64,000 bases of DNA, taken from an uncultured Bacillota bacterium (lineage in GTDB: Bacteria > Bacillota_I > Bacilli_A > RFN20 > CAG-288). The notes beneath the pieces were generated by a model. It was not told where the DNA came from, ran no database searches, and saw only the letters and a program-made list of their open reading frames with translations. This document shows, piece by piece, positions 1 through 64,000 of this stretch; the stretch's first letter is position 1, and each line of letters begins with the position of its first letter. The translations under genes were made by a program, and so were the position numbers. The DNA lies in assembly GCA_949284445.1 (NCBI GenBank), contig CASDVP010000006.1:48651-112650 (forward strand), written 5' to 3'.

Positions 1-1596
1 GTAATTGTACAATATGAGCCATAGTTACCAAGCATTAATTTATGACCGACGACATTTTCAGCAGTCACATTACCAATTGTTAAATCCGAAAGATTATCAC
101 GTCCACCAGTTGTGTTTAAAAATGCAACATGGTAATCTGTCAAGGCGATTTCATTTATATTCTCGGGTAAGCGACCAGCTTCCACTGAAAAGCCTAGTTC
201 ATTGAGTCTTTCTTCAGTAAGGTTGACATGTCCTAGAGCTTGTGGGATAAAGAACTGACCATTAGAATAATTAAATCCCCGATAGATAAACATTACAATT
301 TACATCATATGGGGCTTCTTGGTCATCAGTTAAAACAATATCTGGAGTGATACCATATTTGTTAGATATCTCAGTTATATCTGCGTCACTAAATTTGCTT
401 CTATTATAATATATTTCACCATTATAATCATATTTATCCTGCTTTTGTTTTGATAAGACAAAGTGATCACGTGAACGATTTTTTAATCCATCATAAACAG
501 TATTGCTCGCACTATAAGTGCTGATAGTGTTGACAACCACGAACATAGCAAAAGATAAAAATGATAATAAAATGGTTAAAAAGAGACGGAAAGGTTTGGT
601 CTTTAAAGCAGAAACACCAATCTTAATACTATTCTTTAAATGTAGTGATGATTTGATCGTGTTAAAGTTTTGTTCTTGACAATAAACAATTTTATTTGGA
701 TCAGTGTCTTTAAATGCTTCGCGGTTTAGTTGCTCATCGATTCTAGCTACTCTTTTTAAATCTTTATTAGTTTTATCATCTGATGAGATAAAGGTGTTGT
801 TCTGACTCAACACTTGGTTGATGGCTCTGATATCTTCATCAGTCAAGACATGACCTTTTTTGAAAAAGAACATATCTTCATCGATTTTGACTACCCCTTC
901 GCTAGATTGTTCTGGTTTTTCTTTAAATTTCGAAATATCTGAGATAATCTTACCATCTTTTAATTCGATGACACGATCACCATATTGTTCTGCAAATTCA
1001 CGGTCGTGAGAAACGACGATGACTAATTTGTGTTGAGATAGTGATTTTAGAGTATCAAATATCTGAATACCTGTTCTTGAATCGAGAGCGCCAGTAGGTT
1101 CATCAGCTAAGATGATCGGAGGATTTTTAATGAGAGCTCTAGCGATAGCGATCCTTTGTTTTTGACCGCCAGATAATTCATTCGGTTTGCGATCGGCAAA
1201 TCCAGTTAAATCTACTTCGCTTAAAATTTCTGTGATTTCTTCTTTGGAAGCCTTTTTACCCTGCAATTGTAAAGCTAAGGCGATATTCTCACCGACTGAA
1301 AATTCATTGAGGATGTTATATTCTTGGAAGACGAAGCCAAGGTAAGTATTACGATAACTATCAAAATCGGATTGGCTGAAATCTTTGGAACTCTTTCCTT
1401 TGATGATGATCTCGCCTTTGTCTACTTGATCTAATCCGCCTAAAACATTCAATAAAGTAGATTTACCAGAACCGGATTTACCTAAGATAAAGACTTAACC
1501 TCGTTCTGGAAATTTGATTGACACACCATCTAATGCTTTGACAGGTTCACCTTTTTTAGGCCTATAAGTCTTATAGATGTCAACAACTTCTAACAT
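1..1596 (-). pseudogene. MacB/LolD-like ABC transporter ATPase-permease fusion, disrupted twice; runs off the window start
   Basis: ATG at 1596 reads MLEVVDIYKTY...KFPERG, then in-frame TAA (1497-1495), then VFILGKSGSGKST (Walker A) continuing into ORF 271..1452 (LSGGQKQR, ILADEPTG, first TM helix). That frame stops at 271. A shifted frame continues open to base 1 (…EAGRLPENINEIALTD…, a typical permease extracellular segment). The shift maps to about the CCCC run at 277-280. Confidence 0.85.
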
Positions 1597-1721
1597 GGCT
1601 TTTGTTCTTCTTTAACTGTTTAATTTTACTATAAAAATCAAGCAAAATTATATAAAGTATGAGTAAATTAATTAGAAAAGCGCTTACTATTTATGCTACA
1701 ATTATTTTAGAGGTGTATATT

Positions 1722-2168
1722 ATGAAAATTGTTTTTTGTTCAAAAACAGAAAAAATCTCTGCAATCACTATCACTATTTTAACAATTTTAACAATCGCCT
1801 TTTATTTCATATATCAGATCACTTGTTTTTATGATTTTGGTGGTGGTTTCGGATTCTCACAGACCACAATCGCTTTGATCGCCTTTATATTCAGCAGTAT
1901 TGTTGAACTGGCGATGCTGTTACTTAATGATGCTCATATCTCATTGAATATTGTCACCACTGTTATCGTATTGCTGCAGTTAGCTTTTAATTCCTTTCTC
2001 TTTTTGCTAGTAGATGTTCATAATGCTGGTGTTCCTGGTTTTAGAGGAGTTTCGATTTTTGTATTTTATATTCTCATCGGAGTGACTAGTCTCTTAGAAT
2101 TGATATTCAATTTTAAATACCATCTGCTTCAATATAAAAGATACGAATGTATCAAAAAAGACCGATAA
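1722..2168 (+). CDS. hypothetical 4-TM membrane protein
   Basis: ORF 1659..2168. Start placed at ATG 1722, after SD GAGGTG and extended -10 TGCTACAAT (1694-1702). Four hydrophobic segments. Confidence 0.7.
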   Translation: MKIVFCSKTEKISAITITILTILTIAFYFIYQITCFYDFGGGFGFSQTTIALIAFIFSSIVELAMLLLNDAHISLNIVTTVIVLLQLAFNSFLFLLVDVHNAGVPGFRGVSIFVFYILIGVTSLLELIFNFKYHLLQYKRYECIKKDR

Positions 2169-2192
2169 AACATCATTTTTGTGATGCTTTTT
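2167..2192. terminator. probable bidirectional intrinsic terminator between convergent genes
   Basis: AAAACATCA-TTTTTG-TGATG(C)TTTTT hairpin with A and T tracts on both sides. Confidence 0.5.
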
Positions 2193-2225
2193 CGGCCTTT
2201 TTATTAGTTATCTTGGTTTTATCAA

Positions 2226-3353
2226 TCAGAGTTTATTAGCTTTGATGAGTTTTTCAAGTCGGTCTTGATCTCTAGTTTCGATCTCTTCGTATAAAGCTCT
2301 AGCGTGGTTAGATGAATGATAGATGAGAAGCTGTTTTTTCTGATCGCTAGTGAGTTTATTGAGAGTTCTTCCGTAGAGATTAGGATGCAGATTTCTCCAG
2401 TTGACGTCGCTTTCGATCATGCATTTTAAGTCTCTAGTAGGTCTCCATCCTAAGACCTGTTTTGCTTTTTCATTAGATGCGACGATGCTATCAGCATCAC
2501 CAGGGCGACGAGGACCGAATGTCCAGTTGACAGGATGACCGGTGACTGCGCTGACAGTCTCGACTATCTCTTTGTTGGTATAGCCGCTTTCAGATCCCAA
2601 ATTGATGATCTCTGATCCTTTACCAGATAAGAGCATCTTCATGCCTAAGACATGGGCATCTGCTAAATCCAGAACATGGATATAATCTCTTAAATTAGTT
2701 CCGTCTCTAGTCTGATAATCATTTCCAAAGATCTGCATCGGTCTACCAGTTAAAGCGGCGTTAACAGTGACTGGTATGAGATGAGTTTCTACAGGATGAG
2801 CTTCACCTATCGAACCGTCTTCACTAGCTCCTGCAACATTGAAATAACGGAAGATGCAGTGTTTGATCCCGTAGGCTTTTTCACAGTCACAGATAAGATG
2901 TTCAGCCGCTAACTTAGAAAAACCATAGGGAGATTCGGGATGAAGAGGAGCATCTTCTTTAATGGCAGGTGAATCAGAAGAGCCATAAACAGCAGCGGTA
3001 GAAGAGAAAACGATGTTTTTGCAGTTATATTTTCGCATCGCTCTTAATATGCTGATAACAGCGGTAAAATTATCATCAAAATAGCTGAGAGGATGTGAGA
3101 CGGATTCTGGAACGATGATCTTTCCCGCAAATTGCATGACGCCAGCGATATTGTTGCGACTAAAAATCGTATCTAATAGACCTAAGTCTCTGACATCACC
3201 GATCACTAATTTAGCTTTTTTATCGACCGCATCGACATGACCGGTAGAAAGATTATCGATGACGATGACATCATATCCAGCTTTGACCAACTGTCTGACT
3301 GCGTGAGAACCGATATATCCAGCACCACCAGTCACTAAGATTGTTTCACTCAT
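2226..3353 (-). CDS. galE: UDP-glucose 4-epimerase with about 45-aa C-terminal extension
   Basis: ILVTGGAGYIGSH, FSSTAAVYG, YGFSK (YxxxK), RYFNVAGA, RDYIHVLDLADAH. Confidence 0.95.
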   Translation of the reverse strand: MSETILVTGGAGYIGSHAVRQLVKAGYDVIVIDNLSTGHVDAVDKKAKLVIGDVRDLGLLDTIFSRNNIAGVMQFAGKIIVPESVSHPLSYFDDNFTAVISILRAMRKYNCKNIVFSSTAAVYGSSDSPAIKEDAPLHPESPYGFSKLAAEHLICDCEKAYGIKHCIFRYFNVAGASEDGSIGEAHPVETHLIPVTVNAALTGRPMQIFGNDYQTRDGTNLRDYIHVLDLADAHVLGMKMLLSGKGSEIINLGSESGYTNKEIVETVSAVTGHPVNWTFGPRRPGDADSIVASNEKAKQVLGWRPTRDLKCMIESDVNWRNLHPNLYGRTLNKLTSDQKKQLLIYHSSNHARALYEEIETRDQDRLEKLIKANKL

Positions 3354-3383
3354 GGGTGATTCCTCCTTTTATTTATCTGATGA

Positions 3384-3596
3384 TTATTTTAATACTAATT
3401 CAACATTGTTAGAAGTAGGGCTATTAGGACGTTTATCAGCAGCGAGGCTGATGAAAGCATAGATGGTCATAGCGATAAAAAAACACGTCAACAAAACCAT
3501 CAAAATTTTGATGAATTTTGAGGCTTTTTTCGGCTCTTTATTTTCGATGACAGGTTGAGAGGGTTCTATTTGTTCTTCTTGTTTTTCTTCTCTCAT
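3384..3596 (-). CDS. small single-TM hypothetical protein
   Basis: 70-aa ORF filling the asnS-galE gap and starting 1 nt after the asnS stop. Charged N-terminus plus one hydrophobic helix. Confidence 0.65.
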   Translation of the reverse strand: MREEKQEEQIEPSQPVIENKEPKKASKFIKILMVLLTCFFIAMTIYAFISLAADKRPNSPTSNNVELVLK

Positions 3597-3597
3597 A

Positions 3598-4980
3598 TCA
3601 GAACATCATATCTTTATAACAGCGAGGATATGGAAGAGTATCTCTGATATTAGACATGCCAGTGACTAACATGACTAATCTTTCAAATCCTAAGCCGAAA
3701 CCGGAATGAGGGATGGAACCATTTTTGCGCAGATCTAAATACCATTGATAGGCAGGAATGTTCATCTTCAATTCGATCATACGGCTCAACAGTTTGTCAT
3801 AATCGACTTCTCTTTCACTTCCTCCGCAGAGTTCGCCGATGAAAGGAACTAACAAGTCGACAGCACCGACTGTTTTACCATCAGAATTTTGCTTCATATA
3901 GAAAGCTTTGATCTCTTTCGGATAATCGGTGAGGAAAATCGGACCTTTATAGTAAACTTCAGTCAGATATTTCTCGTGTTCGCTACCGAGATCTAAACCG
4001 AATTTGATGTCAGAAACTTCAAACTTATGACCGTTTTGTTGGGCTTCTTGAAGAAGTTTGATAGCTTCTTCATATTTGACTCTTTGGAACGGTTTATTGA
4101 TGAATTCATCTAATCTATTAGCTAGTTCGCTATCGATTCTCTTTTCGAAGAAGGCGATATCGCTAGAGCAATCTTCGACTGTGTGTTTCACAACATATTT
4201 GAGGAAATCTTCCATGATATCTTCGATATCGTTTAAATGTGCCCAGCTGACTTCCGGTTCGATCATCCAAAACTCAGCTGCATGACGGATAGTATTAGAT
4301 TTTTCGGCTCGGAAAGTCGGACCGAATGTATAAGTCTTTCCATAAGTTAATGCGAAAGGTTCAACGTGTAATTGACCAGAAACAGTGAGATGAACATTAT
4401 CTTTTTTGAAGAATTCTTCAGGATGTTTATAATCCGCATAGACATTGAAAGTCTGACCTTCACCTTCACAATCATTAGCTGTCAAAATCGGAGTGTGAAT
4501 CCAGTAATACCCGTGTTCGTGGAAATACTGGTGGATATAATAAGCTAATGTGCTCCTGACTCTGAAGACAGCATTGAAGGTGTTAGTCTTCATTCTCCAT
4601 TGTGGGATCGTTCTTAAATATTCAAAAGATGTTTTCTTTTTTTGAAGTGGGAAATCTTCGCTAACACCACCTACTAAAACGATCTCTTCAGCTTGTAATT
4701 CGATTGGTTGTGGTGCGGAGATCGTCACATGTAATTTACCTTTTACTTTGATAGAACAGCCGAGGCGGATAGCAGATATCTTTTCATCTTGTCCGTCATA
4801 GACGATCTGTATATTGTCAAAGCAAGAACCATCGTTTAAGGATAAAAATCCGACTGCTTTTGAAGAGCGGTTGTTTCTGACAAAACCGCCTAATTCGACC
4901 TCTAAACCTTCTAAACTTTCGGGATTTTCCTTAACTTTTTGATAAATTTCTTTGATAGTTAGACTTTCGTTTAATTCCAT
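3598..4980 (-). CDS. asnS: asparagine--tRNA ligase
   Basis: OB anticodon domain, SGQLH, GPTFRAEKSNT..HAAEFWMIEPE, GGSERE, GFGLGFERL. Confidence 0.97.
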   Translation of the reverse strand: MELNESLTIKEIYQKVKENPESLEGLEVELGGFVRNNRSSKAVGFLSLNDGSCFDNIQIVYDGQDEKISAIRLGCSIKVKGKLHVTISAPQPIELQAEEIVLVGGVSEDFPLQKKKTSFEYLRTIPQWRMKTNTFNAVFRVRSTLAYYIHQYFHEHGYYWIHTPILTANDCEGEGQTFNVYADYKHPEEFFKKDNVHLTVSGQLHVEPFALTYGKTYTFGPTFRAEKSNTIRHAAEFWMIEPEVSWAHLNDIEDIMEDFLKYVVKHTVEDCSSDIAFFEKRIDSELANRLDEFINKPFQRVKYEEAIKLLQEAQQNGHKFEVSDIKFGLDLGSEHEKYLTEVYYKGPIFLTDYPKEIKAFYMKQNSDGKTVGAVDLLVPFIGELCGGSEREVDYDKLLSRMIELKMNIPAYQWYLDLRKNGSIPHSGFGLGFERLVMLVTGMSNIRDTLPYPRCYKDMMF

Positions 4981-4992
4981 AGTAGTCCTCCA

Positions 4993-6009
4993 TTAATTCT
5001 CTAAGTCTAAATTCGGATAACTCGAACAAGATAAACTGCTGAATTCACCTTTTTGAATCAGGTGATGAGCACATTTAGCTATCATAGCAGCATTATCAGT
5101 CGTGCACCATAACGGTGGTATCAAAACATTGATATCAGTATTTTCAAAGCGCTTTACAATTTCTGATCTGAGATAACTGTTTGCGGAAACACCACCGCCG
5201 ACCACGATCTGTTTGACGTTTAGATCGATAGCAGCTTGATGAGTTTTATCTAATAACTGATCGATGAATCCGACTTCAGTGGAACGAGCATATCTTTTGA
5301 TGGTTTCTTCATTTAATTTGCCATCGATTTTTTCTTCTTTGTCGATCAATCTGACAAGATGAGATTTTAGACCAGAATATGAGAAATTGTAACCGGGTGT
5401 TTTCGGTTTTGGAAGCGGAAATACAGATATGTTTTCATCCCTTGAAACCTTATCGATCCAAACTCCGCCTGGATATGGAAGACCTAAAGCGCGAGCGACT
5501 TTATCAAAAGCCTCACCGATAGCGTCATCTTCGGTTTCGCCGATGATCTGAAATTTCATCGGTTCTTTGACATAAACTAATTCCGTGTTACCTCCAGAAA
5601 CGATCAGAGATAAGAGCGGATAGTGAAATTCACCTGCGAATTCATTGGCATAGATATGACCTGCTAAATGATGAACTTGTATGAGGGGGACTTCTAAATA
5701 ACTAGCGATGGTTTTAGCAGCCATATTGCCGATCTGTAATGCGCCAGGTAAACCTGGACCAGCGGTCACAGCGACATGGGTGATATCGTGAAAATCAAAT
5801 CCTTTTAAGGAGAGAGAATAGCTTAAGATGGAAGTGATGTTTTTCAGATGTAATCTGGAAGCTAGCTCAGGATATACGCCGCCGAAACGGATGTGATCAG
5901 CGATTTGAGTGTTCACAGAATTGACTAGTAAATCATCACCATTTTTCAAGATGGCTATAGCTGTTTCATCACAGCTGCTTTCGATAGCAAGTATCACTTC
6001 ATCTTTCAT
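4993..6009 (-). CDS. tsaD: tRNA t6A synthase TsaD
   Basis: ILAIESSCDETA, GGVYPELASRLH, GPGL, HHLAGH, SGGNT, DDAIGEAFDKVAR, TDNAAMI. Confidence 0.97.
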   Translation of the reverse strand: MKDEVILAIESSCDETAIAILKNGDDLLVNSVNTQIADHIRFGGVYPELASRLHLKNITSILSYSLSLKGFDFHDITHVAVTAGPGLPGALQIGNMAAKTIASYLEVPLIQVHHLAGHIYANEFAGEFHYPLLSLIVSGGNTELVYVKEPMKFQIIGETEDDAIGEAFDKVARALGLPYPGGVWIDKVSRDENISVFPLPKPKTPGYNFSYSGLKSHLVRLIDKEEKIDGKLNEETIKRYARSTEVGFIDQLLDKTHQAAIDLNVKQIVVGGGVSANSYLRSEIVKRFENTDINVLIPPLWCTTDNAAMIAKCAHHLIQKGEFSSLSCSSYPNLDLEN

Positions 6010-6431
6010 AGTTCTAACTCCTTAAGATAACAGATAGCATCGTCATCTTGGTAATAATTTTTTCTGACCCGATAAGCTTTGAATCCGCATTTTTCATACA
6101 ATCTTATCGCCAAGGTATTTTTCTTTCTCACTTCCAGAAATACTTTTTTAATCCCCTTATTTTGTAATGACTGAAGTATCTCTTGAATGAATTTATAGCC
6201 ATAGCCTTGATGTCTTTCAGCTTGCGTGATGACTATCTCATCAATCTCAGCTTCATCAATCTCTTTTCGTATCGAGATATAACCGATGATTTTGTCTTCT
6301 ATTTTATAAACACAGATTTCGAGATTTTCATCCTGTAATTCGAGTTCTTTCTCGCTAGCTGCTTGTGAAGAGATATCTTTAGCGAGTTGAGAGATCACGC
6401 TCAAATCATCTTTAGTAGCTATAGTGATCAT
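6006..6431 (-). CDS. rimI: ribosomal protein S18 alanine N-acetyltransferase (GNAT)
   Basis: RHQGYG, LEVRKKN..AIRLYEKCGF...RKNYY; located between tsaB and tsaD. Confidence 0.9.
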   Translation of the reverse strand: MITIATKDDLSVISQLAKDISSQAASEKELELQDENLEICVYKIEDKIIGYISIRKEIDEAEIDEIVITQAERHQGYGYKFIQEILQSLQNKGIKKVFLEVRKKNTLAIRLYEKCGFKAYRVRKNYYQDDDAICYLKELEL

Positions 6432-7027
6432 ATCTGTTGACTATAGACTGGTAAGTAATTTTCTTCTTCGGATGAATAGTAATGGAATTCCTTAGCGAAT
6501 CGCATCATAGTGTTCATGACATCGATCTTGATGATCGATTGATCTTGTAATTCATCAATAGCGGCTGTATCAGCTTCTTCGACGATATAAGAAGAGCCGG
6601 TTCCTAGTGTTGAGACTTCATCTTTATCTATCCTTTTAGTCTCTTCACCTTCTTTGATGAAAAGATTGCCATTTCTATCAGAAAGGACAGGGATCATATT
6701 TTTATTCACTTTTTGATAGAGATCTAATGTCGGAAGACCAAACAGCTTGATCTGAGGATTAAAAGCATAAATAGTTCTAGGAATGGTCAAACCTAAACGG
6801 ATACCAGTGTTAGAACCAGGACCTAATAATAGATAAAAACTATCTACATCTTTCAATTTACAATCGAAGCGTTTTAAGAGCTGCTCGATAGCGATGATGG
6901 TCAGCTCTAAGGTCTTTTTCGGATCCGGTATTTCGATAGTGGAAGAGAGAGAACCGACTGTTACTCCTACTTGTAAACGCTTGGTCGCACTGTTGATAAA
7001 CAATCTTATCTCTTGATTATCTTTCAT
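6428..7027 (-). CDS. tsaB: tRNA t6A biosynthesis protein TsaB (divergent)
   Basis: GPGSNTGIRLG motif; tsaE-tsaB-rimI-tsaD synteny. Confidence 0.88.
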   Translation of the reverse strand: MKDNQEIRLFINSATKRLQVGVTVGSLSSTIEIPDPKKTLELTIIAIEQLLKRFDCKLKDVDSFYLLLGPGSNTGIRLGLTIPRTIYAFNPQIKLFGLPTLDLYQKVNKNMIPVLSDRNGNLFIKEGEETKRIDKDEVSTLGTGSSYIVEEADTAAIDELQDQSIIKIDVMNTMMRFAKEFHYYSSEEENYLPVYSQQI

Positions 7028-7460
7028 CTGTGATCACCAGCTTTCTTCTGTTTTCATCGATATATGAAAAACTCAATTGGATTATCGGATGATAATTTAA
7101 AACGTCTTTAGAAGCAAATTGAGGCCATTCGATATAGGTGATGATATTTTTATCCCCTAAAACCTCATCTAATCCTAAGTCCTTCTTTTCTTCATCAACC
7201 GATTCTAAACGATAACAATCGACGTGATAAAAAGTGAATTTATCGCCATCATAAACTTTGATCAGATTAAAGGTGGGGGAATTGATCATCTTTTTAACAC
7301 CGAGATACTTGCCGATGAATTTGAAGAACTGAGTTTTTCCAGTACCTAATTCACCCTCAGCAAATATGACTTCACCACCCTGAAAACTTTCAGCTAAGGT
7401 TTTAGCGACAGCTTCAGTATCAGCTAAAGAATTGAGATCGTATTCAGTTGTTTTATTCAT
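7017..7460 (-). CDS. tsaE: tRNA t6A biosynthesis ATPase TsaE
   Basis: GELGTGKT, INSPTFNL, YHVDCYRL, YIEW. Confidence 0.95.
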   Translation of the reverse strand: MNKTTEYDLNSLADTEAVAKTLAESFQGGEVIFAEGELGTGKTQFFKFIGKYLGVKKMINSPTFNLIKVYDGDKFTFYHVDCYRLESVDEEKKDLGLDEVLGDKNIITYIEWPQFASKDVLNYHPIIQLSFSYIDENRRKLVITDER

Positions 7461-8779
7461 TGCTTTTTAGAGTCCACGTGGTCAAAAAACTTAAACACTT
7501 TGACAGATTCATCTTTGAATATGTCATAGCTTCCAGAATGTTGAATTCTCTTTAATGGAAGTTCCATGATATCATCGGAGAGCATCATACCAGATTTCAT
7601 ACCATAAGAATTGATAGAGATGAATAAACTTTCAACCACTGTGTTGATGTTGATGTCGTTCAATAATTTGACGCCTTCTTCATCAAAGAACTTGCTAGAT
7701 GATTTAGGATCGGCTAAGAAGACGACGATATTGCGCTTTAGTCCAGGAACTTTCACAGGAGTGAATCCGTTTAAATAATCAGGTAAGTAAGTGAACTTGT
7801 TAGTACCCATGATCGAAATGATCATCGATTCTTGATGAGAAACTTTAACATCATAGCTGTAGTATTTACCGAAGAGGCCGACGCTAGTATTAGTTTCTTC
7901 TGGTTTCTTCTTGGTAGGTTTCTTTTTATCACCAGTGATCTCTTTAGCTAAATCTAAATCGACTAGAGTCATATCGGTAGCAGGTAATTCTTGAGTGCTA
8001 GTATCTAAGTTTGTATTAGCTTCTGGATAATATGGTGTGCCATCTAAATTGACAAAATGATCAGGAAGTTTATTCGCATCTTCGAAAGTTATTGTCGGAA
8101 CTGCGACAGATACTTCAGCTGATGTGAAATCATGTCCGTTTCTCTTTCCGAGAACGACAGCTCTTGAATAGATGGTGTTGATGGTTTTGAAACAATGGGA
8201 TTGAATGACTAATTGATCATCGATCTGACCTTCAGCAGCTAATAAACCCTCGTCGACATGAAGGTAAGAATTGACATAACCGTTTAAGGTATCTTCAAAA
8301 CTGGTCAAATAATCGATGGATAAAGTTCTTCTTTTCTTTCCGGTGAAGTGTGAGAGGATGAAACCTCCGATGATGATGACGATGGCGATAGCTAAAATCG
8401 TCCAAGTCAACCAAGAGAGCTTTTCATCGGTATTTAAAAATGTAACTAAGATAACACCGATGAAGGCGATGAGCATCAAGATCAGTGATGCTAAATCTAA
8501 AACGTTATACTTTTTGACTAGATCTGTGTATTTTTTGCGTGTCTTATCGATATCGTCATCGATGGAATGAGTGGTGTCAATAACATAAGTGATGGGCTTA
8601 AAATATGATTTGTATTCAGAGAGATTTTGACTGCCGTTATATTCACCATCGATCGAATCTTGAGCAGCTTCGCTTGATTCAGTTAAGTCAGCGATGATGG
8701 GCTCACTTTCCTCTGATTGATTATTATTGACTTCTTCTGTGTTTTCAGTTGCGTCATTTAATTCTTTATTCTCGTCCAT
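7457..8779 (-). CDS. uncharacterised 2-TM membrane protein with large soluble C-terminal domain (possibly DUF3137-like)
   Basis: Acidic N-terminus, two TM helices, SD GGAGG. The DUF3137 resemblance is by eye only. Confidence 0.6.
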   Translation of the reverse strand: MDENKELNDATENTEEVNNNQSEESEPIIADLTESSEAAQDSIDGEYNGSQNLSEYKSYFKPITYVIDTTHSIDDDIDKTRKKYTDLVKKYNVLDLASLILMLIAFIGVILVTFLNTDEKLSWLTWTILAIAIVIIIGGFILSHFTGKKRRTLSIDYLTSFEDTLNGYVNSYLHVDEGLLAAEGQIDDQLVIQSHCFKTINTIYSRAVVLGKRNGHDFTSAEVSVAVPTITFEDANKLPDHFVNLDGTPYYPEANTNLDTSTQELPATDMTLVDLDLAKEITGDKKKPTKKKPEETNTSVGLFGKYYSYDVKVSHQESMIISIMGTNKFTYLPDYLNGFTPVKVPGLKRNIVVFLADPKSSSKFFDEEGVKLLNDININTVVESLFISINSYGMKSGMMLSDDIMELPLKRIQHSGSYDIFKDESVKVFKFFDHVDSKKQ

Positions 8780-8816
8780 ATCGGACCTCCTTTAAGCAGG
8801 TAAAAAACTAATAAAA

Positions 8817-8825
8817 ATTATAGCA
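8817..8825 (-). promoter_or_regulatory. extended -10 promoter of the operon starting at 8779
   Basis: TGCTATAAT on the minus strand, about 37 nt upstream of ATG 8779. Confidence 0.6.
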
Positions 8826-8998
8826 AAAAAATATATATTTTATATACATATTTATTTATGTATCGATGTTTTTGTATTTCCAGATATCTTCTCAGTGCGA
8901 TAAATGAAGATATTCATATCGAATTTATAGCGTTCGCTGCACTAAAATAGCGATAATTTCATCAAAAATGGTGATTCGTAGATGAGTTTAGATGATTT

Positions 8999-9023
8999 AA
9001 AAAAATCTGAGTTTTCACTCAGA
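8999..9023 (-). terminator. intrinsic terminator
   Basis: TCTGAGT-GAAA-ACTCAGA followed by T7, directly after the stop at 9024. Confidence 0.85.
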
Positions 9024-9878
9024 TTAAGCAACTACAGCACTAGCGACATTCATTCCGTAATTGACTAATGCGATAAATTCCATCAGTATGGCTATGTCAG
9101 CTATGACGTGATAAGCGGTGTGTGTCAATCTTTTTGTTTTTGAAAAGAGTGAGACGACTAAGCCGATATCAAGAACAATCGGAGCGAAGATGACAAGATA
9201 TGAACCAGGATAAGTGATGGAATAGGTCGTCTGTAATACTGGCATGAAGAATAGTGGAATGTATAAAGATAAGGTCATAAAAGCAAAACTGATTTTTTTG
9301 ATAATGCTCTTATTCTTTAAAAGGATAGTCGGAATAGCTAAAGCGATAGAAACACCCCAAACTATACCGATCATCACATAAGCTAAATAGCCATCATAAG
9401 CACTGCTAGAATGTGATATGTGATATTGAGATAAGACTTGGCTTCTCAAAGGGACTAGGAAATAGCAAGTGATGATGAGCGGGATCAGGATGAAATAAGA
9501 TAAGAGATGCGGTAATTCTTTTTTAGCATCATCATCTTTTTGATAAGAGGTGTGATATCTTTCAGTCAAAAAACCAAAACCTGCCCAAACTAGCAGAGCT
9601 AAGATGATGAAAATCAATCCGAGATAGCCGTAGCCACCTAATAGATTAAAGTTTTTTGAAGAAGTGAAAGAAAACACTAATGCTAGAACGATAAATAATA
9701 GAGATAAAGCATAAACGACATAAGACAGAACTTTACTAAAAATCTTTTCACCTTTAAGGAATTCAAGAGGAGTCATTTCGTTAAGAATACGAGCCTCTTC
9801 TTGATTTAGATAGGTGAATTTTGCTGGGTCGAAAACATTTTCTTTTTTGAATCTTTCATACCAAGGCTTTTTGTCCAT
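9024..9878 (-). CDS. divergent hemolysin-III/PAQR (TrhA-like) 7-TM protein
   Basis: Seven hydrophobic segments. TERYH (SxxxH equivalent), LPHLLSYFILI (DH..IYLLIAG equivalent), HTAYH (HxxxH). Start ATG 9878 after AGGAGG. Confidence 0.6.
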   Translation of the reverse strand: MDKKPWYERFKKENVFDPAKFTYLNQEEARILNEMTPLEFLKGEKIFSKVLSYVVYALSLLFIVLALVFSFTSSKNFNLLGGYGYLGLIFIILALLVWAGFGFLTERYHTSYQKDDDAKKELPHLLSYFILIPLIITCYFLVPLRSQVLSQYHISHSSSAYDGYLAYVMIGIVWGVSIALAIPTILLKNKSIIKKISFAFMTLSLYIPLFFMPVLQTTYSITYPGSYLVIFAPIVLDIGLVVSLFSKTKRLTHTAYHVIADIAILMEFIALVNYGMNVASAVVA

Positions 9879-9920
9879 AGATGAACCTCCTATTGTCAGG
9901 CAAAAAAGCACATCTTAAAA

Positions 9921-9948
9921 ATTATAATGTAAATTTTCGAGTTGTGAA
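9921..9948 (-). promoter_or_regulatory. sigma-70 promoter of the HlyIII-like gene
   Basis: TTCACA-N16-TATAAT on the minus strand. Confidence 0.5.
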
Positions 9949-10211
9949 ACAAAAGTTAAATAAAAAGTTAAAAAAATTAACAAACTTCGGTATTATGCAA
10001 TAAACTTTTTTAGAAATTTATGTATAACTGAAGTTTAAATTTCCGTCATTATGTGAATAATTGAAATTTTGCTCTCTATAACGTTAATATGAATAAATGA
10101 TAGTTGAAAATATCGCTAAGTATGCGAACTTTTTACAAATATATAAATATCAGAACAATATTTTTAAATTCAGTAAATTTAACCTATTGCACAAGCTAAA
10201 ATCGGATCTAT

Positions 10212-10240
10212 TTTATAAGGCGTTAACACTCAGTTGTCAA
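10212..10240 (-). promoter_or_regulatory. near-consensus leftward sigma-70 promoter
   Basis: TTGACA (10240-10235)-N17-TATAAA (10217-10212), back-to-back with the lipoprotein promoter. Confidence 0.45.
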
Positions 10241-10284
10241 TTGATAATTGAAGTTAAAATCCTTTTATAATTTCTAAGTTGTTA

Positions 10285-10312
10285 TTGACAATTAGTTAGG
10301 GGGGGGTATATT
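10285..10312 (+). promoter_or_regulatory. sigma-70 promoter with a G8 homopolymer in the spacer
   Basis: TTGACA (10285-10290), 16-nt spacer ending in GGGGGGGG (10299-10306), TATATT (10307-10312); upstream of lipoprotein ATG 10409. Confidence 0.7.
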
Positions 10313-10408
10313 AGATTTGTTAATTAGTAAAGAACATATTTTAGGTATAAATTCAAATAATAAAACATGATATTTTTAAAAGAGTGAAAGGAAATAAAGG
10401 CGATTAAA

Positions 10409-12004
10409 ATGAAAAGAAAAAATGTTATTCTAGGCTGTTTATTAGCTTTATCTTTAGCCTCTTGTGGTGGTACAAGCACGACAAGTGAGAATACCGTAAA
10501 TGGTTCATCGATTGCACATGGTTCATCGACGAGCCTAAATGACAAACCTTCTAGCACTAGCGTTAATAGATTGACACCGAAAGAAGAGTTCTTGAAAGCT
10601 AAAAATGCGATTCAGAACCTAGATGGATATTCTTATAGCGATTCTTTACAAGTGAATCTGCAAACAGCTTTACCTGATGATTTAGAACCGAGCGGTGTTA
10701 AAAACGGAACTATTTGCTATTCTTCAACCTCAGAGATCAATAAGGTCTCTCATTATGAATTGAGCGGGGCTTTATTTTTTGATGGTAATAGGTATGAGAT
10801 TGAAAAAGATAATGTCAGAAGAACTATCGATTTAGATGAAAATGGATCTTTGAAGAAAATCACTGAAGATGAAATCGATGGTAATGAGACTTCAAGCTTT
10901 GCTAAAGCCATCTTTGAATATGATGATTCGAAGATTAAAGATGTCAAAAAAGCAGGTAGCAAATATGAGATTGAAACTACCATGTCTGCTTCGACTATTA
11001 TCGAAGATATGGTTAATATCTTAGATAGTTCATTTGTCAGGAGTTTAGTCGGTACCAACTATCCTGGCTTGACACCGGATTATTCATTGACTGCTACTAT
11101 CGTAGATGATTTGATCAAAACCTTTGATTATTCTTTAAGTTTAACAGTTTTAGGACAGACGATAGAGCTGAGTTATCATCTGCAGTTTACTGATTATAAT
11201 GACACTGAGCCTTCTTTGCCTTCAAATATTCCAGGCCTCAGTTTAAGTGATTCAGAATTACAATCTGAATTGACTAAAGTTAATGGCTATTTTCAGGCAT
11301 ATAAATCATTAGATCGAAGCGGATATGATTATAAGTCTGTCGTCGATGTTGATTTCGTTGATGGCACTCCGATTTTGACAGATGTCTCGACCACGGTCCA
11401 AGGTGAAACAAAAAGAGTCATCACAGATGGCTCAGTTTATTATGAAAATAGAGTTGAAATGGATACAAATTTACCTGATTATGATTCAGAAGATTATGAG
11501 AGATACAGAGTAAAGACTTTAGATAATAAAGTTTACGATGTCAAAAATAAATTGATAGGTCATGAGTCGACAGAAGTGACTGATCCATTAGCAAGTGATG
11601 AATATTATTTCTTCTTATCATCTTTAACTATCGATGATGTTTTCTATATCGTCAAAGATGATGAAAAAAGTAGATATGAAATAGTCTTATCTCAAAATGG
11701 GGTATCAAAGCTGATCAATCTGATCACAGATAGTACCAGATTAGATGTCACTTTAGCAAAACATGATAGTCCATTTGGAACCTATTCAAATTTAACTTAT
11801 GACACAGCGATTGTTGAAATCGGATTAGAAGCTGATGCACTAAGCGAGATCAATGTCTCATTAGATGGTGAGTTCTATACTGTTGTTCCAAATTATAAAA
11901 CTTCAGGTGAAGCTTCTTGGAAAGCGACATTAGATATTAAAGTTGATAATTCTTTAGCTGAAAAATATGAAGTGCCTGCAACTGAAGAAGACATCGATAT
12001 TTAA
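10409..12004 (+). CDS. lipoprotein with two apparently homologous domains (LppX/LolA-like fold suspected)
   Basis: Basic N-terminus, hydrophobic core, lipobox LASC, Ser/Thr linker. The halves share GYxY...VxV and SK/RYEI motifs. Confidence 0.8.
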   Translation: MKRKNVILGCLLALSLASCGGTSTTSENTVNGSSIAHGSSTSLNDKPSSTSVNRLTPKEEFLKAKNAIQNLDGYSYSDSLQVNLQTALPDDLEPSGVKNGTICYSSTSEINKVSHYELSGALFFDGNRYEIEKDNVRRTIDLDENGSLKKITEDEIDGNETSSFAKAIFEYDDSKIKDVKKAGSKYEIETTMSASTIIEDMVNILDSSFVRSLVGTNYPGLTPDYSLTATIVDDLIKTFDYSLSLTVLGQTIELSYHLQFTDYNDTEPSLPSNIPGLSLSDSELQSELTKVNGYFQAYKSLDRSGYDYKSVVDVDFVDGTPILTDVSTTVQGETKRVITDGSVYYENRVEMDTNLPDYDSEDYERYRVKTLDNKVYDVKNKLIGHESTEVTDPLASDEYYFFLSSLTIDDVFYIVKDDEKSRYEIVLSQNGVSKLINLITDSTRLDVTLAKHDSPFGTYSNLTYDTAIVEIGLEADALSEINVSLDGEFYTVVPNYKTSGEASWKATLDIKVDNSLAEKYEVPATEEDIDI

Positions 12005-12144
12005 ACAATTTTAGTTGAAGCCAACTTTATATTTATTAATACAAGTGTAAAATCACATCTCAAAAGATGTCCATTTAAGCACATTTTATCTTGTTTTGAT
12101 TTTAATATTGATATTATTAAAACTGTGTTTGTGTGTGGTTTAAA

Positions 12145-13098
12145 TCACTTAGCTTTCTTATTATTTAAAGAATGGGGTTTGAAGAATGAGACATTATCCA
12201 TCCATGGTATTTTGCTTGTGAATTCACCTTCATCAGTATTTTTCCAGAAGTTCTTTAAGGTTTCCATCTTTGCATCTAAATCATCTAAGATGTGTAAAAC
12301 ATAAGCCTCGGCTGTGAGCGGAACTTTAGCTGAGCCGAATTCAGGCTTGCCATGGTGAGAAAGGATCATGTGGATTAAAACAGTCAGTTTTTCTTCACTG
12401 ATTTTTTCTTTCTGCCCTTCTTCATAAACCATCATCGCACCGATTGATATATGACCGATAAGATTTCCTTCTTCAGTGTAATTAGAGGCGATCGCAGAAT
12501 TGAGTTCTTTAGTCTTACCGATATCATGTAATAAAGCGCCAGCTATCAGATAATCCTTGATCAAAAACGGATAATCTTTCTGTATTTCTAATGCTGATTT
12601 ACAAATGCATAAAGAATGATAAAGAAGTCCGCTGATATAAGCGTGATGAACGGTGATGGCTGCTGGATAAGTCGTATAAGTTGTGAAGTTATTTTTGATC
12701 AGAGTCGTTGTTAAAGCTTTTAATTCAGGATCTTCGATCTGATTTAAATATGAATTCAATTGTTCTTTTAATGAATCAAGAGGAATAGGAGCGACTGGGA
12801 CGTATTTAGATAGATCTACTTCATTATTTTGAACACCTTCCATGTAATTGATTTTCAGTTGTGGATGTCCTTTATAGACGAGGATTTGACCATCAACTCT
12901 GATCAGATTTCCAGGTTGAGCGATTTCTAGATCTTCATCGTCGACAGTCCATTTTTTAGCATCGATAGTTCCAGAGACGTCCTGTAACACTAATGAGAGA
13001 TACGGATTTCCGTTATTTGAAACAGCGCGGCTAAGACTTTTTATCATAAAAATTGCCGACATGACAGGTCCTTCATAATTCATGTAGTCTTTAATCAT
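12145..13098 (-). CDS. yhaM: 3'-5' exoribonuclease YhaM/CBF (OB + HD)
   Basis: NGNPYLSLVLQDVSGTIDAKKW (OB), PAA..HHAY.SGLL.H, LLHDIGK, ILSHHG, DDLDAK. Start ATG 13098 after AAAGGA. Confidence 0.92.
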   Translation of the reverse strand: MIKDYMNYEGPVMSAIFMIKSLSRAVSNNGNPYLSLVLQDVSGTIDAKKWTVDDEDLEIAQPGNLIRVDGQILVYKGHPQLKINYMEGVQNNEVDLSKYVPVAPIPLDSLKEQLNSYLNQIEDPELKALTTTLIKNNFTTYTTYPAAITVHHAYISGLLYHSLCICKSALEIQKDYPFLIKDYLIAGALLHDIGKTKELNSAIASNYTEEGNLIGHISIGAMMVYEEGQKEKISEEKLTVLIHMILSHHGKPEFGSAKVPLTAEAYVLHILDDLDAKMETLKNFWKNTDEGEFTSKIPWMDNVSFFKPHSLNNKKAK

Positions 13099-13927
13099 TT
13101 GTAAAGTATCCTTTCTTAGCAATAATATCATACACTTCTTTTAAACTATAACCATTGTTTAGAATTTTTTTGATGAATTTATTCTTTCTTTTGTAAAGAT
13201 CATTTTCGGATTTCGATAATGAAAGATAGGCTTTATCAGCTATCTGTTCTAACCTCTTACCATATGATTCATCGTTATTGAATCGACTTTCATCAGAAGA
13301 GAAATAATCGTTGATCATCTCATTCACTTCTTCTTTATTAAATCCACGTCGATAGAGAAAGTCGGTCAATATTTCTTTGCGCTTAAGAAGAGGCTTAGAA
13401 GGCTGATCTTTTTTTCTTAAAAGTTGTTTACAAATATTTATTGATAGATTGTTGAACTTATTGATGTCTTCAGAGGAGACAATATCTAAATCAATACCTT
13501 TCTTCTTTAATTGTTCAGTGATATAGTTCATCCCATATCCTGATGAAGATTTAGCTTCTAGATAATCTAAAGCATAATCTTTGTCTGAGATTATGTTTGC
13601 ATCTAGATAAGGTTTTAGCAGCGTAAAGATATCATTTTTTGACAATTTAAACTTAGTTTTAAGTTTATCAGTGATTTCCTTTTCAGTATATCGTTTAGAG
13701 GTGATAGTTTTATCTAAATATTGTTGAGCCTTTAAGAGATGATCAGCTTTTTTGATAGCCATCATTTCATTTTCTGACAGCACTTTATCAGGATAATAGT
13801 AGTCATCAGTAAAAACGCTTTTTGAGATTGTAAAACTATCACCATTTATGACTAACACGATAGCATTTTTGATCGGTTTGATCTCATCGATTTTAAAAGT
13901 TTTTTCTGATGGCTTTTTCATAGACAT
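13091..13927 (-). CDS. recX: RecX family regulator
   Basis: RYTEKEITDKLK, SDKDYA, GMNYITEQLKKKGI, FLYRRGF repeats. Start ATG 13927 after AAAGGA. Confidence 0.8.
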   Translation of the reverse strand: MSMKKPSEKTFKIDEIKPIKNAIVLVINGDSFTISKSVFTDDYYYPDKVLSENEMMAIKKADHLLKAQQYLDKTITSKRYTEKEITDKLKTKFKLSKNDIFTLLKPYLDANIISDKDYALDYLEAKSSSGYGMNYITEQLKKKGIDLDIVSSEDINKFNNLSINICKQLLRKKDQPSKPLLKRKEILTDFLYRRGFNKEEVNEMINDYFSSDESRFNNDESYGKRLEQIADKAYLSLSKSENDLYKRKNKFIKKILNNGYSLKEVYDIIAKKGYFTND

Positions 13928-15074
13928 CCATGATCCTTTCATAGTATCCTTTTTGTGAGAATAAAGAGGAATTAGTCAAGTAGGCTTCGTTAGTGATGCT
14001 AGCTTTATCTAACGGAGACATATTTAGTACCTTATCTAATTTTTGAACAAAATTATCAACATTATCATATAAGAAACCATTTATACCATCTTTGATATAA
14101 GTCATCAGATTGTAGTCAAATTTAGCTAAGACTATCGTCTTAGATGCCATAGCTTCTGAATAAGTCAAGCCCTGTGTTTCACTGGTTGACGCATTGATGA
14201 AGACATCTGATAAGTGATAATAGAAGGAAGTCTCTTCTTGTTTGACTTTACCAAGGAAGTAATAATCGTTAGGATGGTGAGTTTTGTTGACCTGTTGTTT
14301 TAAATTATCTAATTCAGGTCCATCACCGACTAGAAGAAACACGACATCTTTTCTTTTGTAGATATCTAGATAAGTGTCAAAATTTTTAATCAATTCGTTG
14401 ACGTGTTTCTCACTGCCCATCCTGCCTAAATATAAAACGATTTTCTTCTTTAGAAGCCCATTCTTTTCTTTGAACGCTAATTCTGTTTCTGAATCGTTTT
14501 CTTTTTCAAAGCCAGAGAGATCAATGGCGTTAGGAATGACATTGATATAATTAGTCACTCCATATGATTTTAAGATATTCTTAGCTTTTTGGCTTGGAGT
14601 GATGATTTCACAGCGCTGAGAGGCGATTCTTTTAACCACTGCTTCAACGGTTTTCTTGGAAAGGGAATCGATAATCGGTATTCCTTTGCTTATATATTGG
14701 GTATAGTCTCCATAGGCGGTATGAAAAGTATAGATAAGAGGAACATCAAATAATTTCGATAGCAGCCTTCCAAACGCTGATATTCCGAATTCTTGTTGGA
14801 CATGAATGATATCAAAAGGTATCTTTTTTAAGATTTTATATGCTTTAAAAGAAAAGAATGATGCCATTCTATAATTGTAGAGAGATGCTAATGCTCTACC
14901 TGGTATGCGCAGGATATGATCTTCAAAGCTGATCTCTTTTTGATTTTTCAAGCCAGTTGTGATGACATATACTTCATGACCATGGGCGTCTAAGGTGTCT
15001 TTTAACATCTTAGTAGCCGTAGCTACACCATTGATATCAGGCTCATAAGTATCAGTAAAAAGTCCAATGATCAT
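13893..15074 (-). CDS. GT4 glycosyltransferase (diacylglycerol glucosyltransferase-like)
   Basis: IGLFTDTYEPDINGVAT, YTFHT.Y.DY, LGR...EK, SETQGLTYSEAMA. Confidence 0.9.
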   Translation of the reverse strand: MIIGLFTDTYEPDINGVATATKMLKDTLDAHGHEVYVITTGLKNQKEISFEDHILRIPGRALASLYNYRMASFFSFKAYKILKKIPFDIIHVQQEFGISAFGRLLSKLFDVPLIYTFHTAYGDYTQYISKGIPIIDSLSKKTVEAVVKRIASQRCEIITPSQKAKNILKSYGVTNYINVIPNAIDLSGFEKENDSETELAFKEKNGLLKKKIVLYLGRMGSEKHVNELIKNFDTYLDIYKRKDVVFLLVGDGPELDNLKQQVNKTHHPNDYYFLGKVKQEETSFYYHLSDVFINASTSETQGLTYSEAMASKTIVLAKFDYNLMTYIKDGINGFLYDNVDNFVQKLDKVLNMSPLDKASITNEAYLTNSSLFSQKGYYERIMDVYEKAIRKNF

Positions 15075-16714
15075 TCTTTTTTCTCCGTATCATCTAATGA
15101 ATCTTGTTCTTCTTGTTCTTCTGAAGAGGTGAGGGTTTTAGTCTCATAAATCATAGGTCCTTGATAATTGAGACCTTTCTCGTTATCGATATCGATTTTA
15201 GTGCCATGCGGTAACATCTTTTCTAAAGCTTTCTTCTCTTTCATCATCTTTTTATATAGTTTAGCTTGCTGTCGTTTATTTTTTCTACTTTCTTTTCTTT
15301 CTTGATGCTCTTTATTAGCATTTAAATCTTTCATCGTCTCCTGTTGAATTTCTGGATCAATCTCATTTTTAGCCATCAATTCCTCGGCTTCTTTTATAGC
15401 CTTTGCTAAGGCTTGTTTTTGAATAGATAAAGTGATCGGTCCTTCTTGTTCAGGGATTTCTTCTTGTTCATCTCGTTCTTCCATATTCTTTTTGATGACC
15501 ATAAATGATCTTTTGACGTCTTCTTGTGTCAGCAATGGTGCTTCATCATCTGCGCTGTTATCAGTGAAGAAGTTTTGAGCACCTTTATCATCGCTAGCGT
15601 TCAGATTGAGAACTTCTAAGTCATAAATGGTGGCTGGATTACCTAATAACTCATATTTTTTCGGTGAACCTTTGTAGAAGAAGAAACATAAACCACCGAC
15701 TATCAGATTTAAATAGAAAGTTAACAAGCGCCATAAGATGTTGCTAGCGGTAGCAAAACTGGTCGATGATGAACCTAAGGATGGTGTTAGTAAATAAGAA
15801 AAAATAGTTTGAAAACCGATCTCAGGTGCACCGACGATGATGTATGACGAGATGAGATTTAGATAGGTAGATCCTGATAGACATGAGACATATGATATCT
15901 GAGATAAATCGATTCTCAGAGCATAAAAGCAGAGATAAGGAAGAGTGTTTAAAAGCAGAAGTTTTGAGATTTGGAAAAAGAGAACTGCGAAGAGCAACTT
16001 ATAATGATAAAACAAACGCTTTAACTCAATCCTATAAGTTGCTAATTGTAAAGTCCACTTTTTTCTTTTGTAATCAGGATCTTTGATGATATGTAATTTG
16101 CTTAAGATATTGATTCCAGTGTTCAAGACTAATCGATGTAATTGTCGCCAATAGGCCAATAATAAGATCAGAAGTAAAAAGAGGATATTGATGCCGAATC
16201 CGATCAGCGATAACGGGAAGATTTTGATATTTCCTAATAATTCTATCGGGATATCTTTCACATAGGGATAACCGACAAAAATCATGACGCCTGAATAGAT
16301 GGTGATCGCAAATTGATAGATGAGGAAATTCATGGTCAAAATAGAAGCGACATTCGTCCCTTTAATTCCTTGTTTTGTAAAAGTATATGCTTGGATAAAT
16401 GAGGCACCAGTCTTATAAAAACACCCGATGAAATTTCCGATTATTGAATTCATGATGCCTTGTGAAAACTTGTAGTCATTTTTATAATGTTTAGTCAATA
16501 AAGTGATGCCTAAACCATCTAGTAGAGCCATCGCGATCACTACTATAATGGCGATTAAAAACGGAAAGAAATCAACAGTTGCTAGAGTATCAAAAGCAGC
16601 TTTAGGATCGTCTTTTAAAATATAAAACAAAGCTAAAGCTGTGACGACTAAAAAGATGATGAGATTGAACGTTATTCGATAAAAGCTTCTGCGTTTCTTC
16701 TTTTGACTATTCAT
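15071..16714 (-). CDS. LPG-synthase TM-region (UPF0104, flippase-like) membrane protein with long charged C-terminal tail
   Basis: About 8 TM helices, GAPEIGF and LWRLLTFY motifs; adjacent to GT4. Confidence 0.8.
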   Translation of the reverse strand: MNSQKKKRRSFYRITFNLIIFLVVTALALFYILKDDPKAAFDTLATVDFFPFLIAIIVVIAMALLDGLGITLLTKHYKNDYKFSQGIMNSIIGNFIGCFYKTGASFIQAYTFTKQGIKGTNVASILTMNFLIYQFAITIYSGVMIFVGYPYVKDIPIELLGNIKIFPLSLIGFGINILFLLLILLLAYWRQLHRLVLNTGINILSKLHIIKDPDYKRKKWTLQLATYRIELKRLFYHYKLLFAVLFFQISKLLLLNTLPYLCFYALRIDLSQISYVSCLSGSTYLNLISSYIIVGAPEIGFQTIFSYLLTPSLGSSSTSFATASNILWRLLTFYLNLIVGGLCFFFYKGSPKKYELLGNPATIYDLEVLNLNASDDKGAQNFFTDNSADDEAPLLTQEDVKRSFMVIKKNMEERDEQEEIPEQEGPITLSIQKQALAKAIKEAEELMAKNEIDPEIQQETMKDLNANKEHQERKESRKNKRQQAKLYKKMMKEKKALEKMLPHGTKIDIDNEKGLNYQGPMIYETKTLTSSEEQEEQDSLDDTEKKE

Positions 16715-18381
16715 TGAATTTTGCTGATAGCAAGATTTACTCTACGAACGATCTCATCTTTACCTAAGATCTGTAAAACATCATAAAGTTTAGGAGCATT
16801 AGTTGAGGCACAGATAGTCACTCTGATGATAGCGATGCAATCAGCATACCATCCGTTATAAGACTGAGGATCTTTTTTATAGACCTTTCTATCGTCAGCA
16901 AAGCCATGCTTTTTACCGAGGACTTTCATATCATTGAACCAGGTCTGCTCATCACAGTCGAGGTTTAAATTATCACGATAATCGATCAAAAGCTCTTTGA
17001 TGATCTCTTTAGAGATGAATTCATTATATGGTAATGGTTGATTCAAAGCTTCATCATATGATTTCGGATCGAAGAAGCGGATCTTAGGAAGAACATCTGA
17101 GAATTTCTCATAATCCTTTCGCGGTTTTTCCTGTTCGCGTTCGATATTGATGATTTTCTTGAAACGTTCGATATCGTTATTGATGAACTCTTTGGTTTCT
17201 GGTGAGTATTTTTCAGCCCAAGATAAGCATTGTGCTGTGAATTCATCTTTGTTCAGGTGAGCTAAGACTTCTTTTGAAATGAAGGCCAGTTTTGGTAGAT
17301 CAAAGAGAGCGCCATCCAGTGAAAATTTATTAAAGTCTAGTTTGAATTCATCTAAGGAAGTGTTAGGGTGTTCCATCAACCAAGCTTCAAAGTTAGAATT
17401 AGCGATCGTGTAGAGATATTCAATGATACCTAATTTAGGATATCCTTCTTCCAAGAAGAAAGAAACAGCAGCTTCTTTATCTTTACGCTTAGATAATTTA
17501 CGTTTGTTTCCAGTCTCTTTATCAGTGACCATGATGACAGGTAAATGAGCGTATTTAGGTGCTTTAAAGCCCATGGATTCAAATAATTCGAGATGTATCG
17601 GTAAAGATGAAATCCATTCTTCGCCTCTGGTCACTAGAGTTGTGCCCATGAAATGATCGTCGACCATGTGAGCAAAATGATAGGTCGGTAATCCATCGCT
17701 CTTTAAAATGACGATATCTTGATCGTTTTGACTCAGATCCATATCGCCTCTGATCTCATCATGAACTCGGATGTGATTGAGATGGTTGCCCTTTGATTTA
17801 AAACGGATGACATAGGGTTTACCGGCTTTGATCATTTCGATAGCTTCATCGATGGAATAATGACGGCATTTCGCATATTCACCATAATATCCAGGGATGA
17901 CTTTATTAGCTTCTTGGACTAAACGCAATTGATCTAAATCTTCCTTGGTGCAAAAACAAGGATAGGCACGACCTTTCTTGATCAATTCTTTGATGACTAT
18001 TTTATAAATATCAGCTCTTTTTGATTGCGTATAAGGTCCATAGGCACCTTCTTCGTGATCACCGAAATAGCCTTCAGAAGAGATGATGTCAAAATTAGCG
18101 AGTTGATTGACTAAGTCTAATCCTGTTCCTTTGATCTCGCGCTTTTGATCAGTATCCTCTAATCTGAAATAATAAATGCCATCAGTTTGGCGAGCAAACT
18201 TATAAGCGATAAGTGCAGTAAAAAGAGATCCAGTATGTAAAAATCCAGTTGGAGAAGGTGCAAATCTAGTCACCTCAGCACCTGGTTTTAATTGTCTAGG
18301 TGGAAATCTTTTTTCTAAATCTTTGATAGTTTCCTTGACGTCTGGAAAAATGAGATCTGCTAATTCTTTATTTGTTGCCAT
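16711..18381 (-). CDS. gltX: glutamate--tRNA ligase
   Basis: RFAPSPTGFLHTGS (HIGH-like), RLEDTD, PTYHFA..VDDH, RGEEW, KLSKR (KMSKS-like). Confidence 0.97.
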   Translation of the reverse strand: MATNKELADLIFPDVKETIKDLEKRFPPRQLKPGAEVTRFAPSPTGFLHTGSLFTALIAYKFARQTDGIYYFRLEDTDQKREIKGTGLDLVNQLANFDIISSEGYFGDHEEGAYGPYTQSKRADIYKIVIKELIKKGRAYPCFCTKEDLDQLRLVQEANKVIPGYYGEYAKCRHYSIDEAIEMIKAGKPYVIRFKSKGNHLNHIRVHDEIRGDMDLSQNDQDIVILKSDGLPTYHFAHMVDDHFMGTTLVTRGEEWISSLPIHLELFESMGFKAPKYAHLPVIMVTDKETGNKRKLSKRKDKEAAVSFFLEEGYPKLGIIEYLYTIANSNFEAWLMEHPNTSLDEFKLDFNKFSLDGALFDLPKLAFISKEVLAHLNKDEFTAQCLSWAEKYSPETKEFINNDIERFKKIINIEREQEKPRKDYEKFSDVLPKIRFFDPKSYDEALNQPLPYNEFISKEIIKELLIDYRDNLNLDCDEQTWFNDMKVLGKKHGFADDRKVYKKDPQSYNGWYADCIAIIRVTICASTNAPKLYDVLQILGKDEIVRRVNLAISKIQ

Positions 18382-18395
18382 AAAATCACCTCACT

Positions 18396-19448
18396 TTATT
18401 CGATTGGCTTGATATAAAAACGACCATAAACTTGGTTGATATCTACGACTGTCATAAAAGCTAATGGATCGCGTTCTTTGACCATTTTAACAGCTTTTTT
18501 AACCTCTGATTTCGATATGACCATGATCAAGAAAAAGTTTTTCTTACCCGAGAAAGCACCTTTGGAATCGATGATGGAACAGGAGTGCGGGAAAGAACGG
18601 ATCAAGACAGTCGCTAATTGTGAATCAGAGGTGATGATCTGTAATTCTTGCTTGCGATTTTTGATGTTTAAGAGATCGACCACTTGGCTGGATACAAAGA
18701 AATATACGACTGTATATAGTGCCATCGTGACGATGTTATCCATCTTCATACTGGATTGATAGGTGTTTGTTTTTGAGCCGATCGCTGAGAAAAGCACATA
18801 GCATAAGACAGTGATGGTATTAGCGATTAAGGAATATTTTCCGACAGAAGTCGACTTCTTTTCGGAAATATATAGCGATATGACATCGACACCACCTGAA
18901 GATGTTCCGATCATCAAAGCGAGTCCAGAAGAAACACCAGTAGTTATACCAGCAAAGATTGCTCTAGCTAGATGATCGTCATAAATGTTCACGACATTAA
19001 ATATCCAATCATCCGGTATAACCTGGTTGAATAATGAAACAAAACCGACATTGATCAGAGTAAAAATGGTGAATTGCTTTGAAATTTTAAACCAAGAGAG
19101 GAGGAGAATTGGAATATTGATAACAAAATATAAAATTGAGACTAATGTTTTTTCATATTCGATCAGATTGACTGGGAAGATTTCGATGAATTTGATGATC
19201 GCTTGTGAAATACCGGAAGCACCGCCAGAAATCAAGGCGTTGACAGTTGTTGGAGCATCACCACTGGTTGCCCATTGTTTAACGCATTCAATAGTCGGAG
19301 AAATAAAGGCTCTAAAACCATAAGCAAAGATGAAAGCAGAGATCGCTTCAATAATAAATTTACTAATCCAAATCGTCCATTTTTTGGCTTGAGGATGATC
19401 TATGAGGAAAGAGCTGGTTTTATCTTCAGCTTCGGTTAACCATTTCAT
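18396..19448 (-). CDS. YitT family membrane protein (DUF161 + DUF2179)
   Basis: ISGGASGIS, YFVINIPILL, GTSSGGVD, C-terminal GAFSG...DPLAFM. Confidence 0.9.
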   Translation of the reverse strand: MKWLTEAEDKTSSFLIDHPQAKKWTIWISKFIIEAISAFIFAYGFRAFISPTIECVKQWATSGDAPTTVNALISGGASGISQAIIKFIEIFPVNLIEYEKTLVSILYFVINIPILLLSWFKISKQFTIFTLINVGFVSLFNQVIPDDWIFNVVNIYDDHLARAIFAGITTGVSSGLALMIGTSSGGVDVISLYISEKKSTSVGKYSLIANTITVLCYVLFSAIGSKTNTYQSSMKMDNIVTMALYTVVYFFVSSQVVDLLNIKNRKQELQIITSDSQLATVLIRSFPHSCSIIDSKGAFSGKKNFFLIMVISKSEVKKAVKMVKERDPLAFMTVVDINQVYGRFYIKPIE

Positions 19449-19613
19449 ATAATTTTCACCTATTAAATAACGTATATATAATACAAAAGATATTTAATTT
19501 TTCAATTACATTTTATAGAAGAAATTACATTTATTTAATGAAAATTTCAAAATGATTTTTTACTTTTGATAAATGAGTAAATCAAAAAAAAGTGTTAGAA
19601 TGTGAAAGGAAAT

Positions 19614-20492
19614 ATGGATAAACTAGACAAATATGTTTTAAGTAATTGCCAAAAAATACATGGTAAATACATTATAATCACCGGCGCTACTGGTTCTATC
19701 GGCTTTGAAACAGCGAGATTTTTGATGCTCTTAGGTGGAGATATCGGAATCACATATAGAAACAAAGAAAAAGCCTTGGCTGTTAAAGATAAATTAGAAA
19801 AAGAATTTGGTAAAGCAGTTGATATTTATCCGTTAGATCTAACAGATATCAATCAAGTGCGGTCTTTTCCACATATGATTGATAAAAACGTGGATTTCTT
19901 ATTCAATGTTGCTGGGACTTATCATCTGCCTAAAAAGATCATCGATGATAAATATGAAATAACATTTTTATCTGATTTTCTTTCGGTATCTATTTTAAAC
20001 AGGCTATTTTTAGAAAAATATCCGAATATCACAATCGTTAATACTGGAAGCGTTTCTATGTATTATTCAAAAGTTGATTTTGATGATATCATGGGAATAA
20101 ATGTAAAAAATAAAACAGTTCGATATGGTCGAGATAAAAGATTATTAGCATTAGATACATTGAATTTAAAGGAAAGATGTCCGAATAATCGCATCGTCTT
20201 ATGTCATCCAGGGGTATCGGCAACTTCTCTTTTTGCTAGCTCTAAGGGAGGGTTTAACAAAGCCTTTAACGCATTGATCTTTCCTCTGATGAAAGTTATT
20301 TTTATGTCACCTAAAAAAGCCTCATTAAGCATTGTGATGGGCGCATTTCTCAGCCTTAAAAATGATGAATTGGTCGCTCCTAGAGGATTTTTACATTCTT
20401 GGGGATACCCTAAAGCTATCAAGTTTAGAAAATCTTTATCACGCAGTTTAGAAAGAAAAAGATTGAAAGAGATATACGATAAACTATTATGA
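19614..20492 (+). CDS. SDR family oxidoreductase
   Basis: ITGATGSIG, YGRDK (YxxxK), HPGVSAT. Start ATG 19614 after AAAGGA and TGTTAGAAT. Confidence 0.85.
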   Translation: MDKLDKYVLSNCQKIHGKYIIITGATGSIGFETARFLMLLGGDIGITYRNKEKALAVKDKLEKEFGKAVDIYPLDLTDINQVRSFPHMIDKNVDFLFNVAGTYHLPKKIIDDKYEITFLSDFLSVSILNRLFLEKYPNITIVNTGSVSMYYSKVDFDDIMGINVKNKTVRYGRDKRLLALDTLNLKERCPNNRIVLCHPGVSATSLFASSKGGFNKAFNALIFPLMKVIFMSPKKASLSIVMGAFLSLKNDELVAPRGFLHSWGYPKAIKFRKSLSRSLERKRLKEIYDKLL

Positions 20493-21385
20493 AAAAAGCG
20501 ATATTGATCTATTACACTGGCACCTATAATACCAGGTATTTAGCAAAAAAGATCGGTGAGAAGATTTCTGGTGCATTTAATGTGGATTACTTAGAAGTAG
20601 ATTCTCATTCCCAACCGATCGATTTATCTTCATTTGATCTCATAGGATTAGGTTATCCGATCTATGCGTTTAATGCACCATCCTTTTTTCTTAAGTATTT
20701 AAAACGATTAAAGTTTCCTGCTGATAAACAATACTTTATATTTAAAAACTCAGGAGAAAGTTTTGCCTTAAATAATGCATCCAGTCGAAAAATAATCAGA
20801 TATTTGAAGAAAAACCATGTTAACCGTTTCTCAGAATATCATTTTTTGATGCCGTATAATATTCATTTTAAATATGATGATGCTTTTATATCTGAACTTT
20901 TTGAAGCGGATAAAAAGCTTCTAGAAGTGTTACATTTTGATATTTTAAATGTTCATACTCGTTCTATAAAAAGCAATTTCATCTATAATTTAGTGTCTAA
21001 AATATTGCGTATTCAAACATTTGGTGGGTATCTCAATTCATATTTTTATAAAGTTGATAACACTAAATGCATCGATTGCGGAATGTGTGTTAGAAATTGT
21101 CCAGTTGAAAATATTTATTATAAAAATGGTCATATCAAATTTAAGCATCATTGTCTGATGTGTATGCGGTGTTCCTTTTATTGTCCAAAGGATGCTATCT
21201 CAATAGGCATGCTTAAAAATTGGAAAGTGAATGGTGGTTATGACTTTAAAATGATCGAACAAAACAAAGGATTAAAAGAGAAGAAGTTTATAGAAAAACA
21301 AAAGGGATTCTTTTATAAATGTTATCCAAAAACCTTTAAAGAAATTGATAAGATGTATAATCAAATAATATCAAAGTCTGACTAA
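20489..21385 (+). CDS. EFR1 family flavodoxin-ferredoxin fusion
   Basis: YYTGTYNT, GLGYPIYAFNAP, two CxxCxxCxxxCP motifs (CIDCGMCVRNCP; CLMCMRCSFYCP). Confidence 0.9.
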   Translation: MKKAILIYYTGTYNTRYLAKKIGEKISGAFNVDYLEVDSHSQPIDLSSFDLIGLGYPIYAFNAPSFFLKYLKRLKFPADKQYFIFKNSGESFALNNASSRKIIRYLKKNHVNRFSEYHFLMPYNIHFKYDDAFISELFEADKKLLEVLHFDILNVHTRSIKSNFIYNLVSKILRIQTFGGYLNSYFYKVDNTKCIDCGMCVRNCPVENIYYKNGHIKFKHHCLMCMRCSFYCPKDAISIGMLKNWKVNGGYDFKMIEQNKGLKEKKFIEKQKGFFYKCYPKTFKEIDKMYNQIISKSD

Positions 21386-21405
21386 TATTTTCAGTGTATC
21401 TTCTG

Positions 21406-21693
21406 TTATTTAGCTAATTCAGAAGGATCAGAATAACGATTATGTTTGACTCTATCACGAACTTCAGCTTTCTTAGCGTTGTTGAAACGATCTAAAGTTC
21501 CAACTAAGTAACCAGTGATTCTTCTGATTCTTTCAAAATTCTTTTCCTGATAATGATATGAGCAATCTAAATAATCACCATCTTGGTTGATCGTTAAGCT
21601 TGTGATGACTTTATCGGGATTCTTTTCTTGAATCTGTTTTAAACAATATTCCTTTTCCTCTTCACTGACCTGTCCTGTTACTTTTATTTCCAT
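21406..21693 (-). CDS. stand-alone 95-aa protein carrying the NrdD (class III RNR) C-terminal glycyl-radical motif
   Basis: RIRRITGYLVGTLDRFNNAKKAEVRDRVKH matches the NrdD C-terminus. Own SD (GGAGG) and extended -10 (TGCTATATT). Confidence 0.85.
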   Translation of the reverse strand: MEIKVTGQVSEEEKEYCLKQIQEKNPDKVITSLTINQDGDYLDCSYHYQEKNFERIRRITGYLVGTLDRFNNAKKAEVRDRVKHNRYSDPSELAK

Positions 21694-21846
21694 AAACGTT
21701 TACCTCCATTTGTAATAATATAGCAGTTTGAAAAAAATAATGGTTAAAATATGATCACTGAGCTGTCGAGACAAATATAAAAAGACGGCACTAAACATAT
21801 ATTTATATGATATACTTTTATTGCTGTTTTATTCGGGAACTGATCA

Positions 21847-24800
21847 ATGGAAAAAGTTAATAAAAAAAAGCAAAAACTGAGTTTGAAACAATTCTGTTTA
21901 CGATGCATCGGCTTGATGTTGATTTGCCTTGCGATAATAGGTGCTACTAATCATACTTTCATCGGAACTTTTTTTACTTATAGTTTTTCTTTTCTTTTCG
22001 GATATTATTATTTCGTCATTTTATTCTTGTTTTTGATTTTCGGATTTCGATTGACTTTTTCTCTTTCATCCTTCCCTTTTAAAAAACATATTTCAATTTG
22101 GATTTCTGTAATTTTGTTATTCATTTCTATAATCTCTCTCTCATCAATTCCTCTTTATGATGCTGATAATGTGACTTTATCTTCATTTTCACAGGTATAT
22201 ATGGAAGAGATGTCGGCTTTTTCGCCAAAAGCCTTTGCTCCTGAAAACTTTTCTTCTTTAATCAATCTTTCAGGTGGATATTTAGGCCTGTTCTTCATGA
22301 TTCTTTTTGGCAGTATGTGGGGACTTATCGGAGATTGTTTTTTCTTCGGTATCCTTTTATTGGTATCGCTGATCATTCTTTTTGTCAGACCATTCAAGCG
22401 TGCAGTCGATAAGAAAAAAGAGAAACAGATAAGCGATCAATATAAATCTCCTTATCAGAACGGAACCAGCACTAAAGCTTCAAAAAATAAACCGATTCCT
22501 GTAAAAAAGACGGTGAATCCCTCTCTTGTTGCCCCTCTCACTTCTGATTTTGGTCGATCTAATCAAGGAGGCTTTGTCTCTTCAAATAAAACTGCTGCTG
22601 AGAACAAGCAGGCGAATCCACAACCGACTATCATCATAGCTCCTACTCCAATCTACCCTTCTGAAAGCCATCTGTCAGGAGCTAATAATCCTGTTGACAA
22701 TAGTTTATTGAATCAACCTTTTCAGAGAGCAAATGCTAAACCTATCAATTCTAACTTTGATACCGCTCAAGCATCGGTTACAACCGCTGAGAGAAATGCT
22801 CCTCAAAACAATCAATCCGCGATCGATTATGCGGCTTTATATCATGAACAATTGCGCAAGAATAATGAATTGACTAAGAGATTGACAGAACAGCAAGCAC
22901 AACTTCAAGCTAAAAATGAACAGGCTAGTTTTATTGATACTAGCAGATCACAATCCACTGCATCTCGCTATTATAGTCAGACTGATAATAAGAGCATCGA
23001 CCACAAAACTTCTAACAGTTCTTATAGTTCATATAATAACGGCTATTTTTCTACTCTAAAAAGAGCTGAGCCTTCTAAACCTGTATCCGATATTAAAAAA
23101 GAGACTGATATCAAGCCTAGTTCTTCGAATCTATCACAATCTAAATCCTATGGATTATCTCCTGAAGAAAAAGATGCCTTGCTAAAACGTGCTCAAGCAT
23201 TTAAGGCTAATTCCTTAAGGACTGATAATTCCACTTTTGATGTGGCACCGGATGATGATGTCGGATTTGTGAATCAAAATGAGAACAGTTCGTTTATACC
23301 TAGTCGTGCAAATAGCACTAACCGTGCATATCACACCAATTACAATCCATTAGAAGCTCAAGCTCAAAAAGTGAGAAATCTTCCTGAGAAAGATACTGGC
23401 CCTAAAGAATTCCAAGTCGATTTACCTGCTGAGCAAAAAGAAGAAGTCAATGCAGAGCAAAACAGTGAAGAGATGCTCGAGCAGAGGTATTTTGAGATTA
23501 AACGTAGAAAACGTGAAGCTGAAGAACAAAAGCTAAAAGCGGAAGAGGAAGCTAAAAAAGCTGCTGTTTATAAATATGTTTCTAAAGCTCCTCGCATCTA
23601 TGATTATCCTTTACCGGATGATAATTTATTGGAAGATAAAGATGATTCTGAAAAATTGATCATCAATTCTCAAGCTGCCCAAGAAAAAGCTAAGATCATC
23701 AATAACTTTTTTGAGAATTTCCGCATCCAAGCTAAAGCTATTTCATATACGATAGGTGCTTCTGTCACAAGGTTTAATATTCAAACTGAGCCTGGTGTTC
23801 GCAGCGAAAAAATCGCTTCGTTAGCTAATGACTTACAAATCGCTTTAAACGGTGATAAATCTGTTCGTATCGAAACCGTCGTCGAAGGTCGGTCTACTTC
23901 TGGTATAGAAATCGGAAATGCTGCTCCTATGGCTGTTCCTTTCAAAGAAGTTTTCATGGAGATCGAAAAGAATACTAAAGATAATCTTTTATTGCCGATA
24001 GGCAAAGATATCTCAGGTAAGATAGTCACTTATCCTTTGAATGATATGCCGCATTTATTAGTGGCTGGAACAACTGGTTCTGGTAAATCAGTTTTAGTTC
24101 ATTCGATGATCATGACATTGATCATGCGCAATTACCCTTCACAATTAAAACTGATGTTGATCGATCCTAAACAAGTTGAATTCGCAAAATACAATTTAGA
24201 ACCGCATTTGTATTGCCCAGTCGTCTCTAATCCTGCTAGTGCGATCACCGCTTTGCAAAAGTTATGCGAAGAGATGGATAGACGTTATTCGGTCCTTTCC
24301 AAATGGCATTGTGTCAAAATCAGCGAATACTTAGAAAAGAGACGCAATCGCGAAGATCAGATGGAAGAGATGCCGAATGTCGTATGTGTGATCGATGAAT
24401 TCGCTGATCTGATGCAGACCGGTGGTGATGAAGTAGCAAGCTGTGTGCAAAGACTCACTCAAAAGGCGCGTGCTGCAGGTATTTATCTGATCATAGCGAC
24501 ACAAAGACCTAGTAAAGACGTCATACCGATGACTGTGAAAGGTAACATCTCATGTCGTATCGGTTTATGCTGTTCGACCGGTGTTGATTCACGTGTCATC
24601 CTCGATGAGAATGGAGCGGAGACCCTCTTAGGTAAAGGAGACTTGTTGTTTAAAGCTCCTGGTAAGAAATCTTTGATCCGTGCTCAGTCACCATTCATTT
24701 CTAATGAGGACATGGAACGGGTTTTGGAATATGTGCACGATAAAGCTGGGGATCCCAATTATGATCCTGATTTCTTAGACTTAGAAGTCAAAGACGAAGA

Positions 24801-25023
24801 TCCGAGCGTTGGAAAAGCCCAATCATTCGATGATATGTATGATGAGATCAAAGATTATGTCATGAAAACTGGTATCGTTTCCAAGTCGAATATCATGCGT
24901 AATTTTTCCATTTCCTACTCTAAATCAGATCAAGTGATCGCCAGACTGCGTTCTGATGGCATCGTTCAAAGCATACAAGGTGGTAAAAATATCGTTGTAC
25001 AAAGAAAACCCATGGAGGAATAA
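21847..25023 (+). CDS. ftsK: DNA translocase FtsK/SpoIIIE
   Basis: N-terminal TMs, long low-complexity linker, PHLLVAGTTGSGKS, IDPKQVEF, VIDEFADLM, ARAAGIYLIIATQRPS, GAETLLGKGD, gamma domain. Confidence 0.96.
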   Translation: MEKVNKKKQKLSLKQFCLRCIGLMLICLAIIGATNHTFIGTFFTYSFSFLFGYYYFVILFLFLIFGFRLTFSLSSFPFKKHISIWISVILLFISIISLSSIPLYDADNVTLSSFSQVYMEEMSAFSPKAFAPENFSSLINLSGGYLGLFFMILFGSMWGLIGDCFFFGILLLVSLIILFVRPFKRAVDKKKEKQISDQYKSPYQNGTSTKASKNKPIPVKKTVNPSLVAPLTSDFGRSNQGGFVSSNKTAAENKQANPQPTIIIAPTPIYPSESHLSGANNPVDNSLLNQPFQRANAKPINSNFDTAQASVTTAERNAPQNNQSAIDYAALYHEQLRKNNELTKRLTEQQAQLQAKNEQASFIDTSRSQSTASRYYSQTDNKSIDHKTSNSSYSSYNNGYFSTLKRAEPSKPVSDIKKETDIKPSSSNLSQSKSYGLSPEEKDALLKRAQAFKANSLRTDNSTFDVAPDDDVGFVNQNENSSFIPSRANSTNRAYHTNYNPLEAQAQKVRNLPEKDTGPKEFQVDLPAEQKEEVNAEQNSEEMLEQRYFEIKRRKREAEEQKLKAEEEAKKAAVYKYVSKAPRIYDYPLPDDNLLEDKDDSEKLIINSQAAQEKAKIINNFFENFRIQAKAISYTIGASVTRFNIQTEPGVRSEKIASLANDLQIALNGDKSVRIETVVEGRSTSGIEIGNAAPMAVPFKEVFMEIEKNTKDNLLLPIGKDISGKIVTYPLNDMPHLLVAGTTGSGKSVLVHSMIMTLIMRNYPSQLKLMLIDPKQVEFAKYNLEPHLYCPVVSNPASAITALQKLCEEMDRRYSVLSKWHCVKISEYLEKRRNREDQMEEMPNVVCVIDEFADLMQTGGDEVASCVQRLTQKARAAGIYLIIATQRPSKDVIPMTVKGNISCRIGLCCSTGVDSRVILDENGAETLLGKGDLLFKAPGKKSLIRAQSPFISNEDMERVLEYVHDKAGDPNYDPDFLDLEVKDEDPSVGKAQSFDDMYDEIKDYVMKTGIVSKSNIMRNFSISYSKSDQVIARLRSDGIVQSIQGGKNIVVQRKPMEE

Positions 25024-25024
25024 A

Positions 25025-26161
25025 ATGGCAATTCAAAAGAATTATCTTTACACAAAAGCGTTTGCTAAACGATATGTGATTCATTGCGATTATTTGAAGA
25101 AAGAAAATCTGGAAGCATATTTTCTTTTAGCAAGATTGTTATCAACTTATCCAAAATTCACAAAAAAGCCCAATCTTCTAAATCTTGCTGGCTTCGAATT
25201 TGATTTCCATGTTTTATTATGTCAAACCAGTATCGTCTTTATCGGCAAGATTTCACAGACTGTTCATCCAGCTCTTTCCCACATCTTTAAAAATCCCTAT
25301 AAAGAAGGATTAGAACTGTTCCGAAGCATTTATGAAAATGGTTTTGAAGTCGATAATCTCTTATTCGAAAACGTCAAAGATCAGTTGCTTTATGAAACTT
25401 TGAATTTTACTGATCATCCTGAACAGATGATTTTAGCTAGTATCCCTTCATTTTTAGCAGCGCCTTATATCGATGCCGAAAAATTAAAGAATATAACTAT
25501 TTCGGATGTTCAGAAAGCATTTAAAACTTTAAAAGATAATAAAGTTGGCGGGGTGTTATACTTAGGCCCTGAACTGAAAAAAGAGCTAGAAGCGACAGAA
25601 AAATACACTATTGAATTACCAGTTTTAGATAAGACTGTCGATCTTTTCGGAAGAAGCTCTCTGGTCTATGAAAATCTGAAAAAAGAAGCAGTCGGTTATC
25701 TTTTGAAAGTTCCGACAGTTCATTCTTATCATGAATTAGATGTTTTAGGAACTTTCATCAAAGCTTTGTGCTTAAAACTAGAAAATGATGCTAAATCGCG
25801 CTTAGGCGTTGATATCAATCCTTCTTGGCAATTTGTTGATCGAAGTCATGCCGCCATCACTTTTTCATGCGATTCTAAGAAAGCTCATTATTTAGTTGAA
25901 CAAAGTTTTTTAAAGGATGATGAAGCTATCACTGATGATGTCGTTTCATTTTATGATGAAGCTTTGCTATATAATGAAGAAAAGCGTTTATCGATGCTTT
26001 TAGATTCTGAGCGCGTCTTAACCCGTTTCTATATCGGTAGTGCTTTCGACCTAGAAGGTGAAGAATTTTTTGGTATTTCCTGCACAGCTGATGATTTGAA
26101 AGATTATCAAAAACAAACTTTTGTGCAAGCTATTATCTTAGCTAGTGGAGGTGAAAGATGA
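25025..26161 (+). CDS. M16 peptidase-like protein, inactive subunit (YmfF-like)
   Basis: Follows ftsK and precedes a second M16-like gene, as with ymfF-ymfH. No HxxEH. The sequence is very divergent, so the assignment rests partly on synteny. Confidence 0.55.
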   Translation: MAIQKNYLYTKAFAKRYVIHCDYLKKENLEAYFLLARLLSTYPKFTKKPNLLNLAGFEFDFHVLLCQTSIVFIGKISQTVHPALSHIFKNPYKEGLELFRSIYENGFEVDNLLFENVKDQLLYETLNFTDHPEQMILASIPSFLAAPYIDAEKLKNITISDVQKAFKTLKDNKVGGVLYLGPELKKELEATEKYTIELPVLDKTVDLFGRSSLVYENLKKEAVGYLLKVPTVHSYHELDVLGTFIKALCLKLENDAKSRLGVDINPSWQFVDRSHAAITFSCDSKKAHYLVEQSFLKDDEAITDDVVSFYDEALLYNEEKRLSMLLDSERVLTRFYIGSAFDLEGEEFFGISCTADDLKDYQKQTFVQAIILASGGER

Positions 26162-27393
26162 TCAAATCTGATTACGGACATCTTTATTGTCCATTTTATG
26201 AACAAAAATTTGACAATGGTTTAAAATTGATTTTTATCCCGTCTAAGAGCCATGTCAGAGCCGCTGGTGTTTATATCGCACAGGGAGGCTTTAAGCATGA
26301 TGAGATGATCGATAAATCGAAGATTCCCTTCGGGACTCCATATGTTTTAGAGCGTGTTATCTCTAGAAAAGATATCCGTGAGCGCTTTTTAAAAGAAGGT
26401 GCGATTTTAAAAAGTCACACCGACTTTTCTTACACTTCTTTTTCGGTTTTCACTCTGAGAGATGTCTTTAAACCTTTTCAAGATTTATTAAAATTGTTAG
26501 TGCCCTCTTCATTCGATGAAACCGATGTTGAAAAGGCTAAGCAGTCGATTAAAGCTATTCCAGAGACTGATCTTTCTTATTCTTGTCGTAAAGTGATCGA
26601 TAATCTTTATTATTCTTCACCGATCAAATACGGAATCATTCCTGAACAGAGCGATTTAGTCTCGATTCATTACACGGCTTTAAAGAAATATTTACAAAAA
26701 TACTATACTCCGAGCAAGATAACTTTATTTGTGATCGGCGATTATACACCTGATGAAGTTTTACACGGCGTTGATCAATTAAGAATGCTCAGCAACACCT
26801 ATCCTTCAAGCGTGGAAAAGAACTATGAAGAAAACTATGCTACAGTCAAAGAAAGCTATCAGGAAGAAGAGAGGGATCTCACTTATCCGATATTATCATT
26901 AGGTATCAAGTTTCAACCTCGCAAAGAATTATATGAAAAATACGGACAGCTATTGTTTTATATTTATGAGATTCTAGTCGATATTTATTTTGCTAAGAAC
27001 AAAGAATTCTTAAAAGGATTAGAAGAATTTTCTAGTCATCTCGTCAACGTTGAATTTAAACAAGGTAGCGAAGATACTTATCTAGTGCTCCAATTCATGA
27101 CTGAAAAAGGTCTTGCCTTAAAGAATTTTTTAGTCAATTGCATCACGCATTTGAATAAGAAGATCACTCGCCAAAATCTATCTGATTGCATCGATGATTA
27201 CTATTCAAAAAGCTTATCAAATCTCGTTGTCAATGATGAGTTATTCGATCATTTTGTCTCTGGATATGCTAATAATCTGCCATATACCGGCATAATAACT
27301 CAGACGACGAAAATACCATATAAATCATTCCAAACTTTCACCACTGATTTTATGGCCTTCCCTAGAAGTATATTTTATCTGAAAAAGAAATGA
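26158..27393 (+). CDS. M16 peptidase-like protein (YmfH-like) with degenerate metal site
   Basis: FDNGLKLIFIP, NA.T-like KSHTDFSYTSFS, LHYTALKKY.QKYYTPSKITLFVIGD. The HxxEH position reads YVLER. Confidence 0.75.
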   Translation: MIKSDYGHLYCPFYEQKFDNGLKLIFIPSKSHVRAAGVYIAQGGFKHDEMIDKSKIPFGTPYVLERVISRKDIRERFLKEGAILKSHTDFSYTSFSVFTLRDVFKPFQDLLKLLVPSSFDETDVEKAKQSIKAIPETDLSYSCRKVIDNLYYSSPIKYGIIPEQSDLVSIHYTALKKYLQKYYTPSKITLFVIGDYTPDEVLHGVDQLRMLSNTYPSSVEKNYEENYATVKESYQEEERDLTYPILSLGIKFQPRKELYEKYGQLLFYIYEILVDIYFAKNKEFLKGLEEFSSHLVNVEFKQGSEDTYLVLQFMTEKGLALKNFLVNCITHLNKKITRQNLSDCIDDYYSKSLSNLVVNDELFDHFVSGYANNLPYTGIITQTTKIPYKSFQTFTTDFMAFPRSIFYLKKK

Positions 27394-27719
27394 AAATTAT
27401 TGGTGTTGGCATTGATATCGCGGATATCAAAAGGTATGAAGATAAAGATGATTTAGCTAAACGAATCCTTCATCCTGATGAATATCGCGAATACGCTATG
27501 GCAGTTTCTAAAGCTAGTTATTTAGCTTCGCGCTTCTCTGTCAAAGAGAGCTATGTGAAAGCTAGCCAAGATAAGACTGTCGATTATCGCAAGTTATGTG
27601 TGAAGAAGTCTGTGCAAGGAAATCCTGTATTATATTTAAATGGTGAGCGATTAAAGGCGTTTGTTTCTATATCCCATGATGATAAGGCTATCGCCATCGT
27701 GATTCTGTATCAAGATTAA
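27390..27719 (+). CDS. acpS: holo-ACP synthase
   Basis: IGVGIDI, ASRFSVKESYVKA, GNP, VSISHD. Confidence 0.93.
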   Translation: MKIIGVGIDIADIKRYEDKDDLAKRILHPDEYREYAMAVSKASYLASRFSVKESYVKASQDKTVDYRKLCVKKSVQGNPVLYLNGERLKAFVSISHDDKAIAIVILYQD

Positions 27720-27734
27720 AGGTATTATTGAAAT

Positions 27735-29873
27735 ATGAGAAAACCAGTATTACTAGCTACGGCTAAAAGCGAGAACATTATTGAAGTCACAATCGGTAAA
27801 GATTTCTATACTTCACCTAAGAAAGTGTTCACTCTTTATGAAGATGATAAGATCGTCTGTGATATTGAACCGGTCAGCAAGAGCGAATCACAATCGACAT
27901 TCATATACACTCTTCTATTAAATGATTTCACCTATGTTCCAGGTAAAAAGTATGAGATTAAAACCAGTGAAAATTACTTTATTCCACTGGATATCTCATT
28001 TTTGGCTGAGCAAGAAGAATTTGAAAAGAAATATCGTTTTGATGGTGAATTAGGTGCGATTTATCGACCGGATAAAACTATTTTCCGTGTCTTCTCACCT
28101 TTTGCGACGACGATGCTATTAAAAATACAGAGAAAAAACAGCGATAATCTCGAAATATATAAAATGATACCAAATCGTGAAAACGGTGTCTTTTCATTAG
28201 AGATCGAAGGTGATTTAGATGAAGCTAGTTATCTTTATACTCCGACTATTTTCGGTGAGATCAGAGATGTCGTTGATCCTTATAGCTATTCAGTCGGCAT
28301 CAATTCACGGATCGGATATGTCATCAATCCTGAAAAGATCAAAGCGATATCGACGCATGATGATAATCTACCACCCTTTTCAGATCCTTTGAAAGCCTTT
28401 ATATATGAATGTTCTGTTCGTGATATGACTTCTAAGACATCGATTCCTCATCGAGGTACTTTTTCAGCTCTTTCTCTTGATAATCAAAAGGATAAAGAAG
28501 GTAATCCTATCGGATTAGACTATATCTCTTCTTTAGGAATGACGCATGTCCAATTATTGCCTGTTTTAGATTTTCATACCATTGATGATGAAAGACCTGA
28601 TGAAAGCTACAATTGGGGATATGATCCTTACTTTTTCTTTGCTCCTGAAGGCTCTTATTCTTTAAATCCTAAAGATCCCTATTCGCGTGTCATGGAATTA
28701 AGAAATCTTATTGGTCAATTGCATGCTCATGGATTAAGAGTCGTTTTAGATGTTGTTTATAACCACGTCTTTTGTGTCGAATTCAATCCTTTAGCTGTTC
28801 TGGTTCCAAAGTATTATTTCCGCATCAATCATGACCATTCTTCTTCTAATGGTTCAGGCTGTGGAAACGATTTTGAATCAAGACATTATATGGCTAGAAA
28901 ACTCATCATCGATTCTTTGATGCACCTTTTAGATTTCTATGATGTCGATGGTTTTAGATTTGATCTGTTAGGCATCTTAGATGTCGATACGGTCAACAAA
29001 GCTTATCAAGCTGTCATCGATAAAAAGCCAGAAGCTATTATGTATGGTGAAGGTTGGGACTTACCGACTGCTTTACCCGGCGATAAAAAAGCTTCGATCT
29101 CTAACTCTAATCATCTTAAAGGCATCTCTTTCTTCAATGATCGTTTCCGTGATGTCGTCAAAGGTAGCACATCATCTTTATCAGTGAAGGGCTATTTATC
29201 TGGAGACACTAATTATATCGATGGCTTTAAGCACGTGTTTTTAGGTTCTTCTATCGCCTTAGCTTTTGCACCTTTATTCACTTCACCTACTCAATCCATC
29301 AATTATATCGAATGTCATGATAATCACACTTTATATGATAAACTCAAAAGCTGTTGCCATGATGAAACCGAAGAAGAGATTTTTAAACGTTTGAAGTTAT
29401 GTAATGCTGCTACTTGTTTAGCTAGCGGTATTCCTTTCTTCCACGCTGGTCAAGAAGTCGGTTTATCAAAAGATGGTTTAGGCAATACCTATAATGCTGG
29501 CGATGAAGTTAACGGATTTGATTATAAAACGGCTTATCATAGAAAAGATTTACTTTTATTTTTCAAAGATGTTATTTCGTTTAAAAAGAAGTTTTTTGAT
29601 TTGATTGATAATCTTAAGGATGTCAATAAGCATATCACATTTGAAAATTTAGACCATAATGCGATCAAGATCAATTATATTTATGATGATTATGAATTAT
29701 ATTTGATATTCAACCCGACAAAGCAGTCTTTCACTTATAATTTCGATGAGTATGTCAACTTAGTATTCACTGATGCTGGAAATGTTGAACACAACGACTT
29801 CTATATCCGTCTAGCTATTATCAACGGGTTATCACTGAATATCTTTTTGAAGAATAAGAGGACTCAAAGATGA
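27735..29873 (+). CDS. pulA: type I pullulanase (GH13)
   Basis: YNWGYDP, DVVYNH, DGFRFDL, YGEGW, YIECHDNHT catalytic motifs. Confidence 0.93.
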   Translation: MRKPVLLATAKSENIIEVTIGKDFYTSPKKVFTLYEDDKIVCDIEPVSKSESQSTFIYTLLLNDFTYVPGKKYEIKTSENYFIPLDISFLAEQEEFEKKYRFDGELGAIYRPDKTIFRVFSPFATTMLLKIQRKNSDNLEIYKMIPNRENGVFSLEIEGDLDEASYLYTPTIFGEIRDVVDPYSYSVGINSRIGYVINPEKIKAISTHDDNLPPFSDPLKAFIYECSVRDMTSKTSIPHRGTFSALSLDNQKDKEGNPIGLDYISSLGMTHVQLLPVLDFHTIDDERPDESYNWGYDPYFFFAPEGSYSLNPKDPYSRVMELRNLIGQLHAHGLRVVLDVVYNHVFCVEFNPLAVLVPKYYFRINHDHSSSNGSGCGNDFESRHYMARKLIIDSLMHLLDFYDVDGFRFDLLGILDVDTVNKAYQAVIDKKPEAIMYGEGWDLPTALPGDKKASISNSNHLKGISFFNDRFRDVVKGSTSSLSVKGYLSGDTNYIDGFKHVFLGSSIALAFAPLFTSPTQSINYIECHDNHTLYDKLKSCCHDETEEEIFKRLKLCNAATCLASGIPFFHAGQEVGLSKDGLGNTYNAGDEVNGFDYKTAYHRKDLLLFFKDVISFKKKFFDLIDNLKDVNKHITFENLDHNAIKINYIYDDYELYLIFNPTKQSFTYNFDEYVNLVFTDAGNVEHNDFYIRLAIINGLSLNIFLKNKRTQR

Positions 29874-30679
29874 TCAAATATATCAAATATGTATTAAAAG
29901 CTATTCCGACTTTAATCCATCGCTATCCGAAGATTCTGAAAATCGCTAAGCATCCTGAAAAATATGATATAAGAACTCGTTACGAAGCTTCTAGCAAATT
30001 GCTAAAAAGGATCAATGAAGTCTCTTTTCATGCTGAGTTCTTCATCAATAATCAAGAGAATATCCCTAGTGAACAATGCGTCTTTTATTCGAATCACACT
30101 TCTAATGGTGATCCGATCACTTTCATGAACATCATGGATAGACCGATCGCTTTTTTAGCTAAGAATGATGTCGCTGAGATGATCGTCGTCAAAACACTAG
30201 CTAAGATGATCGGTAGCAAATTCATCGACCGGATGGATCTGAGAAGTGAGATCAAAGTCTTTCAAGAGATCAATAAAGAATTAGCAGCTCATCCTGAACT
30301 CTCATTTGTTGTCTTTCCTGAAGGTACTAGAAGCAAGCGACCTGATTTTGTTCTAGGTTCTTTCCATCCCGGTTCTTTTAAGATAGCGACTAGAAGAGAT
30401 TTGCCAATCGTCCCTGTCGCTCTTTTCATGACCGATCGAATCTTATATCAAAAATATCATTACAAAAAATACCCGGTTCAGATCAGTTTCTTAAAACCGC
30501 TTTACCCTTCTGATTATGAAAATATGACTTCACAGGAGATCGCTGAGTATTGTCATCAAGCGATCAAAGCTGAACTCGAAGAGTTGAAGAAAAAAGATGC
30601 TGAATTAGTTCAGAGATTAAACGGATATTCTGATACAAAATTAAATCGTGTTTTATATCTTCCTAAACCCAAGGATTAG
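29870..30679 (+). CDS. plsC: 1-acyl-sn-glycerol-3-phosphate acyltransferase
   Basis: NHTSNGD (HxxxxD), FIDR, FPEGTRS. Confidence 0.9.
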   Translation: MIKYIKYVLKAIPTLIHRYPKILKIAKHPEKYDIRTRYEASSKLLKRINEVSFHAEFFINNQENIPSEQCVFYSNHTSNGDPITFMNIMDRPIAFLAKNDVAEMIVVKTLAKMIGSKFIDRMDLRSEIKVFQEINKELAAHPELSFVVFPEGTRSKRPDFVLGSFHPGSFKIATRRDLPIVPVALFMTDRILYQKYHYKKYPVQISFLKPLYPSDYENMTSQEIAEYCHQAIKAELEELKKKDAELVQRLNGYSDTKLNRVLYLPKPKD

Positions 30680-32262
30680 TTGAGTTTTTTGCGATCGATC
30701 TTACCGATATCAGTTCTTGGCAAAGATTTCGAGACAACTATTTTTTCTGGGATCGAATATTTGATCAGACGTTCTTTTAAATATCTCTGTATTTTTGAAA
30801 TGAGCATTTCTTTATCAGTCATATCGCTTTCAACATAGAGAGTGAAATAAGGGTGCTTGTCATCTTTGTGATAGATTGCCGCACATGACTTGACGCCTTC
30901 TACTTCACCAGCTAATTTTTCAATATCAGCTGGGAAGATATTATATCCAGCTATTTTATAGACGTCTTTAGCTCGGTTGATGAAGAAGAGAAAACCTTCT
31001 TCATCCAAGTATCCGATATCTCCGGTTTTCAACCATTTATTATTTTCAGAGTCGTAATAAAAAGGCTGTTTATCTTCTTCAACATTTAAATAACCGAGGC
31101 ATAGAGATGGTGAGGAGATCAAAATTTCACCTGTCTGATTCGGCTTTAAACCTTCTTCGTAAGAGACTTCTGGATCGACGATTTTCACTTTCACACCTTT
31201 TAGCGGTTTACCGACAGAACCGATTTTATTCTCTTTTAAGGTGTTGACGAAATTGACTGTCGCTGTTTCAGTGAGTCCATATCCTTCTAATAGGCGATTG
31301 ATAGAAGAAGCTTCTTCCATGCGTTTGTTAAATTCGGAAAACAGACGGGTTTCAGGCTTATCTGCTCCGATATAAGTAGCGATCAGATTTCTTAGCTTTT
31401 TGCCTGAAAAAGCCTTTCTAGCTAGAAGTTTATCAGTCAGATAAGGAATGGTTAATAAGACGTTGATCTTATTCTGTCTTATCTTTCTAACGATTTCGTT
31501 TCCATCATAAGAGATCATGAGTGCGCTAGCAGCATTATTTGATAATGGTGCATGGATTCCCATCGCTAGGCCGAAGCCATGGAAGATCGGCATAAGACCG
31601 ATCATCGAAAAACCTTCTGTCTCATGACATAAGATATCTTTGGATTGGCGGGTGACAAAATTGATCGCTTCATCATTGATGATGACGATCTTGCTTTTAC
31701 CGGTGGTACCGCCTGAGCGCAAGTAGAGACTCGGTTTTAATCCATCCTCATTTACGACGACCTTATCATCGGATTTCATTTTATATAAATATTTATTTTT
31801 ATCGATTGAAGAGAGCTCTTTTTTATACATCAAGTGAAAACCGATGCGAACGATTGGATTTAAATCCGGAACGGCGCTTATATAATAAGTTTTAATCTTT
31901 GTTCTCTTGATGATATCGAGATATTTTATAGCTAAGACATCTAAAACAATAAAGTGTGTGGCCTTGGTTTCTATGATCGATTCATATAAAACTTCACTCG
32001 GTAATAGTGGATGTAAGATAGAAGCGATAGCACCGATTTTAGAGAGAGCATAAAGAGTGATGATGGTTTCTGGTACATTAGGAGCCAGCAAAGTGACCAC
32101 GGTGTCTTTTTTAATCCCTAAAGAATGTAAAATGCTCGCCATTTTATCGATTCGATTGATGAATTCTGGGAAACGAATGGTTTTATCACGGAAATAGAGG
32201 GCGACGGATTTGCTGTTTTTATAGCGTGCAACAGCTTGATATAAAGTGCTTGATTCTCTCAT
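30676..32262 (-). CDS. AMP-binding long-chain acyl-CoA synthetase family protein
   Basis: SGGTTGKSK, EGYGLTET, TGDIGYLD, R.KD, GKIDRK. Start ATG 32262 overlaps the upstream stop (ATGA). Confidence 0.9.
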   Translation of the reverse strand: MRESSTLYQAVARYKNSKSVALYFRDKTIRFPEFINRIDKMASILHSLGIKKDTVVTLLAPNVPETIITLYALSKIGAIASILHPLLPSEVLYESIIETKATHFIVLDVLAIKYLDIIKRTKIKTYYISAVPDLNPIVRIGFHLMYKKELSSIDKNKYLYKMKSDDKVVVNEDGLKPSLYLRSGGTTGKSKIVIINDEAINFVTRQSKDILCHETEGFSMIGLMPIFHGFGLAMGIHAPLSNNAASALMISYDGNEIVRKIRQNKINVLLTIPYLTDKLLARKAFSGKKLRNLIATYIGADKPETRLFSEFNKRMEEASSINRLLEGYGLTETATVNFVNTLKENKIGSVGKPLKGVKVKIVDPEVSYEEGLKPNQTGEILISSPSLCLGYLNVEEDKQPFYYDSENNKWLKTGDIGYLDEEGFLFFINRAKDVYKIAGYNIFPADIEKLAGEVEGVKSCAAIYHKDDKHPYFTLYVESDMTDKEMLISKIQRYLKERLIKYSIPEKIVVSKSLPRTDIGKIDRKKLN

Positions 32263-33167
32263 AAATTGAATCCCATTGATAAAGACATAATACCTAAAAT
32301 AATGATTATTATAGGCTGATGTAAAACATAAATCCAAATAGTATGGGAGCCTATGAAGCCGATCGGTTTTAAAACCAGTTGATATTTTCCTGGCTTTAAA
32401 TATGAATATCGATGTTCTCTAAACAAAGCTTGACCGATAGCGATGCCGATAAAAATGACACCTGCAAAGGGGAAGATCGGCCACCAATCGATATAATTCA
32501 GCGATTTTCCTAATGCGGAATAGATGAAATCAAGAAATGTGAATTCATGCTTCAGATCATTTCCTAAATAAGCTGAAGTTGTAGGCCAAGAGAGCAAATG
32601 ATTATTGATTTTTATGCCTTGTCTTAAAAGCAAACCGGTGAAGAGGATTAAGACGCCGAGAGCTAATGGGATCAAAGGATGAATTTCTTTTTTGAAAACT
32701 TTTTTAGCTATCAATTCTAATAACGCGTAGACAAGGATTGAAAAAGCCATGATGTGGATGATACCCCAAGGGATGAACAAGTCCATTTTAAGAAAGTGAG
32801 ATAGTCCATAGCTTCCTAGTGAGATCAAAGAAGCTACAAGACAGAGCAAGAGGCTTCGACGGATATTGCTCCTTGTCAAACTGGTAGAGATTCCGCAAGC
32901 GAAAAGAAACATGCCAGCGAATAAAGGCACTAGGTAATCATGGATGACATCATTAGACATGATGGAACTACAAAATTCGATCAGTGATGCTAATTGCGGA
33001 TGATTGACGATATTAGTTTGAAAATTAGAGAAGATATTCGGCAATTCTGTGAAATCATAACAGAGATGAAAGAGGACTACTAAAAAAATCGGAAATCCTC
33101 TCAGCAAGTCGACTTCTAAGATACGCGATTTTTTAATCTTCTTTTTAGTGACTGTTAAGCTTTTCAT
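32259..33167 (-). CDS. DUF1624 / heparan-alpha-glucosaminide N-acetyltransferase-like membrane protein
   Basis: RILEVDLLRGF..LVVLFH, PLF..MFLFACGIS, WWPIFP, GSHTIWIYVLHQP. Confidence 0.85.
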   Translation of the reverse strand: MKSLTVTKKKIKKSRILEVDLLRGFPIFLVVLFHLCYDFTELPNIFSNFQTNIVNHPQLASLIEFCSSIMSNDVIHDYLVPLFAGMFLFACGISTSLTRSNIRRSLLLCLVASLISLGSYGLSHFLKMDLFIPWGIIHIMAFSILVYALLELIAKKVFKKEIHPLIPLALGVLILFTGLLLRQGIKINNHLLSWPTTSAYLGNDLKHEFTFLDFIYSALGKSLNYIDWWPIFPFAGVIFIGIAIGQALFREHRYSYLKPGKYQLVLKPIGFIGSHTIWIYVLHQPIIIIILGIMSLSMGFNL

Positions 33168-33174
33168 CTAGGGG

Positions 33175-33183
33175 ATTATATCA
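33175..33183 (-). promoter_or_regulatory. extended -10 promoter giving a probable leaderless mRNA
   Basis: TGATATAAT, then 7 nt, then ATG 33167; no SD. Confidence 0.65.
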
Positions 33184-33416
33184 CTTCAAATCAAAATTTA
33201 GGTAAAAAAGAAGTGAAAATGCTACCGCTGTACCGCTTTTTTCTACTTAAAATGAACATAGAAGGCGCTATCATCATGCCTACTTGAATAAAAAAATAAA
33301 GTTGTTTCTTAAAAAAGAATAGTCATTACTTGTTAAATATTTTTATTAATTATTGTATTAAAATAAGTAGCAAGTTATAATTTAATGCGGTAGTAATGTG
33401 AAAGGTTAATAATATC

Positions 33417-34889
33417 TTGGCTAGATTATTTGATAGAATTCCGGGAGATCTCTTCTCTCCACTCGCAAGAAAATATAAAGCGATTTATGCTTTCGCTTTA
33501 GTGTGCTTATATCATTGCATAAAATTGTATAAAACAGATATCAAAAGGAGCGATTTCGCTTCACTTTTAAGAAGTCAAGGCGAAGAGCTGATGGCTCTAT
33601 TCAATATAGATACAGATAAACTTGACGATAAAGATGAAAGCGAAGAAGTGACTGTTGATGATGCGGATAACGAATTGAACCAAAAGGTTTCCTATATCAT
33701 CCGTAAATTAGCTAACTGCGGTTGGTTCATCATCTCGAAAGATCCGAAAAAAAACAATGTCGAATATATTTATATACCGGCTTATTCGATTCAGATTTTG
33801 AAGATTTTAGATGAGATCACTTCTGATATCGGTTCTTATTTACCTTTAGTCCATCAGACCTATGCGGAATTGAAGATGGAAGATGAGAAAGAAGACGATT
33901 ACATGTATCGTTCTTTAATGAACGCGAGAACCAATGCAGATACGATTGAAATGTCAGTCACCCTATTAAGACAACAGATCTGTGTCTTCGGAAATCGTTT
34001 GACTTCAGTTTTAGATCCGAATGTCGCTTTAAAACAACACTTTGATGAATATCGTATCTCAATCTCTGATAAATACTATCACCCGATGAAAACCTTTGAT
34101 TCTTTAGGTCTTTATTCATTGCCGACGATCACGATACTTAACCGCTGGTTAAAGAGCGAAAGAATCATCTCTTTATTAGTCAAAGAGGCTAAAGCAGAGC
34201 CTCTCAATCAAAAGAAGGAAGAAGCGACTTTAGCTAGTGAGATCATCAAGACCATTCAAGAGATCATCGATATTTTCTCACGTCTCACCACCGCCTTTAA
34301 TGATATCGATGTCGCTAATGCAAACTATACTGAAGCTGTTCAAAGAAAGATCAATTATCTCTCAGCTTCTGATAAGACTACTAAAGGTAAGATCGATGCC
34401 ATCATCTTAGCGATGGCTAATGAGATTAAAAATAATCCAGCTCTGAGATACGAGGAGATGCCTATTTTAAATCGCGCCCATGAAACTTTGATCTTGAATA
34501 GACAAGGCTTCTTCGATTCGCAATCTTTGACGATGCCGTTTAAACGAAATCAAGCTGAAGAAGGCGAATTTTTGCCTTTGGATGATGAGTTCTACCCGGA
34601 AGAGCAGAGCGCGATTATGGATGAATTCATGAACAGACAGTTAACACGTTTTTCAGATTCAGCCATTTTAGAGTTTTTATCTTCCAATATGAATGGTAAA
34701 GATGAACTAGTCAATACTGATGTCGATCTGACAATACTAGATAATCTGGTTCTGTGGATCTTAGCTGTCATCAAAGCTAATTTAGGTGTTATACCTTATG
34801 AAGCTACTAAGCTCTCTGATCGCATCGAATATGCGAATTATTATATGCCGTTATATAAATTTACAAGAAAAAAGAATAATAAGAGGTAA
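33417..34889 (+). CDS. jetA: Wadjet JetA / MksF-like kleisin (DUF5716-like)
   Basis: N-terminal LFDRIPGDLFSPLA..Y..IYA..L pattern, GWF winged-helix segment; first gene before JetB/JetC. TTG start after AAAGG. Confidence 0.8.
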   Translation: MARLFDRIPGDLFSPLARKYKAIYAFALVCLYHCIKLYKTDIKRSDFASLLRSQGEELMALFNIDTDKLDDKDESEEVTVDDADNELNQKVSYIIRKLANCGWFIISKDPKKNNVEYIYIPAYSIQILKILDEITSDIGSYLPLVHQTYAELKMEDEKEDDYMYRSLMNARTNADTIEMSVTLLRQQICVFGNRLTSVLDPNVALKQHFDEYRISISDKYYHPMKTFDSLGLYSLPTITILNRWLKSERIISLLVKEAKAEPLNQKKEEATLASEIIKTIQEIIDIFSRLTTAFNDIDVANANYTEAVQRKINYLSASDKTTKGKIDAIILAMANEIKNNPALRYEEMPILNRAHETLILNRQGFFDSQSLTMPFKRNQAEEGEFLPLDDEFYPEEQSAIMDEFMNRQLTRFSDSAILEFLSSNMNGKDELVNTDVDLTILDNLVLWILAVIKANLGVIPYEATKLSDRIEYANYYMPLYKFTRKKNNKR

Positions 34890-34894
34890 CGAAG

Positions 34895-35641
34895 ATGTTT
34901 CAAGAAGAATATGATAAATTGACACGTGGAGAAAAGAGTCAGTTTTCTGAAGCGATCAACGAACTTCTCTACAAAGAGTTTATTTTAAGAAAAGCTTATG
35001 ATCGCAAAAGCCAGATGTTTAAAGCTGATCCGACCTATTTGTTCATCGAAAGACATTTTTCTTTGGTTGAAGAATACCTGTCATTCATCGATGTGACTCT
35101 GACTAAAGATGAAGATGACGGCGTCATTTTTATCGTCTCTGATATCGAGATGAATCATCTCCGTTTAGATATCGTCACCACTTTATTAGTCTATGCGCTT
35201 CGCTCTTTCTATGAATCAGCGATCAGCAAAGATCCGCAGGAAAGAAATGTTTTGATGAGTTCGAGCAATCTGATGTCTTTATTACAAGAGAGCGGCTTGT
35301 CTAATATCTCTAAGCGTTTGTCATTAGCGACGATCGCTTCTTCTTTGAGAACTCTTGATTCATTTAATATCATCACTAGATATAGCAATACATATGGTGA
35401 TCCGTCATATAAGTTTTACATTCTTCCGACGATCCGTTATGTCATCTCCACTGAAAAGATGAACGATCTCTATTCCTTCCTCACTCAGAAACCAGAAGAG
35501 AGCAATTCATCGATGCTTTATAACACTTTTAATGCTCCTAAGGAAGAAGAGGTTCAAAGCGATAGTGATGATGTCGCAACACCTGTGGAAACAAAGATGG
35601 GAGTGGACATCCCTGTCGATTTCAATGAGGGAGAAAAATAA
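34895..35641 (+). CDS. jetB: Wadjet JetB / MksE-like KITE (DUF4194-like)
   Basis: Size, position and motifs (Y.FIERHFSLVEEYLSFI, TLLVYALR.FYE, LRTLDSFNII). Confidence 0.82.
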   Translation: MFQEEYDKLTRGEKSQFSEAINELLYKEFILRKAYDRKSQMFKADPTYLFIERHFSLVEEYLSFIDVTLTKDEDDGVIFIVSDIEMNHLRLDIVTTLLVYALRSFYESAISKDPQERNVLMSSSNLMSLLQESGLSNISKRLSLATIASSLRTLDSFNIITRYSNTYGDPSYKFYILPTIRYVISTEKMNDLYSFLTQKPEESNSSMLYNTFNAPKEEEVQSDSDDVATPVETKMGVDIPVDFNEGEK

Positions 35642-35643
35642 TT

Positions 35644-38600
35644 ATGAAAAATCTTGTTAAACTCCGCTTGATCAATTGGCATTACTTCACCAACACCACT
35701 TGTGATATCAAAAATATCACCTATTTAACCGGTCCTAACGGCACTGGTAAATCAACCATCATTGATGCTTTACAGATTTTGATTTTAGGTTCGACAAGAC
35801 CTGAAAATTTCAATAAAGCCGCGAATGAAAAAGCCCGTTCAGGACGTACTTTGATCTCTTATTTAAGAGGTCAAACCGGTGTCACCGGTGATGGTCAAGT
35901 CATCAATTTGAGAAAAGGTAATTTCACATCCTATATCGCGATTGAAATCTATGATGATGTCGAAGATAAGACTTTTACTTTAGGCGTTGTTTTTGATGTC
36001 GATAGCTCTGATCAGATCGATAAACATTATTTTTACATAGCTTCGCCATTCTTAGAAAACAATTTTACTAATTCTGAGATGGAAAAAGATTCTAATCGCA
36101 TCAAACCCCTTCAATACAAGGAATTGTCTAGCTATGTGAGATCTAACTTTAAGCCTTCTCAGTATCGTTTCTTTGATACTGATACCGATTATAAAGGCTT
36201 CATCAAAGAAGCATATGGCAACTTGCCTGATAAGTATTTTGAACTTTTCAAAAAAGCGGTCTCTTTCGCTCCTATCTCTGATATCTCTTCCTTTATCACC
36301 GAATACATCTGCGATGTCGATAAACAGATCAACATCGAGCCGATGCAAAAGAACATCGAACAATATAAGATTTTGGAATTAGAAGCTAAACGCTTGAGAA
36401 ATAAAGTCGATAGCTTGAATAAGATCTCAGAAGTCTTCAATTCTTATCAAACCCATCAGCGCTATCTGAACACGCTCAATTATGTCAACACCAGAGTCAG
36501 CTATGAGGAAGCCAAAAAGAGATTAGATGACTTCATGGAGAAGTTAAAGAAAGATAATGATCGTTTATCATATATCTCTAATCAATTATTGGTCTGTGAT
36601 TCTCAGATCGCTGAGCTGAACGCTGACTTAGAATCTTATAACGCTAAAAAAGTTCAATCCAAAAATTATTCCTTGACCGAACGTTTATCGATGAAGAAAG
36701 ATACCATCACTTCTAAGATCACTTCGATTCAGATGTCAGCCTCACAAGTCATGACTAAACTGAATAATTATGTTCATGATTATCAGAGCGCCTGCCAAAA
36801 CTTTTATACATATTATTCCCAATTCGATAGTTCACGTCTAGGAAAAAATATCAAAGGTGCTTTCGATGAGCTGTTAGAACTCTGTCAAGATATCACCAGT
36901 GAAGCGACTTCTCTCATTCAAAGCATCGATGATGATAGCGTCGATTTTGAAGCCATCAAAGTCTTTAGAAATGATATGGATCTGTTGAGAAATCAAGCCA
37001 TCTCTTTAAGACAACAATTGAATAATGAACTCTATGTCATATCTGAAGAATTACAGCAATTACAATCGGATCTATCTGCAGTCAATTCTGGAAGAAAACC
37101 ATTTGATAAATTAGGTCCTAATTACATGGCGATCAAATCATCTTTAGAAAGAGCCTTACAAGATCGTCATAGCGATGCATATGTCAATATCTATTGCGAT
37201 CTAGTCGATGTCAACGATCCGGAATGGACTTTAGCCTTAGAAGCCGTGCTTTTTAATCAAAAGTTCAATTTCTTTGTCAATCCTAAGTATTATGAGGAAG
37301 CTAATCGCATCTTGAAAGAATTAGCGGATGAATATAACTATTATCGTGTGTCTTTAGTCGATACCGATCGCCTTTTAGCTAATCATATAACTGCTAATGA
37401 AGATTCTATCGCTGAACTCATCACCACCTCTGATTCCGGTGCGAGAGCCTATACTGATTATCTTTTAGGTCGCATCAAAAAGTGCCGATCTTTTGAAGAA
37501 GCCCGCGCTTCAGGGTCTGGTCTTTTATCTGATTGCACCGGTTATCGCGGATATGCGACTTGGTATCTGAATAAGGCTCATGCGAGAGTGTTCTATCTCG
37601 GAACTCAAGTCTCTTCTTCTACCAAAGCTATTTCTGCTAAAGATTATCAAGATATGCAGGCTAAATATAATCTGTTCACCGAAGCTTTGAACAAGCTTCA
37701 AAACCTCTTAGCTCTGCCGGTTATGTCTGAGGCTGAATGTCAAAGCTATCAAGCTGATATCGATAAGACTTCTGAGATCAGAAATCTTCAGAACGATCTT
37801 TCCAATGTCGATTCTCAGATGCATGATGCGGCTTTAGGAGACATGAATGAACTCGATAAAAAGATCTCTGCTATCAAAGAAGATATCGCTTCGATCGAAA
37901 AAGAACGCGCAGACTTATTGACAGAGAGAGGTTCTTTGCTCAACGAAGTCAATCGTTTAAACAGTGAAGAGATCCCCTTAGCGACTTCCTCAGTCGAAAA
38001 CTTTAGAGCTTCATTGAACAACTTTGATCCTCAGCTTTCAAATCACGATTACGAGCCGTATTTCAATATGTTGATCGATGAGCAGCACATGACCTTAGCT
38101 CAGATCAGAAATGCAGCTACTAAAGAATATATTCAAACTTCTAATAAGCAGAAATATGAAAGGGAGAATCTCATCCGTTTGCGTTCTGATTATTGCGCAG
38201 CTCATAAACTTGGCTATGCGACAACCAATTTAGACACTAACGATGAATTCGATGCTGAATTAAAGAATATTTCGACGGTCATGCTTCCTGATTACGAGGA
38301 AAAGATCAAAAAAGCACATGATGATTCCATCAAAGAATTCAAAGATGATTTCGTCTATAAACTCCGCACTTCAATCGAGACAGTCTATCAACAGATCGAG
38401 GAGCTCAATCAGGCTTTAGTCGATTCTCACTTCGGACGTGATACCTATCAATTTAAAGTCTCTCCTTCCAAAGATTATCTTGAATACTACAATATGATCA
38501 TGGATCCTCTGCTTTTGAAAGCTGGTGATGCTGAAAGCTTATTCATGGAAAAATATCGCTCCACTATGGATGATCTCTTCAATCTGATCTCTTCTTCCAC

Positions 38601-39111
38601 TAGCGCTTCTGGCGAACAATTAGAACAGATCACTAAGAACATCGACACTTTCACCAGATACACGACTTATATCGTCTTCGATCTCTTCGTCTATCGTGGA
38701 ACTGATAGCGTCGCTCAACCGATCTCTTTAGGACGTTCATTCAGATCGCAATCCGGTGGTGAGACTCAGACTCCTTTCTATATCGCTATCTTAGCTTCCT
38801 TCTCAGCTTTATGCCGTGCTAAAAATAGCAAGGATAACAACACCTTAAGACTAGTCATCTTTGATGAAGCTTTCTCAAAAATGGATGCTGCTAGAATCAA
38901 AGAATCCGCTAACCTTTTAAGAAGCTTTGGCTTACAGGCTATCATCTCTTCACCTAGTGAAAAACTAGCTGAATTAGTCAGTTATGTAGATCTGATCTTA
39001 GTCGCTAACCACAATGATAAACGTAAGCATTCAAGCGTCGATGTATATGAAGAAAAGAAGAAAAAGGTGAGCGTTGAAGAATTCGTCGAAAATAAAGCTC
39101 TTAAAGAATGA
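35644..39111 (+). CDS. jetC: Wadjet JetC / MksB SMC-family ATPase
   Basis: LINWHYF, Walker A TGPNGTGKSTIIDALQ, long coiled coils, signature SGGETQTPFY, Walker B/D-loop LVIFDEAFSKMD. Confidence 0.92.
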   Translation: MKNLVKLRLINWHYFTNTTCDIKNITYLTGPNGTGKSTIIDALQILILGSTRPENFNKAANEKARSGRTLISYLRGQTGVTGDGQVINLRKGNFTSYIAIEIYDDVEDKTFTLGVVFDVDSSDQIDKHYFYIASPFLENNFTNSEMEKDSNRIKPLQYKELSSYVRSNFKPSQYRFFDTDTDYKGFIKEAYGNLPDKYFELFKKAVSFAPISDISSFITEYICDVDKQINIEPMQKNIEQYKILELEAKRLRNKVDSLNKISEVFNSYQTHQRYLNTLNYVNTRVSYEEAKKRLDDFMEKLKKDNDRLSYISNQLLVCDSQIAELNADLESYNAKKVQSKNYSLTERLSMKKDTITSKITSIQMSASQVMTKLNNYVHDYQSACQNFYTYYSQFDSSRLGKNIKGAFDELLELCQDITSEATSLIQSIDDDSVDFEAIKVFRNDMDLLRNQAISLRQQLNNELYVISEELQQLQSDLSAVNSGRKPFDKLGPNYMAIKSSLERALQDRHSDAYVNIYCDLVDVNDPEWTLALEAVLFNQKFNFFVNPKYYEEANRILKELADEYNYYRVSLVDTDRLLANHITANEDSIAELITTSDSGARAYTDYLLGRIKKCRSFEEARASGSGLLSDCTGYRGYATWYLNKAHARVFYLGTQVSSSTKAISAKDYQDMQAKYNLFTEALNKLQNLLALPVMSEAECQSYQADIDKTSEIRNLQNDLSNVDSQMHDAALGDMNELDKKISAIKEDIASIEKERADLLTERGSLLNEVNRLNSEEIPLATSSVENFRASLNNFDPQLSNHDYEPYFNMLIDEQHMTLAQIRNAATKEYIQTSNKQKYERENLIRLRSDYCAAHKLGYATTNLDTNDEFDAELKNISTVMLPDYEEKIKKAHDDSIKEFKDDFVYKLRTSIETVYQQIEELNQALVDSHFGRDTYQFKVSPSKDYLEYYNMIMDPLLLKAGDAESLFMEKYRSTMDDLFNLISSSTSASGEQLEQITKNIDTFTRYTTYIVFDLFVYRGTDSVAQPISLGRSFRSQSGGETQTPFYIAILASFSALCRAKNSKDNNTLRLVIFDEAFSKMDAARIKESANLLRSFGLQAIISSPSEKLAELVSYVDLILVANHNDKRKHSSVDVYEEKKKKVSVEEFVENKALKE

Positions 39112-39121
39112 AATATGAGAT

Positions 39122-39150
39122 AAGGACTGCATCAATTAGCAGTCTTTTTT
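39122..39150 (+). terminator. intrinsic terminator closing jetABC
   Basis: AAGGACTGC-N8-GCAGTCTTTTTT starting 11 nt after the jetC stop. Confidence 0.85.
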
Positions 39151-39305
39151 GATGCGTAATAATAAAAGATTAGTATTTCTATCTAAGCTTGACTCTTTCT
39201 TATGAAGTCATCAAGGATGACAAATAGCAAAAATAAACAGATTTGATTTATAGTATTGTAAAATGTCGTGACTTATAGAAAAATGTGCAAAAAATCTAGA
39301 CATAT

Positions 39306-39342
39306 ATCATTAAATGTAATAAAATGCACTGCATTTAATGAT
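39306..39342. promoter_or_regulatory. 11-bp inverted repeat, candidate operator
   Basis: ATCATTAAATG-N15-CATTTAATGAT upstream of -10 TATAAT (39374-39379). Confidence 0.45.
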
Positions 39343-39460
39343 TTAATGATTAATTCTTTTGTTAAAGACATATTATAATATTTTTTAGTCACAAAGATTT
39401 AAAACTTTATTCGTCAGAAAAAATTTTACGTCTTTGTCATCTTAATCATAGGAGGGGAAA

Positions 39461-39892
39461 ATGAAGTCTATTTTAGAGCGCTTTAAAAAATGTAATGTTG
39501 GCGCTTACTTCGTCTTTTTTACGATGCTTTGCTCACTGCTCTCTTTCATCTTTTGTCTCGTCGGTATCGCTTCCGGTTATCAATCTTGGCTCACCTTTGT
39601 CTGCTTTATTTTGATTTTAGTCGCTGATGTTGTTTTGTTCGTTTTTAACAAGCTAGAATTCGCACCAGCTGTCAACGCTATTCTTTCAGCTTTAGGAATC
39701 GGATTCTTCATCTATGCTGGCTATAACTATGTGGCTACCGTTATCACTGGTATCGATATTGAAAATTTTTCAGCTGATTTTATCCTTTCTTGTGTCTTTT
39801 ATGTTTTGGCTTATGCTTCTAGTGTCGCTTCTATCTTTTTACCATTATATAAGAAGACTCAAACTGAAAGCACAGATAAGGTAACTGAATAG
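39461..39892 (+). CDS. uncharacterised 4-TM protein preceding GH3 (paralogue of 51207..51674)
   Basis: SD AGGAGG; four TM helices; shared motifs with the 155-aa paralogue. Confidence 0.8.
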   Translation: MKSILERFKKCNVGAYFVFFTMLCSLLSFIFCLVGIASGYQSWLTFVCFILILVADVVLFVFNKLEFAPAVNAILSALGIGFFIYAGYNYVATVITGIDIENFSADFILSCVFYVLAYASSVASIFLPLYKKTQTESTDKVTE

Positions 39893-39905
39893 GAGTTAAT
39901 CATTT

Positions 39906-42900
39906 ATGAGAAAAAGATATACTGCTAGTAAAATTTGTTTGACCGCTTTTTCATCTCTTTTAGGCATCTCTGTTTTAGCAACTGTCATCTGCAATGAAAA
40001 TGTCACGGCGATCAACACTGCTATAGGTACTTCCTCTTGGAAAAAGGTTCAAGTAGAAGAAAGCGATGAAAATACCGATACTGAGTATTACAAATCAGAT
40101 TATGAACATCTAGACGATGTGATCGCCGATACTGATAAACTTATCGAAGAGGAAATGGAAGAAGGCGCCGTTCTTATCAAGAACGAGAATAACGCACTCC
40201 CGTTAGCTCAGAATGCAAAAGTTACAACAGTTGGTTTGGCTTCAGCTGTTTCTAGTTTATCCTCATCTGGTTCTGTTGCCGGTTCCAGTGCTACTGGTCG
40301 TGAAGTCACTTTAAAGGCGGGCTTAGAGCATGCTGGTTTTACAGTCAATCCGACAGCTTGGGACTATTATAATGATGCGGATGTTCAATCTACTTATGGC
40401 ACTGTTAGAAATGGTATGAGCGCTCCTGGACCATTGATCCAAAAAGTTGGTGAAGTTCCGTGGGATGTCGCTAATGCTGCTTTCGGTTCATCTATCAGCC
40501 AATACGGCGATGCTGCTATCATGAACATCACTCGCGTCTCTGGAGAAGGCAATAAAGATGTCAACCGTTCTGGTACTACTAATACTCCTAATGGTGATGC
40601 TTTGACTTTATCTAATGAAGAGATGGGTGTTTTAAGAGGCTTAAAGGCTTTGAAAGATGCTGGCACAGTCAAAAAGATCATCGTCTTATTAAACTGCACT
40701 GCTTCTATCGATTTAGCTTTCTTAAATGACGCCCAGTATGGAATCGATGCTTGCTTACAGATTCAAACTGTTGGAACCACTGGTTTTAACGGCGTCGGTG
40801 ACTTGTTAGCTGGAAATGCTAATCCTTCCGGAAAGAGCAACGATACTTTGTGGTATCATAACGATCAAAATCCGACTCTTACCAATCAATTAGGCTATGA
40901 GTTTTTAAATCCTGAAAATTTAGCTTTACACACTTTGACAAATGGTCTCGGTGGCTATGAGGCTCACTATGTCGTCTATCAAGAAGGCATTTATTTAGGA
41001 TATCGTTATACTGAGACTCGTTATTCTGATTATGTGACTAATAGAGCCAACACTGGTGACTTCGATTATGCAACTACTGTTTCAGTTCCTTTCGGATATG
41101 GCTTATCTTACACTGATTTCTCTTATTCTAATTTTAAAGTGAGCAAAACTAGTGATGGCGATTATCAAGTCTCTGTCGATGTTAAAAACGATGGTAAGGT
41201 AGCTGGTAAGGACGTAGTTGAAGTCTTCTTACAAAAGCCTTATACCGAATACAACGTTGAAAATGGTATCGAAGCTAGTGCAGTCGAATTAGTCGGATAT
41301 AAGAAGACACCTTTAATCGATCCAGGCGATACTGAAAACATCACATTGATCGTCGATGATAGACAATTCGCTTCTTATGATGCTAATACTTCTAAAACTT
41401 ATGTTTTAACTCCAGGCGATTATTATTTGGGCATCGGTAATGGCGCTCATGATGCTGTCAATAACATCTTAGCTGCTCAAGGTCATACCCCTTCTAATAC
41501 TTCTGATCGTATGGATGCTGAAGGTGATGGTGATTTAGCTACTGTCGCTTTGACTCAAAAGAATCTTGATAACACCACTTATTCAAAATCTGAAGCTACT
41601 GGTAAAGAGATCACCAATCTCTTCGATAATTCTGACTTGAATAAATATGCTGAAACCAAAGAGAAATCACCTGTCACTTATATAACTAGAAACAACTGGC
41701 AAGGAACTGTTGTCTTAGATTCTCTTGATAATAATGATAGTTATACTAAGGTGACTATGACTTCCAAGATGCTTGAGGATTTCCGAAAAGGTTATACCGA
41801 AAGCGAACTCAAGAAGGATAACGTCAAATATCCTACCTATGGTGCCGATAACGGATTATCATTAATCAGCTTAAGACAAGATGCTGATGGTAATGATATC
41901 CCTTACGATGCTGATATTTGGGATACTTTCTTAGATCAGCTCACTTGGGATGATACAGTCCACCTTCTCTCTAATGGTATGAGATCTACTGCTGGTATCG
42001 AAGGCGTTATCGGTAAACCGGCAACCCTCGATCACAACGGTCCTTTAGGTGTCACTGAATTATTCGCTACCAATGAAAATGGTTTAGCTTATCAAAAAGG
42101 TGAAGATCCAACAGCTAGACCTTCTACTTTCCCTGCCGCTGGTGTTTTAGCTTCCACCATGAATTCTGAATTGATCGATAGAGTCGGTAAGATGTATGGT
42201 GAAAATTGCCTCTGGGCTGGTTATAAAGGAATTTATGGACCAGCTATGAATACACACCGTTCTCAATATTCTTCTCGTAATGCTGAATACTATTCTGAAG
42301 ACGGTTTCTTAGCCGGTAAGACTGCTGCTAGTCAAGTCGTTGGAATTCAATCAAAAGGTATCTATGCTTACATCAAACACTTCGCCTTAAACGATCAAGA
42401 GACTAATCGTTATGGTCTTTCTACTTGGCTCAATGAACAAAGCTTCCGTGAAATCTATTTAGAAGCTTTCCAAATCGCTATTGAAGAGGGCGATGCTCAT
42501 GCTATGATGAGTTCTTATAACCGTGTCGGCACTTCTGTCTCTGCTGCTACTTCTAATCTTGTCACCGATTGGTTGCGTGGTGAAGAAGGCTTTGATGGCT
42601 TCGTTGTCACTGATATGTATATCGAACAAGCATACGGAACTTTAACTTTCTATACCGGCTTGTTAAAAATGCCTTATGCTGTTTATTGCGGTAATGATTT
42701 AGTCGATGGTGCTAATGTCGATCATCAATTCGATGATTATAGACAAGGCTATGGTGAATTAGCTTGGAGAATGAGAGAATCTGCTAAACGTATTCTTTAT
42801 ACCGTCTGTCATTCAGCTGCCATGAACGGTTGGGACTCTAACACTAGATTAGTCCATGTTCTCACTCCTTACCAGATCGCATTGATCGCTGTTGATAGTA

Positions 42901-42986
42901 CCTTAGGTGTATTAACTGCTGCTTCTTTAGGTTTCTTCGGATTCGAATATTACGTCAAGAACATCAAGAAAAAGAAAGAAGATTAA
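39906..42986 (+). CDS. membrane-anchored GH3 glycosidase with permuted domain order (C-domain, Fn3, TIM barrel)
   Basis: EGAVLIKNENNALPL, YQEGIYLGYRY, PFGYGLSYTDF, RNAEYYSED, KHFALND, MSSYN, VVTD nucleophile. Hydrophobic helices at both termini. Confidence 0.93.
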   Translation: MRKRYTASKICLTAFSSLLGISVLATVICNENVTAINTAIGTSSWKKVQVEESDENTDTEYYKSDYEHLDDVIADTDKLIEEEMEEGAVLIKNENNALPLAQNAKVTTVGLASAVSSLSSSGSVAGSSATGREVTLKAGLEHAGFTVNPTAWDYYNDADVQSTYGTVRNGMSAPGPLIQKVGEVPWDVANAAFGSSISQYGDAAIMNITRVSGEGNKDVNRSGTTNTPNGDALTLSNEEMGVLRGLKALKDAGTVKKIIVLLNCTASIDLAFLNDAQYGIDACLQIQTVGTTGFNGVGDLLAGNANPSGKSNDTLWYHNDQNPTLTNQLGYEFLNPENLALHTLTNGLGGYEAHYVVYQEGIYLGYRYTETRYSDYVTNRANTGDFDYATTVSVPFGYGLSYTDFSYSNFKVSKTSDGDYQVSVDVKNDGKVAGKDVVEVFLQKPYTEYNVENGIEASAVELVGYKKTPLIDPGDTENITLIVDDRQFASYDANTSKTYVLTPGDYYLGIGNGAHDAVNNILAAQGHTPSNTSDRMDAEGDGDLATVALTQKNLDNTTYSKSEATGKEITNLFDNSDLNKYAETKEKSPVTYITRNNWQGTVVLDSLDNNDSYTKVTMTSKMLEDFRKGYTESELKKDNVKYPTYGADNGLSLISLRQDADGNDIPYDADIWDTFLDQLTWDDTVHLLSNGMRSTAGIEGVIGKPATLDHNGPLGVTELFATNENGLAYQKGEDPTARPSTFPAAGVLASTMNSELIDRVGKMYGENCLWAGYKGIYGPAMNTHRSQYSSRNAEYYSEDGFLAGKTAASQVVGIQSKGIYAYIKHFALNDQETNRYGLSTWLNEQSFREIYLEAFQIAIEEGDAHAMMSSYNRVGTSVSAATSNLVTDWLRGEEGFDGFVVTDMYIEQAYGTLTFYTGLLKMPYAVYCGNDLVDGANVDHQFDDYRQGYGELAWRMRESAKRILYTVCHSAAMNGWDSNTRLVHVLTPYQIALIAVDSTLGVLTAASLGFFGFEYYVKNIKKKKED

Positions 42987-43002
42987 TCATCAGAAGTAAA
43001 AT

Positions 43003-43037
43003 AAAAGGATGTGGTCGCTTATGATCACATCCTTTTT
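43003..43037. terminator. intrinsic terminator after GH3, possibly bidirectional
   Basis: AAAAGGATGTGGTC-GCTTAT-GATCACATCCTTTTT. Confidence 0.85.
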
Positions 43038-43444
43038 GTATTTTGTCAGATATTTTTTCTTATTCCTTGAGTTTTTTGTTGTATTTATTTGTTAATAATA
43101 TTGAAGAAAGAACCATTAAGACAATGTTTAAAAGAATACAACTGAGAATTCCTAAAAAAGTCAAATTAGCGATTGATAAATTGACAAAATGGTTTATGAC
43201 AGAACAAATGATTATTGCAAAGACTAAACTAGAAGACTGATTCTTTGACGCATACAAATAAAAAGCAAAAATAGGCACTGCATTTTTATATACAAGCGTA
43301 ATTATAACTACATTGTACAGACGACTCCTTTTCAGTGCCTAATTACAAAAACAAAGAATTATATTCAGCTCAATAATGTAAAAAACTATACAAGTTAAGA
43401 ATTATTCTTTTTTCGAAAAATAAAAGGGTGTATAATATTATCAT

Positions 43445-43458
43445 TGAAAGCGTTTACA
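43445..43458 (+). promoter_or_regulatory. cre (CcpA/LacI-family) site in the glgCDA leader
   Basis: TGAAAGCGTTTACA matches TGWAANCGNTNWCA; lies between -10 TATAAT and SD GGAGG. Confidence 0.75.
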
Positions 43459-43470
43459 CAGGAGGCTATC

Positions 43471-44577
43471 ATGAAAGAAGAGATGGTTGCCATGATTTTA
43501 GCCGGTGGTAGAGGTACCCGCCTTAAGTCGTTGACTAGCAAAATTGCTAAGCCAGCGGTTTTTTTTGGTGGCAAATATCGTATCATCGACTTCGTTTTGT
43601 CGAATGTCGCAAATTCCGGTATAAATTGTGTTGGTGTTGCTACACAATATGAATCGACTGTTTTAAACAATTATATCGGTACAGGTGCTAGTTGGGGTTT
43701 AAACGGCACAGGTGCTTTAACTTCAATCTTACCACCGAGAGAAACACCGGAAGGTGCTAGTTGGTATTTAGGAACTGCAGATGCCATCTATCAGAACATC
43801 GATTGGTTAGATAAGACGCATTGCGAATATGTGGTCATTCTTTCTGGTGATCATATTTATAAAATGGACTATTCGGAAATGCTCAAGTTCCATAAGAAGA
43901 ACGGTGCAGATGTCACTATTGCCTGCATCGATGTGCCGCTTGAAGAAGCATCTCGTTTCGGTATCATCGTCGCTGATAAAGAACATAAGATTTTAGAGTT
44001 CCAAGAGAAGCCAAAGAATCCGAAGTCTACTTTAGCTTCTATGGGTATTTATATCTTCACCTATAAATTGCTAAGAGATGCTCTTATCAAAGATCATAAT
44101 GCTGAAAAGACCGAGCACGATTTCGGTAAGAATATTCTTCCTTATTTATTAAGCAATGGAAAAAGTTTATATGCTTATCCTTTCTCTGGCTATTGGAAGG
44201 ATGTCGGAACCATTAAGTCATTGTGGGAATCCAATATGGACTTATTAGATTCTGACTGCTTATTACATCTTTTCTCAAAAGATTTTAAAATTTATTCAGC
44301 TGATACTTGCTCTCGTCCACAATATATTTCTCCTAGTGCTGAAGTCACAAATTCCATCATCAATCAAGGCGCTGTTGTAAAAGGTAAAGTGGACCACTCT
44401 ATAATTTCTAATGAAGCAGTTATCGAACCAGGTGCGGAGGTTGTCAATTCATTCATCATGCCTGGAGCTGTGATTAAAAAAGGCGTAAAAGTTAATTATG
44501 CTATCATCGGAAGTAAGACTATAGTTTCTAATGATAAGATAGGAAAAGACGGGGATATCATCCTCGTTAACGACTAG
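43471..44577 (+). CDS. glgC: glucose-1-phosphate adenylyltransferase
   Basis: ILAGGRGTRL...AKPAV.FGGKYRIIDF, GTADA, LSGDHIYKMDY, SMGIYIF, HDFGK, YWKDVGT. Start ATG 43471. Confidence 0.96.
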   Translation: MKEEMVAMILAGGRGTRLKSLTSKIAKPAVFFGGKYRIIDFVLSNVANSGINCVGVATQYESTVLNNYIGTGASWGLNGTGALTSILPPRETPEGASWYLGTADAIYQNIDWLDKTHCEYVVILSGDHIYKMDYSEMLKFHKKNGADVTIACIDVPLEEASRFGIIVADKEHKILEFQEKPKNPKSTLASMGIYIFTYKLLRDALIKDHNAEKTEHDFGKNILPYLLSNGKSLYAYPFSGYWKDVGTIKSLWESNMDLLDSDCLLHLFSKDFKIYSADTCSRPQYISPSAEVTNSIINQGAVVKGKVDHSIISNEAVIEPGAEVVNSFIMPGAVIKKGVKVNYAIIGSKTIVSNDKIGKDGDIILVND

Positions 44578-44591
44578 GGAGGTAAACTACA

Positions 44592-45707
44592 ATGGCTATT
44601 AAAGTATTAGGTCTAGTCGATTGTTTTAATAATCCTGATTTCGGCCCGATGACCAAACATCGCGCTATCGCTTCCACTTCATTTTTAGGACGTTATGCGT
44701 TTGTTGATTTTGTTTTATCTAATTTTTTGAATTCGAAGATTCCTTCCATCGGCATTTTATGTCAACATCATATCAGATCATTGACAAGACACGTCGGCAG
44801 TGGAAGAACTTGGATCACTAATACGAAAATCGGTGATTTCCATGTTTTATATGATGAACCAAATATCTCCAATTTTTCATATAATACCGACGTTGCTGAC
44901 TTGATTGAAAATCGTTGGTTTTTAAAACAAGTGAATCCAGATTATGTGGTCATCTCTTCACCACATATTGTGTTCCAAGAAGATTTTTCACAGCTTTTAG
45001 CTGATCATATCGCATCAAAAAGCCGTATTTCTCTTCTCTATGCTCACGTCACAGGTTTAAAGAATTCTTTTATCAATGCTAGAAAAGTTTATATTTCTGA
45101 TCGCGGTAAAGTCACTAAATTCGAGATCAATCGCGGTGAGAATGATGAAGGCGATGTCTCTTTAGGAACGATGATCTTAGACTATCCAATGTTAGAGAAC
45201 CTCATCGAATATGCTTCTGGAACATCCTCATTCTTTTCATTAGCTGATGCTTTGAATTATGTTTCACCATCTGTTTTGATCAGAGCTGTTAAACACAACG
45301 GATATGTCAGATCATTTGATTCTTTAAAGCATTACCTCAAGTATTCTTTAGAGCTTTTAGATGAGAATGTATATAGCACACTCTTTAAAGAGAATTGGCC
45401 TATCTATACAAAAACTTATGACACACCGCCGACATTATATAAACCCGGTGCTTTAGTAAAAAACTCCACTATCGCTAACGGTTCTATCATTGAAGGCACA
45501 GTCATCAATTCTATCGTCGGCCGTGATGTGAAAGTTCGCAAAGGTGTCGTGATCAAGAACTCGGTCATCGGCTCTGGTGCAGTCATCGATGTCAACACTC
45601 ATATCGAAAATGCTATCGTTGATAAAGAAGCTCAAGTTTTACACGTTTCTGAAGTCATCGGAACTTTAGATGATCCTCTTTATATTGCTAGAGGAGATAT
45701 AGTTTAA
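44592..45707 (+). CDS. glgD: glucose-1-phosphate adenylyltransferase subunit GlgD
   Basis: GlgC paralogue lacking the GGRG motif; FLGRYAFVDFVLSN, YTKTYDTPPT; located between glgC and glgA. Confidence 0.9.
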   Translation: MAIKVLGLVDCFNNPDFGPMTKHRAIASTSFLGRYAFVDFVLSNFLNSKIPSIGILCQHHIRSLTRHVGSGRTWITNTKIGDFHVLYDEPNISNFSYNTDVADLIENRWFLKQVNPDYVVISSPHIVFQEDFSQLLADHIASKSRISLLYAHVTGLKNSFINARKVYISDRGKVTKFEINRGENDEGDVSLGTMILDYPMLENLIEYASGTSSFFSLADALNYVSPSVLIRAVKHNGYVRSFDSLKHYLKYSLELLDENVYSTLFKENWPIYTKTYDTPPTLYKPGALVKNSTIANGSIIEGTVINSIVGRDVKVRKGVVIKNSVIGSGAVIDVNTHIENAIVDKEAQVLHVSEVIGTLDDPLYIARGDIV

Positions 45708-47116
45708 TGAAAATCCTTTTAGTCTCAGGTGAAGCTCTTCCGTTTTGTAAATCGGGTGGTTTAGCTGACTTTATCTTTTCTTTTAGCAAAGCTTTAGTCA
45801 AGGAAAATCAACAAGTCTCTGTCATCCTTCCATTCTATCAATCGATCAGAGAAAAGCATCCAGAGATCATGCATGGCTTTTATGATTCTTTTGATTTTTA
45901 TATGAACTGGAGACAGCAGGGATGTGGTGTCTTTAAGCAAACAGTCAGCGGTGTTGATTATTACTTTTTAGCGATGGATGAATGGTTTAATAGACCGAAT
46001 CTTTATGGCTATGACGATGATATCGCTCGTTTTGCTAGCTTCATGATGGCTGTGAACACTTTTATCACTAGACATAATGTCTTTGATGTCGTCCATTGTA
46101 ATGATTGGCAGACTGCTGTTTTACCTTTACTATTGAGATATAATCCTAACCCGATAAAAACCGTCTTGACCATTCATAATCCTGCTTATCAAGGATATGC
46201 TCGAAGAGAAGACTTATCTAAATACTTCAATCTTCACACTGACTACTTCGATTCTGGCTTAGTGAGAATGGGAGATAGCTTCAACTTTTTAAAGACCGGT
46301 ATCATGACCGCTGATAAGATCTCTACTGTCTCTAGAACTCATTGCCAAGAATTATTACGTGATCATGATAGTTTTGGTGGTATCGGCGCTATCATCGATT
46401 GGTGCAGACACAATGATTTCGTAGGCATTGTTAATGGGTTAGATACGGACTTATGGAATCCTGTTACCGATAAACATCTTTACCAGAACTATTCAGTTGA
46501 TAATTATATAGAAGGTAAGAAAGCTAATAAGTTGGCTCTCTTGAATTCTTTAGGAATATCAGCTGATTTTAAAGGACCGCTCTATTCAGCTATCACACGT
46601 CTCTCTGCGCAAAAAGGCGTTGAAAGAATCATTCAATGCATGCCACAGTTGAAAGCTGCAGATGCGCGTTTGATCGTCATCGGCACAGGTGAGATGGAAG
46701 ATAATTTCTTATATAATGCCTTACAATATCCAGAAGTTTACTTCATCAAGAGATATGATGAGAACCTCGCTCATGTTCTTTATGCTGCTAGCGATTATTT
46801 CTTGATGCCGTCTTATTTTGAGCCTTGTGGAACCAGTCAACTCATCTCGATGCGTTATGGCACTGTTCCGATAGTCTCTAATGTTGGTGGTTTAAACGAT
46901 ACTGTTAAAGATCTCTCTCGCGGAGATGAAGCGACCGGTTTTGTCTTCAATAATAAAGATTATTTCGGCTTTATCAATTGCTTCTATGCATCAGCTTCAT
47001 ATTTCTATAATCCTGGTCTTAAACGCGAGATTATAAATGGTATGAAAGGTGATTATGGTTGGCATCTTTCCGCTAAGGAATATCTGAATCTCTATAACTC
47101 TATAACTTGGAAATAA
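45707..47116 (+). CDS. glgA: glycogen synthase
   Basis: EALPFCKSGGLAD, HCNDWQT, TIHN, PSYFEPCG, VGGLNDTV. Confidence 0.96.
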   Translation: MKILLVSGEALPFCKSGGLADFIFSFSKALVKENQQVSVILPFYQSIREKHPEIMHGFYDSFDFYMNWRQQGCGVFKQTVSGVDYYFLAMDEWFNRPNLYGYDDDIARFASFMMAVNTFITRHNVFDVVHCNDWQTAVLPLLLRYNPNPIKTVLTIHNPAYQGYARREDLSKYFNLHTDYFDSGLVRMGDSFNFLKTGIMTADKISTVSRTHCQELLRDHDSFGGIGAIIDWCRHNDFVGIVNGLDTDLWNPVTDKHLYQNYSVDNYIEGKKANKLALLNSLGISADFKGPLYSAITRLSAQKGVERIIQCMPQLKAADARLIVIGTGEMEDNFLYNALQYPEVYFIKRYDENLAHVLYAASDYFLMPSYFEPCGTSQLISMRYGTVPIVSNVGGLNDTVKDLSRGDEATGFVFNNKDYFGFINCFYASASYFYNPGLKREIINGMKGDYGWHLSAKEYLNLYNSITWK

Positions 47117-47142
47117 ACATTCTTAGAACGATTTGATTTCAT

Positions 47143-47176
47143 AAACTATGGTCATCAACTTGATCATAGTTTTTTT
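47143..47176 (+). terminator. intrinsic terminator of glgCDA
   Basis: AAACTATGGTCA-TCAACT-TGATCATAGTTT followed by a T tract. Confidence 0.8.
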
Positions 47177-47194
47177 GTTGGATTATATAAGCAT

Positions 47195-47220
47195 AAAAAA
47201 AGCTGAGCTAAATGCTCAGC
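47195..47220 (-). terminator. intrinsic terminator of rpmB
   Basis: GCTGAGC-ATTTA-GCTCAGC-TTTTTTT on the minus strand. Confidence 0.8.
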
Positions 47221-47232
47221 AGATTTATATTA

Positions 47233-47457
47233 TTAGGCGGCAACAGCTTCAGCTGGTTTAGTTTCTTTAGCTTTAGCGTTCTTTCTTAAAGTACGGATAG
47301 CAGCAGTAGAAACTCTGATTCTTTGTTTCTTGCCATCAACAACAACAGTTGTCCATTGTAAGTTGACATTGAAACGACGACGATTATGTCTCATAGAGTG
47401 AGAGACATAGTTACCAGACATCGGTCCTTTACCGGTAAGTGGACATTTTCTTGACAT
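47233..47457 (-). CDS. rpmB: 50S ribosomal protein L28
   Basis: MSRKCPLTGKGPMSGNYVSHS...RRFNVNLQ. Start ATG 47457 after GGAGGAG. Confidence 0.97.
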   Translation of the reverse strand: MSRKCPLTGKGPMSGNYVSHSMRHNRRRFNVNLQWTTVVVDGKKQRIRVSTAAIRTLRKNAKAKETKPAEAVAA

Positions 47458-47575
47458 AGTAATCTCCTCCAAACTTATATAATCACAATAAAAACGTGCT
47501 TTAAAATAATATCATAATCGCGTTTATGTTTCAATCAAAAATTACGTCATTTTTTATAATATTAAAATTGCCTTT

Positions 47576-47611
47576 AAAAAAGCCTTTGACCGATCAGGCG
47601 ATCAAAGGCTT
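47576..47611 (-). terminator. intrinsic terminator of the MFS permease
   Basis: AAGCCTTTGATCG-CCTGAT-CGGTCAAAGGCTTTTT on the minus strand. Confidence 0.8.
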
Positions 47612-47632
47612 AATTTTGTAATTTGTGAGAGA

Positions 47633-49558
47633 TTAAGCTAAGTTAGAATTTCTTTCCTCAGCAGCTGCTTCTCTTAATTTTAAGAATTCACGTTCGGTTT
47701 CATCATCGAAAGCAGTATTCATCTTTGGCTCTTCTTTAGGCTTCTTCTGCTCAGCTTCAGTTTTCTTTCTTTCAGCTTCAGCTTTCTTATTAGCACGATC
47801 AGTTTCGTACTTCTGTAATTCATCTTCAAAGACTAATTCTACTAACTTAGTAGGTTTACCGGCATCTTTGAGTTGATGATACTTTGCATTGTTCTTCTCA
47901 ACATGTCTACGTAAGTTTTCGATTTCTTCTTGATGGACTTGTTCTTCAGCCTCAGCTTGTTCTTGTTCGAGTCTAATTTCAGGATCAACCCATTCAGCAC
48001 CTTTTCTAATAGCGAGCTCTTTTTGGTCGCTAGTGATTGCTTGCTTATCTAATTTCGAGAAGCGCTCAACACCCATAAATAAGAAGATTAGACCGATCAA
48101 TAAGTAGCAGATAGATTCACCGCCGAAATAGATGAAGGTATTGGCAATTCTCCAGGTTTCAACGTTAGAAGAAATAGCAGGATTATTATTAATAAGGTTG
48201 ATAATAGCATTAGCGATACCAGGCATAGCAATCATGATAGAACCATAAACAGCCATTGAGAAACCATCAGTTCTGACACCATAGATAGCTTCTTGATGCT
48301 CTAAGACATCTGATAATAAAGCCATAGAGATATACATAGCAGGAACAGTACCGATAGATTTTAAGCAGAAAGCGGTGATAGAAATACCCCAAACAGCTGA
48401 AGTATTGTCGGCTAAAGGTAAGACTAAGAATCCTAAGCACCCCATTATGAAGGCTAAGAAACCACCGACTTTAATGCAGTTTGCTTTACCGAATTTTCTA
48501 GCTAATGGCCAAATGACTAACATACCTAAAGCAGTAGGAATAGCACCTACAGTATTGATAGTTCCAGCTAATTTGGTTTGGTTAGCACCTAAGAAAGCTT
48601 GGGAGAACCAAGTAGCATCATTATTTTTCAACATACCACCTAATTGATAGAGGAAGTAGAAGATGATAATCATCCACCAGAATTTATCACGTGTACAGAT
48701 CTTAATCTGTTGACTCATAGGAACCTTTTTGGTTTCTAATGCAACATTGTCAGAAGAGTTAGCAATCTTTAATTTTAGTTTTTCCTCAGTGATTCTTTCT
48801 CTAGTGAAATAATATTCTAATAAACAACCGATTACTTGAACACCGATTAAGATAGCCATTAAGATGACCCATTTGCTGTTTGCAGCACTTCTCGCAGCTT
48901 CATCAGCGAGTTGACCAGTTTCTGCACCAGCAGGGAGCAATCCTAAAGCATCAATAAAGAATGGTGCAACCATACCTGCAGCTCCAGACGCAACAATTTG
49001 AGCAGCATTTGAAGCAGTAGCTAATAAGGATCTCTTAGATCTATCACGTGTGGAAAGGTTGACTAAAGCAGAGTGAGATGTGTAATAGAACGGATAAGCT
49101 ACAGCGAAGTATAGGTTATAACCTAAAGCGATAAATACCAATGTTAACCAATTTGGATCTTGAGCTGTGGCTCCTTTAGGAAATGGAACTAAGAAGAGGA
49201 TTAAGAGAGCAATAGCCATTAATGGCATACCGATTAGAATGAATGGACGAGCTTTACCAGCGATTGATGGCTTTCTTTCGAATAATCTACCGACTAGTAA
49301 ATTACCAATGACGATGATGATGGCAGAAACTAATGGTAATAACCATGTGAATGTATAAGCCCATTCACCTAAACCTAAAACATTACGCCAATACTGACTT
49401 AAATAAGTGTTGACAACACTATTTGCAATAAGGGCGAATGCTGGACCGACTAAGTAGCCAAATGCAGCTTCTGGAACGAGTTTTACATTGGCAGACTTAA
49501 TCTTTGTAGAGAGCATAGGAGTTTCAAAGAAACTTTTTTTTGCGTCTGTTGTTTCCAT
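47633..49558 (-). CDS. GPH-family (MelB/UidB-like) MFS sugar:cation symporter with charged C-terminal extension
   Basis: About 12 TM helices, GKARPFIL, LVNLSTRD...RS, LLSDVLEHQE..YG.R.DG. Confidence 0.88.
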   Translation of the reverse strand: METTDAKKSFFETPMLSTKIKSANVKLVPEAAFGYLVGPAFALIANSVVNTYLSQYWRNVLGLGEWAYTFTWLLPLVSAIIIVIGNLLVGRLFERKPSIAGKARPFILIGMPLMAIALLILFLVPFPKGATAQDPNWLTLVFIALGYNLYFAVAYPFYYTSHSALVNLSTRDRSKRSLLATASNAAQIVASGAAGMVAPFFIDALGLLPAGAETGQLADEAARSAANSKWVILMAILIGVQVIGCLLEYYFTRERITEEKLKLKIANSSDNVALETKKVPMSQQIKICTRDKFWWMIIIFYFLYQLGGMLKNNDATWFSQAFLGANQTKLAGTINTVGAIPTALGMLVIWPLARKFGKANCIKVGGFLAFIMGCLGFLVLPLADNTSAVWGISITAFCLKSIGTVPAMYISMALLSDVLEHQEAIYGVRTDGFSMAVYGSIMIAMPGIANAIINLINNNPAISSNVETWRIANTFIYFGGESICYLLIGLIFLFMGVERFSKLDKQAITSDQKELAIRKGAEWVDPEIRLEQEQAEAEEQVHQEEIENLRRHVEKNNAKYHQLKDAGKPTKLVELVFEDELQKYETDRANKKAEAERKKTEAEQKKPKEEPKMNTAFDDETEREFLKLREAAAEERNSNLA

Positions 49559-49586
49559 ATAGATGTTTTCCTTTCAATTTGAGCTT

Positions 49587-49607
49587 CATAGCAAACATTA
49601 TGCTATG
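49587..49607. promoter_or_regulatory. 7-7-7 inverted repeat in the MFS leader
   Basis: CATAGCA-N7-TGCTATG just downstream of the predicted -10. Confidence 0.45.
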
Positions 49608-49614
49608 CACTTCT

Positions 49615-49671
49615 ATAATAGAATAGCGCTTACAAGGCGTAAATAGCAAATTGTTTTTCATAAGATATCAA
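49615..49671 (-). promoter_or_regulatory. MFS promoter: tandem TTG(A/C)TAT boxes, weak -35, cre-like site in the spacer, -10 TATTAT
   Basis: Minus strand TTGATAT (49671-65) and TTGCTAT (49649-43), 22 bp apart. TGTAAGCGCTATTC at 49634-21; TATTAT at 49620-15. Confidence 0.55.
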
Positions 49672-49719
49672 AAAATAATCTTTTTTTGTCAACGCGGCTT
49701 TTTGGAAATATCTTTATTT

Positions 49720-49733
49720 TGGAAACGATACCA
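49720..49733 (+). promoter_or_regulatory. cre-like site between the divergent MFS and GH3 operons
   Basis: TGGAAACGATACCA fits TGNAANCGNWNNCW. Confidence 0.5.
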
Positions 49734-49834
49734 AAGGTTATGAAACTTATAATCTAACAAAATAAAACAAATGTAATTCTTAATTCACATATTTTTTCGT
49801 CAATTGGTGAAAAATATATTAAAAATAGGCAATT

Positions 49835-49891
49835 TTGCAATCTTTAAAACTTGTTTTGCAATTTCAAGTGTTGTAAGGCTTTACATAAAAT
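49835..49891 (+). promoter_or_regulatory. GH3-operon promoter: two TTGCAAT boxes, weak -35, -10 TAAAAT
   Basis: TTGCAAT at 49835-41 and 49856-62 (21 bp period). TTCAAG-N17-TAAAAT, with the palindrome-like TGTAAGGCTTTACA (49872-85) in the spacer. Confidence 0.65.
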
Positions 49892-49968
49892 TTTAAAATG
49901 TTTACAGGGATGATTTTTATACGTTTTTTATGTATATAAAATCATCAAACAATTAACTGGAGGGGTTT

Positions 49969-51210
49969 ATGGACGAACAAGCTACAATCAAGCCTGAACC
50001 TAAAAAATCGCGTTTTAAGGCTTTGAAAGTTGTTTTGGCTGTCTTTTTACCGCTATTTTTTGTCATTTCAGTTGCTGTCGCTGTTTTATATGGCGGGGAA
50101 CTGATTGAAGAACCAACGGTAGAGTACGGCACTAAGGGACTAATCCGTTTAGAATCACCAAATTATCAACAATCATATTTCGTTGGTGATAAATTTTCTT
50201 TTGATAAAGATAAGAATCAGGTCTGGTTGGTCGCTAGAGATCCATCATTAGAGAATATCGTTAATAATACCGATATGCCTGGTGATGAGTATGGTTTCGT
50301 CATTCGCAAATTCTATAGTGAAGACGGAGTTTTGACCGCTAAAGAAGACATTGAAGCTAATGCATCTATCAAATCTATTTATGAAAAAGAAGAGGATTTG
50401 GCTTCTAAAAAAGAAGAAGCTACTTCTGAAAGCACTGCTGAAGAAGGAGCCACTGATGATGAAACCGCTTCTGATGAAAGCACAACAGAAGAAGTTAAAA
50501 AGTATTATTATGTCGATTCAGAATTCTATTTGAATGCTGAAGACATAACAATGGCTCCTAAAACCACTATTTGCTTAGCTAGTAAAAGATATCAAGATTT
50601 GACTCTTGAATTAGATACTGATGTTATCGATGGTTATATCGATGAGACTAAGTTATCTAATTCTGTCACTATTGAAGCTGAAAACTCTGATGTCTATCAA
50701 GATGATGTCTTGTTAACCAGAGAGCAATTGCAAACATTGCCAGATGGCAATAAACCTTTTTTGTCTAATTATGGTACTTCTACTGATGGTAAATCTTGTA
50801 GCGGTGGTGCTTGTTTAAGAAGCTTCAATAAAAATAATATGGCTGTTGATTTTGAGATCGTATCTTCTCAATCAATAACTGTTGAGTTGACTACATTGAT
50901 TTGCTTAAGACCTGATGCAGATTCTTTCACTAATTATTTTAAAGTTTCATTAAATGGTCAAGATATCAATGCTTTTGAAGGCATTGAAGTTCCTGAAGGA
51001 AGTGGTTACTATACACCTTATACAATGCCATCTGTTCAAATTGAATTGCAAAAAGGCATCAATCATTTAGTCTTTTCAAGTGGTTCACACGTTGGGCTTT
51101 CAGCTTCTCCTTGTAATTTAGATGCTATTAAGATTTCTACTCTTGATGAAGAACTTAAGGTCATCGGCGATAGCAATGCTATTGTCCTTAACGAGGAGGC
51201 AGGATTATGA
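49969..51210 (+). CDS. N-terminally anchored membrane protein with C-terminal CBM6/CBM35-like beta-sandwich
   Basis: Single N-terminal TM, acidic linker, then TIEAEN...SGGACL...VSLNG...IELQKGINHLVF...CNLDAIKI pattern. Confidence 0.65.
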   Translation: MDEQATIKPEPKKSRFKALKVVLAVFLPLFFVISVAVAVLYGGELIEEPTVEYGTKGLIRLESPNYQQSYFVGDKFSFDKDKNQVWLVARDPSLENIVNNTDMPGDEYGFVIRKFYSEDGVLTAKEDIEANASIKSIYEKEEDLASKKEEATSESTAEEGATDDETASDESTTEEVKKYYYVDSEFYLNAEDITMAPKTTICLASKRYQDLTLELDTDVIDGYIDETKLSNSVTIEAENSDVYQDDVLLTREQLQTLPDGNKPFLSNYGTSTDGKSCSGGACLRSFNKNNMAVDFEIVSSQSITVELTTLICLRPDADSFTNYFKVSLNGQDINAFEGIEVPEGSGYYTPYTMPSVQIELQKGINHLVFSSGSHVGLSASPCNLDAIKISTLDEELKVIGDSNAIVLNEEAGL

Positions 51211-51674
51211 GAGAACGAAAAATCAATTGGGTCAATAGAGCTTTTGGCTATTTAGCAGTTGCTACTACTGTTGCACAAGCTTGGATTTATACCTATGTGC
51301 CTAATGAACTGTTTAATTTACAAGTCTGTCTTTTATCTATTTTAGGTGTCGGTCTTTTCTGTGTTTTGATGTTATTTAAGAAGACTGCAGTTTTAGCTCC
51401 GATTGCCTTGATGTGTTGTGATTTTTTATGCGTTTGCGCATTTGCTAAAGCTGATGGTGTGATCGACTACTTTTCTACTGCCTTTTTCAGTGGCTTTTCC
51501 TTCCAAGCTTTCTTTAATTTAGACACCTTTGTTTGGCTCACGCTTTTACTATTTATCATCTCCTTTATTTTCGCATCTGTCGCTATGTATATTCCTCTTT
51601 TCAGAAAAAGTAAAGAAGAGAAGAATCATATGGCTAAAAAGACTGAATTAACTACTGGAGGAAATGCCAAATGA
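51207..51674 (+). CDS. uncharacterised 4-TM protein preceding GH3 (paralogue of 39461..39892)
   Basis: ATGA-coupled to both neighbours; four TM helices. Confidence 0.8.
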   Translation: MRERKINWVNRAFGYLAVATTVAQAWIYTYVPNELFNLQVCLLSILGVGLFCVLMLFKKTAVLAPIALMCCDFLCVCAFAKADGVIDYFSTAFFSGFSFQAFFNLDTFVWLTLLLFIISFIFASVAMYIPLFRKSKEEKNHMAKKTELTTGGNAK

Positions 51675-54600
51675 AAAGAAAAACAGCTTTAAGAATATCT
51701 AAGATTAGTTTTCATGTCACATTTGTTCTTTTCGCATTAGCTGCTACTGCTAGCCCGATGCTATTAGATTATTCGGGTATGATCAACACCGTATTTAATA
51801 TTCAAACTTCTACTGGTAGCGGTTCTGACGGAAACACCTATTTCGATACTGAATTTGAAACGATGGATGAAGTTAAGGAAGCTAGTAAACAAATCATTGA
51901 TGAAACCTTAAAAGAAGGCGCTGTCTTATTAAAGAATGATAACGAGGCTTTACCTTTAGCTAGTGAAGATACTGTCAATCTTTATGGCGCTGCTTCCTAC
52001 TGGTCAGTTGTCACTGGTATGGGTTCTTCAAGTTTTAAAGTTAATGGTGATCAGGACCCATTCGCCGATATCGTCACGTTAGAATCCGGCTTGACCAGTG
52101 CTGGTTTAAAAGTCAATGAAGATTTGAACACTTGGTATAAAGATAACGGTCTTAATTATTTAGGCGGCAGTGATCACTTCATCGGTTATGAAGACCAAGA
52201 AGTGCAAACAGTTGTTAAAGATGCTCCATGGAGCGCTCTTCCTTCCGCTAAAGAGAATGATGCTAAAGCTGGTATCATGGTTTTAGCAAGAAACTCTGGT
52301 GAAGCTGTCGACTTATATGCAGATATAACGATGGATGATGGTGCGACAAGAACTATTGTTAGCAAAAAAAATAATGGCAACCCTAACGGTTCTGTCGGAG
52401 ACGCTTTATCCCTCACTGATAATGAAAAAGATGTTCTTGCAAACATGAAGAAAATGAAGGATGAAGGAAAATTAGACAAGATTATTGTCTTGATGAATTG
52501 CGCCAGTCCTTTCCAAAGCGCTTTTGTTGATCAAGAAGAATATGGTATCGATGCTGCAATTTGGGTCGGAACTCTTGGTACCAATGGTGCTAATGCAGTC
52601 GGCAAATTATTGACTGGTAAATATAACTTCTCTGGTAGAACTGCTGATACCTTCTTTGCTGATAACAAATACAATCCTGTTTACTACAATTTTGGTTCTT
52701 ATGAATATGGAAATTCAAGCGCTTTAAAGAGCAATTATTTCGCTACTTTAGGCGAACAGAACCATAAATTCTATGTCGCTTATCAGGAAGGTATTTATAA
52801 CGGTTACAAATATACTGAAACTCGTTATGAAGACGTCTTAACTAATCGCAATAATGCAGGAAGCTTTGATTATGAAGCTGCTGTTTCTTATCCTTTCGGC
52901 TATGGCTTGAGCTATTCTGAATTCTCCTATTCCAATTTCAAGGTCACTGAAAATACTGAAGAAGACACTTATACTTTGACTGTCGATGTCACTAATAATT
53001 CTAAAGTCGATGGCAAAGAAGTCGTTCAGGCTTATATCCAAAAGCCATATACTGCTAAAGATATCGAAAACGGTGTTGAAAAATCAGCTGTTGAATTAGC
53101 TGGCTTCACCAAAGTTGATGTCAAAGCAGGTGAAACTGTTCCTGCTACTATTGAAATTAAAGGAAAATACTTAGCTGCTTACGATGCTAATGGTGAAAAG
53201 ACTTATGTCATCGGTTCTAGTGATAAAGATGATGAATATCTGTTCACTGTTGCAAAAGACGCCCATGATGCTGAAAATAACTTCTTGCAATACAAGGCTG
53301 ATAAAGGCGTTGATGTCGATTTAGAAAATATCACCACCAATGATAAGCGCGGTGAAGGTGATAAAGAATTGGTTTGGGGTAAGCACATCGACTATAGTGC
53401 TACTAAATATTCCACAAACGAATATATCGAACAACAGAATGAGAATTTTGAAGCTAGATATGATGGAGAAGAAGCTAATTATGGCGTTTCTTCTATCACC
53501 AATCAATTCGATGATACTGATTATCAAAAGGTTGGTCTTTTCTCTGACAGCGAAGAATCTCAACCTTATATGTCTAGAAACAACTGGACTGGCACTTATG
53601 GCAAAGTCATTAAATTGACCGCTAGTGCTGATTTAGCTGCTGCTCAAGCTGTTCCTGCAGTTGAACAAGATAATATTTCTTATCCTACTTATGATGAAAT
53701 CGGCTTCTATGAAGGCGATGATATGTTCGATGAGATCAAACTCATCTACTTACGCGGTAAAGATTTCAACGATCCTGATTGGGATACTTTGCTCAATCGC
53801 ATCTCTTGGGAAGAAACCTGCTATATCTTACAAGATGCTCTCCGTTACACTCGCGGTATCGATTCGATCGCTGCTCCTATGACTTCTCAACAGAATGGTG
53901 CTATCTCACCTGTTCACTCTCGTAATGATGGCGCTATTCCGAGTCAAAACGCTTTCCGCGGTTTTGCAGAATTGAGAAACGATGGTGTCAATACCAAACC
54001 TACTATCTTTGCTAACAACGGCATCGTTGCTGCTACTTATAACGTCGATCTCATCAGAAGGATCGGTAAACAGACTGGTGAAGAAGCTATCTGGGCTGGT
54101 TATAACGGCATCTATGGCTTAGGTGTCAACATCCACAGAGGCTCTTACTGTGGTAGAACCTTCGAATATTATTCCGAAGATGGATTCTTGACTGGTGTTG
54201 CTGCTGGTTATGAAGCTGCTGGCTTACATGACATGGGCGTATTTGTTTTAGCTAAACACGCTGTTTTAAACGACCAAGAGACTCACAGAGCTGGTCTTAA
54301 TGTTTGGGCTAATGAACAATCCATCCGTGAGATCTACTGCCGTGCTCTTGAAGTCGCTATCGATTTAGACAGAGAATTAGCGTTTGATGAAAATGGTAAT
54401 AGAACTCATATGCCGATGTTAGGTGTTATGACTGGTATGAACCGTTTAGGCGCTGTTTGGACTGGTGGTCAAGGTTTCTTAAACACTGTTTTAAGGGCTG
54501 AATTCGGTATGACTAGTTATGCTATCTCCGACTATAACTCTTCTCGTCGTTATATGTCTCCTATCCAAGGTGTCTTATATGGTAATGATTTGCCTGACGG

Positions 54601-54925
54601 AAACACTGGTAGTTGGTCTGGTGGTAACGATTATGATGGTAACAGCGCTCAATTTGAGGATTATGCAACTGGTTATGGTAAGTTAGCTTGGGCGATGAGA
54701 GATTGTGTTAAGAATGTTCTTTATACAGTCGTCAACTCCAATGCTATGAACGGTATCACTGGAGATTCTTCTTTCACCACCATCACTCCTCTTTGGGAAA
54801 AATTAGTCCCAGTTGTCACTCGTGTTTTATTCACTTTAGTTGTTTGGTCTACGGTCATGTTCGGTGCTATCTACATCTATGATTGTGCAAAACAGATTCA
54901 GGAATCCTTGAGTTTGAGAAAATGA
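51671..54925 (+). CDS. membrane-anchored GH3 glycosidase with permuted domain order
   Basis: EGAVLLKNDNEALPL, YQEGIYNGYKY, PFGYGLSYSEF, GRTFEYYSED, KHAVLND, AISD nucleophile. TM helices at both termini. Confidence 0.93.
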   Translation: MKRKTALRISKISFHVTFVLFALAATASPMLLDYSGMINTVFNIQTSTGSGSDGNTYFDTEFETMDEVKEASKQIIDETLKEGAVLLKNDNEALPLASEDTVNLYGAASYWSVVTGMGSSSFKVNGDQDPFADIVTLESGLTSAGLKVNEDLNTWYKDNGLNYLGGSDHFIGYEDQEVQTVVKDAPWSALPSAKENDAKAGIMVLARNSGEAVDLYADITMDDGATRTIVSKKNNGNPNGSVGDALSLTDNEKDVLANMKKMKDEGKLDKIIVLMNCASPFQSAFVDQEEYGIDAAIWVGTLGTNGANAVGKLLTGKYNFSGRTADTFFADNKYNPVYYNFGSYEYGNSSALKSNYFATLGEQNHKFYVAYQEGIYNGYKYTETRYEDVLTNRNNAGSFDYEAAVSYPFGYGLSYSEFSYSNFKVTENTEEDTYTLTVDVTNNSKVDGKEVVQAYIQKPYTAKDIENGVEKSAVELAGFTKVDVKAGETVPATIEIKGKYLAAYDANGEKTYVIGSSDKDDEYLFTVAKDAHDAENNFLQYKADKGVDVDLENITTNDKRGEGDKELVWGKHIDYSATKYSTNEYIEQQNENFEARYDGEEANYGVSSITNQFDDTDYQKVGLFSDSEESQPYMSRNNWTGTYGKVIKLTASADLAAAQAVPAVEQDNISYPTYDEIGFYEGDDMFDEIKLIYLRGKDFNDPDWDTLLNRISWEETCYILQDALRYTRGIDSIAAPMTSQQNGAISPVHSRNDGAIPSQNAFRGFAELRNDGVNTKPTIFANNGIVAATYNVDLIRRIGKQTGEEAIWAGYNGIYGLGVNIHRGSYCGRTFEYYSEDGFLTGVAAGYEAAGLHDMGVFVLAKHAVLNDQETHRAGLNVWANEQSIREIYCRALEVAIDLDRELAFDENGNRTHMPMLGVMTGMNRLGAVWTGGQGFLNTVLRAEFGMTSYAISDYNSSRRYMSPIQGVLYGNDLPDGNTGSWSGGNDYDGNSAQFEDYATGYGKLAWAMRDCVKNVLYTVVNSNAMNGITGDSSFTTITPLWEKLVPVVTRVLFTLVVWSTVMFGAIYIYDCAKQIQESLSLRK

Positions 54926-54936
54926 GAGGTGATAAA

Positions 54937-57900
54937 ATGAAAAACAAGAAAAAAATTGTTGGCATCTCTCTTTTATCTTTGATGTTTATGTCACCTATTC
55001 TTTCTAGCTGTACTCAAGAATCATCATCCTCTGTCGCTGTGCATGAATGTGTCTTTTATCCAGTAGAGGCTGTCGCTTCTACTTGTAAGACACAAGGACA
55101 TAAAGCCTATGAGGAATGTCCGTATTGCCGCAAGAAGATGATCGATGGTCAAGTCGTGACTGATGAAGAAGTTTTATTGCCATTAGATCCTAAAAATCAC
55201 GATTCGAATTCCTTGACTACTCATCCAGGAACTCCAGCCACATGTTTGACCGATGGCACTAAAGAATATTCTTATTGTGCTGATTGCGGCTCTTATGTTA
55301 TCGATGGTGAAAACTATACTGAAGAAAATTATCAGGAAGCTTTAGTCATTCCTAAAGAAACTGCTGAACATGAGTTAGTTCATCATGATGAAGTAGCTTC
55401 GACTTGTATACCTGGTAAAAAAGCTTATGATCAATGTTCGGTCTGTCATAAATATTTTATTGATGGTGCTGAAGTTCAAGAAAGTGATTTGATCATCCCA
55501 GCATCTGGTGAACATAATTTTAATACTTATGGTGTCTGCGAGAATGGCTGTGGAACTTATAAATGGGATAGTCATGTGTTTGATACTTCTAACTCTGTTC
55601 CTCTAGTGCCTTCTTCTGGAGAAGGATGGGTTGATGCCGATAAAGATGAAAAAGCTGCAATGATCGCTTCCACCCATGCTAATAAAATGACATTCCATAC
55701 ACAGAGAAGTTCTACTGATGGCTGTACAGTTGTTTACAGAGACGAAGAAGCGATTGATATAACTCTTTCTAAAGGTGCGGCGAATCAATGCACTTTCACT
55801 AGATTTGCGGTCGGTGAAGGAAGTACTGCCTATACTGGTCAATTCTATTTGACATTTGAAATCACTATTGATCGTGATATGTTAGTCGATAGATTAGGCG
55901 CTATGATCACTGATTATGATGCTAATGTCAAAGCTGAAACTTTAGGTGAATATGATCAATCGAATCTTTTAGGCGCTGATAGTGGAAATAAAGGAAGTGT
56001 TGAGAAGAATCCAGAAAGAATTCTTAAAGCAAAAACCACTTATCGCTTCATCTATAAGATGGAAACTACTAACACCAGCCCTTCACCAGACATGGTCGAT
56101 AAACAAGAACAGATGGTACAAATCTTTATCGGCGGTGGGGATGCTACTTATACTTTAAGCAATCTTCATGTCATCACTCTTCCTGAAGCTGAAAAGACAG
56201 GTAAAGTCACTTCTTCATTGCTCTATTTTGGTGAAACTGATTTAGTTGAAAATGAGAAAGATATCAAAGTCACTGATTTGACATTAAATAAGACTTATTT
56301 GACAATGCAAGTCGGTGATGAAGAAACTTTAGTCGCTACTGTTTTACCTGATATTGCTACAGATAAAACTGTCACTTGGTCAAGTGATCATCCTGAAATT
56401 GTTGATGTTGATGACAATGGTAAATTGACAGCTAAAACTACTGGGACTGCGAAGATCACTGCTACTTGTGGTGGATTAACAGCCACTTGTGATGTTGAGG
56501 TCTTAGATATGGTTGTTCCGGTAACCGGAGTTGAATTAGATAAAGAGACTTTAGAATTAACCGCTGGCGATGATGCAAGTCAATTAGTTGCTACTATCAC
56601 TCCTGATAATGCTTCTAATAAAACTTTGACTTGGTCCAGCAGTGCGCCTGAAGTAGCTAGTGTTTCAGACACTGGTTTAGTGACTCCTTTAACTGAAGGT
56701 CAAACAACTATCACAGTTAAAACAAATGATGGCTTGTTTGAAGATACCTGTGTTGTCACTGTCAGTGCTCCGACTGAGAAACATTATTACACCTATTTAG
56801 AAGAAGATTTCTTTGATCCTGCTAATTGGGATGCTAATGGTGAAGGAGCTAGAGATGACTCTATCATCGATAGTGATTTCAAACTCTCATTCACTTCTAG
56901 CACTGCTAGTAGATTCGATTTATTCTATGGTCCTAATCATGCTAATTTTGCTGAAAATAGTGATAATATTGATGGTACTAAAAAAGATCAACAAGCTATT
57001 TTTGAACAGATTTACAATCAAACCTATTCATTTGATATGGATGTTGAAACTGATGGTGAAGTCAATTTGATGATCTTTGGTACTTCTGGTGCTAATGGTC
57101 CTACAAATACGAGTTCCGCCTCACTATATTTGCATATCAAATCTGATGGTAGTATGTCTTTAGATCAATCAGCACCTACCTCTAACAATGATTTCAAAGA
57201 TCATTTCACCTGTGCTGATACTGGTTTTAAATTAAACGAGACTAACAAGTTATCATTTAAAGTCAATCGTGTTGATATCGACACCTTGACTCTTCAAGTC
57301 TTTGTGAACGATAAACAGGTTAAATTCGAAGGTGACGATTGGACACAAGGAAGTCGTGGAACCTATTCTGTTGATGAAAATGGCACTTATACATCTACTT
57401 ACGTCAAAGATAGCGGATATGGTCCTCGCTTTGGTGTTTATCCTTCGGCTGACACCACTTTCAAGATTTCTTCTCTCGCCATTGATCCTGAACCTGAGCA
57501 AATCACTGAACCTGATCCAGAGCCTGTAGAAAAACATTATAATCTTTATAATGGAAAAGATTTCTTCGATCCAGCTAACTGGTATGGAACTACTCAAGAA
57601 CAAATCGCTCGTGATGATTCTATCATCGATGAAGATCATAATTTAAGTTTTACAGATGCGACTCCTAGCAGAACCGATTTCTTCTACTTTAAGGATGATG
57701 GATGCCATTTTGGTGACAAAAATGCTGATAATAAATGGAATGGTTACACTGATTATTATGGCATAACCTATACCTTCTCATTAGGCATCGAATCGACTGG
57801 TGCTTTCGAGATGACTGCTATCGCTAATAAGTCGTGGGTGACCCCTAGTACGACTGGTGGCTTCGGATTTGTTTATCACTTTGAAGATAATAAAATCACT

Positions 57901-58236
57901 TTAACTTGTCATCATAATAGTGATAACTATACTTTTACTGCTAATACTGATGCTTTTAAATATAATCAAGTCAACCAAATCTCTTTAAAAGTGACTAGAG
58001 TAGATTCGGACACATTAACCTTACAGTTGCTCGTCAATGATGCAGTTGTTGAATTCGATAAAAGTGGTGATTATCCTGGCAGTTCCTATTCTTTCACTAT
58101 GAGCGATGACTTTGTTTTGAGTTTTGATAAATATCTCGCTAACAACGGATATGGTCAACGCTTAGGAATCTTTCCTGATGCTGGTTCAGTAGTGACTATT
58201 TCTTCACTAGCTATCGATCCAGCACCGGCCAATTAA
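54937..58236 (+). CDS. large surface lipoprotein: Cys/His repeats, two Big_2 Ig domains, two tandem about 240-aa C-terminal domains
   Basis: Start ATG 54937 after GAGGTG; lipobox LSSC; Ig domains with TVTWSS..P motifs at 56260-56766. Confidence 0.88.
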   Translation: MKNKKKIVGISLLSLMFMSPILSSCTQESSSSVAVHECVFYPVEAVASTCKTQGHKAYEECPYCRKKMIDGQVVTDEEVLLPLDPKNHDSNSLTTHPGTPATCLTDGTKEYSYCADCGSYVIDGENYTEENYQEALVIPKETAEHELVHHDEVASTCIPGKKAYDQCSVCHKYFIDGAEVQESDLIIPASGEHNFNTYGVCENGCGTYKWDSHVFDTSNSVPLVPSSGEGWVDADKDEKAAMIASTHANKMTFHTQRSSTDGCTVVYRDEEAIDITLSKGAANQCTFTRFAVGEGSTAYTGQFYLTFEITIDRDMLVDRLGAMITDYDANVKAETLGEYDQSNLLGADSGNKGSVEKNPERILKAKTTYRFIYKMETTNTSPSPDMVDKQEQMVQIFIGGGDATYTLSNLHVITLPEAEKTGKVTSSLLYFGETDLVENEKDIKVTDLTLNKTYLTMQVGDEETLVATVLPDIATDKTVTWSSDHPEIVDVDDNGKLTAKTTGTAKITATCGGLTATCDVEVLDMVVPVTGVELDKETLELTAGDDASQLVATITPDNASNKTLTWSSSAPEVASVSDTGLVTPLTEGQTTITVKTNDGLFEDTCVVTVSAPTEKHYYTYLEEDFFDPANWDANGEGARDDSIIDSDFKLSFTSSTASRFDLFYGPNHANFAENSDNIDGTKKDQQAIFEQIYNQTYSFDMDVETDGEVNLMIFGTSGANGPTNTSSASLYLHIKSDGSMSLDQSAPTSNNDFKDHFTCADTGFKLNETNKLSFKVNRVDIDTLTLQVFVNDKQVKFEGDDWTQGSRGTYSVDENGTYTSTYVKDSGYGPRFGVYPSADTTFKISSLAIDPEPEQITEPDPEPVEKHYNLYNGKDFFDPANWYGTTQEQIARDDSIIDEDHNLSFTDATPSRTDFFYFKDDGCHFGDKNADNKWNGYTDYYGITYTFSLGIESTGAFEMTAIANKSWVTPSTTGGFGFVYHFEDNKITLTCHHNSDNYTFTANTDAFKYNQVNQISLKVTRVDSDTLTLQLLVNDAVVEFDKSGDYPGSSYSFTMSDDFVLSFDKYLANNGYGQRLGIFPDAGSVVTISSLAIDPAPAN
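55042..55554 (+). repeat. three Cys/His-rich protein repeats
   Basis: (A/S)TC-x2-3-G-x2-(A/E)Y-x2-CxxC-x4-IDG...H occurs three times: ASTCKTQGHKAYEECPYC, PATCLTDGTKEYSYCADC, ASTCIPGKKAYDQCSVC. Confidence 0.85.
56776..58233 (+). repeat. tandem duplicated domain in the lipoprotein
   Basis: Both copies begin EKHY...DFFDPANW...ARDDSIID...LSF and end YG.R.G.(Y/F)P......ISSLAIDP. Copy 1 is 56776-about 57495, copy 2 is 57529-58233. Confidence 0.9.
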
Positions 58237-58263
58237 CCAATTTATCTTTTGATCGTAATTATG

Positions 58264-58292
58264 AGCTATAACTGAACAGTTATAGCTTTTTT
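58264..58292 (+). terminator. intrinsic terminator of the GH3 operon
   Basis: AGCTATAACT-GAAC-AGTTATAGCT-TTTTT. Confidence 0.88.
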
Positions 58293-58298
58293 ATAAAG

Positions 58299-58334
58299 AA
58301 AAAACCGGATAACTGGAGAAAAGCCATCCGGTTT
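58299..58334 (-). terminator. intrinsic terminator of the uxu operon
   Basis: AAACCGGAT...ATCCGGTTT stem followed by a T tract on the minus strand. Confidence 0.75.
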
Positions 58335-58365
58335 AAAAAGGAGAGTATCGGAACTGAAGAATCTA

Positions 58366-59391
58366 TTATCTTTGGACTCTTCCAGAAGCATCACCATTCA
58401 TCAATGTTTCAACTTCTTCAGTGCTGACGTGATTGACATCGCCAGGGATAGTTTGTTTTAAAGCAGAAGCTGCAACCGCAAATTCCAAGGCTTTCTTTTC
58501 GTCGCCATTGTAAGCTAACAAACCATGGATGAGACCACCTGCGAAAGAATCGCCTCCACCGACGCGATCGACAAGACGGATTTGGTACTCACGAGAGTGA
58601 TAGAATTCTTTTCCATCATAGATGAGAGCTGACCAACCGTTATCAGAAGCAGAGTAAGATTCTCTTAGAGAAGTAGCCATATATTTGAAACCAAATTTAT
58701 CTTTGAGTTTCATAAACACATCTTGATAACCGCTAAGATTGAGTTGACCTTTAGTGACATCGCTCTTCTCAGCTTTAAAGCCTAAGCATTTTTCACAATC
58801 TTCTTCATTACCGATCAAGACATCGACATATGGCATTAAAGATGTCATGACTTGGATAGCTTTTTCACTAGTCCACAATTTTTTACGGAAGTTTAAATCG
58901 CAAGAAACTGTCAAGCCATGCTTTTTAGCAGCTTGGCAAGCTAAGATAGTTAATTTTTCAGCTTTCTCAGAGATAGCTGGAGTGATGCCAGTGAAATGAA
59001 ACCAATCTTTGCCTTCAAAGATTTTATCGAAATCGAATTCATCAGCTTCAGCTAAAGCGATAGCAGAATTAGAACGATCATAGATGACTTTTGAAGGACG
59101 CATAGCATCACCAGTCTCTAAATAATAGATACCGATTCTGTCACCACCTCTGACGATATAGTCGGTATTGACACCGAATTCTCTTAAAGAGTTGACAGCG
59201 CTTTGACCGATATCATTCTTAGGAAGCTTAGTGACAAAATAAGTTTTATGACCATAGTTGGATAAAGATAACGCGACGTTAGCTTCACCACCACCGTAGC
59301 AAGCGTCGAAACTATCAGATTGAACAAAACGTAAGAATCCATGAGTGGAAAGACGAAGCATGATTTCACCCATAGTGACAATTTTAGCCAT
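58366..59391 (-). CDS. kdgK: 2-keto-3-deoxygluconate kinase (PfkB)
   Basis: GEIMLRLS, GGGEANVA, DLNFRKKLW, DRVGGGDSFAGG. Confidence 0.95.
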   Translation of the reverse strand: MAKIVTMGEIMLRLSTHGFLRFVQSDSFDACYGGGEANVALSLSNYGHKTYFVTKLPKNDIGQSAVNSLREFGVNTDYIVRGGDRIGIYYLETGDAMRPSKVIYDRSNSAIALAEADEFDFDKIFEGKDWFHFTGITPAISEKAEKLTILACQAAKKHGLTVSCDLNFRKKLWTSEKAIQVMTSLMPYVDVLIGNEEDCEKCLGFKAEKSDVTKGQLNLSGYQDVFMKLKDKFGFKYMATSLRESYSASDNGWSALIYDGKEFYHSREYQIRLVDRVGGGDSFAGGLIHGLLAYNGDEKKALEFAVAASALKQTIPGDVNHVSTEEVETLMNGDASGRVQR

Positions 59392-59419
59392 AATATATAC
59401 CTCTTTTTCTTAAAAAATA

Positions 59420-60022
59420 TTATTTACCTTCATGAATCTGCAAGCATTTAGCGACGATTTCCTCATGGCTACCTTTAGTCATCCAGGAGCCACCGACAGC
59501 GATGATCTTATCGAATGCTAAGTATTCTTGATAAGTCTCTTCGTTGATACCACCAGTCGGCAAGAATTTGATATCGGGGAAGACGGCTGCTAGGCTCTTG
59601 ATAGCTTTTAAGCCACCATAGATGCTAGCAGGGAAGAATTTGACGATCTTATGTCCTAAGCTGATAGCATGTATGATCTCAGTCGGAGTCGCAATACCAG
59701 GAAGATAAGGAATGTTATGAGCTTTACAAACCAAATCGACATCATCAGCAAAGCCAGGTGAAACGATGAATTTAGCACCGGCTTTGATGGCATCTTCACA
59801 TTGTTTAGCGTTGATGACAGTGCCAGCACCGATGAGAGCATCCGGATATAATTCGATAGATTTTTTGATAGCTTCAGCAGCACAAGCAGTGCGGAAAGTG
59901 ATTTCAGCAATAGGTAATTTTCCTTCGACTAAACCACCGATTTTATCTTCGACTTCATCGACAGAGTTTAAGACGACGACAGGAACGACTTTTAATTCGT
60001 GAATTTTTTCAATGATATCCAT
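59420..60022 (-). CDS. eda: KDPG/KHG aldolase
   Basis: AEITFRT, GAGTV, FIVSPG, PGIATPTEI, KFFPA, PTGGI. Confidence 0.95.
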   Translation of the reverse strand: MDIIEKIHELKVVPVVVLNSVDEVEDKIGGLVEGKLPIAEITFRTACAAEAIKKSIELYPDALIGAGTVINAKQCEDAIKAGAKFIVSPGFADDVDLVCKAHNIPYLPGIATPTEIIHAISLGHKIVKFFPASIYGGLKAIKSLAAVFPDIKFLPTGGINEETYQEYLAFDKIIAVGGSWMTKGSHEEIVAKCLQIHEGK

Positions 60023-60040
60023 AAGTTATAACCTTCTATA

Positions 60041-61462
60041 TTAATCTTTAGTGAAGAATTCGACAGCGTTATCGAAGCTGATGTCCTTGACCATCTTTTC
60101 TAAGAACTTTTCATTCAAAGGATATTCACCGTCTTCGACAGTTTTGCCGATCAAGTTGCATAATAGACGTCTGAAGTAATCGTGTCTAGCATAGCTTAAG
60201 AAACTTCTTGAATCAGTTAACATACCGACGAAATGCGGTAATAAACTGTAGTCAGCTAAAGTTCTCATCTGTTTTTCCATGCCATCGCGATGATCGTTGA
60301 ACCACCAAGCAGCACCGAATTGAATCTTGCCTTTATATGGGGCTTTTTGGAATGAACCGCACATCGCTAACAAAGGTTCATAGTCTGCTAAATCCAGAGT
60401 GTAGATGATGGTCTTATATAAAGCATCTTCTTTTTCTAAATCATCTAAGCAATGTGTCAAATCATGGATGAGATTTGTATCGGAGATAGCATCATAACCA
60501 GAATCAGCACCTAAAGTCTCATAAGCTTTAGAATTGAGATTTCTTAAGGCTTTGAGATGATATTGCATGACAAAATGGTATTTAGAGCAGGCTTTTCCGA
60601 AGAAATGTAAGATCTCAGCATAATATTTTGCTAAATCGCTCTGAGTCAATTCTTCATGGTTCAAAGCTTTTTTGAAGATGACATCGACTTCATCGATGCT
60701 CGCTCTTTGATAGAGGAAGTCTTCGAATGAAACATCGAATGCACGGCAACCATTTTCAGCAAAATATGCTAATCTCTCATCTAAGGCTTCTTCTAAAGCT
60801 CTGATATCTTTGATCTCTTTATGAGTGACTTCTCCTAAAGCTTTGATGACGTCGGCATAGTTAGGAGCATAGATTTTAATGAAGTTATCAGCTCTGAAAG
60901 CAGGATTGACGACCACTTTGAAACTTTTATCTTGCTTTAATAACTGATGATAGTGTAGGTCAGAGAGAGGATCATCAGTCGTATACAAAGTGTGGACATT
61001 AGCTTTAGTCAGAAGCTTTCTGACTGAAAGTGATTTTAATTTCTCGTTTAAGAGGTCGTAAATCCTTTCAGCGTTTTCACTGGTCAATGGTTCATCGATA
61101 TCGAAGTATTGCTTCAATTCCAAATGAGACCAATGATAGAGAGGGTTTAAGAAAGCGTTTTGTAAGGTATCAGCCCATTTCAAGAACTTTTCTTTTTTAT
61201 CTTTATCTCCAGTGATATAAGCTTCATCGACACCGTGAGCGCGCATCAAACGCCATTTGTAATGGTCGCCGAAAGCTTTGCCGTTCTTTTTTTCGACTAA
61301 CCATAAATCAGTGATGGAATCATAAGTTCTATCAGCGTAGATCTCCTCGATTGGAAGGTGGCAGTGGAAGTCGAATATCGGGAGATGTTCAGCTACTCCG
61401 TGATAGAGTTTTTTAGCGACTTCATTTTGAAGCATGAAGTCTTGATCATTAAAGTTTTTCAT
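60041..61462 (-). CDS. uxaC: glucuronate isomerase
   Basis: DFHCHL, DHYKWRLMRAHG, NPLYHWSHLEL, GAAWWFND, GMLTDSRSFLSY.RHDYFRR. Confidence 0.97.
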   Translation of the reverse strand: MKNFNDQDFMLQNEVAKKLYHGVAEHLPIFDFHCHLPIEEIYADRTYDSITDLWLVEKKNGKAFGDHYKWRLMRAHGVDEAYITGDKDKKEKFLKWADTLQNAFLNPLYHWSHLELKQYFDIDEPLTSENAERIYDLLNEKLKSLSVRKLLTKANVHTLYTTDDPLSDLHYHQLLKQDKSFKVVVNPAFRADNFIKIYAPNYADVIKALGEVTHKEIKDIRALEEALDERLAYFAENGCRAFDVSFEDFLYQRASIDEVDVIFKKALNHEELTQSDLAKYYAEILHFFGKACSKYHFVMQYHLKALRNLNSKAYETLGADSGYDAISDTNLIHDLTHCLDDLEKEDALYKTIIYTLDLADYEPLLAMCGSFQKAPYKGKIQFGAAWWFNDHRDGMEKQMRTLADYSLLPHFVGMLTDSRSFLSYARHDYFRRLLCNLIGKTVEDGEYPLNEKFLEKMVKDISFDNAVEFFTKD

Positions 61463-61473
61463 TTTAGTTTTGA

Positions 61474-62334
61474 TTAGACTCCAGCATAGCTAGAGAAACC
61501 GCCATCGATAGGTAAGACGACACCGGTGATGAAGGAACTTGCCTTGTCAGAAATCAAGAAGAGAGTAGCACCGATGAGTTCATCCGGTTCACCGAATCTG
61601 CCCATCGGAGTAGCGTTGATGATCTTACCAGTACGAGCGGTAGGAGTTCCATCGGGATTGAATAATAAGCTCTTGTTTTGAGCGGTTGCTAAGAAACCAG
61701 GAGCGATAGCGTTGACACGGATGTTAACTTTAGAGAAGTGAACAGCTAACCATTTGGTGAAGTTGCTGACAGCAGCTTTAGCACCTGAATAAGCAGGAAT
61801 CTTGGTCAAAGGAGTGAAAGCATTCATAGAAGAGATGTTTAAGATAGAGCAACCTTTTCTACCTAACATATCTTTAGCGAAGACTTGGCTAGGCAAAAGA
61901 GTACCTAAGAAGTTAAGATTGAAAACGAAAGAGACACCGCTAGGATCGAGATTGAAGAAAGTCTTTAATTCCGGATCATCGATATCACCGACTTCATAAT
62001 ATTCTTTATCAGTGTTGGCACGAGCGTTATTACCACCAGCACCATTGATGAGAATATCGACTTTGCCTAAATCATGATTGATATCCTCGTGGGCTTTCTT
62101 TAAGCTTTCTAAGTCTAAAACATTAGCAGCATAGCCATAAGCGACTCCGCCATCAGCACGGATCTCTTCGACGACTTTCATCGCGGATTCAAGCTTCAAA
62201 TCAAGAACAGCGACTTTAGCACCAGCAGCAGCGATAGCTTTGCTTAAAGCACCGCAGATAACACCGCCAGCACCTGTGATAGCAACGACTTTATCAGTGA
62301 GTCTAACACCGATAGGTAAATCTTCATACTTCAT
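61474..62334 (-). CDS. uxuB: SDR-type D-mannonate oxidoreductase (fructuronate reductase)
   Basis: TGAGGVIC, NGAGGN, PLTKIPAYSGAKAAVSNFT.WLAVH; located between uxuA and uxaC, like the B. subtilis SDR-type UxuB. Confidence 0.82.
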   Translation of the reverse strand: MKYEDLPIGVRLTDKVVAITGAGGVICGALSKAIAAAGAKVAVLDLKLESAMKVVEEIRADGGVAYGYAANVLDLESLKKAHEDINHDLGKVDILINGAGGNNARANTDKEYYEVGDIDDPELKTFFNLDPSGVSFVFNLNFLGTLLPSQVFAKDMLGRKGCSILNISSMNAFTPLTKIPAYSGAKAAVSNFTKWLAVHFSKVNIRVNAIAPGFLATAQNKSLLFNPDGTPTARTGKIINATPMGRFGEPDELIGATLFLISDKASSFITGVVLPIDGGFSSYAGV

Positions 62335-63386
62335 TATTTATTTTCTCCTTTTTTATATTCAGCCATTTCGAATAATCCATTTATATAACATGCACCTAAG
62401 GCGCGATCATATAATCCATAACCTGGTTTAGCATCTTCACCGAAGATGTTTCTGCCGTGATCGGGTCTGACATAACCATCGAAGCCGTTTTCAACTAATG
62501 CTTCAACGATCTTAGCGATATTTAAGGACCCCATCTTGCTCAAGTGACCAGCTTCGACGAAGGAATCGTGGTCGCCTAAGTATTTGACGTTTCTCAAGTG
62601 TGCGAAGTGAATGCGACCTTCTTTAGCATATTTAGCAGCCATGTGGACTAGATCATTCTTTCTAGAGGCACCGAAGGAACCTGTGCAAAGAGTCAAACCA
62701 TTGCGTTTGCTAGGAACAGCTTTGAAGAGTCTATCCAAGTCTTCTTCGTTAGAGATGATACGCGGCAATGAGAAGACATCCCACGGCGGATCATCAGGAT
62801 GGATAGCCATATTGACATCGCATCTTTCACATACAGGAATAATTCTTTCTAAGAAATAGACGAGATTTTCAAATAATTGTTGATGTGATACGTTTTTATA
62901 TTCAGCTAATAAAGCCTGCAATTCATCTTCGGTATAACTTTCATCCCATCCAGGTAAATGCAAATGTTTAGGATCGACCTTTAAAAAGTCTTCATAGATA
63001 TAAGCTAATGAATTAGAACCATCGGGATTGACATAGTGCATAGTTGTTCTCAGCCAATCGAACACTGGCATGAAGTTATAACATACGCATTTGACGCCGT
63101 ATTTAGCCACCAATTCAATATTCTTAGCATAATTAGCTATCAATTCATCACGGTTAGATTTACCCAATTTGATGTCTTCGGAAACAGGAATGGATTCGAT
63201 GACTTCCATTTCTAATCCTTTAGCGGCGCATAATTCTTTTTGTCTCTTCAATGATTCTTCCTTCCATACTTGACCGGGTTTAGCATCATAAAGAGCGGTG
63301 ACAACACCTGTGATTCCTGGAATTTCACGGATGTAGTCTAATGGTATGCTGTCAGTTTCACCATACCAACGAAACGTTAGTTTCAT
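62334..63386 (-). CDS. uxuA: mannonate dehydratase
   Basis: MKLTFRWYG, CYNFMP, LPGW, HPDDPPW, HFAHLRN, RPDHG, GYGLYDRALG. Confidence 0.97.
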   Translation of the reverse strand: MKLTFRWYGETDSIPLDYIREIPGITGVVTALYDAKPGQVWKEESLKRQKELCAAKGLEMEVIESIPVSEDIKLGKSNRDELIANYAKNIELVAKYGVKCVCYNFMPVFDWLRTTMHYVNPDGSNSLAYIYEDFLKVDPKHLHLPGWDESYTEDELQALLAEYKNVSHQQLFENLVYFLERIIPVCERCDVNMAIHPDDPPWDVFSLPRIISNEEDLDRLFKAVPSKRNGLTLCTGSFGASRKNDLVHMAAKYAKEGRIHFAHLRNVKYLGDHDSFVEAGHLSKMGSLNIAKIVEALVENGFDGYVRPDHGRNIFGEDAKPGYGLYDRALGACYINGLFEMAEYKKGENK

Positions 63387-63422
63387 ACAGGTCTCCTTTC
63401 ATGAAATTTAAGAGATATTAGC

Positions 63423-63482
63423 TATCATTATAAATGATACGCTTTCTAATTAAATTGCAATTTTTTCTTGTTTTGGTTGCAA
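63423..63482 (-). promoter_or_regulatory. uxuA promoter: two TTGCAA boxes, weak -35, cre/LacI-like site, palindrome over the -10
   Basis: TTGCAA at 63477-82 and 63455-60 (22 bp period). AGAAAGCGTATCA in the spacer; -10 TATAAT (63432-27) lies inside TATCATT-ATA-AATGATA (63423-39). Confidence 0.65.
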
Positions 63483-63526
63483 TTTAACTAGACCATCTTT
63501 ATACTATCTTTGTTATTATACTATAT

Positions 63527-64000
63527 ATGTTTAATTTTAATTACAAAAGTATTGATTTTGCTCACAAACTAGATAACACCACCACACCTAGCGAAAACTT
63601 TAAACGTCACATGCATTATTTTAATGAAGTTATCTTTTTTGTTTCTGGTGATGTCGATTATCATGTTGAATCAGAGAGCCGCAAACTATCACCTGGTGAT
63701 GTCATCATCGTCCCTAGCGGAAAGTTTCATTTCGCTGTCTGTAATCTGAACCAGACTTATGAAAGATACGTTTTAAAATTTCCGGATAAAATCTTACCTG
63801 ACTTTTTGGTGGAATTCATCAAAAACAGCCCTTGTTTTTATTCCGATATGATGAAATATCATTTGGATTTTTCAACTTTAGATGATTTCTTTAATCAATT
63901 TAAAACCGAAGAAGAAATATATGCTTTATTCACCAGTGAACTGATCAAGTTTTTGATTTATCTATCTAAAGAATGTCAAGAATCTTTCACGACTACTAGA
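63527..64000 (+). CDS. AraC-family transcriptional regulator, N-terminal cupin domain (partial; not in the ORF track)
   Basis: Open frame of 158 codons to the window end: HMHYFNEVIFFVSGDVDYHVE...LSPGDVIIVPSGKFH...YERYVL. Divergent from uxuA. The HTH is outside the window. Confidence 0.85.
   Translation, partial: MFNFNYKSIDFAHKLDNTTTPSENFKRHMHYFNEVIFFVSGDVDYHVESESRKLSPGDVIIVPSGKFHFAVCNLNQTYERYVLKFPDKILPDFLVEFIKNSPCFYSDMMKYHLDFSTLDDFFNQFKTEEEIYALFTSELIKFLIYLSKECQESFTTTR

What the first reader, a model, noticed from the sequence alone, without database searches (positions are those of the whole stretch)
21406..21693. Autonomous NrdD-type glycyl-radical mini-protein: possible spare part for class III ribonucleotide reductase
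Seen: a 95-aa ORF with its own promoter and SD ends in RRITGYL...FN..K..EV.DRVKH, with Gly61 at 21513-21511. It has no CxxC Zn motif. No room exists upstream for a broken nrdD, since ftsK starts divergently 153 bp away. Established: this is the radical-bearing C-terminus of NrdD; O2 cleaves glycyl-radical enzymes at that Gly, and GrcA/YfiD repairs cleaved pyruvate formate-lyase as a stand-alone radical domain. Inference: an analogous repair cofactor for anaerobic RNR. Such short proteins are, to my recollection, usually annotated simply as NrdD, and I know of no functional study.
Basis: partly seen in the sequence, partly recalled or inferred. Interest (0 to 1): 0.65.

Follow-up and report, generated by a model that had tools for sequence, protein, structure and literature searches.

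The report
Stand-alone glycyl-radical module for anaerobic RNR
This 95-residue protein carries only the radical-bearing tip of the oxygen-sensitive anaerobic ribonucleotide reductase, and comparative evidence suggests it is a plug-in replacement radical part, a role so far shown only for pyruvate formate-lyase.

Summary
The ORF is real. It runs 21406-21693 on the minus strand, is 95 aa, and has Gly61 at 21513-21511. Residues 48-85 match the extreme C-terminus of NrdD above Pfam's cut-off, and there is no Zn-ribbon CxxC.

It belongs to a large family of 85-100 aa proteins found in at least 598 bacterial species genomes and at least 531 viral contig stretches.

The family has two clades:
- **Obligate clade.** These genes sit between nrdG and an nrdD that ends after the Zn ribbon with no glycine loop (Megamonas funiformis, other bacteria, phages). 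This split class III RNR shows that such a mini-protein can supply the radical in trans.
- **Stand-alone clade, which includes the window's protein.** It is unlinked from nrdD in 83 of 84 loci. NrdR boxes lie upstream in 37-53 of 84 loci. Some members sit in operons with reverse rubrerythrin or rubredoxin plus a flavodiiron protein. Temperate phages carry it as cargo.

In one stand-alone-clade genome a complete NrdD is read directly. In three more, including the window's own metagenomes, a second glycine-loop locus at matching depth has flanks that read like one.

Radical formation and rescue remain untested. I found no published description.

The parts
21406..21693 (-). Complete ORF of the 95-aa mini-NrdD (stand-alone glycyl-radical module)
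   Evidence: The ORF is listed and its DNA is shown. The same 95-aa protein is called on 7 ENA contigs, with ftsK kept as the divergent neighbour on all four contigs long enough to show it.
21553..21693 (-). N-terminal domain (residues 1-47), predicted beta-alpha-beta-beta; probably the docking domain
   Evidence: G7, E13, P26, D38, G39 and Y46 are conserved in at least 90% of 97 members. AlphaFold2 predicts E2-6, H11-24, E29-38 and E41-49 with pLDDT 63-73. The domain is alignable over its full length with operon-linked radical subunits (52.9% identity over residues 1-84). No homology to NrdD (hhalign probability 1.4%) or to any PDB fold was found.
21439..21552 (-). NrdD-type glycyl-radical loop and C-terminal helix (residues 48-85)
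   Evidence: The region matches Pfam, NCBIfam and PDB entries. hhalign against complete NrdD C-termini gives probability 99.7% and 71% identity over residues 50-87.
21511..21513 (-). Codon GGT of Gly61, the predicted radical site within RRITGYL
   Evidence: The codon is read. The column is invariant.
21455..21501 (.). 47-nt stretch that is exactly repeated in a second locus (probable C-terminus of the resident complete nrdD) in the source metagenomes
   Evidence: Logan assemblies of runs X1-X4 break here. A 47-nt unitig has the summed depth, and paralogous contigs are 92-94% identical over 66-71 nt with only synonymous visible differences. The longest exact match to any other species' mini is 23 nt.
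21703..21707 (-). Shine-Dalgarno GGAGG
   Evidence: Shown. SD-like sequences lie at the same distance in nearly all of the 84 homologous loci.
21717..21725 (-). Probable TG-extended -10 promoter element TGCTATATT
   Evidence: Shown. It is conserved as TGCTATAAT in L014 and L037 and as CTATAAT in L006. The simple -35/-10 scan did not detect it, so it is inferred.

Best explanation

**Proposed mechanism (inferred).**
1. The activase NrdG, using S-adenosylmethionine, puts a radical on Gly61 of the mini-protein.
2. The N-terminal domain docks the mini-protein on an NrdD whose own C-terminal glycine loop is missing or dead. Oxygen cleaves NrdD at the radical glycine and leaves a core that ends just after the Zn ribbon.
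3. The mini's loop inserts into the barrel and restores thiyl-radical generation. The cell recovers dNTP synthesis after transient oxygen exposure without resynthesising the roughly 85-kDa enzyme.

**Shown here.**
- The sequence anatomy.
- Regulatory (NrdR boxes) and occasional operonic linkage to nrd genes.
- Natural enzymes in a sister clade in which a homologous mini-protein is the only source of the glycine loop for a core that ends after the Zn ribbon.
- Coexistence of this clade's minis with a complete NrdD in one genome read directly.
- A second glycine-loop locus at matching depth in two further genomes and in the window's own metagenomes; the flanks read like a complete NrdD in two of these three, while the Pumilibacter flank shows only an in-frame read-through.

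**Inferred.** Activation by NrdG, docking, rescue, and the physiological trigger.
For: 1. **Loop identity.** Residues 48-85 are the NrdD radical loop, and all family-invariant residues are kept.

2. **A real, large family.** It occurs in at least 598 species genomes and forms 1696 clusters at 50% identity with E<=1e-10. The N-terminal domain is conserved too.

3. **Trans-complementation exists in nature.**
   - In Megamonas funiformis the order is nrdD (759 aa, no glycine loop), then a 94-aa mini, then nrdG.
   - The same order is seen in L179 and in 63 of 63 Gly-less nrdD metagenome loci with enough downstream sequence.
   - It also occurs in phage contigs L144, L156 and L166.
   - These minis align with the window's protein over residues 1-84 at 41-53% identity.
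   - A Gly-less core ends where an O2-cleaved NrdD would end.

4. **The window's clade is separate from those obligate subunits** (NJ tree) **and coexists with complete NrdD.**
   - L053 has nrdD (complete, with its own loop), then mini, then nrdG, then nrdR.
   - Run X5 is isolate-sized and holds the R. flavefaciens locus. It has a second contig at equal depth reading ...GRKEHSNNVAFDRIRRITGY..., a stop, then MNIRIA.
   - Pumilibacter has a second contig at equal depth reading ...KESEGDFGFERIRR....
   - In the window's metagenomes X1-X4 a paralog reads ...GRHEGEEGVG-FERIRR.... Its depth tracks the window contig and it shares a 47-nt exact repeat with it.

5. **Within-genome similarity.** Mini and NrdD loops are 81-93% identical in DNA within a genome. 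Between species the median is 69% and the 95th percentile is 78%.

6. **Regulation.** NrdR boxes lie within 200 nt upstream in 37 of 84 loci at <=3 mismatches (background 0.9%) and in 53 of 84 at <=4 mismatches (background 3.5%). A perfect box upstream of nrdD in L053 serves as the control.

7. **Oxygen-stress neighbours.** Reverse rubrerythrin lies directly downstream in 7 loci. One locus has rubredoxin plus a flavodiiron protein. A divergent Crp/Fnr regulator with its palindrome occurs in 11 loci.

8. **Phage cargo.** Temperate-phage-like contigs carry the gene beside the lysis cassette, with no nrdD or nrdG within 10 kb. By my recollection this parallels phage T4's GrcA homologue Y06I, cited in PMC13450708.
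Against: - There is no biochemical or expression evidence. No RNA runs hold the locus.
- The rest of the window's genome could not be read. Assigning the second glycine-loop locus to the same organism rests on depth co-variation in four samples (ratios 0.8-1.4) and on the exact repeat.
- For the three Logan-based cases only 30 nt of upstream flank are visible. The Zn-ribbon cysteine itself is not seen (only '?GC' in R. flavefaciens). The Pumilibacter flank (KESEGDFGFE) lacks the GR(K/H)E motif, so it shows only an in-frame read-through with no Met or stop.
- The window's lineage has no NrdR box and no oxygen-stress neighbours.
- Oxygen-stress neighbours occur in only about 10% of loci.
- The AlphaFold2 model is of low confidence (pLDDT 60), and no complex could be modelled.
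- After O2 cleavage the N-terminal half of the old loop stays on NrdD and would have to be displaced.
Confidence: 0.55

Rival explanations
1. Obligate radical subunit. In this genome nrdD lacks its own glycine loop, and the 95-aa protein is the only radical carrier of a split class III RNR encoded at an unlinked locus.
For: - The same protein family supplies exactly this function next to Gly-less nrdD in Megamonas, other bacteria and phages.
- 53 of the 120 closest homologues of one such NrdD lack the RxxGY motif.
- NrdR boxes upstream of stand-alone minis would suit a core RNR subunit.
Against: - Obligate subunits form their own clade. They are adjacent to nrdD in 63 of 63 informative loci, whereas the window's clade is unlinked in 83 of 84 loci.
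- The one linked member, L053, sits beside a complete NrdD.
- The window's metagenomes hold a near-identical second loop. It continues in frame from a GRHEGE Zn-ribbon end, and its depth tracks the window contig.
Confidence: 0.12
2. Modulator rather than spare part. The mini acts as a decoy or competing substrate for NrdG, as a radical reservoir, or as a competitor for the NrdD barrel. It tunes how much NrdD is active, for example by protecting NrdG or SAM, or by keeping NrdD off when oxygen is present.
For: - The loop is a near-perfect copy of the NrdG substrate.
- Regulation by NrdR and by Crp/Fnr-type regulators in different lineages points to conditional expression.
- Phage carriage could equally serve to manipulate host dNTP supply.
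Against: - The obligate-subunit clade shows that the fold is catalytically competent when docked, so a purely inhibitory role needs extra assumptions.
- The conserved N-terminal domain shared with those subunits argues for productive docking.
Confidence: 0.15
3. Decaying remnant of a duplicated or broken nrdD 3' end with no function.
For: Homology to NrdD covers only the last ~40 residues.
Against: - The gene has its own Shine-Dalgarno sequence and start codon.
- ORF length is conserved at 85-100 aa, and the N-terminal domain is conserved, across hundreds of species and phages.
- Synteny is kept at 72-79% protein identity.
- The visible differences from the paralog are all synonymous.
Confidence: 0.02

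Closest known systems
GrcA/YfiD of E. coli and Y06I of phage T4 (autonomous glycyl radical cofactors for pyruvate formate-lyase)
   Same: - It is a small stand-alone protein whose C-terminal part copies the radical loop of a large glycyl-radical enzyme.
- It has an extra N-terminal part.
- It coexists with the full-length enzyme.
- It is also carried by phages.
- The expected logic is the same: radical installed by the parent's activase, then docking on the oxygen-cleaved enzyme (PMC13450708).
   Different: - The parent enzyme is NrdD, not PFL.
- There is no Pfam Gly_radical (PF01228) match.
- The motif is RRITGYL, not RVSGY.
- The N-terminal part is predicted to be a folded beta-alpha-beta-beta domain, whereas the review describes the YfiD N-terminus as disordered.
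- Regulation is by NrdR boxes in many lineages.
- No experiment exists.
C-terminal glycyl-radical domain of NrdD (T4 NrdD by my recollection; Prevotella copri NrdD 8P23)
   Same: Residues 48-85 are homologous to the loop and terminal helix and keep all invariant residues.
   Different: - There is no catalytic barrel and no ATP-cone.
- There is no Zn ribbon (four Cys). A different N-terminal domain takes its place.
Operon-linked mini-NrdD of split class III RNRs (Megamonas funiformis and others; found here, no publication found)
   Same: The architecture and length are the same, and the proteins align from residue 1 to 84 at 41-53% identity.
   Different: - These form a separate clade.
- They always sit between a Gly-less nrdD and nrdG.
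- The window's gene is unlinked, and its clade coexists with complete NrdD.
Split class II RNR NrdJa/NrdJb (Pseudomonas aeruginosa)
   Same: It is a precedent for an RNR catalytic subunit whose C-terminal module is a separate polypeptide (PMC9669993).
   Different: It belongs to a different RNR class, carries no glycyl radical, and the split module has a different role.

Membership tests
NrdD (Pfam PF13597 / TIGR02487 anaerobic ribonucleoside-triphosphate reductase) | C-terminal glycyl-radical motif RxxGY followed by the conserved terminal helix | tested here: met
   Pfam matches at E 1.1e-8, above the gathering score. hhalign gives probability 99.7%.
NrdD (Pfam PF13597 / TIGR02487 anaerobic ribonucleoside-triphosphate reductase) | Ten-stranded catalytic barrel with the Cys finger loop (a full-length model match) | tested here: not met
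   Only model positions 524-562 of 562 match. NCBIfam scores of 15-48 bits fall far below cut-offs of 326-764.
NrdD (Pfam PF13597 / TIGR02487 anaerobic ribonucleoside-triphosphate reductase) | Zn ribbon with four cysteines preceding the glycine loop | tested here: not met
   The protein has only C17 and C44, and neither is conserved in the family.
[quoted passage not shown] | Small stand-alone protein that copies the radical loop of a glycyl-radical enzyme | tested here: met
[quoted passage not shown] | The parent enzyme in the same genome keeps its own radical loop | tested here: inconclusive
   - Met directly in the clade member L053.
- Very probably met in the R. flavefaciens-locus run X5. 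In Pumilibacter a second loop locus sits at equal depth, but its 30-nt flank does not reach the Zn ribbon.
- For the window itself a second loop with a Zn-ribbon-type flank is present at co-varying depth, but genome membership is not proven.
[quoted passage not shown] | Sequence homology to GrcA / the PFL C-terminus (Pfam Gly_radical PF01228) | tested here: not met
   No PF01228 hit appears at E<=1. It is an analogue, not a homologue, of GrcA.
[quoted passage not shown] | Radical installed by the parent's activase, and activity restored to the oxygen-cleaved enzyme | not testable with these tools
   This needs EPR and activity assays.
Radical subunit of split class III RNR (found here) | Encoded directly downstream of an nrdD that ends after the Zn ribbon, and upstream of nrdG | tested here: not met
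   No nrdD or nrdG lies in the 64-kb window. The neighbours are ftsK and a flavodoxin-like Fe-S protein.
Radical subunit of split class III RNR (found here) | Membership of the operon-linked clade | tested here: not met
   The NJ tree of 175 minis places the window with the stand-alone sequences.

The most novel reading that the evidence does not exclude
Class III ribonucleotide reductases of many gut and rumen Firmicutes use an exchangeable 'radical cartridge'. This is a small protein carrying the oxygen-labile glycine loop. It can be the only loop (naturally split enzymes such as that of Megamonas) or a spare for a complete NrdD (this window, Ruminococcus flavefaciens, probably Pumilibacter). 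Temperate and jumbo phages spread it as cargo that keeps host dNTP synthesis running after oxygen exposure. That would make it the first spare-part system for a glycyl-radical enzyme other than pyruvate formate-lyase, and the first split class III RNR.
Probability: 0.45. Interest if true: 0.85.

Novelty: new variant of a known kind. Interest (0 to 1): 0.78.

Why it matters
**An open question becomes testable.** A 2026 review of glycyl-radical enzymes states that spare-part proteins are known only for formate lyases, and that whether they exist for other family members is undetermined (PMC13450708). This family is a concrete candidate for the anaerobic RNR, an essential enzyme of strict anaerobes. 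Cultured carriers are available for direct testing: R. flavefaciens and Pumilibacter intestinalis, with Megamonas funiformis for the split form.

**Possible physiological role.** It would help explain how oxygen-sensitive gut and rumen anaerobes keep DNA synthesis going through oxygen pulses.

**Annotation.** NrdD proteins without a glycine loop should not be read as pseudogenes. The small ORFs next to them, or elsewhere in the genome, should not be named 'NrdD'.

**Phage biology.** The family adds a new kind of phage auxiliary gene.

**Practical tool.** The naturally split enzymes offer a two-piece system for studying radical installation and transfer in class III RNR.

Tried and rejected
- **N-terminal domain as a diverged copy of the NrdD segment before the Zn ribbon.** A BLAST alignment to a Thomasclavelia phage NrdD suggested this. 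hhalign gives probability 1.4%, so I rejected it.
- **Pfam aRib hit on residues 5-40.** It scores 22.6 bits, below the cut-off of 27, so I treated it as spurious. The PDB hit 3VZA (E 0.2) was ignored.
- **Foldseek of the AlphaFold2 model against the PDB.** Nothing scored below E 0.6, and the model itself is weak (pLDDT 60).
- **RNA evidence.** Only four DNA metagenome runs hold the locus.
- **Rfam scan of 21200-22000.** Only a chance snoRNA match at E 0.65.
- **NrdR box upstream of the window's gene.** None at <=5 mismatches.
- **Showing that the second loop contigs carry a whole nrdD.** I laid them on nrdD of L194 and L053. The isolate-sized run X5 had no >=80% match, and the 6450-bp contig was not among the pieces listed.
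- **The listing of cluster members on Gly-less NrdDs.** It returned no organism names.
- **The last homologue search.** It was saturated by near-identical Megamonas sequences. This gave a named cultured example, but no NrdD from the window's lineage.
- **W versus F in the DR[WF]N motif as a marker of linked versus stand-alone minis.** It does not discriminate.

Full report
**1. The observation**

The ORF at 21406-21693 on the minus strand is real. It is 95 aa long and starts with ATG. A GGAGG lies 9 nt upstream, and a TG-extended -10 (TGCTATATT, 21725-21717) lies upstream of that. Gly61 is the GGT at 21513-21511 within RRITGYL. The divergent ftsK starts 153 nt away.

Pfam NRDD matches residues 44-84 to the very end of the model, above the gathering score. 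NCBIfam NrdD models and the P. copri NrdD structure 8P23 match the same stretch. There are only two cysteines and no CxxC.

The simple promoter scan does not find a canonical -35/-10 pair, and no terminator is found. However, relatives keep TGCTATAAT at the same position. The 64-kb window holds no nrdD or nrdG. The window is part of a 111.6-kb ENA metagenome scaffold.

**2. A large conserved family**

- A search of 5.8 billion proteins returned thousands of relatives. The best 120 are all 77-135 aa, and the few that are named are called 'anaerobic ribonucleoside-triphosphate reductase' or 'hypothetical'.
- In 97 aligned members, 19 columns are invariant (F53, R55-T66, N71, K74, E77, R81, H84). 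The N-terminal half has its own conserved positions (G7, E13, P26, D38, G39, Y46).
- A profile search of 1.84 billion cluster representatives found 1696 clusters at E<=1e-10. The top 150 are nearly all 56-236 aa.
They include Oscillospiraceae, Lachnospiraceae, Erysipelotrichaceae, Acholeplasmatales and Christensenellaceae. Cultured carriers include Ruminococcus flavefaciens FD-1 and ATCC 19208 and Pumilibacter intestinalis.
- At least 531 stretches in IMG/VR viral contigs encode a relative, and the 80 kept are mini-type.
- AlphaFold2 gives a low-confidence model (pLDDT 60). It has a beta-alpha-beta-beta N-domain, an unstructured glycine loop and a C-terminal helix. Foldseek finds nothing.
- Profile-profile comparison confirms homology to NrdD only for residues 50-87 (probability 99.7%). 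It does not confirm it for the N-domain (1.4%).

**3. Naturally split class III RNRs**

This was the unexpected result. In phage contigs L144, L166 and L156 the mini gene lies just downstream of an nrdD that ends shortly after the Zn ribbon and has no RxxGY motif.

Of the 120 closest homologues of one such NrdD, 53 lack the motif. They fall into two tail types:
- **Type A** ends ...CPRCGRREGE..S.EKL.EL.KKYP.MP... It is followed by a 49-74 aa glycine-loop peptide and then nrdG. An example lies on a 2.39-Mb contig.
- **Type B** ends ...C..C.R.E.EH..H.VVPRM... It is followed by a mini of about 94-100 aa with the N-domain and then nrdG.

A metagenome scan anchored on type-B NrdD returned 13 complete and 67 Gly-less nrdD genes. 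All 63 Gly-less genes with at least 500 nt of downstream sequence have a glycine-loop ORF downstream on the same strand.

One such operon belongs to Megamonas funiformis, a cultured human-gut bacterium. The order is NrdD of 759 aa, a 94-aa mini, then NrdG. It was seen on 956 contigs, including one of 2.46 Mb, with further near-identical clusters on contigs of 2.3-2.4 Mb.

These operon-linked minis align with the window's protein over residues 1-84 at 41-53% identity. A homologous mini-protein is therefore the sole source of the radical loop for a core that ends just after the Zn ribbon. That is also roughly where an oxygen-cleaved NrdD ends.

I found no description of a split class III RNR in the searchable literature. 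Split class II enzymes are known (PMC9669993).

**4. Which mode applies to the window's gene**

A neighbour-joining tree of 175 minis puts all operon-linked sequences in one clade. The stand-alone genomic sequences, including the window's, group with most viral ones in the rest of the tree.

In the stand-alone clade, 83 of 84 non-redundant loci have no nrdD or nrdG within 10 kb. The exception is L053, with nrdD, mini, nrdG, nrdR in that order. Its NrdD is complete: ATP-cone, full NRDD model, CxxC...CxxC and its own loop. Residues 52-91 of the mini are 88% identical to residues 738-778 of that NrdD.

I used Logan contigs to look for second loop copies.

- **R. flavefaciens.** Run X5 is isolate-sized (3.9 Mb) and carries the ATCC 19208 locus at 100% identity.
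  - It has a second contig of 87 kb at the same depth (402 versus 404).
  - That contig matches only the 107-nt loop region, at 81% identity.
  - The match is preceded in frame by ?GRKEHSNNVAF. It is followed by a stop and then ATGAATATCAGGATTGCC (MNIRIA, an NrdG-like start).
- **Pumilibacter.** Three runs each show one extra contig at equal depth. It is 85% identical over 93 nt and is preceded in frame by KESEGDFGFE.
- **The window's own metagenomes (X1-X4).**
  - The assembly graph breaks inside the gene.
  - A 47-nt unitig (21455-21501) has the summed depth.
  - A paralog is 92-94% identical over 66-71 nt, and its visible differences are all synonymous.
  - The paralog is preceded in frame by GRHEGEEGVG and ends ...GRKFED*.
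  - Paralog depth versus window-contig depth in the four samples is about 33 vs 24, 29 vs 23, 10 vs 12 and 7.5 vs 5.8.

'GR(K/H)E' directly after the last Zn cysteine is typical of NrdD. I therefore read the R. flavefaciens and window flanks as complete NrdD C-termini. The Pumilibacter flank lacks that motif and shows only an in-frame read-through.

Between species the loop DNA is 69% identical at the median, with a 95th percentile of 78%. The longest exact match of the window's loop to another species' mini is 23 nt. The 81-93% identity within genomes therefore indicates co-evolution or gene conversion between the mini and the resident NrdD.

**5. Regulation and context**

- **NrdR boxes** (ACACWATATATWGTGT) lie within 200 nt upstream of stand-alone minis.
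  - They occur in 37 of 84 loci at <=3 mismatches (background 0.9%) and in 53 of 84 at <=4 mismatches (background 3.5%).
  - Some are in pairs 31-32 nt apart.
  - A perfect copy upstream of nrdD in L053 is the control. The box definition follows PMC13584703.
- **The window's lineage has no such box**.
- **R. flavefaciens-like clade.**
  - The mini is followed on the same strand by a reverse rubrerythrin in 7 loci.
  - It is preceded by a divergent Crp/Fnr-family regulator with a C-x3-C-x-C-H motif.
  - A palindrome TTGCA-N2-TGCAA is found in all 11 loci that carry such a regulator and in none of the other 73.
- **One Oscillospiraceae MAG** has mini, rubredoxin and a flavodiiron protein in that order.
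- **metK** follows the mini in 5 loci.
- **Phage-like contigs.** In 24-28 of them the mini sits directly upstream of two holin-like genes and an endolysin, downstream of tail genes. No nrdD or nrdG lies within 10 kb.
- **The window lineage.** The gene is chromosomal and syntenic next to ftsK at 72-79% protein identity.

**6. Interpretation**

The best-supported reading is a trans-acting glycyl-radical module that serves the resident, complete NrdD. This is the NrdD counterpart of GrcA/YfiD. The sister clade supplies natural proof that such a module works with a core ending after the Zn ribbon.

The obligate-subunit reading for this genome is now unlikely, but it is not excluded because the genome could not be read. 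A modulatory or decoy role remains possible. Radical formation, docking and rescue are all inferred.

**7. Novelty**

The kind of system (a spare-part protein for a glycyl-radical enzyme) is known only for pyruvate formate-lyase. The June 2026 review says explicitly that other cases are undetermined. This family, together with the split class III RNRs uncovered on the way, appears to be undescribed in the library I could search.

Noticed in passing
L174 10001-12786; L175 10001-12981; many of L221-L264: These loci carry a second kind of split class III RNR. The nrdD ends after the Zn ribbon with a conserved extra tail (...EKL.EL.KKYP.MP...). It is followed by a 49-74 aa ORF that holds only the glycine loop and has its own Shine-Dalgarno sequence, and then by nrdG. 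This arrangement is common in gut metagenomes.
   Followed up: partly
L265 6001-9100 (Megamonas funiformis operon); L203-L218: Cultured Megamonas funiformis encodes nrdD (759 aa, no glycine loop), a 94-aa mini and nrdG. NCBI names the large protein simply 'anaerobic ribonucleoside triphosphate reductase'.
   Followed up: yes
L090 9257-9886 and upstream of 10001; also L009, L025, L065, L068, L072, L075, L076, L078, L082, L093: A divergent Crp/Fnr-family regulator carries a conserved R-C-x3-C-x-C-H motif. A palindrome TTGCA-N2-TGCAA in the shared intergenic region occurs in exactly the 11 loci that have such a regulator. This may be a redox or oxygen sensor controlling the mini and reverse-rubrerythrin genes.
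   Followed up: partly
L018, L032, L047, L049, L057 (about 520-740 nt downstream of the mini): S-adenosylmethionine synthetase (metK) follows the mini on the same strand in five loci. SAM is the co-substrate of the activase, so the link may be meaningful, or it may be chance.
   Followed up: no
L123, L135, L151 and about 25 other IMG/VR loci (mini at 10001, next genes at +250, +480, +750): In 40-60 kb phage-like contigs the mini sits between tail genes and a holin-holin-endolysin cassette. This is a typical cargo ('moron') position.
   Followed up: partly
L184 1126-4249 (Thomasclavelia phage TR-TP1, PQ571309.1): The phage nrdD is annotated in two pieces (gp88 and gp86) separated by an HNH endonuclease gene. 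By my recollection this resembles the intron-interrupted nrdD of phage T4.
   Followed up: no
window 20489-21385 (+) and 19602-20492 (+): A 298-aa protein with a flavodoxin-like N-terminus and two 4Fe-4S motifs lies convergent with the mini, and it overlaps a short-chain dehydrogenase gene. By my recollection, flavodoxin-type proteins reduce NrdG in E. coli. However, the pair is replaced by galT and galK in the Enterosoma relative (L006), so the adjacency is not conserved.
   Followed up: partly
window 21455-21501: Public Logan assemblies of four metagenomes all break the contig here. A 47-nt exact repeat is shared with a second locus, so short-read bins of this organism may routinely lose or mis-join one of the two genes.
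   Followed up: yes
L011/L012 (188-261 kb contigs), L107, L109, L114, L148, L153: Very long phage-like contigs (150-260 kb), including IMG/VR viral contigs, carry stand-alone minis among many small unannotated ORFs. Whether these putative jumbo phages also encode an NrdD core elsewhere was not checked.
   Followed up: no

What the first reader, a model, noticed from the sequence alone, without database searches (positions are those of the whole stretch)
33417..39150. Wadjet/Mks SMC complex without its nuclease: jetABC closed by a terminator, no jetD
Seen: intact jetA-jetB-jetC with their own promoter and a strong terminator 11 nt after jetC. The flanks are a DUF1624 gene and a GH3 module, with no Toprim/DUF2220 gene, mobile element or other defence gene. 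Ile codons are ATC-dominated like the housekeeping genes. Established: Wadjet plasmid cleavage needs the JetD/MksG Toprim nuclease, and nuclease-less MksBEF in Pseudomonas aeruginosa acts in chromosome segregation. Inference: a domesticated Wadjet serving as the housekeeping condensin of this lineage (possibly replacing Smc-ScpAB), or one using an unlinked or different effector.
Basis: partly seen in the sequence, partly recalled or inferred. Interest (0 to 1): 0.7.

Follow-up and report, generated by a model that had tools for sequence, protein, structure and literature searches.

The report
Nuclease-less Wadjet (JetABC) fixed in gut Bacilli
This is an intact three-gene SMC motor of Wadjet ancestry that has lost its DNA-cutting partner and is inherited as a fixed chromosomal gene cluster across a whole lineage of uncultured gut bacteria; it is a clear natural case of a defence system turned resident gene set, but this kind of nuclease-less system is already known and one member of this clade is already catalogued.

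Summary
Window 33417-39111 encodes intact, tightly packed type I jetA-jetB-jetC, followed 11 nt later by a hairpin plus T-run. No jetD, mobile element or other defence gene occurs in the window or in about 17 kb beyond it.

Comparison with 72 related loci shows a monophyletic JetD-less clade in uncultured gut Bacilli (order RFN20, e.g. Ca. Enterosoma, CAG:288). jetABC sits at one fixed site inside the glycogen gene cluster (glgB-plsC ... jetABC ... glgCDA). It co-diverges with its neighbours (rho about 0.9), has host codon usage, and has dN/dS of about 0.02, like the glg genes. All 7 loci sampled by GlgD alone carried it. The nearest outgroups carry jetD overlapping jetC.

This is a vertically inherited, selected, nuclease-less Wadjet. 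It most likely works as an MksBEF/MukBEF-like loop-extruding condensin rather than a plasmid cutter.

It is not new in kind. Loss of JetD across the Wadjet group is published, and that paper's operon table lists CAG:288 (my L058) as "FEB". Whether the system replaces Smc-ScpAB, or uses an unlinked effector, could not be tested here.

The parts
33168..33416 (+). AT-rich 249-nt spacer between the divergent HGSNAT gene and jetA. It must hold the jetABC promoter. A GAAAGG ribosome-binding site lies 11 nt before the TTG start.
   Evidence: Sequence read. Promoter consensus scan not above chance. The divergent orientation of the upstream gene implies a promoter here (inference).
33417..34889 (+). 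jetA: kleisin subunit, 490 aa, TTG start
   Evidence: Pfam JetA PF18982 7.6e-60. PADLOC JetA1 3.8e-83, covering residues 3-488.
34895..35641 (+). jetB: KITE subunit, 248 aa, with a variable acidic C-terminal tail
   Evidence: Pfam DUF4194 5e-18. PADLOC JetB1 1.5e-63. Alignment.
35644..39111 (+). jetC: SMC-family ATPase, 1155 aa, with intact Walker A, signature and Walker B motifs and a hinge
   Evidence: PADLOC JetC1 5e-290. Pfam AAA_29, SbcC_Walker_B, SMC_hinge. Invariant motifs. The only solved-structure relatives by sequence are JetC chains 8as8, 9qxt and 8dk2.
39122..39150 (+). Intrinsic-terminator-like hairpin (AAGGACTGC / GCAGTCTTT, 8-nt loop) plus T-run, 11 nt after the jetC stop
   Evidence: -13.7 kcal/mol, z = -2.6. 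Comparable hairpins follow jetC in 28 of 69 clade loci.
27735..30679 (+). Context, upstream synteny anchors: glgB (27735-29873) and plsC-like acyltransferase (29870-30679)
   Evidence: Conserved upstream of jetABC in 36 of 65 clade loci.
30676..33167 (-). Context: AMP-binding ligase (30676-32337) and HGSNAT_cat/DUF1624 acyltransferase (32259-33167), divergent from jetA
   Evidence: Present next to jetA in 32 of 65 clade loci.
39461..42986 (+). Context: a lineage-specific insert between jetC and glgC, made of a 143-aa membrane protein and a GH3 glycosidase. Found only in the closest relatives.
   Evidence: found only in the window, L006 and L036.
43444..47116 (+). Context, downstream synteny anchors: glgC, glgD, glgA
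   Evidence: Downstream of jetC in 45 of 65 clade loci. Directly adjacent (30-390 nt, no ORF) in at least 22.

Best explanation
The locus encodes a complete JetA (kleisin), JetB (KITE) and JetC (SMC ATPase) motor of type I Wadjet ancestry that lacks the JetD Toprim nuclease.

The three genes entered the chromosome between glgB-plsC and glgCDA in an ancestor of a large clade of uncultured, reduced-genome gut Bacilli (GTDB order RFN20 and relatives). jetD was lost once, at the base of that clade. The cluster has since been inherited vertically under strong purifying selection.

Established biochemistry shows that JetABC alone loads on DNA and extrudes loops using ATP, while cleavage needs JetD. 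The complex here therefore most likely acts as a non-cutting loop extruder on the host chromosome. That would make it an MksBEF/MukBEF-like condensin helping chromosome folding and segregation, not a plasmid-cutting defence.

Shown here: gene content, absence of jetD nearby, fixed synteny, monophyly, selection and host-like composition. Inferred: the cellular role.
For: Identity of the three genes.

JetD: confirmed immediately after jetC in 14 of 15 outgroup loci. No JetD-like sequence, not even a fragment, in the window or within 10 kb of jetC in L001-L070. None among the genes called in L166-L172.

Synteny: the block (FtsK) M16 GlgB PlsC [AMP-ligase, HGSNAT] JetABC GlgCDA recurs across 65 species representatives, with JetC identity from 95% down to 34%.

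Co-divergence: JetC identity tracks GlgC, GlgD and GlgA, Spearman 0.88-0.90.

Monophyly: the JetD-less clade separates from the outgroups in 100 of 100 NJ bootstraps.

Selection: dN/dS is 0.022, 0.030 and 0.023 for JetA, JetB and JetC. GlgC/D/A are 0.019-0.027, and PlsC, AMP-ligase, HGSNAT and GH3 are 0.06-0.12.

Composition: host-like codon usage and GC.

Prevalence: 7 of 7 loci picked by GlgD identity alone (45-76%) carry jetABC upstream of glgC.

No conserved substitute fourth gene. No mobile or defence genes in the window. The closest plasmid-borne JetC is 29.5% identical.

Against: No functional data exist; the lineage is uncultured.

Only about 80 kb of this genome, and +/-10 kb in relatives, could be read, so an unlinked jetD or another effector is not excluded.

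The JetB N-terminal peptide is the region that binds JetD in type I systems. Here it has the same length as in JetD-linked relatives and is well conserved in the JetD-less clade. That could mean it still binds a partner.

dS against the closest distinct species is about 1-1.5, near saturation, so the dN/dS values are approximate.

The clade was first defined by a JetC search, so prevalence across all of RFN20 is not known. The GlgC-based metagenome sample was largely off-target.
Confidence: 0.6

Rival explanations
1. It is still an anti-plasmid Wadjet, and its nuclease (JetD or a non-homologous effector) is encoded elsewhere in the genome. JetABC senses small circular DNA by loop extrusion and recruits the unlinked effector.
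For: The JetB N-terminal peptide, the JetD-docking region in type I systems, is retained and conserved in the clade. Only a small part of each genome was visible.
Against: In every JetD-bearing relative, jetD overlaps the jetC stop. Keeping an unlinked partner across a clade this divergent (JetC identity down to 34%) would be unusual. No JetD-like sequence occurs in 1.6 Mb of clade loci. No conserved neighbouring candidate exists. The published survey lists a clade member as a nuclease-less 'FEB' operon; that survey checked the genes flanking nuclease-less operons by structure prediction.
Confidence: 0.18
2. It is a nuclease-independent defence or plasmid-control system. JetABC would compact, silence or mis-segregate small circular DNA without cutting it, in the manner of Smc5/6 on episomes.
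For: The Wadjet ancestry and the intact motor. SMC-based silencing of extrachromosomal DNA is an established concept (PMC10586767).
Against: Defence genes are usually patchy and fast-evolving. Here the genes are fixed, syntenic and as constrained as the glycogen enzymes. No such activity has been shown for any JetABC lacking JetD.
Confidence: 0.15
3. It is a decaying remnant of a Wadjet system, or an artefact of assembly or binning.
For: None specific. L068 shows a split jetC.
Against: The L068 split is a 10-N scaffold gap, not a mutation. All other evaluable loci have full-length jetABC. dN/dS is about 0.02. The same arrangement appears in more than 70 independent assemblies from many studies.
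Confidence: 0.02

Closest known systems
Type I Wadjet / JetABCD (E. coli GF4-3, P. aeruginosa PA14; MksBEFG of C. glutamicum; EptABCD of M. smegmatis)
   Same: JetA, JetB and JetC match the type I PADLOC models (JetC1 5e-290). The gene order is A-B-C and the genes are tightly coupled. The only solved-structure relatives of JetC by sequence are JetC chains.
   Different: There is no JetD Toprim nuclease in the operon or nearby, so plasmid cleavage as described for JetABCD is not possible from this locus alone. The locus is fixed, syntenic and vertically inherited rather than patchy or mobile.
MksBEF of Pseudomonas aeruginosa (also MksB of mycobacteria): nuclease-less Wadjet-group condensins
   Same: A three-gene kleisin/KITE/SMC operon without MksG/JetD. 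It is chromosomal, and the presumed origin is loss of JetD (PMC10586767). Published operon tables list this clade's CAG:288 locus in the same 'FEB' category.
   Different: It lies in a different phylum (Bacillota, order RFN20). By sequence it is still plainly type I Wadjet, with JetD-bearing Clostridia as nearest relatives. It is embedded in the glycogen gene cluster. Its function and its relationship to Smc-ScpAB are untested here, whereas P. aeruginosa has both MksBEF and Smc.
MukBEF of Enterobacteria
   Same: A Wadjet-group member that lacks the nuclease, has the same F-E-B gene order and is a lineage-wide vertically inherited core system (PMC7617805).
   Different: The Pfam MukB N-terminal match is below threshold (21.9 against a cut-off of 23). 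There is no evidence that Smc-ScpAB has been replaced. The partners MatP and topoisomerase IV were not examined.

Membership tests
Wadjet type I (JetABCD) | JetA kleisin (DUF5716 / PF18982) | tested here: met
   Pfam 7.6e-60; PADLOC JetA1 3.8e-83
Wadjet type I (JetABCD) | JetB KITE subunit (DUF4194) | tested here: met
   Pfam 5e-18; PADLOC JetB1 1.5e-63
Wadjet type I (JetABCD) | JetC SMC-like ATPase with intact ATPase motifs and a hinge | tested here: met
   PADLOC JetC1 5e-290; Walker A, signature and Walker B invariant; SMC_hinge hit
Wadjet type I (JetABCD) | JetD Toprim/DUF2220 nuclease in the operon | tested here: not met
   The JetD profile found nothing in the six-frame translation of the window or L001-L070, while it detected JetD in 14 of 15 outgroup loci. 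Nothing in the +/-10 kb window extensions. The rest of the genome was not visible.
Wadjet type I (JetABCD) | Restriction or cleavage of small circular plasmids | not testable with these tools
   Needs an experiment; the lineage is uncultured
Nuclease-less Wadjet-group condensins (MksBEF-like, 'FEB' operons) | Kleisin-KITE-SMC operon with no MksG/JetD next to it | tested here: met
   Clade member CAG:288 (L058, FR898162.1) is listed as 'FEB' in Data S1 of PMC7617805.
Nuclease-less Wadjet-group condensins (MksBEF-like, 'FEB' operons) | Stable chromosomal, vertically inherited locus rather than a mobile defence island | tested here: met
   Synteny in 65+7 loci, co-divergence, monophyly, dN/dS, host codon usage
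Nuclease-less Wadjet-group condensins (MksBEF-like, 'FEB' operons) | Role in chromosome folding or segregation | not testable with these tools
   Needs Hi-C, segregation or complementation assays
Sole condensin replacing Smc-ScpAB (MukBEF-type takeover) | Absence of smc, scpA and scpB from the same genomes | not testable with these tools
No smc, scpAB, rnc or ftsY in about 80 kb around the locus or in 1.6 Mb of clade loci, which says little about whole genomes. No literature data found.
MukBEF sensu stricto | MukB-type SMC subunit | tested here: not met
   Pfam MukB N-terminal 21.9 bits, below the cut-off of 23. PDB sequence hits are JetC chains only.
Smc-ScpAB | Canonical Smc with ScpA kleisin and ScpB | tested here: not met
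   SMC_N 34.4 bits, below the cut-off of 40. The partner genes are JetA and JetB, not ScpA and ScpB.

The most novel reading that the evidence does not exclude
JetABC has replaced Smc-ScpAB as the only condensin across RFN20. That would be a second, independent MukBEF-style takeover, this time in wall-less gut Firmicutes. It would be caught at a stage where the complex is still recognisably a type I Wadjet by sequence and its JetD-bearing sister systems are still identifiable.
Probability: 0.15. Interest if true: 0.85.

Novelty: new member of a known kind. Interest (0 to 1): 0.45.

Why it matters
The SMC field currently hypothesises that MukBEF and MksBEF arose when Wadjet defence systems lost their nuclease and were taken over for chromosome maintenance. 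This clade is an unusually clean natural example:
- a single inferred loss of jetD;
- a fixed insertion site inside the glycogen operon;
- constraint comparable to the neighbouring glycogen enzymes across a clade in which JetC identity falls to 34%;
- close JetD-bearing relatives available for comparison.

It offers matched JetABC sets, with and without JetD, for asking what changes when a plasmid-cutting SMC becomes a resident chromosomal one. If Smc-ScpAB proved absent from these genomes, it would be the first condensin replacement known to me outside the gamma-proteobacteria. Practically, defence-system annotators should not count these loci as functional Wadjet.

Tried and rejected
1. JetB 'IFDR' motif test for a lost JetD interface. 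Neither the JetD-less nor the JetD-linked Firmicute JetBs show a literal IFDR, and their N-terminal lengths are equal. JetB alone, and a JetB profile, failed to reach the solved JetB chains by sequence. The test was uninformative.\n\n2. Unbiased prevalence via a GlgC-anchored scan of JGI metagenomes. Only L087 was clearly in-clade and evaluable, and it has jetABC. I replaced this with GlgD-anchored look-ups, which gave 7 of 7.\n\n3. Search for a substitute effector between jetC and glgC. The inserts are heterogeneous: comFA/comFC-like genes, GGDEF, radical-SAM/viperin-like, a PD-(D/E)XK fragment and GH3. The only recurrent family is an unannotated membrane protein that always abuts glgC and is absent from the window's subclade. 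Rejected as a JetD replacement.\n\n4. Smc-ScpAB and unlinked JetD. Window extensions, a motif scan of all clade loci for rnc, ftsY, smc and parB, and RFN20 genomics papers and one supplement gave nothing either way. I ran no further search on an Smc query. Only the 120 best hits are listed, and those would be close relatives of whatever query I could supply, not RFN20 proteins.\n\n5. Consensus promoter scan. Not above chance.\n\n6. Pseudogene reading of L068. The split jetC is a scaffold gap of 10 N.
Full report
**What is in the window.** Three plus-strand ORFs lie at 33417-34889, 34895-35641 and 35644-39111, separated by 5 and 2 nt.
- Pfam identifies them as JetA (PF18982, 7.6e-60), a DUF4194 protein, and an SMC-like ATPase (AAA_29, SbcC_Walker_B, SMC_hinge).
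- The PADLOC defence models assign all three to type I Wadjet: JetA1 3.8e-83, JetB1 1.5e-63 and JetC1 5e-290, each over nearly its full length.
- Walker A (GPNGTGKST), the SGGE signature and Walker B (FDEAF) are invariant in an alignment with 18 relatives.
- By sequence, the only solved structures related to JetC are JetC chains of E. coli GF4-3 and P. aeruginosa. MukB and Smc are not matched.

**Terminator, promoter and flanks.**
- The jetC stop codon ends at 39111. A hairpin starts at 39122, with a 9-pair stem, an 8-nt loop and a T6 run. It folds at -13.7 kcal/mol in a 56-nt context, z = -2.6. The generic scan missed it.
- Promoter consensus matches are no more frequent than in shuffled sequence. 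The upstream gene is divergent across a 249-nt AT-rich spacer, so jetABC must have its own promoter there.

**No jetD, no mobile or defence context.**
- I confirmed real JetD proteins (JetD_C, DUF3322) in distant relatives and built a profile from nine of them.
- I searched that profile against all six-frame fragments of the window and of 85 loci. It found JetD directly after jetC in 14 of 15 outgroup loci.
- It found nothing, not even a fragment, in the window or in L001-L070.
- Every other window ORF of at least 120 aa is either housekeeping/metabolic or has no Pfam hit. The identified ones include aminoacyl-tRNA synthetases, tsaBDE, recX, ftsK, M16 peptidases, glycogen enzymes, GH3 and hexuronate catabolism. 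No integrase, transposase, phage or defence gene is present, and there are no tRNA genes.
- Extending about 8-10 kb beyond each window end added only ABC transporters, adhE and a GH2 enzyme.
- Codon usage and GC content of jetABC match the host genes. ATC is 74% of Ile codons against 64 +/- 13%, and the RSCU correlation is 0.92 against 0.90-0.94 for other long genes.

**Which organism.**
- The exact JetC occurs on 7 metagenome contigs, always in the same neighbourhood.
- A scan of one genome per species returned 362 relatives, of which the best 80 were kept. Ranks 1-65 are almost all uncultured 'Bacilli/Bacillales/Firmicutes bacterium' MAGs. They include Ca. Enterosoma, UBA7642, Clostridium sp. 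CAG:288 and CAG:568, Firmicutes bacterium CAG:449 and Ca. Scatoplasma.
- Ca. Enterosoma is GTDB genus UBA7642, order RFN20, family CAG-288 (PMC8035907).
- RFN20 is an uncultured, reduced-genome gut lineage related to Mycoplasmatales. [quoted passage not shown]
- RFN20 reads TGA as a stop codon (PMC7301438).

**A fixed, vertically inherited locus.**
- Across the 65 clade loci the block (FtsK) M16 GlgB PlsC [AMP-ligase, HGSNAT] JetA JetB JetC GlgC GlgD GlgA recurs, while JetC identity falls from 95% to 34%.
- None of these neighbours occurs in the JetD-bearing outgroup loci (Oscillospiraceae, Pelotomaculum, Formimonas, Moorella, Cohnella).
- In at least 22 loci glgC follows jetC after only 30-390 nt with no ORF.
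- Several non-clade Firmicute loci show glgB next to glgCDA. jetABC therefore appears to have been inserted into the glycogen operon once.
- JetC identity correlates with that of GlgC, GlgD and GlgA (Spearman 0.88-0.90). Its mean identity (about 56%) equals GlgA/GlgD (59%) and exceeds PlsC, HGSNAT and the M16 peptidase.
- In a neighbour-joining tree of 85 JetC proteins, the JetD-less clade separates from the outgroups in 100 of 100 bootstraps.
- Against the closest distinct species (L006), dN/dS is 0.022, 0.030 and 0.023 for JetA, JetB and JetC. The glg genes are 0.019-0.027, and PlsC, AMP-ligase, HGSNAT and GH3 are 0.06-0.12. dS is about 1-1.5, so these values are approximate.
- The only locus with a split jetC (L068) has a 10-N scaffold gap at that point.

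**An unbiased prevalence check.**
- The loci above were found through JetC. I therefore searched with the window's GlgD and looked up the context of seven hits.
- These hits were chosen for long contigs with no obvious JetC counterpart, at GlgD identities of 76, 73, 65, 62, 59, 45 and 45%.
- All seven have jetA-jetB-jetC immediately upstream of glgC, and none has a JetD.
- An earlier attempt with GlgC against JGI metagenomes was mostly off-target. Its one clear in-clade locus, L087, also carries jetABC.

**Is there a substitute effector?**
- I clustered every ORF lying between jetC and glgC and scanned representatives with Pfam and PADLOC.
- The inserts differ between lineages: comFA/comFC-like genes, a GGDEF protein, a radical-SAM/viperin-like gene, a PD-(D/E)XK fragment, and GH3 plus the 143-aa protein in the window's closest relatives.
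- The only recurrent family (20 members, 302-398 aa) is a predicted membrane protein with no family match. It always sits directly before glgC and is absent from the window's subclade.
- Nothing qualifies as a conserved fourth subunit.
- Terminator-like hairpins follow jetC within about 30 nt in 28 of 69 loci.
- The nearest plasmid-borne JetC is 29.5% identical.

**How it most likely works.**
- From the literature, JetABC is an ATP-driven loop-extruding motor that senses small circular DNA, and cleavage requires JetD (PMC10586767; bioRxiv 10.1101/2023.11.03.565488).
- A JetD-less complex that is fixed, syntenic and as constrained as core metabolic enzymes is best read as a non-cutting SMC motor working on the host chromosome. 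[quoted passage not shown]
- I put this at about 0.6.
- The evolutionary part (single loss, vertical inheritance, selection) is shown. The cellular role is inferred.
- The rivals are an unlinked JetD or other effector (about 0.18), a nuclease-independent anti-plasmid role (about 0.15), and a decaying relic or artefact (about 0.02).
- One observation favours the first rival. The JetB N-terminal peptide docks JetD in type I systems. In the JetD-less clade it keeps its length and is well conserved. I could not map the published IFDR motif onto these sequences.

**What could not be settled.**
- Whether these genomes also encode Smc-ScpAB, and whether a jetD exists elsewhere, needs whole-genome scans.
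- The RFN20 genomics papers, and one held supplement, say nothing about condensins.
Smc-ScpAB is kept even in minimal Mollicutes (my own knowledge), and MksBEF coexists with Smc in Pseudomonas and mycobacteria. On that basis I give replacement about 0.15.

**Novelty.** The kind is known.
- Burmann et al. [quoted passage not shown] - For operons without an MksG hit, they checked the flanking genes by structure prediction.
- Their operon table lists Clostridium sp. CAG:288, contig FR898162.1 (60,302 bp), as 'FEB' with mksB at 31092-34484. That is my locus L058. The table also has FEB operons from 'Erysipelotrichaceae/Erysipelotrichales bacterium' and 'Tenericutes bacterium' genomes.
- A 2025 preprint spells out the domestication idea.
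- I found no description of the clade-wide picture established here: one insertion site inside the glycogen operon, conservation across about 70 species-level genomes of RFN20 and relatives, glg-like purifying selection, and JetD-bearing Clostridia as nearest relatives.
- I therefore file it as a new, well-documented member of a known kind, of moderate interest.

Noticed in passing
window 27735-47116; L006-L070: jetABC, together with plsC and in some lineages an AMP-ligase and an HGSNAT acyltransferase, splits the glycogen cluster into glgB and glgC-glgD-glgA. Several non-clade Firmicute loci keep glgB next to glgCDA. In L063-L065 glgC starts 30-43 nt after jetC with no hairpin, so co-transcription of jetABC with glgCDA is possible there.
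   Followed up: partly
L038-L069 and L171 (e.g. L039:13495-14520, L171:7770-8801): A 20-member family of 302-398 aa predicted membrane proteins with no Pfam or PADLOC match. It always sits directly upstream of glgC in the more divergent subclades, sometimes right after jetC. It is absent from the window's subclade. Function unknown.
   Followed up: partly
L054:13406-13870 and equivalents in L055, L056, L057, L059: A conserved ORF of about 154-158 aa starts 0-68 nt after the jetC stop in one subclade. It has no family match.
   Followed up: partly
window 39906-42986 and 51671-54925: Two large GH3 paralogues with a permuted domain order: Glyco_hydro_3_C, then Fn3-like, then the GH3 N-terminal domain. 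Each is preceded by a small ORF without family hits (143 aa at 39461-39892; 155 aa at 51207-51674). The first module is an insert between jetC and glgC seen only in the window, L006 and L036.
   Followed up: no
L077 (Ca. Avoscillospira avistercoris, DVJJ01000061.1): This is the one outgroup locus whose jetABC has no JetD after it (a minus-strand 449-aa ORF follows). It looks like an independent nuclease loss in Oscillospiraceae. The published table also lists FEB operons in Butyrivibrio crossotus CAG:259 and Bacteroides pectinophilus CAG:437.
   Followed up: no
L033:14302-15519: A radical-SAM protein matching the PADLOC prokaryotic viperin model (pVip, 7.9e-15) lies 747 nt downstream of jetC in one clade member.
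   Followed up: no
window 34895-35641 and JetB of L008, L009: JetB carries a variable, acidic, low-complexity C-terminal tail. It is 248 aa in the window and up to 291 aa in Ca. Enterosoma relatives, against about 213-220 aa in most clade members.
   Followed up: no
window 21847-25023: A full-length FtsK/SpoIIIE DNA translocase (alpha, motor and gamma domains) lies 8 kb upstream of jetA. It belongs to the conserved synteny block in several relatives (L015, L019, L021, L023, L062).
   Followed up: no
window 9024-9911, 10409-12004, 24956-26161, 49969-51210: ORFs of 295, 531, 401 and 413 aa with no Pfam match at E <= 1e-3 or 1e-4. The 401-aa ORF sits next to an M16 peptidase and may be its divergent partner.
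   Followed up: no
L166-L170, L172: In many clade genomes the block rpmF, rsmB-like, rlmN, prpC, prkC, rsgA, rpe and rpmB lies next to jetABC-glgCDA. From my own knowledge, the equivalent block in B. subtilis lies some 15-20 kb from rnc-smc-ftsY. This is only a curiosity.
   Followed up: no

Follow-up and report, generated by a model that had tools for sequence, protein, structure and literature searches.

Described relatives of GH3-1 and GH3-2

The beta-glucosidases GlyA1 (PDB 5K6L-5K6O) and PbBgl3 (5WUG/5WVP) are circularly permuted members of family GH3, in which an (alpha/beta)6 sandwich is followed by an FnIII domain and an (alpha/beta)8 barrel. GlyA1 is a soluble beta-glucosidase/xylosidase that carries Asp-532 and the glycon-stacking Trp-710 in a glucoside-type subsite -1 (PMC5104943). 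In HvExoI, the Asp at the position of Asp-532 (Asp95) forms short hydrogen bonds to the C6-OH and C4-OH of glucose (PMC6527550), so the premise of the original prediction, which had named this residue as a ligand of O4/O6, holds. The GH3 beta-glucuronidase to which that prediction also referred, SN243 (PDB 7QE1/7QE2), has indeed been characterised: Arg136 binds the C6 carboxylate, an R136A exchange raises the Km 282-fold, and Asn186 is absent from the GlcA contacts given in the text (bioRxiv 10.1101/2022.04.25.489410). Literature searches on the clade described below, on a GH3 beside genes for FMN-binding GH2 beta-glucuronidases (GUS), and on a GH3 beta-glucuronidase besides SN243 returned no paper.

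The window, i.e. the whole 64-kb stretch of DNA that was analysed, encodes two permuted GH3 proteins on the forward strand: GH3-1 (39906..42986, 1026 aa) and its paralogue GH3-2 (51671..54925, 1084 aa, 34% identity). The assignment of GH3-1 was based on Pfam, HMMER searches of the PDB, hydropathy, an AF2 model and Foldseek. Pfam places a GH3_C domain at residues 89-366, an Fn3-like domain at 437-512 and the barrel at 700-905 (PF00933 5.5e-22, PF01915 2e-15, PF14310 6e-08), and the same domain order, and thus the circular permutation, is found in GH3-2, which matches the same three families with PF00933 at 26.7 bits, just below the 27-bit cut-off. The AF2 model of GH3-1 has a pLDDT of 85.9 overall and of 57-64 at residues 691-720, where the barrel is modelled with least confidence; the fold was confirmed by Foldseek, whose best matches were the permuted enzymes 5k6o and 5wvp (~950 columns, E 9e-49, TM 0.60/0.76). 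Hydropathy reveals hydrophobic anchors at the N terminus (7-25) and the C terminus (991-1009) of GH3-1, and GH3-2 has the same arrangement, so that the predicted topology of both is extracellular and doubly membrane-anchored. Neither protein has an NCBIfam equivalog (the top match, alpha-L-arabinopyranosidase, reaches 235 bits where the cut-off is set at 1300), and no GH2 domain was found in either by Pfam.

The closest barrel sequences (1e-62 to 1e-67) are those of Thermotoga neapolitana Bgl3B (TnBgl3B, 2X40) and BglPcC1 (8IDZ), which share the shortened Bgl3B-type barrel start with GH3-1 but are soluble glucosidases of normal domain order, with Asp58 in an ADGPAG motif and a Trp after the nucleophile. 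When compared to GlyA1, GH3-1 differs by Asn711, Met904, Arg693, a loop inserted after the Asn (~726-739) and the two membrane anchors, while Arg-597, Lys-630, His-631, Arg-641 and Asp-709 of GlyA1 are matched by R791, K824, H825, R835 and D903.

A canonical catalytic apparatus with a probably altered subsite -1

In agreement with the original prediction, the nucleophile and the Lys-His pair are intact in both proteins. In GH3-1 the nucleophile Asp903 (42612-14) is followed by Met904 (together 42612..42617), and Lys824-His825 lies at 42375..42380; these residues align to D242, K163 and H164 of TnBgl3B and are invariant among 122 sequences, with the nucleophile in the [ST]-D motif of the family. 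The acid/base Glu214 (40545..40547), in the RVSGEG motif, is supplied by the sandwich domain, is likewise invariant and aligns to SRISGEG of TnBgl3B (ISRISGEG in 2x40); R791 and R835 of the catalytic site are also kept. The equivalents in GH3-2 are D954, K862/H863, E211, R829 and R873. After the nucleophile, where the canonical enzymes have a stacking Trp, the window proteins have Met904 and Tyr955.

The O4/O6-binding Asp itself is missing. In GH3-1 it is replaced by Asn711 (42036-38), within the D709-H710-N711-G-P-L-G stretch (LDHNGPLG; 42030..42050, of which Asp709-His710-Asn711 occupy 42030-38), and in GH3-2 by Asn742 (53894-96) within SQQNGAIS. Both also have an upstream Arg, Arg693 (codon aga, 41982..41984) at a distance of 18 residues and Arg725 (53843-45) at 17, each exactly where the original prediction had placed it. 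The Asn stands under the Asp of ADGPAG or TDGPHG in three independent HMMER alignments (8idz, 2x40 with its D58, and 8j9f), i.e. at the position of HvExoI D95, TnBgl3B D58 and GlyA1 D532, and Asn711 pairs with Asn742 when the window paralogues are aligned. It is invariant in 122/122 close homologues, with identity down to 42%, and was seen in ~270 unique sequences in all; in sister paralogues with the same architecture, fold and anchors the residue is invariantly Asp. The family thus divides into Asn-type and Asp-type paralogues, and, judged from these alignments, the Asn is a clade signature rather than a chance substitution. GH3-2 is also Asn-type, and GH3-1 belongs to the R-subtype (R693...DHNGP...D903-M904-Y905).

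The claim of a new Arg accompanying the Asn stood in part. Position 693 is R or H in ~93% of the Asn-type sequences (57/62 representatives, 58/62 with one Gln added) and aromatic or variable in the Asp-type, so a basic residue is nearly obligate with the Asn; it is, however, His in about one third of the clade, and 23/88 Asp-types (~26%) have a basic residue as well. Positions 693 and 710 covary among Asn-types, (R,H) being found 152 times, (H,E) 47 times and (Q,Q) 10 times, which suggests that residue 693 lies near the Asn. His693 is paired with Glu710 (DENGP), and an Asp or Glu at 709 is conserved at 94%, in Asn-types only. The two types also differ at several further specificity-determining positions and by the inserted loop. 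When 152 representatives were placed in an NJ tree, the Arg/Asn sequences grouped in a single clade, within which 4 Asp/Glu sequences are nested; the His/Asn sequences are scattered, and we claim neither monophyly nor multiple origins.

The same exchange occurs in SN243, where Asn186 aligns to the canonical Asp, while the Asp is retained in its relative 9UL7, a glucosidase, and in BglX of E. coli. Arg136 of SN243 is situated at the end of the strand preceding the Asn strand, and so, from its sequence, would be Arg693 in GH3-1. SN243 is nevertheless NagZ-like: its acid-base dyad, of the His/Asp kind (KHFPGGG...DPH), sits in the barrel, its domains follow the normal order and it lacks membrane anchors. 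The NagZ-like motif KH(F/I)PG(H/L/G)G-X6-D(S/T/P)H is absent from GH3-1, which reads IKHFALNDQETNR, and from GH3-2, which reads AKHAVLNDQETHR; the acid/base of GH3-1, Glu214, comes from another domain, unlike the SN243-type dyad. A phmmer search with GH3-1 did not reach SN243. Since SN243 belongs to this different subfamily, the Asn/Arg likeness would be parallel and not inherited.

The Arg693 column presumably also corresponds to the +1-subsite Trp of HjCel3A/AaBGL1 (HjCel3A Trp37), as placed by a gapless motif alignment. This equivalence and that of Arg693 with SN243 Arg136 come from motif and topology reasoning, the first two barrel strands not being aligned reliably in profile and hhalign alignments of the family to 5k6l/5wug and SN243.

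Gene neighbourhoods of Asn-type and Asp-type genes

In the window, GH3-1 is preceded at 13 nt by a gene for a small 4-TM protein without a Pfam family (39461..39892, +, 143 aa), a member of a partner family that is confined to Asn-type GH3s. The other neighbours of GH3-1, Wadjet and glgCDA, are uninformative. A second small TM partner (51207..51674, +, 155 aa; 94% probability against the partner-family profile by hhalign) has its stop overlapping the start of GH3-2, and its own start is overlapped by the stop of a gene for an N-terminally anchored 413-aa protein of no detectable family (49969..51210, +), with which the GH3-2 operon therefore begins. Directly downstream of GH3-2 lies a Big_2-repeat lipoprotein (54937..58236, +); its listed ORF begins at 54883 and its lipoprotein signal at 54937. 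Pfam and PDB searches placed neither the 413-aa nor the Big_2 protein.

Convergent with this operon, on the reverse strand (58366..63386), are kdgK (58366-59391), eda (59420-60022), uxaC (60041-61462), uxuB, encoding an SDR-type D-mannonate oxidoreductase (61474-62334), and uxuA (62334-63386), which make up a complete route from glucuronate to pyruvate/GAP beside GH3-2. A GPH-family (MFS_2) transporter of 641 aa is encoded at 47633..49558 (-); its top NCBIfam matches are glycoside-pentoside-hexuronide symporter and glucuronide transporter, both below cut-off, and tblastn detects no similarity between it and the GPH cluster found in other loci. A tblastn search with a GUS query found no GH2 GUS in the 64-kb window.

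We also compared 166 loci of the family. Genuine NxK beta-glucuronidase genes, defined strictly by the motif GMNHKGL and at least 51% identity, had an Asn-type gene as the nearest family GH3 in 35 of 36 cases, and none of these 36 was clearly paired with an Asp-type gene. A GH2 GUS-like gene was found within 3 kb of 33/90 genes of the Asn-type and 3/78 of the Asp-type (Fisher OR 14.5, p 1e-7, in neighbourhood statistics that ignore kinship, the Arg-type clade being largely one lineage), and a GPH transporter within the same distance of 26/90 and 7/78. The co-occurrence with uxu genes that the original prediction had proposed to look for was borne out: 11/83 Asn-type genes have a uxu gene within 6 kb, as against 0/67 Asp-type genes, a set of 67 in which GUS was counted 8 times and GPH 10 times. 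Genes for uxuA, uxuB, uxaC and the 4-TM partner were seen beside Asn-types only. SN243-like genes occur near 8/83 Asn-type and 2/67 Asp-type genes, a difference that is not significant (p 0.19); the SN243-like secreted GH3 is present in ~10-13 loci, and where it shares a locus with an Asn-type GH3 the equivalents of Asn186 and Arg136 are both conserved. One Asp-type paralogue adjoins two GH16 genes.

The GUS genes that directly adjoin Asn-type genes are orthologues of the FMN-binding 'no-loop' gut GUS structures (6MVF, 6MVG, 6MVH, 7KGZ, 8GES; orthology to 6mvg/6mvh/8ges/7kgz) and were found in Faecalibacterium, Gemmiger, Roseburia, Eubacterium, Christensenellales and other genomes; hosts of the clade as a whole include Faecalibacterium, Roseburia, Gemmiger, Christensenellales and RF39. 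These GH2 enzymes have an unrelated fold, read the carboxylate through the NxK motif and are cytoplasmic, without a hydrophobic N terminus; presumably they act on the same substrate class as the Asn-type GH3s. Such operons combine a histidine kinase and response regulator with GUS, GH3 and GPH, with a signal-less GUS and a GH3 predicted to be extracellular.

A candidate family of surface beta-glucuronidases

GH3-1 and GH3-2 belong to a large, uncharacterised clade of gut Bacillota, made up of predicted extracellular, doubly anchored, permuted GH3 exo-glycosidases. We put at roughly 0.55 the probability that these enzymes are cell-surface beta-glucuronidases that accept GlcA in subsite -1. The Asn-type is a good candidate for the gut's second beta-glucuronidase family because in many gut bacteria it adjoins genes for glucuronidase and for glucuronate catabolism, and because the Asn is found again in SN243. 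The idea from which the analysis started, that Asp-to-Asn together with a basic residue accommodates the C6 carboxylate, has gained strong independent support from the Asn-type-specific synteny with NxK GUS, GPH and uxu genes and from the Asn186/Arg136 parallel; we infer the contact of Asn and Arg with the carboxylate, and the substrate itself. Context and precedent support the uronate reading well; it is, however, unproven.

The retaining GH3 machinery is kept (nucleophile Asp903, acid/base Glu214, Lys-His, and Arg791/Arg835 for O2/O3), while the corner of subsite -1 that reads C4 and C6 would be rebuilt: a neutral Asn takes the place of the Asp bridging glucose O4 and O6, an Arg or His cation is added on the preceding strand and an Asp/Glu two positions before the Asn, and no stacking Trp remains. 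Most probably, subsite -1 would then accept a beta-D-glucuronosyl residue, which may be 4-O-substituted. Freed glucuronate or shortened glucuronides would be imported by the GPH transporter, in many relatives further processed by the cytoplasmic GH2 GUS, and catabolised via UxaC-UxuB-UxuA-KdgK-Eda, all encoded next to GH3-2.

The conservation of a cytoplasmic GUS next to many Asn-types, together with the SN243-like GH3, counts against the glucuronidase reading, since a third beta-glucuronidase would look redundant. Given that GUS often, and an SN243-like secreted GH3 sometimes, accompanies the Asn-type GH3, the latter could act on glucuronide-containing substrates in another, complementary way. 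It might remove some other non-reducing-end sugar with GlcA in subsite +1, the carboxylate being held by Arg/His693, and so produce a transportable glucuronide that is imported by GPH and cleaved by the cytoplasmic GUS. The pairing of extracellular GH3 and signal-less GUS in one operon would fit such non-redundant roles, as would the position of Arg693, which is probably that of the +1-platform Trp of HjCel3A/AaBGL1 and is aromatic in Asp-types. We regard this trimming role as unlikely, although it deserves serious weight: it leaves unexplained the invariant Asp-to-Asn exchange in subsite -1, where GH3 xylosidases and glucosidases alike keep the Asp, and the same exchange is found in SN243, in which GlcA occupies that very subsite. 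Moreover, the window encodes the full GlcA pathway with no GUS within 64 kb.

A further point against the glucuronidase reading is Glu710 beside the Asn in the His693 subset, which adds a negative charge and is less obviously suited to a carboxylate. A -1 sugar with another anionic or modified C6/C4 group (6-O-sulfo, 6-phospho, galacturonate or 4-O-methyl variants), with an indirect link to the glucuronate genes, is improbable. Loss of an acidic and gain of a basic residue is a generic answer to anionic C6 substituents, for which the GH1 6-phospho-glycosidases offer an analogy, and the relocated Asp709 could recognise another geometry at C4; the catabolic neighbours, however, are specifically those of the GlcA branch (uxuB and uxuA, with no uxaA or uxaB), no sulfatases were seen in the loci, and the extracellular location counts against phospho-sugars.

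Quite improbable, too, is that these are ordinary beta-glucosidases or xylosidases in which the Asn is a tolerated clade substitution and the synteny reflects a general clustering of sugar genes. The remaining catalytic and O2/O3-binding residues are all canonical and the top PDB relatives are beta-glucosidases, yet Asn versus Asp is absolutely conserved between the sister paralogues, further specificity-determining positions and the inserted loop separate them, and the linkage to NxK GUS, uxu and the 4-TM partner is specific to the Asn-type, whereas that to the two-component system is equal in both. A non-hydrolytic, ligand-binding co-sensor for this adjacent system is hardly credible, for although ~41% of the genes of both types have an AgrC-like histidine kinase and a LytTR response regulator at a distance of no more than 3 kb, nucleophile, acid/base and KH are invariant and no two-component system lies near the window copies.

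Returning to the glucuronidase reading, we tentatively suggest, at slightly less than even odds, that a GH2-independent second family of surface beta-glucuronidases, with a dedicated 4-TM partner, is widespread in dominant gut Bacillota, and that the pairing of Asp-to-Asn with a basic residue one strand earlier is a convergent, general uronate code across GH3 subfamilies. For enzymology this would be a simple specificity switch recurring in two distant GH3 subfamilies, and it would allow thousands of 'beta-glucosidase' genes to be better annotated. Beta-glucuronidase activity in the gut reactivates the glucuronides of drugs, hormones and bilirubin, and its cataloguing and inhibitor targeting now proceed almost wholly via GH2 GUS enzymes. 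If the reading is true, gene-based estimates of the 'GUSome' would change, and a surface, non-GH2 family could explain inhibitor-resistant activity. The physiological operon of the FMN-binding GUS, whose genes beside Asn-type GH3s belong to abundant butyrate producers, would then be identified as comprising a sensor kinase, a surface GH3, a GPH importer, a cytoplasmic GUS and the Uxu pathway.

Two anchored GH3 proteins with Asn at the canonical Asp position

GH3-1 (39906-42986, + strand) encodes a 1026-aa protein and GH3-2 (51671-54925, + strand) a 1084-aa protein, both with a circularly permuted domain order of GH3_C, an Fn3-like domain and the GH3 barrel. In HMMER alignments with three solved GH3 beta-glucosidases (8idz, 2x40 and 8j9f), the Asp of the (A/T)DGPxG motif, which is Asp58 in TnBgl3B (2x40), sits over Asn711 of GH3-1, within the motif L-D709-H710-N711-G-P-L-G (42027-42050, + strand). 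BLASTP pairs this residue with Asn742 of GH3-2 in SQQNGAIS (53894-96, + strand), and both alignments support the original prediction that Asn replaces the canonical Asp. The residues and positions it had assigned were exact, including the preceding Arg693 of GH3-1 (codon aga, 41982-84, + strand) and Arg725 of GH3-2 (53843-45, + strand). Its premise that the canonical Asp binds O4 and O6 is documented for HvExoI, where O-delta1 and O-delta2 of Asp95 reach both the C6-OH and the C4-OH of the glucose at -1 through hydrogen bonds of 2.5-2.7 A (PMC6527550). As expected, the KH pair and the nucleophile of GH3-1 are intact (K824/H825 and D903), and the acid/base E214 (RVSGEG, compared with ISRISGEG in TnBgl3B), R791 and R835 are also present; both proteins have every defining feature of the GH3 family but the canonical Asp.

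An AlphaFold2 model of GH3-1 built on a 20-sequence alignment (mean pLDDT 85.9, pTM 0.87) has as top Foldseek matches, over ~950 columns, the two solved permuted GH3s, GlyA1 (5k6l-o) and PbBgl3 (5wug/5wvp). Residues 691-720 (41976-42065), which hold both Arg693 and Asn711, are the least confident part of the modelled barrel (pLDDT 57-64 versus >90 around them), reflecting either a mobile loop or too shallow an alignment. GlyA1, a beta-glucosidase/xylosidase, is permuted and keeps Asp-532 together with the stacking Trp-710 (PMC5104943); the Asn of GH3-1 and GH3-2 is therefore no by-product of permutation. Since each protein has one hydrophobic stretch close to its N-terminus and another close to its C-terminus, with a Lys-rich tail behind the latter, the catalytic body is predicted to be extracellular and membrane-tethered.

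GH3-1 starts 13 nt after the gene of a small 4-TM protein and is further flanked by Wadjet jetABC and by glgC-glgD-glgA. The Wadjet genes are type I jetA, jetB and jetC (33417-39111; PADLOC E 4e-83, 1.5e-63 and 5e-290); jetD does not follow jetC, the gap from jetC to the small TM gene being only 350 bp. The glg genes (43444-47116) lie directly downstream of GH3-1 and a CBM48/GH13 enzyme farther upstream (27735-29873), and they appear unrelated to the GH3 finding. The GH3-2 operon comprises, with overlapping stops and starts, a 413-aa protein with an N-terminal anchor (49969-51210), a second 4-TM protein, GH3-2 and, directly after it, an 1100-aa lipoprotein with Big_2/Ig-like repeats (54937-58236). 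The 413-aa protein has no match in Pfam, NCBIfam, the PDB or the fetched loci; by eye only, its C-terminal half resembles a beta-sandwich binding module. Homologues of the lipoprotein occur in just two fetched loci (L037, L042), and it shows a faint, below cut-off Pfam match to the hyaluronate-lyase N-terminal beta domain (E 2e-4). Convergent with this operon is kdgK-eda-uxaC-uxuB-uxuA, a complete glucuronate branch, beside which uxaA and uxaB are absent, while a gene for a glycoside-pentoside-hexuronide (GPH) transporter lies between GH3-1 and GH3-2. Neither a GH2 beta-glucuronidase (GUS) nor a LytTR system is found anywhere in the 64-kb window, and the two GH3s are the only candidate glucuronate source within it.

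Residues that distinguish the Asn-type clade

Asn is found in 122/122 proteins when the best 120 database homologues (83-42% identity) are taken with the two window proteins; the nearest genomes belong to uncultured Bacilli/RF39, among them Candidatus Onthovivens. When 1.84 billion representatives were searched, 17,770 relatives were recovered, and typing of the best 150 plus the two window proteins gave 62 with Asn (Asn-types) and 88 with Asp (Asp-types). The two groups agree in length, in domain order and in having both membrane anchors (~88% each), and an AgrC-like histidine kinase with a LytTR regulator lies within 3 kb of 37/90 Asn-type and 32/78 Asp-type genes. The groups are separated by positions 711 (N/D), 693, 709, 770, 322 and 934 (GH3-1 numbering) and by an inserted loop at ~726-739. 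Position 709 is Asp/Glu in 94% of Asn-types and variable in Asp-types; the residue after the nucleophile is a further difference, being Met/Tyr/Phe where solved GH3 glucosidases (TnBgl3B, GlyA1) have Trp.

Across 166 loci, position 693 is Arg/His in 95 of 98 Asn-type genes, whereas Asp-types have Tyr/Phe/Trp or a small residue and Arg/His in only three cases. In the wider representative set Arg/His is seen in 57/62 Asn-types and a basic residue in 23/88 Asp-types, such that a basic residue at 693 is near-obligate with Asn yet also found with Asp. Two Asn subtypes are apparent, R...D-H-N-G-P...D-M-[YW], that of GH3-1, and H...D-E-N-G-P...D-[YF]-S. Residues 693 and 710 covary, as (R,H) in 152, (H,E) in 47 and (Q,Q) in 10 of 268 sequences; this would be compatible with residue 693 adjoining the Asn strand, and could also have a purely phylogenetic cause.

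Gene neighbourhoods of Asn-type and Asp-type GH3s

We collected 80 loci of species-representative genomes using an Asn-type query and, as a control, 80 loci from metagenomes using an Asp-type one, and clustered all neighbouring ORFs. The genes most often found beside Asn-types were those of a two-component pair, a GH2 of 645 aa, a GPH/MFS_2 transporter and a 4-TM protein of ~150 aa, along with uxuA/uxuB. This GH2, orthologous to the FMN-binding gut beta-glucuronidases 8ges, 6mvh, 6mvg, 7kgz and 6mvf (E to 1e-227, 1e-236), has the carboxylate-reading NxK motif (GMNHKGL) and lacks an N-terminal hydrophobic segment. In comparisons uncorrected for phylogeny, here and below, 33/90 Asn-type versus 3/78 Asp-type genes have a GUS-like GH2 within 3 kb (OR 14.5, p 1e-7), 26/90 versus 7/78 a GPH transporter within 3 kb, and 11/83 versus 0/67 uxu genes within 6 kb, the last in line with the co-occurrence with uxuA proposed as a check. 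Under a strict definition, the nearest family GH3 is an Asn-type for 35 of 36 true GUS genes, the single exception adjoining an ambiguously aligned variant; GH2s found beside Asp-types show 24-29% identity and have no NxK.

The order HK-RR-GUS-GH3-GPH recurs in Faecalibacterium, Gemmiger, Roseburia and Eubacterium, and in a second recurrent arrangement GH3 is divergent from sTM-GUS-GPH-uxuA-uxuB, sTM being the 4-TM gene. FMN-binding GUS orthologues lie 13-250 bp from an Asn-type GH3 at L060:7789-9903, L079:7658-9901, L041:7721-9691, L084:13370-15373 and others, usually with genes for a GPH transporter and for a LytTR two-component system; this unit is apparently the native operon of the FMN-binding GUS class. 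Two Actinomycetota loci, L056 (Olsenella sp.) and L065 (Thermophilibacter provencensis), which also carry a third variant (T-E-N-A-G), have the GUS/GH3/GPH cassette with kdgK/eda nearby and, in L065, uxuA/uxaC as well; their occurrence there suggests horizontal transfer. Bacillota-type GH3 contigs in bins labelled Phocaeicola dorei (L035) and Escherichia coli (L037) are probably mis-binned. One Asp-type paralogue, likewise anchored and permuted (L085:15196-18300), adjoins two GH16 genes (L085:18390-21633) and a LytTR two-component system of its own, as would fit Asp-types that act on beta-glucans or glucosides.

The 4-TM partners form one family (hhalign) of ~145-155 aa. Their gene often overlaps the following Asn-type GH3; 44/88 Asn-types (37/52 in the Arg subtype) have one in the 700 bp upstream, versus 0/70 Asp-types. 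Members precede GH3-1 (39461-39892) and GH3-2 (51207-51674), and others are found at, e.g., L081:7759-8235 and L049:3591-4028. The family has no Pfam or NCBIfam match; its members may serve as anchors, assembly factors or small transporters.

The SN243 parallel and the putative substrate

The GH3 beta-glucuronidase cited with the original prediction, SN243 (7qe1), is confirmed in a preprint: it is NagZ-like, with a His333/Asp331 dyad, and its Arg136 binds the C6 carboxylate, Km rising 282-fold in R136A (bioRxiv 10.1101/2022.04.25.489410). SN243 therefore belongs to another subfamily, and GH3-1 and GH3-2 lie outside the NagZ-like group. We rebuilt its numbering from the 7qe1 alignment (chain index + 30, checked on K318, H319, R272, D331, H333 and D415). 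Arg136, the R of HRFVFRNV, closes the strand before that of ...LGIPSLFKS-N186-ARNH, and Asn186 falls under the Asp of FAYDVLHG in E. coli BglX (L168:3693-5990; MAFFT) and of VSTDPRH in 9UL7 (HMMER). In contrast to SN243, 9UL7, its closest solved relative and annotated as a beta-glucosidase, has Asp and not Asn. At sequence level, SN243, the only characterised GH3 beta-glucuronidase, thus has both changes of the window GH3s, Asn for the canonical Asp and an Arg on the strand before it, at places that appear topologically equivalent. Asn186 is neither mentioned in the preprint text nor among its listed GlcA contacts (bioRxiv 10.1101/2022.04.25.489410), and may act by charge removal instead of direct binding. 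A secreted GH3 recurrent in Asn-type loci (L071:6421-8934, L044:19158-21512, L052:6166-8559 and ~10 other loci) has SN243 as best PDB match (E 3.5e-58) and keeps the Arg136 and Asn186 equivalents and a KHFPGDG...ESH motif; such proteins are probably additional GH3 glucuronidases.

We give a probability of roughly 55% to the Asn-type GH3 being a cell-surface beta-glucuronidase with a -1 subsite suited to the C6 carboxylate. It would act as a retaining exo-glycosidase whose -1 subsite no longer repels this carboxylate, with Arg/His693 as its cationic partner. The predicted accommodation of glucuronate by Asn and a new Arg is the most economical mechanism and gains from the synteny with GUS, uxu and GPH genes and from the SN243 parallel; its Arg component holds less well, residue 693 being often His and basic also in part of the Asp-types. 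As the main alternative, the enzyme might trim another sugar off GlcA-containing glycosides, with Arg/His693 reading a +1 GlcA. Column 693 is aromatic in Asp-types and, by a gapless motif alignment, presumably corresponds to the +1 Trp37/Trp68 of HjCel3A/AaBGL1, and a trimming role would leave separate tasks for the conserved cytoplasmic GUS and the GPH importer; it gives no account of the invariant Asn, and we consider it less likely. Recognition of another anionic or modified C6/C4 group, an ordinary glucosidase and a sensor are lesser alternatives.

A literature search found no paper on the Asn-type clade or its linkage to FMN-binding GUS genes. Overall, these results point to the Asn/Arg(His) signature as the mark of a GH3 lineage devoted to the use of glucuronides or glucuronate, a clade of clear interest for gut glucuronide metabolism.
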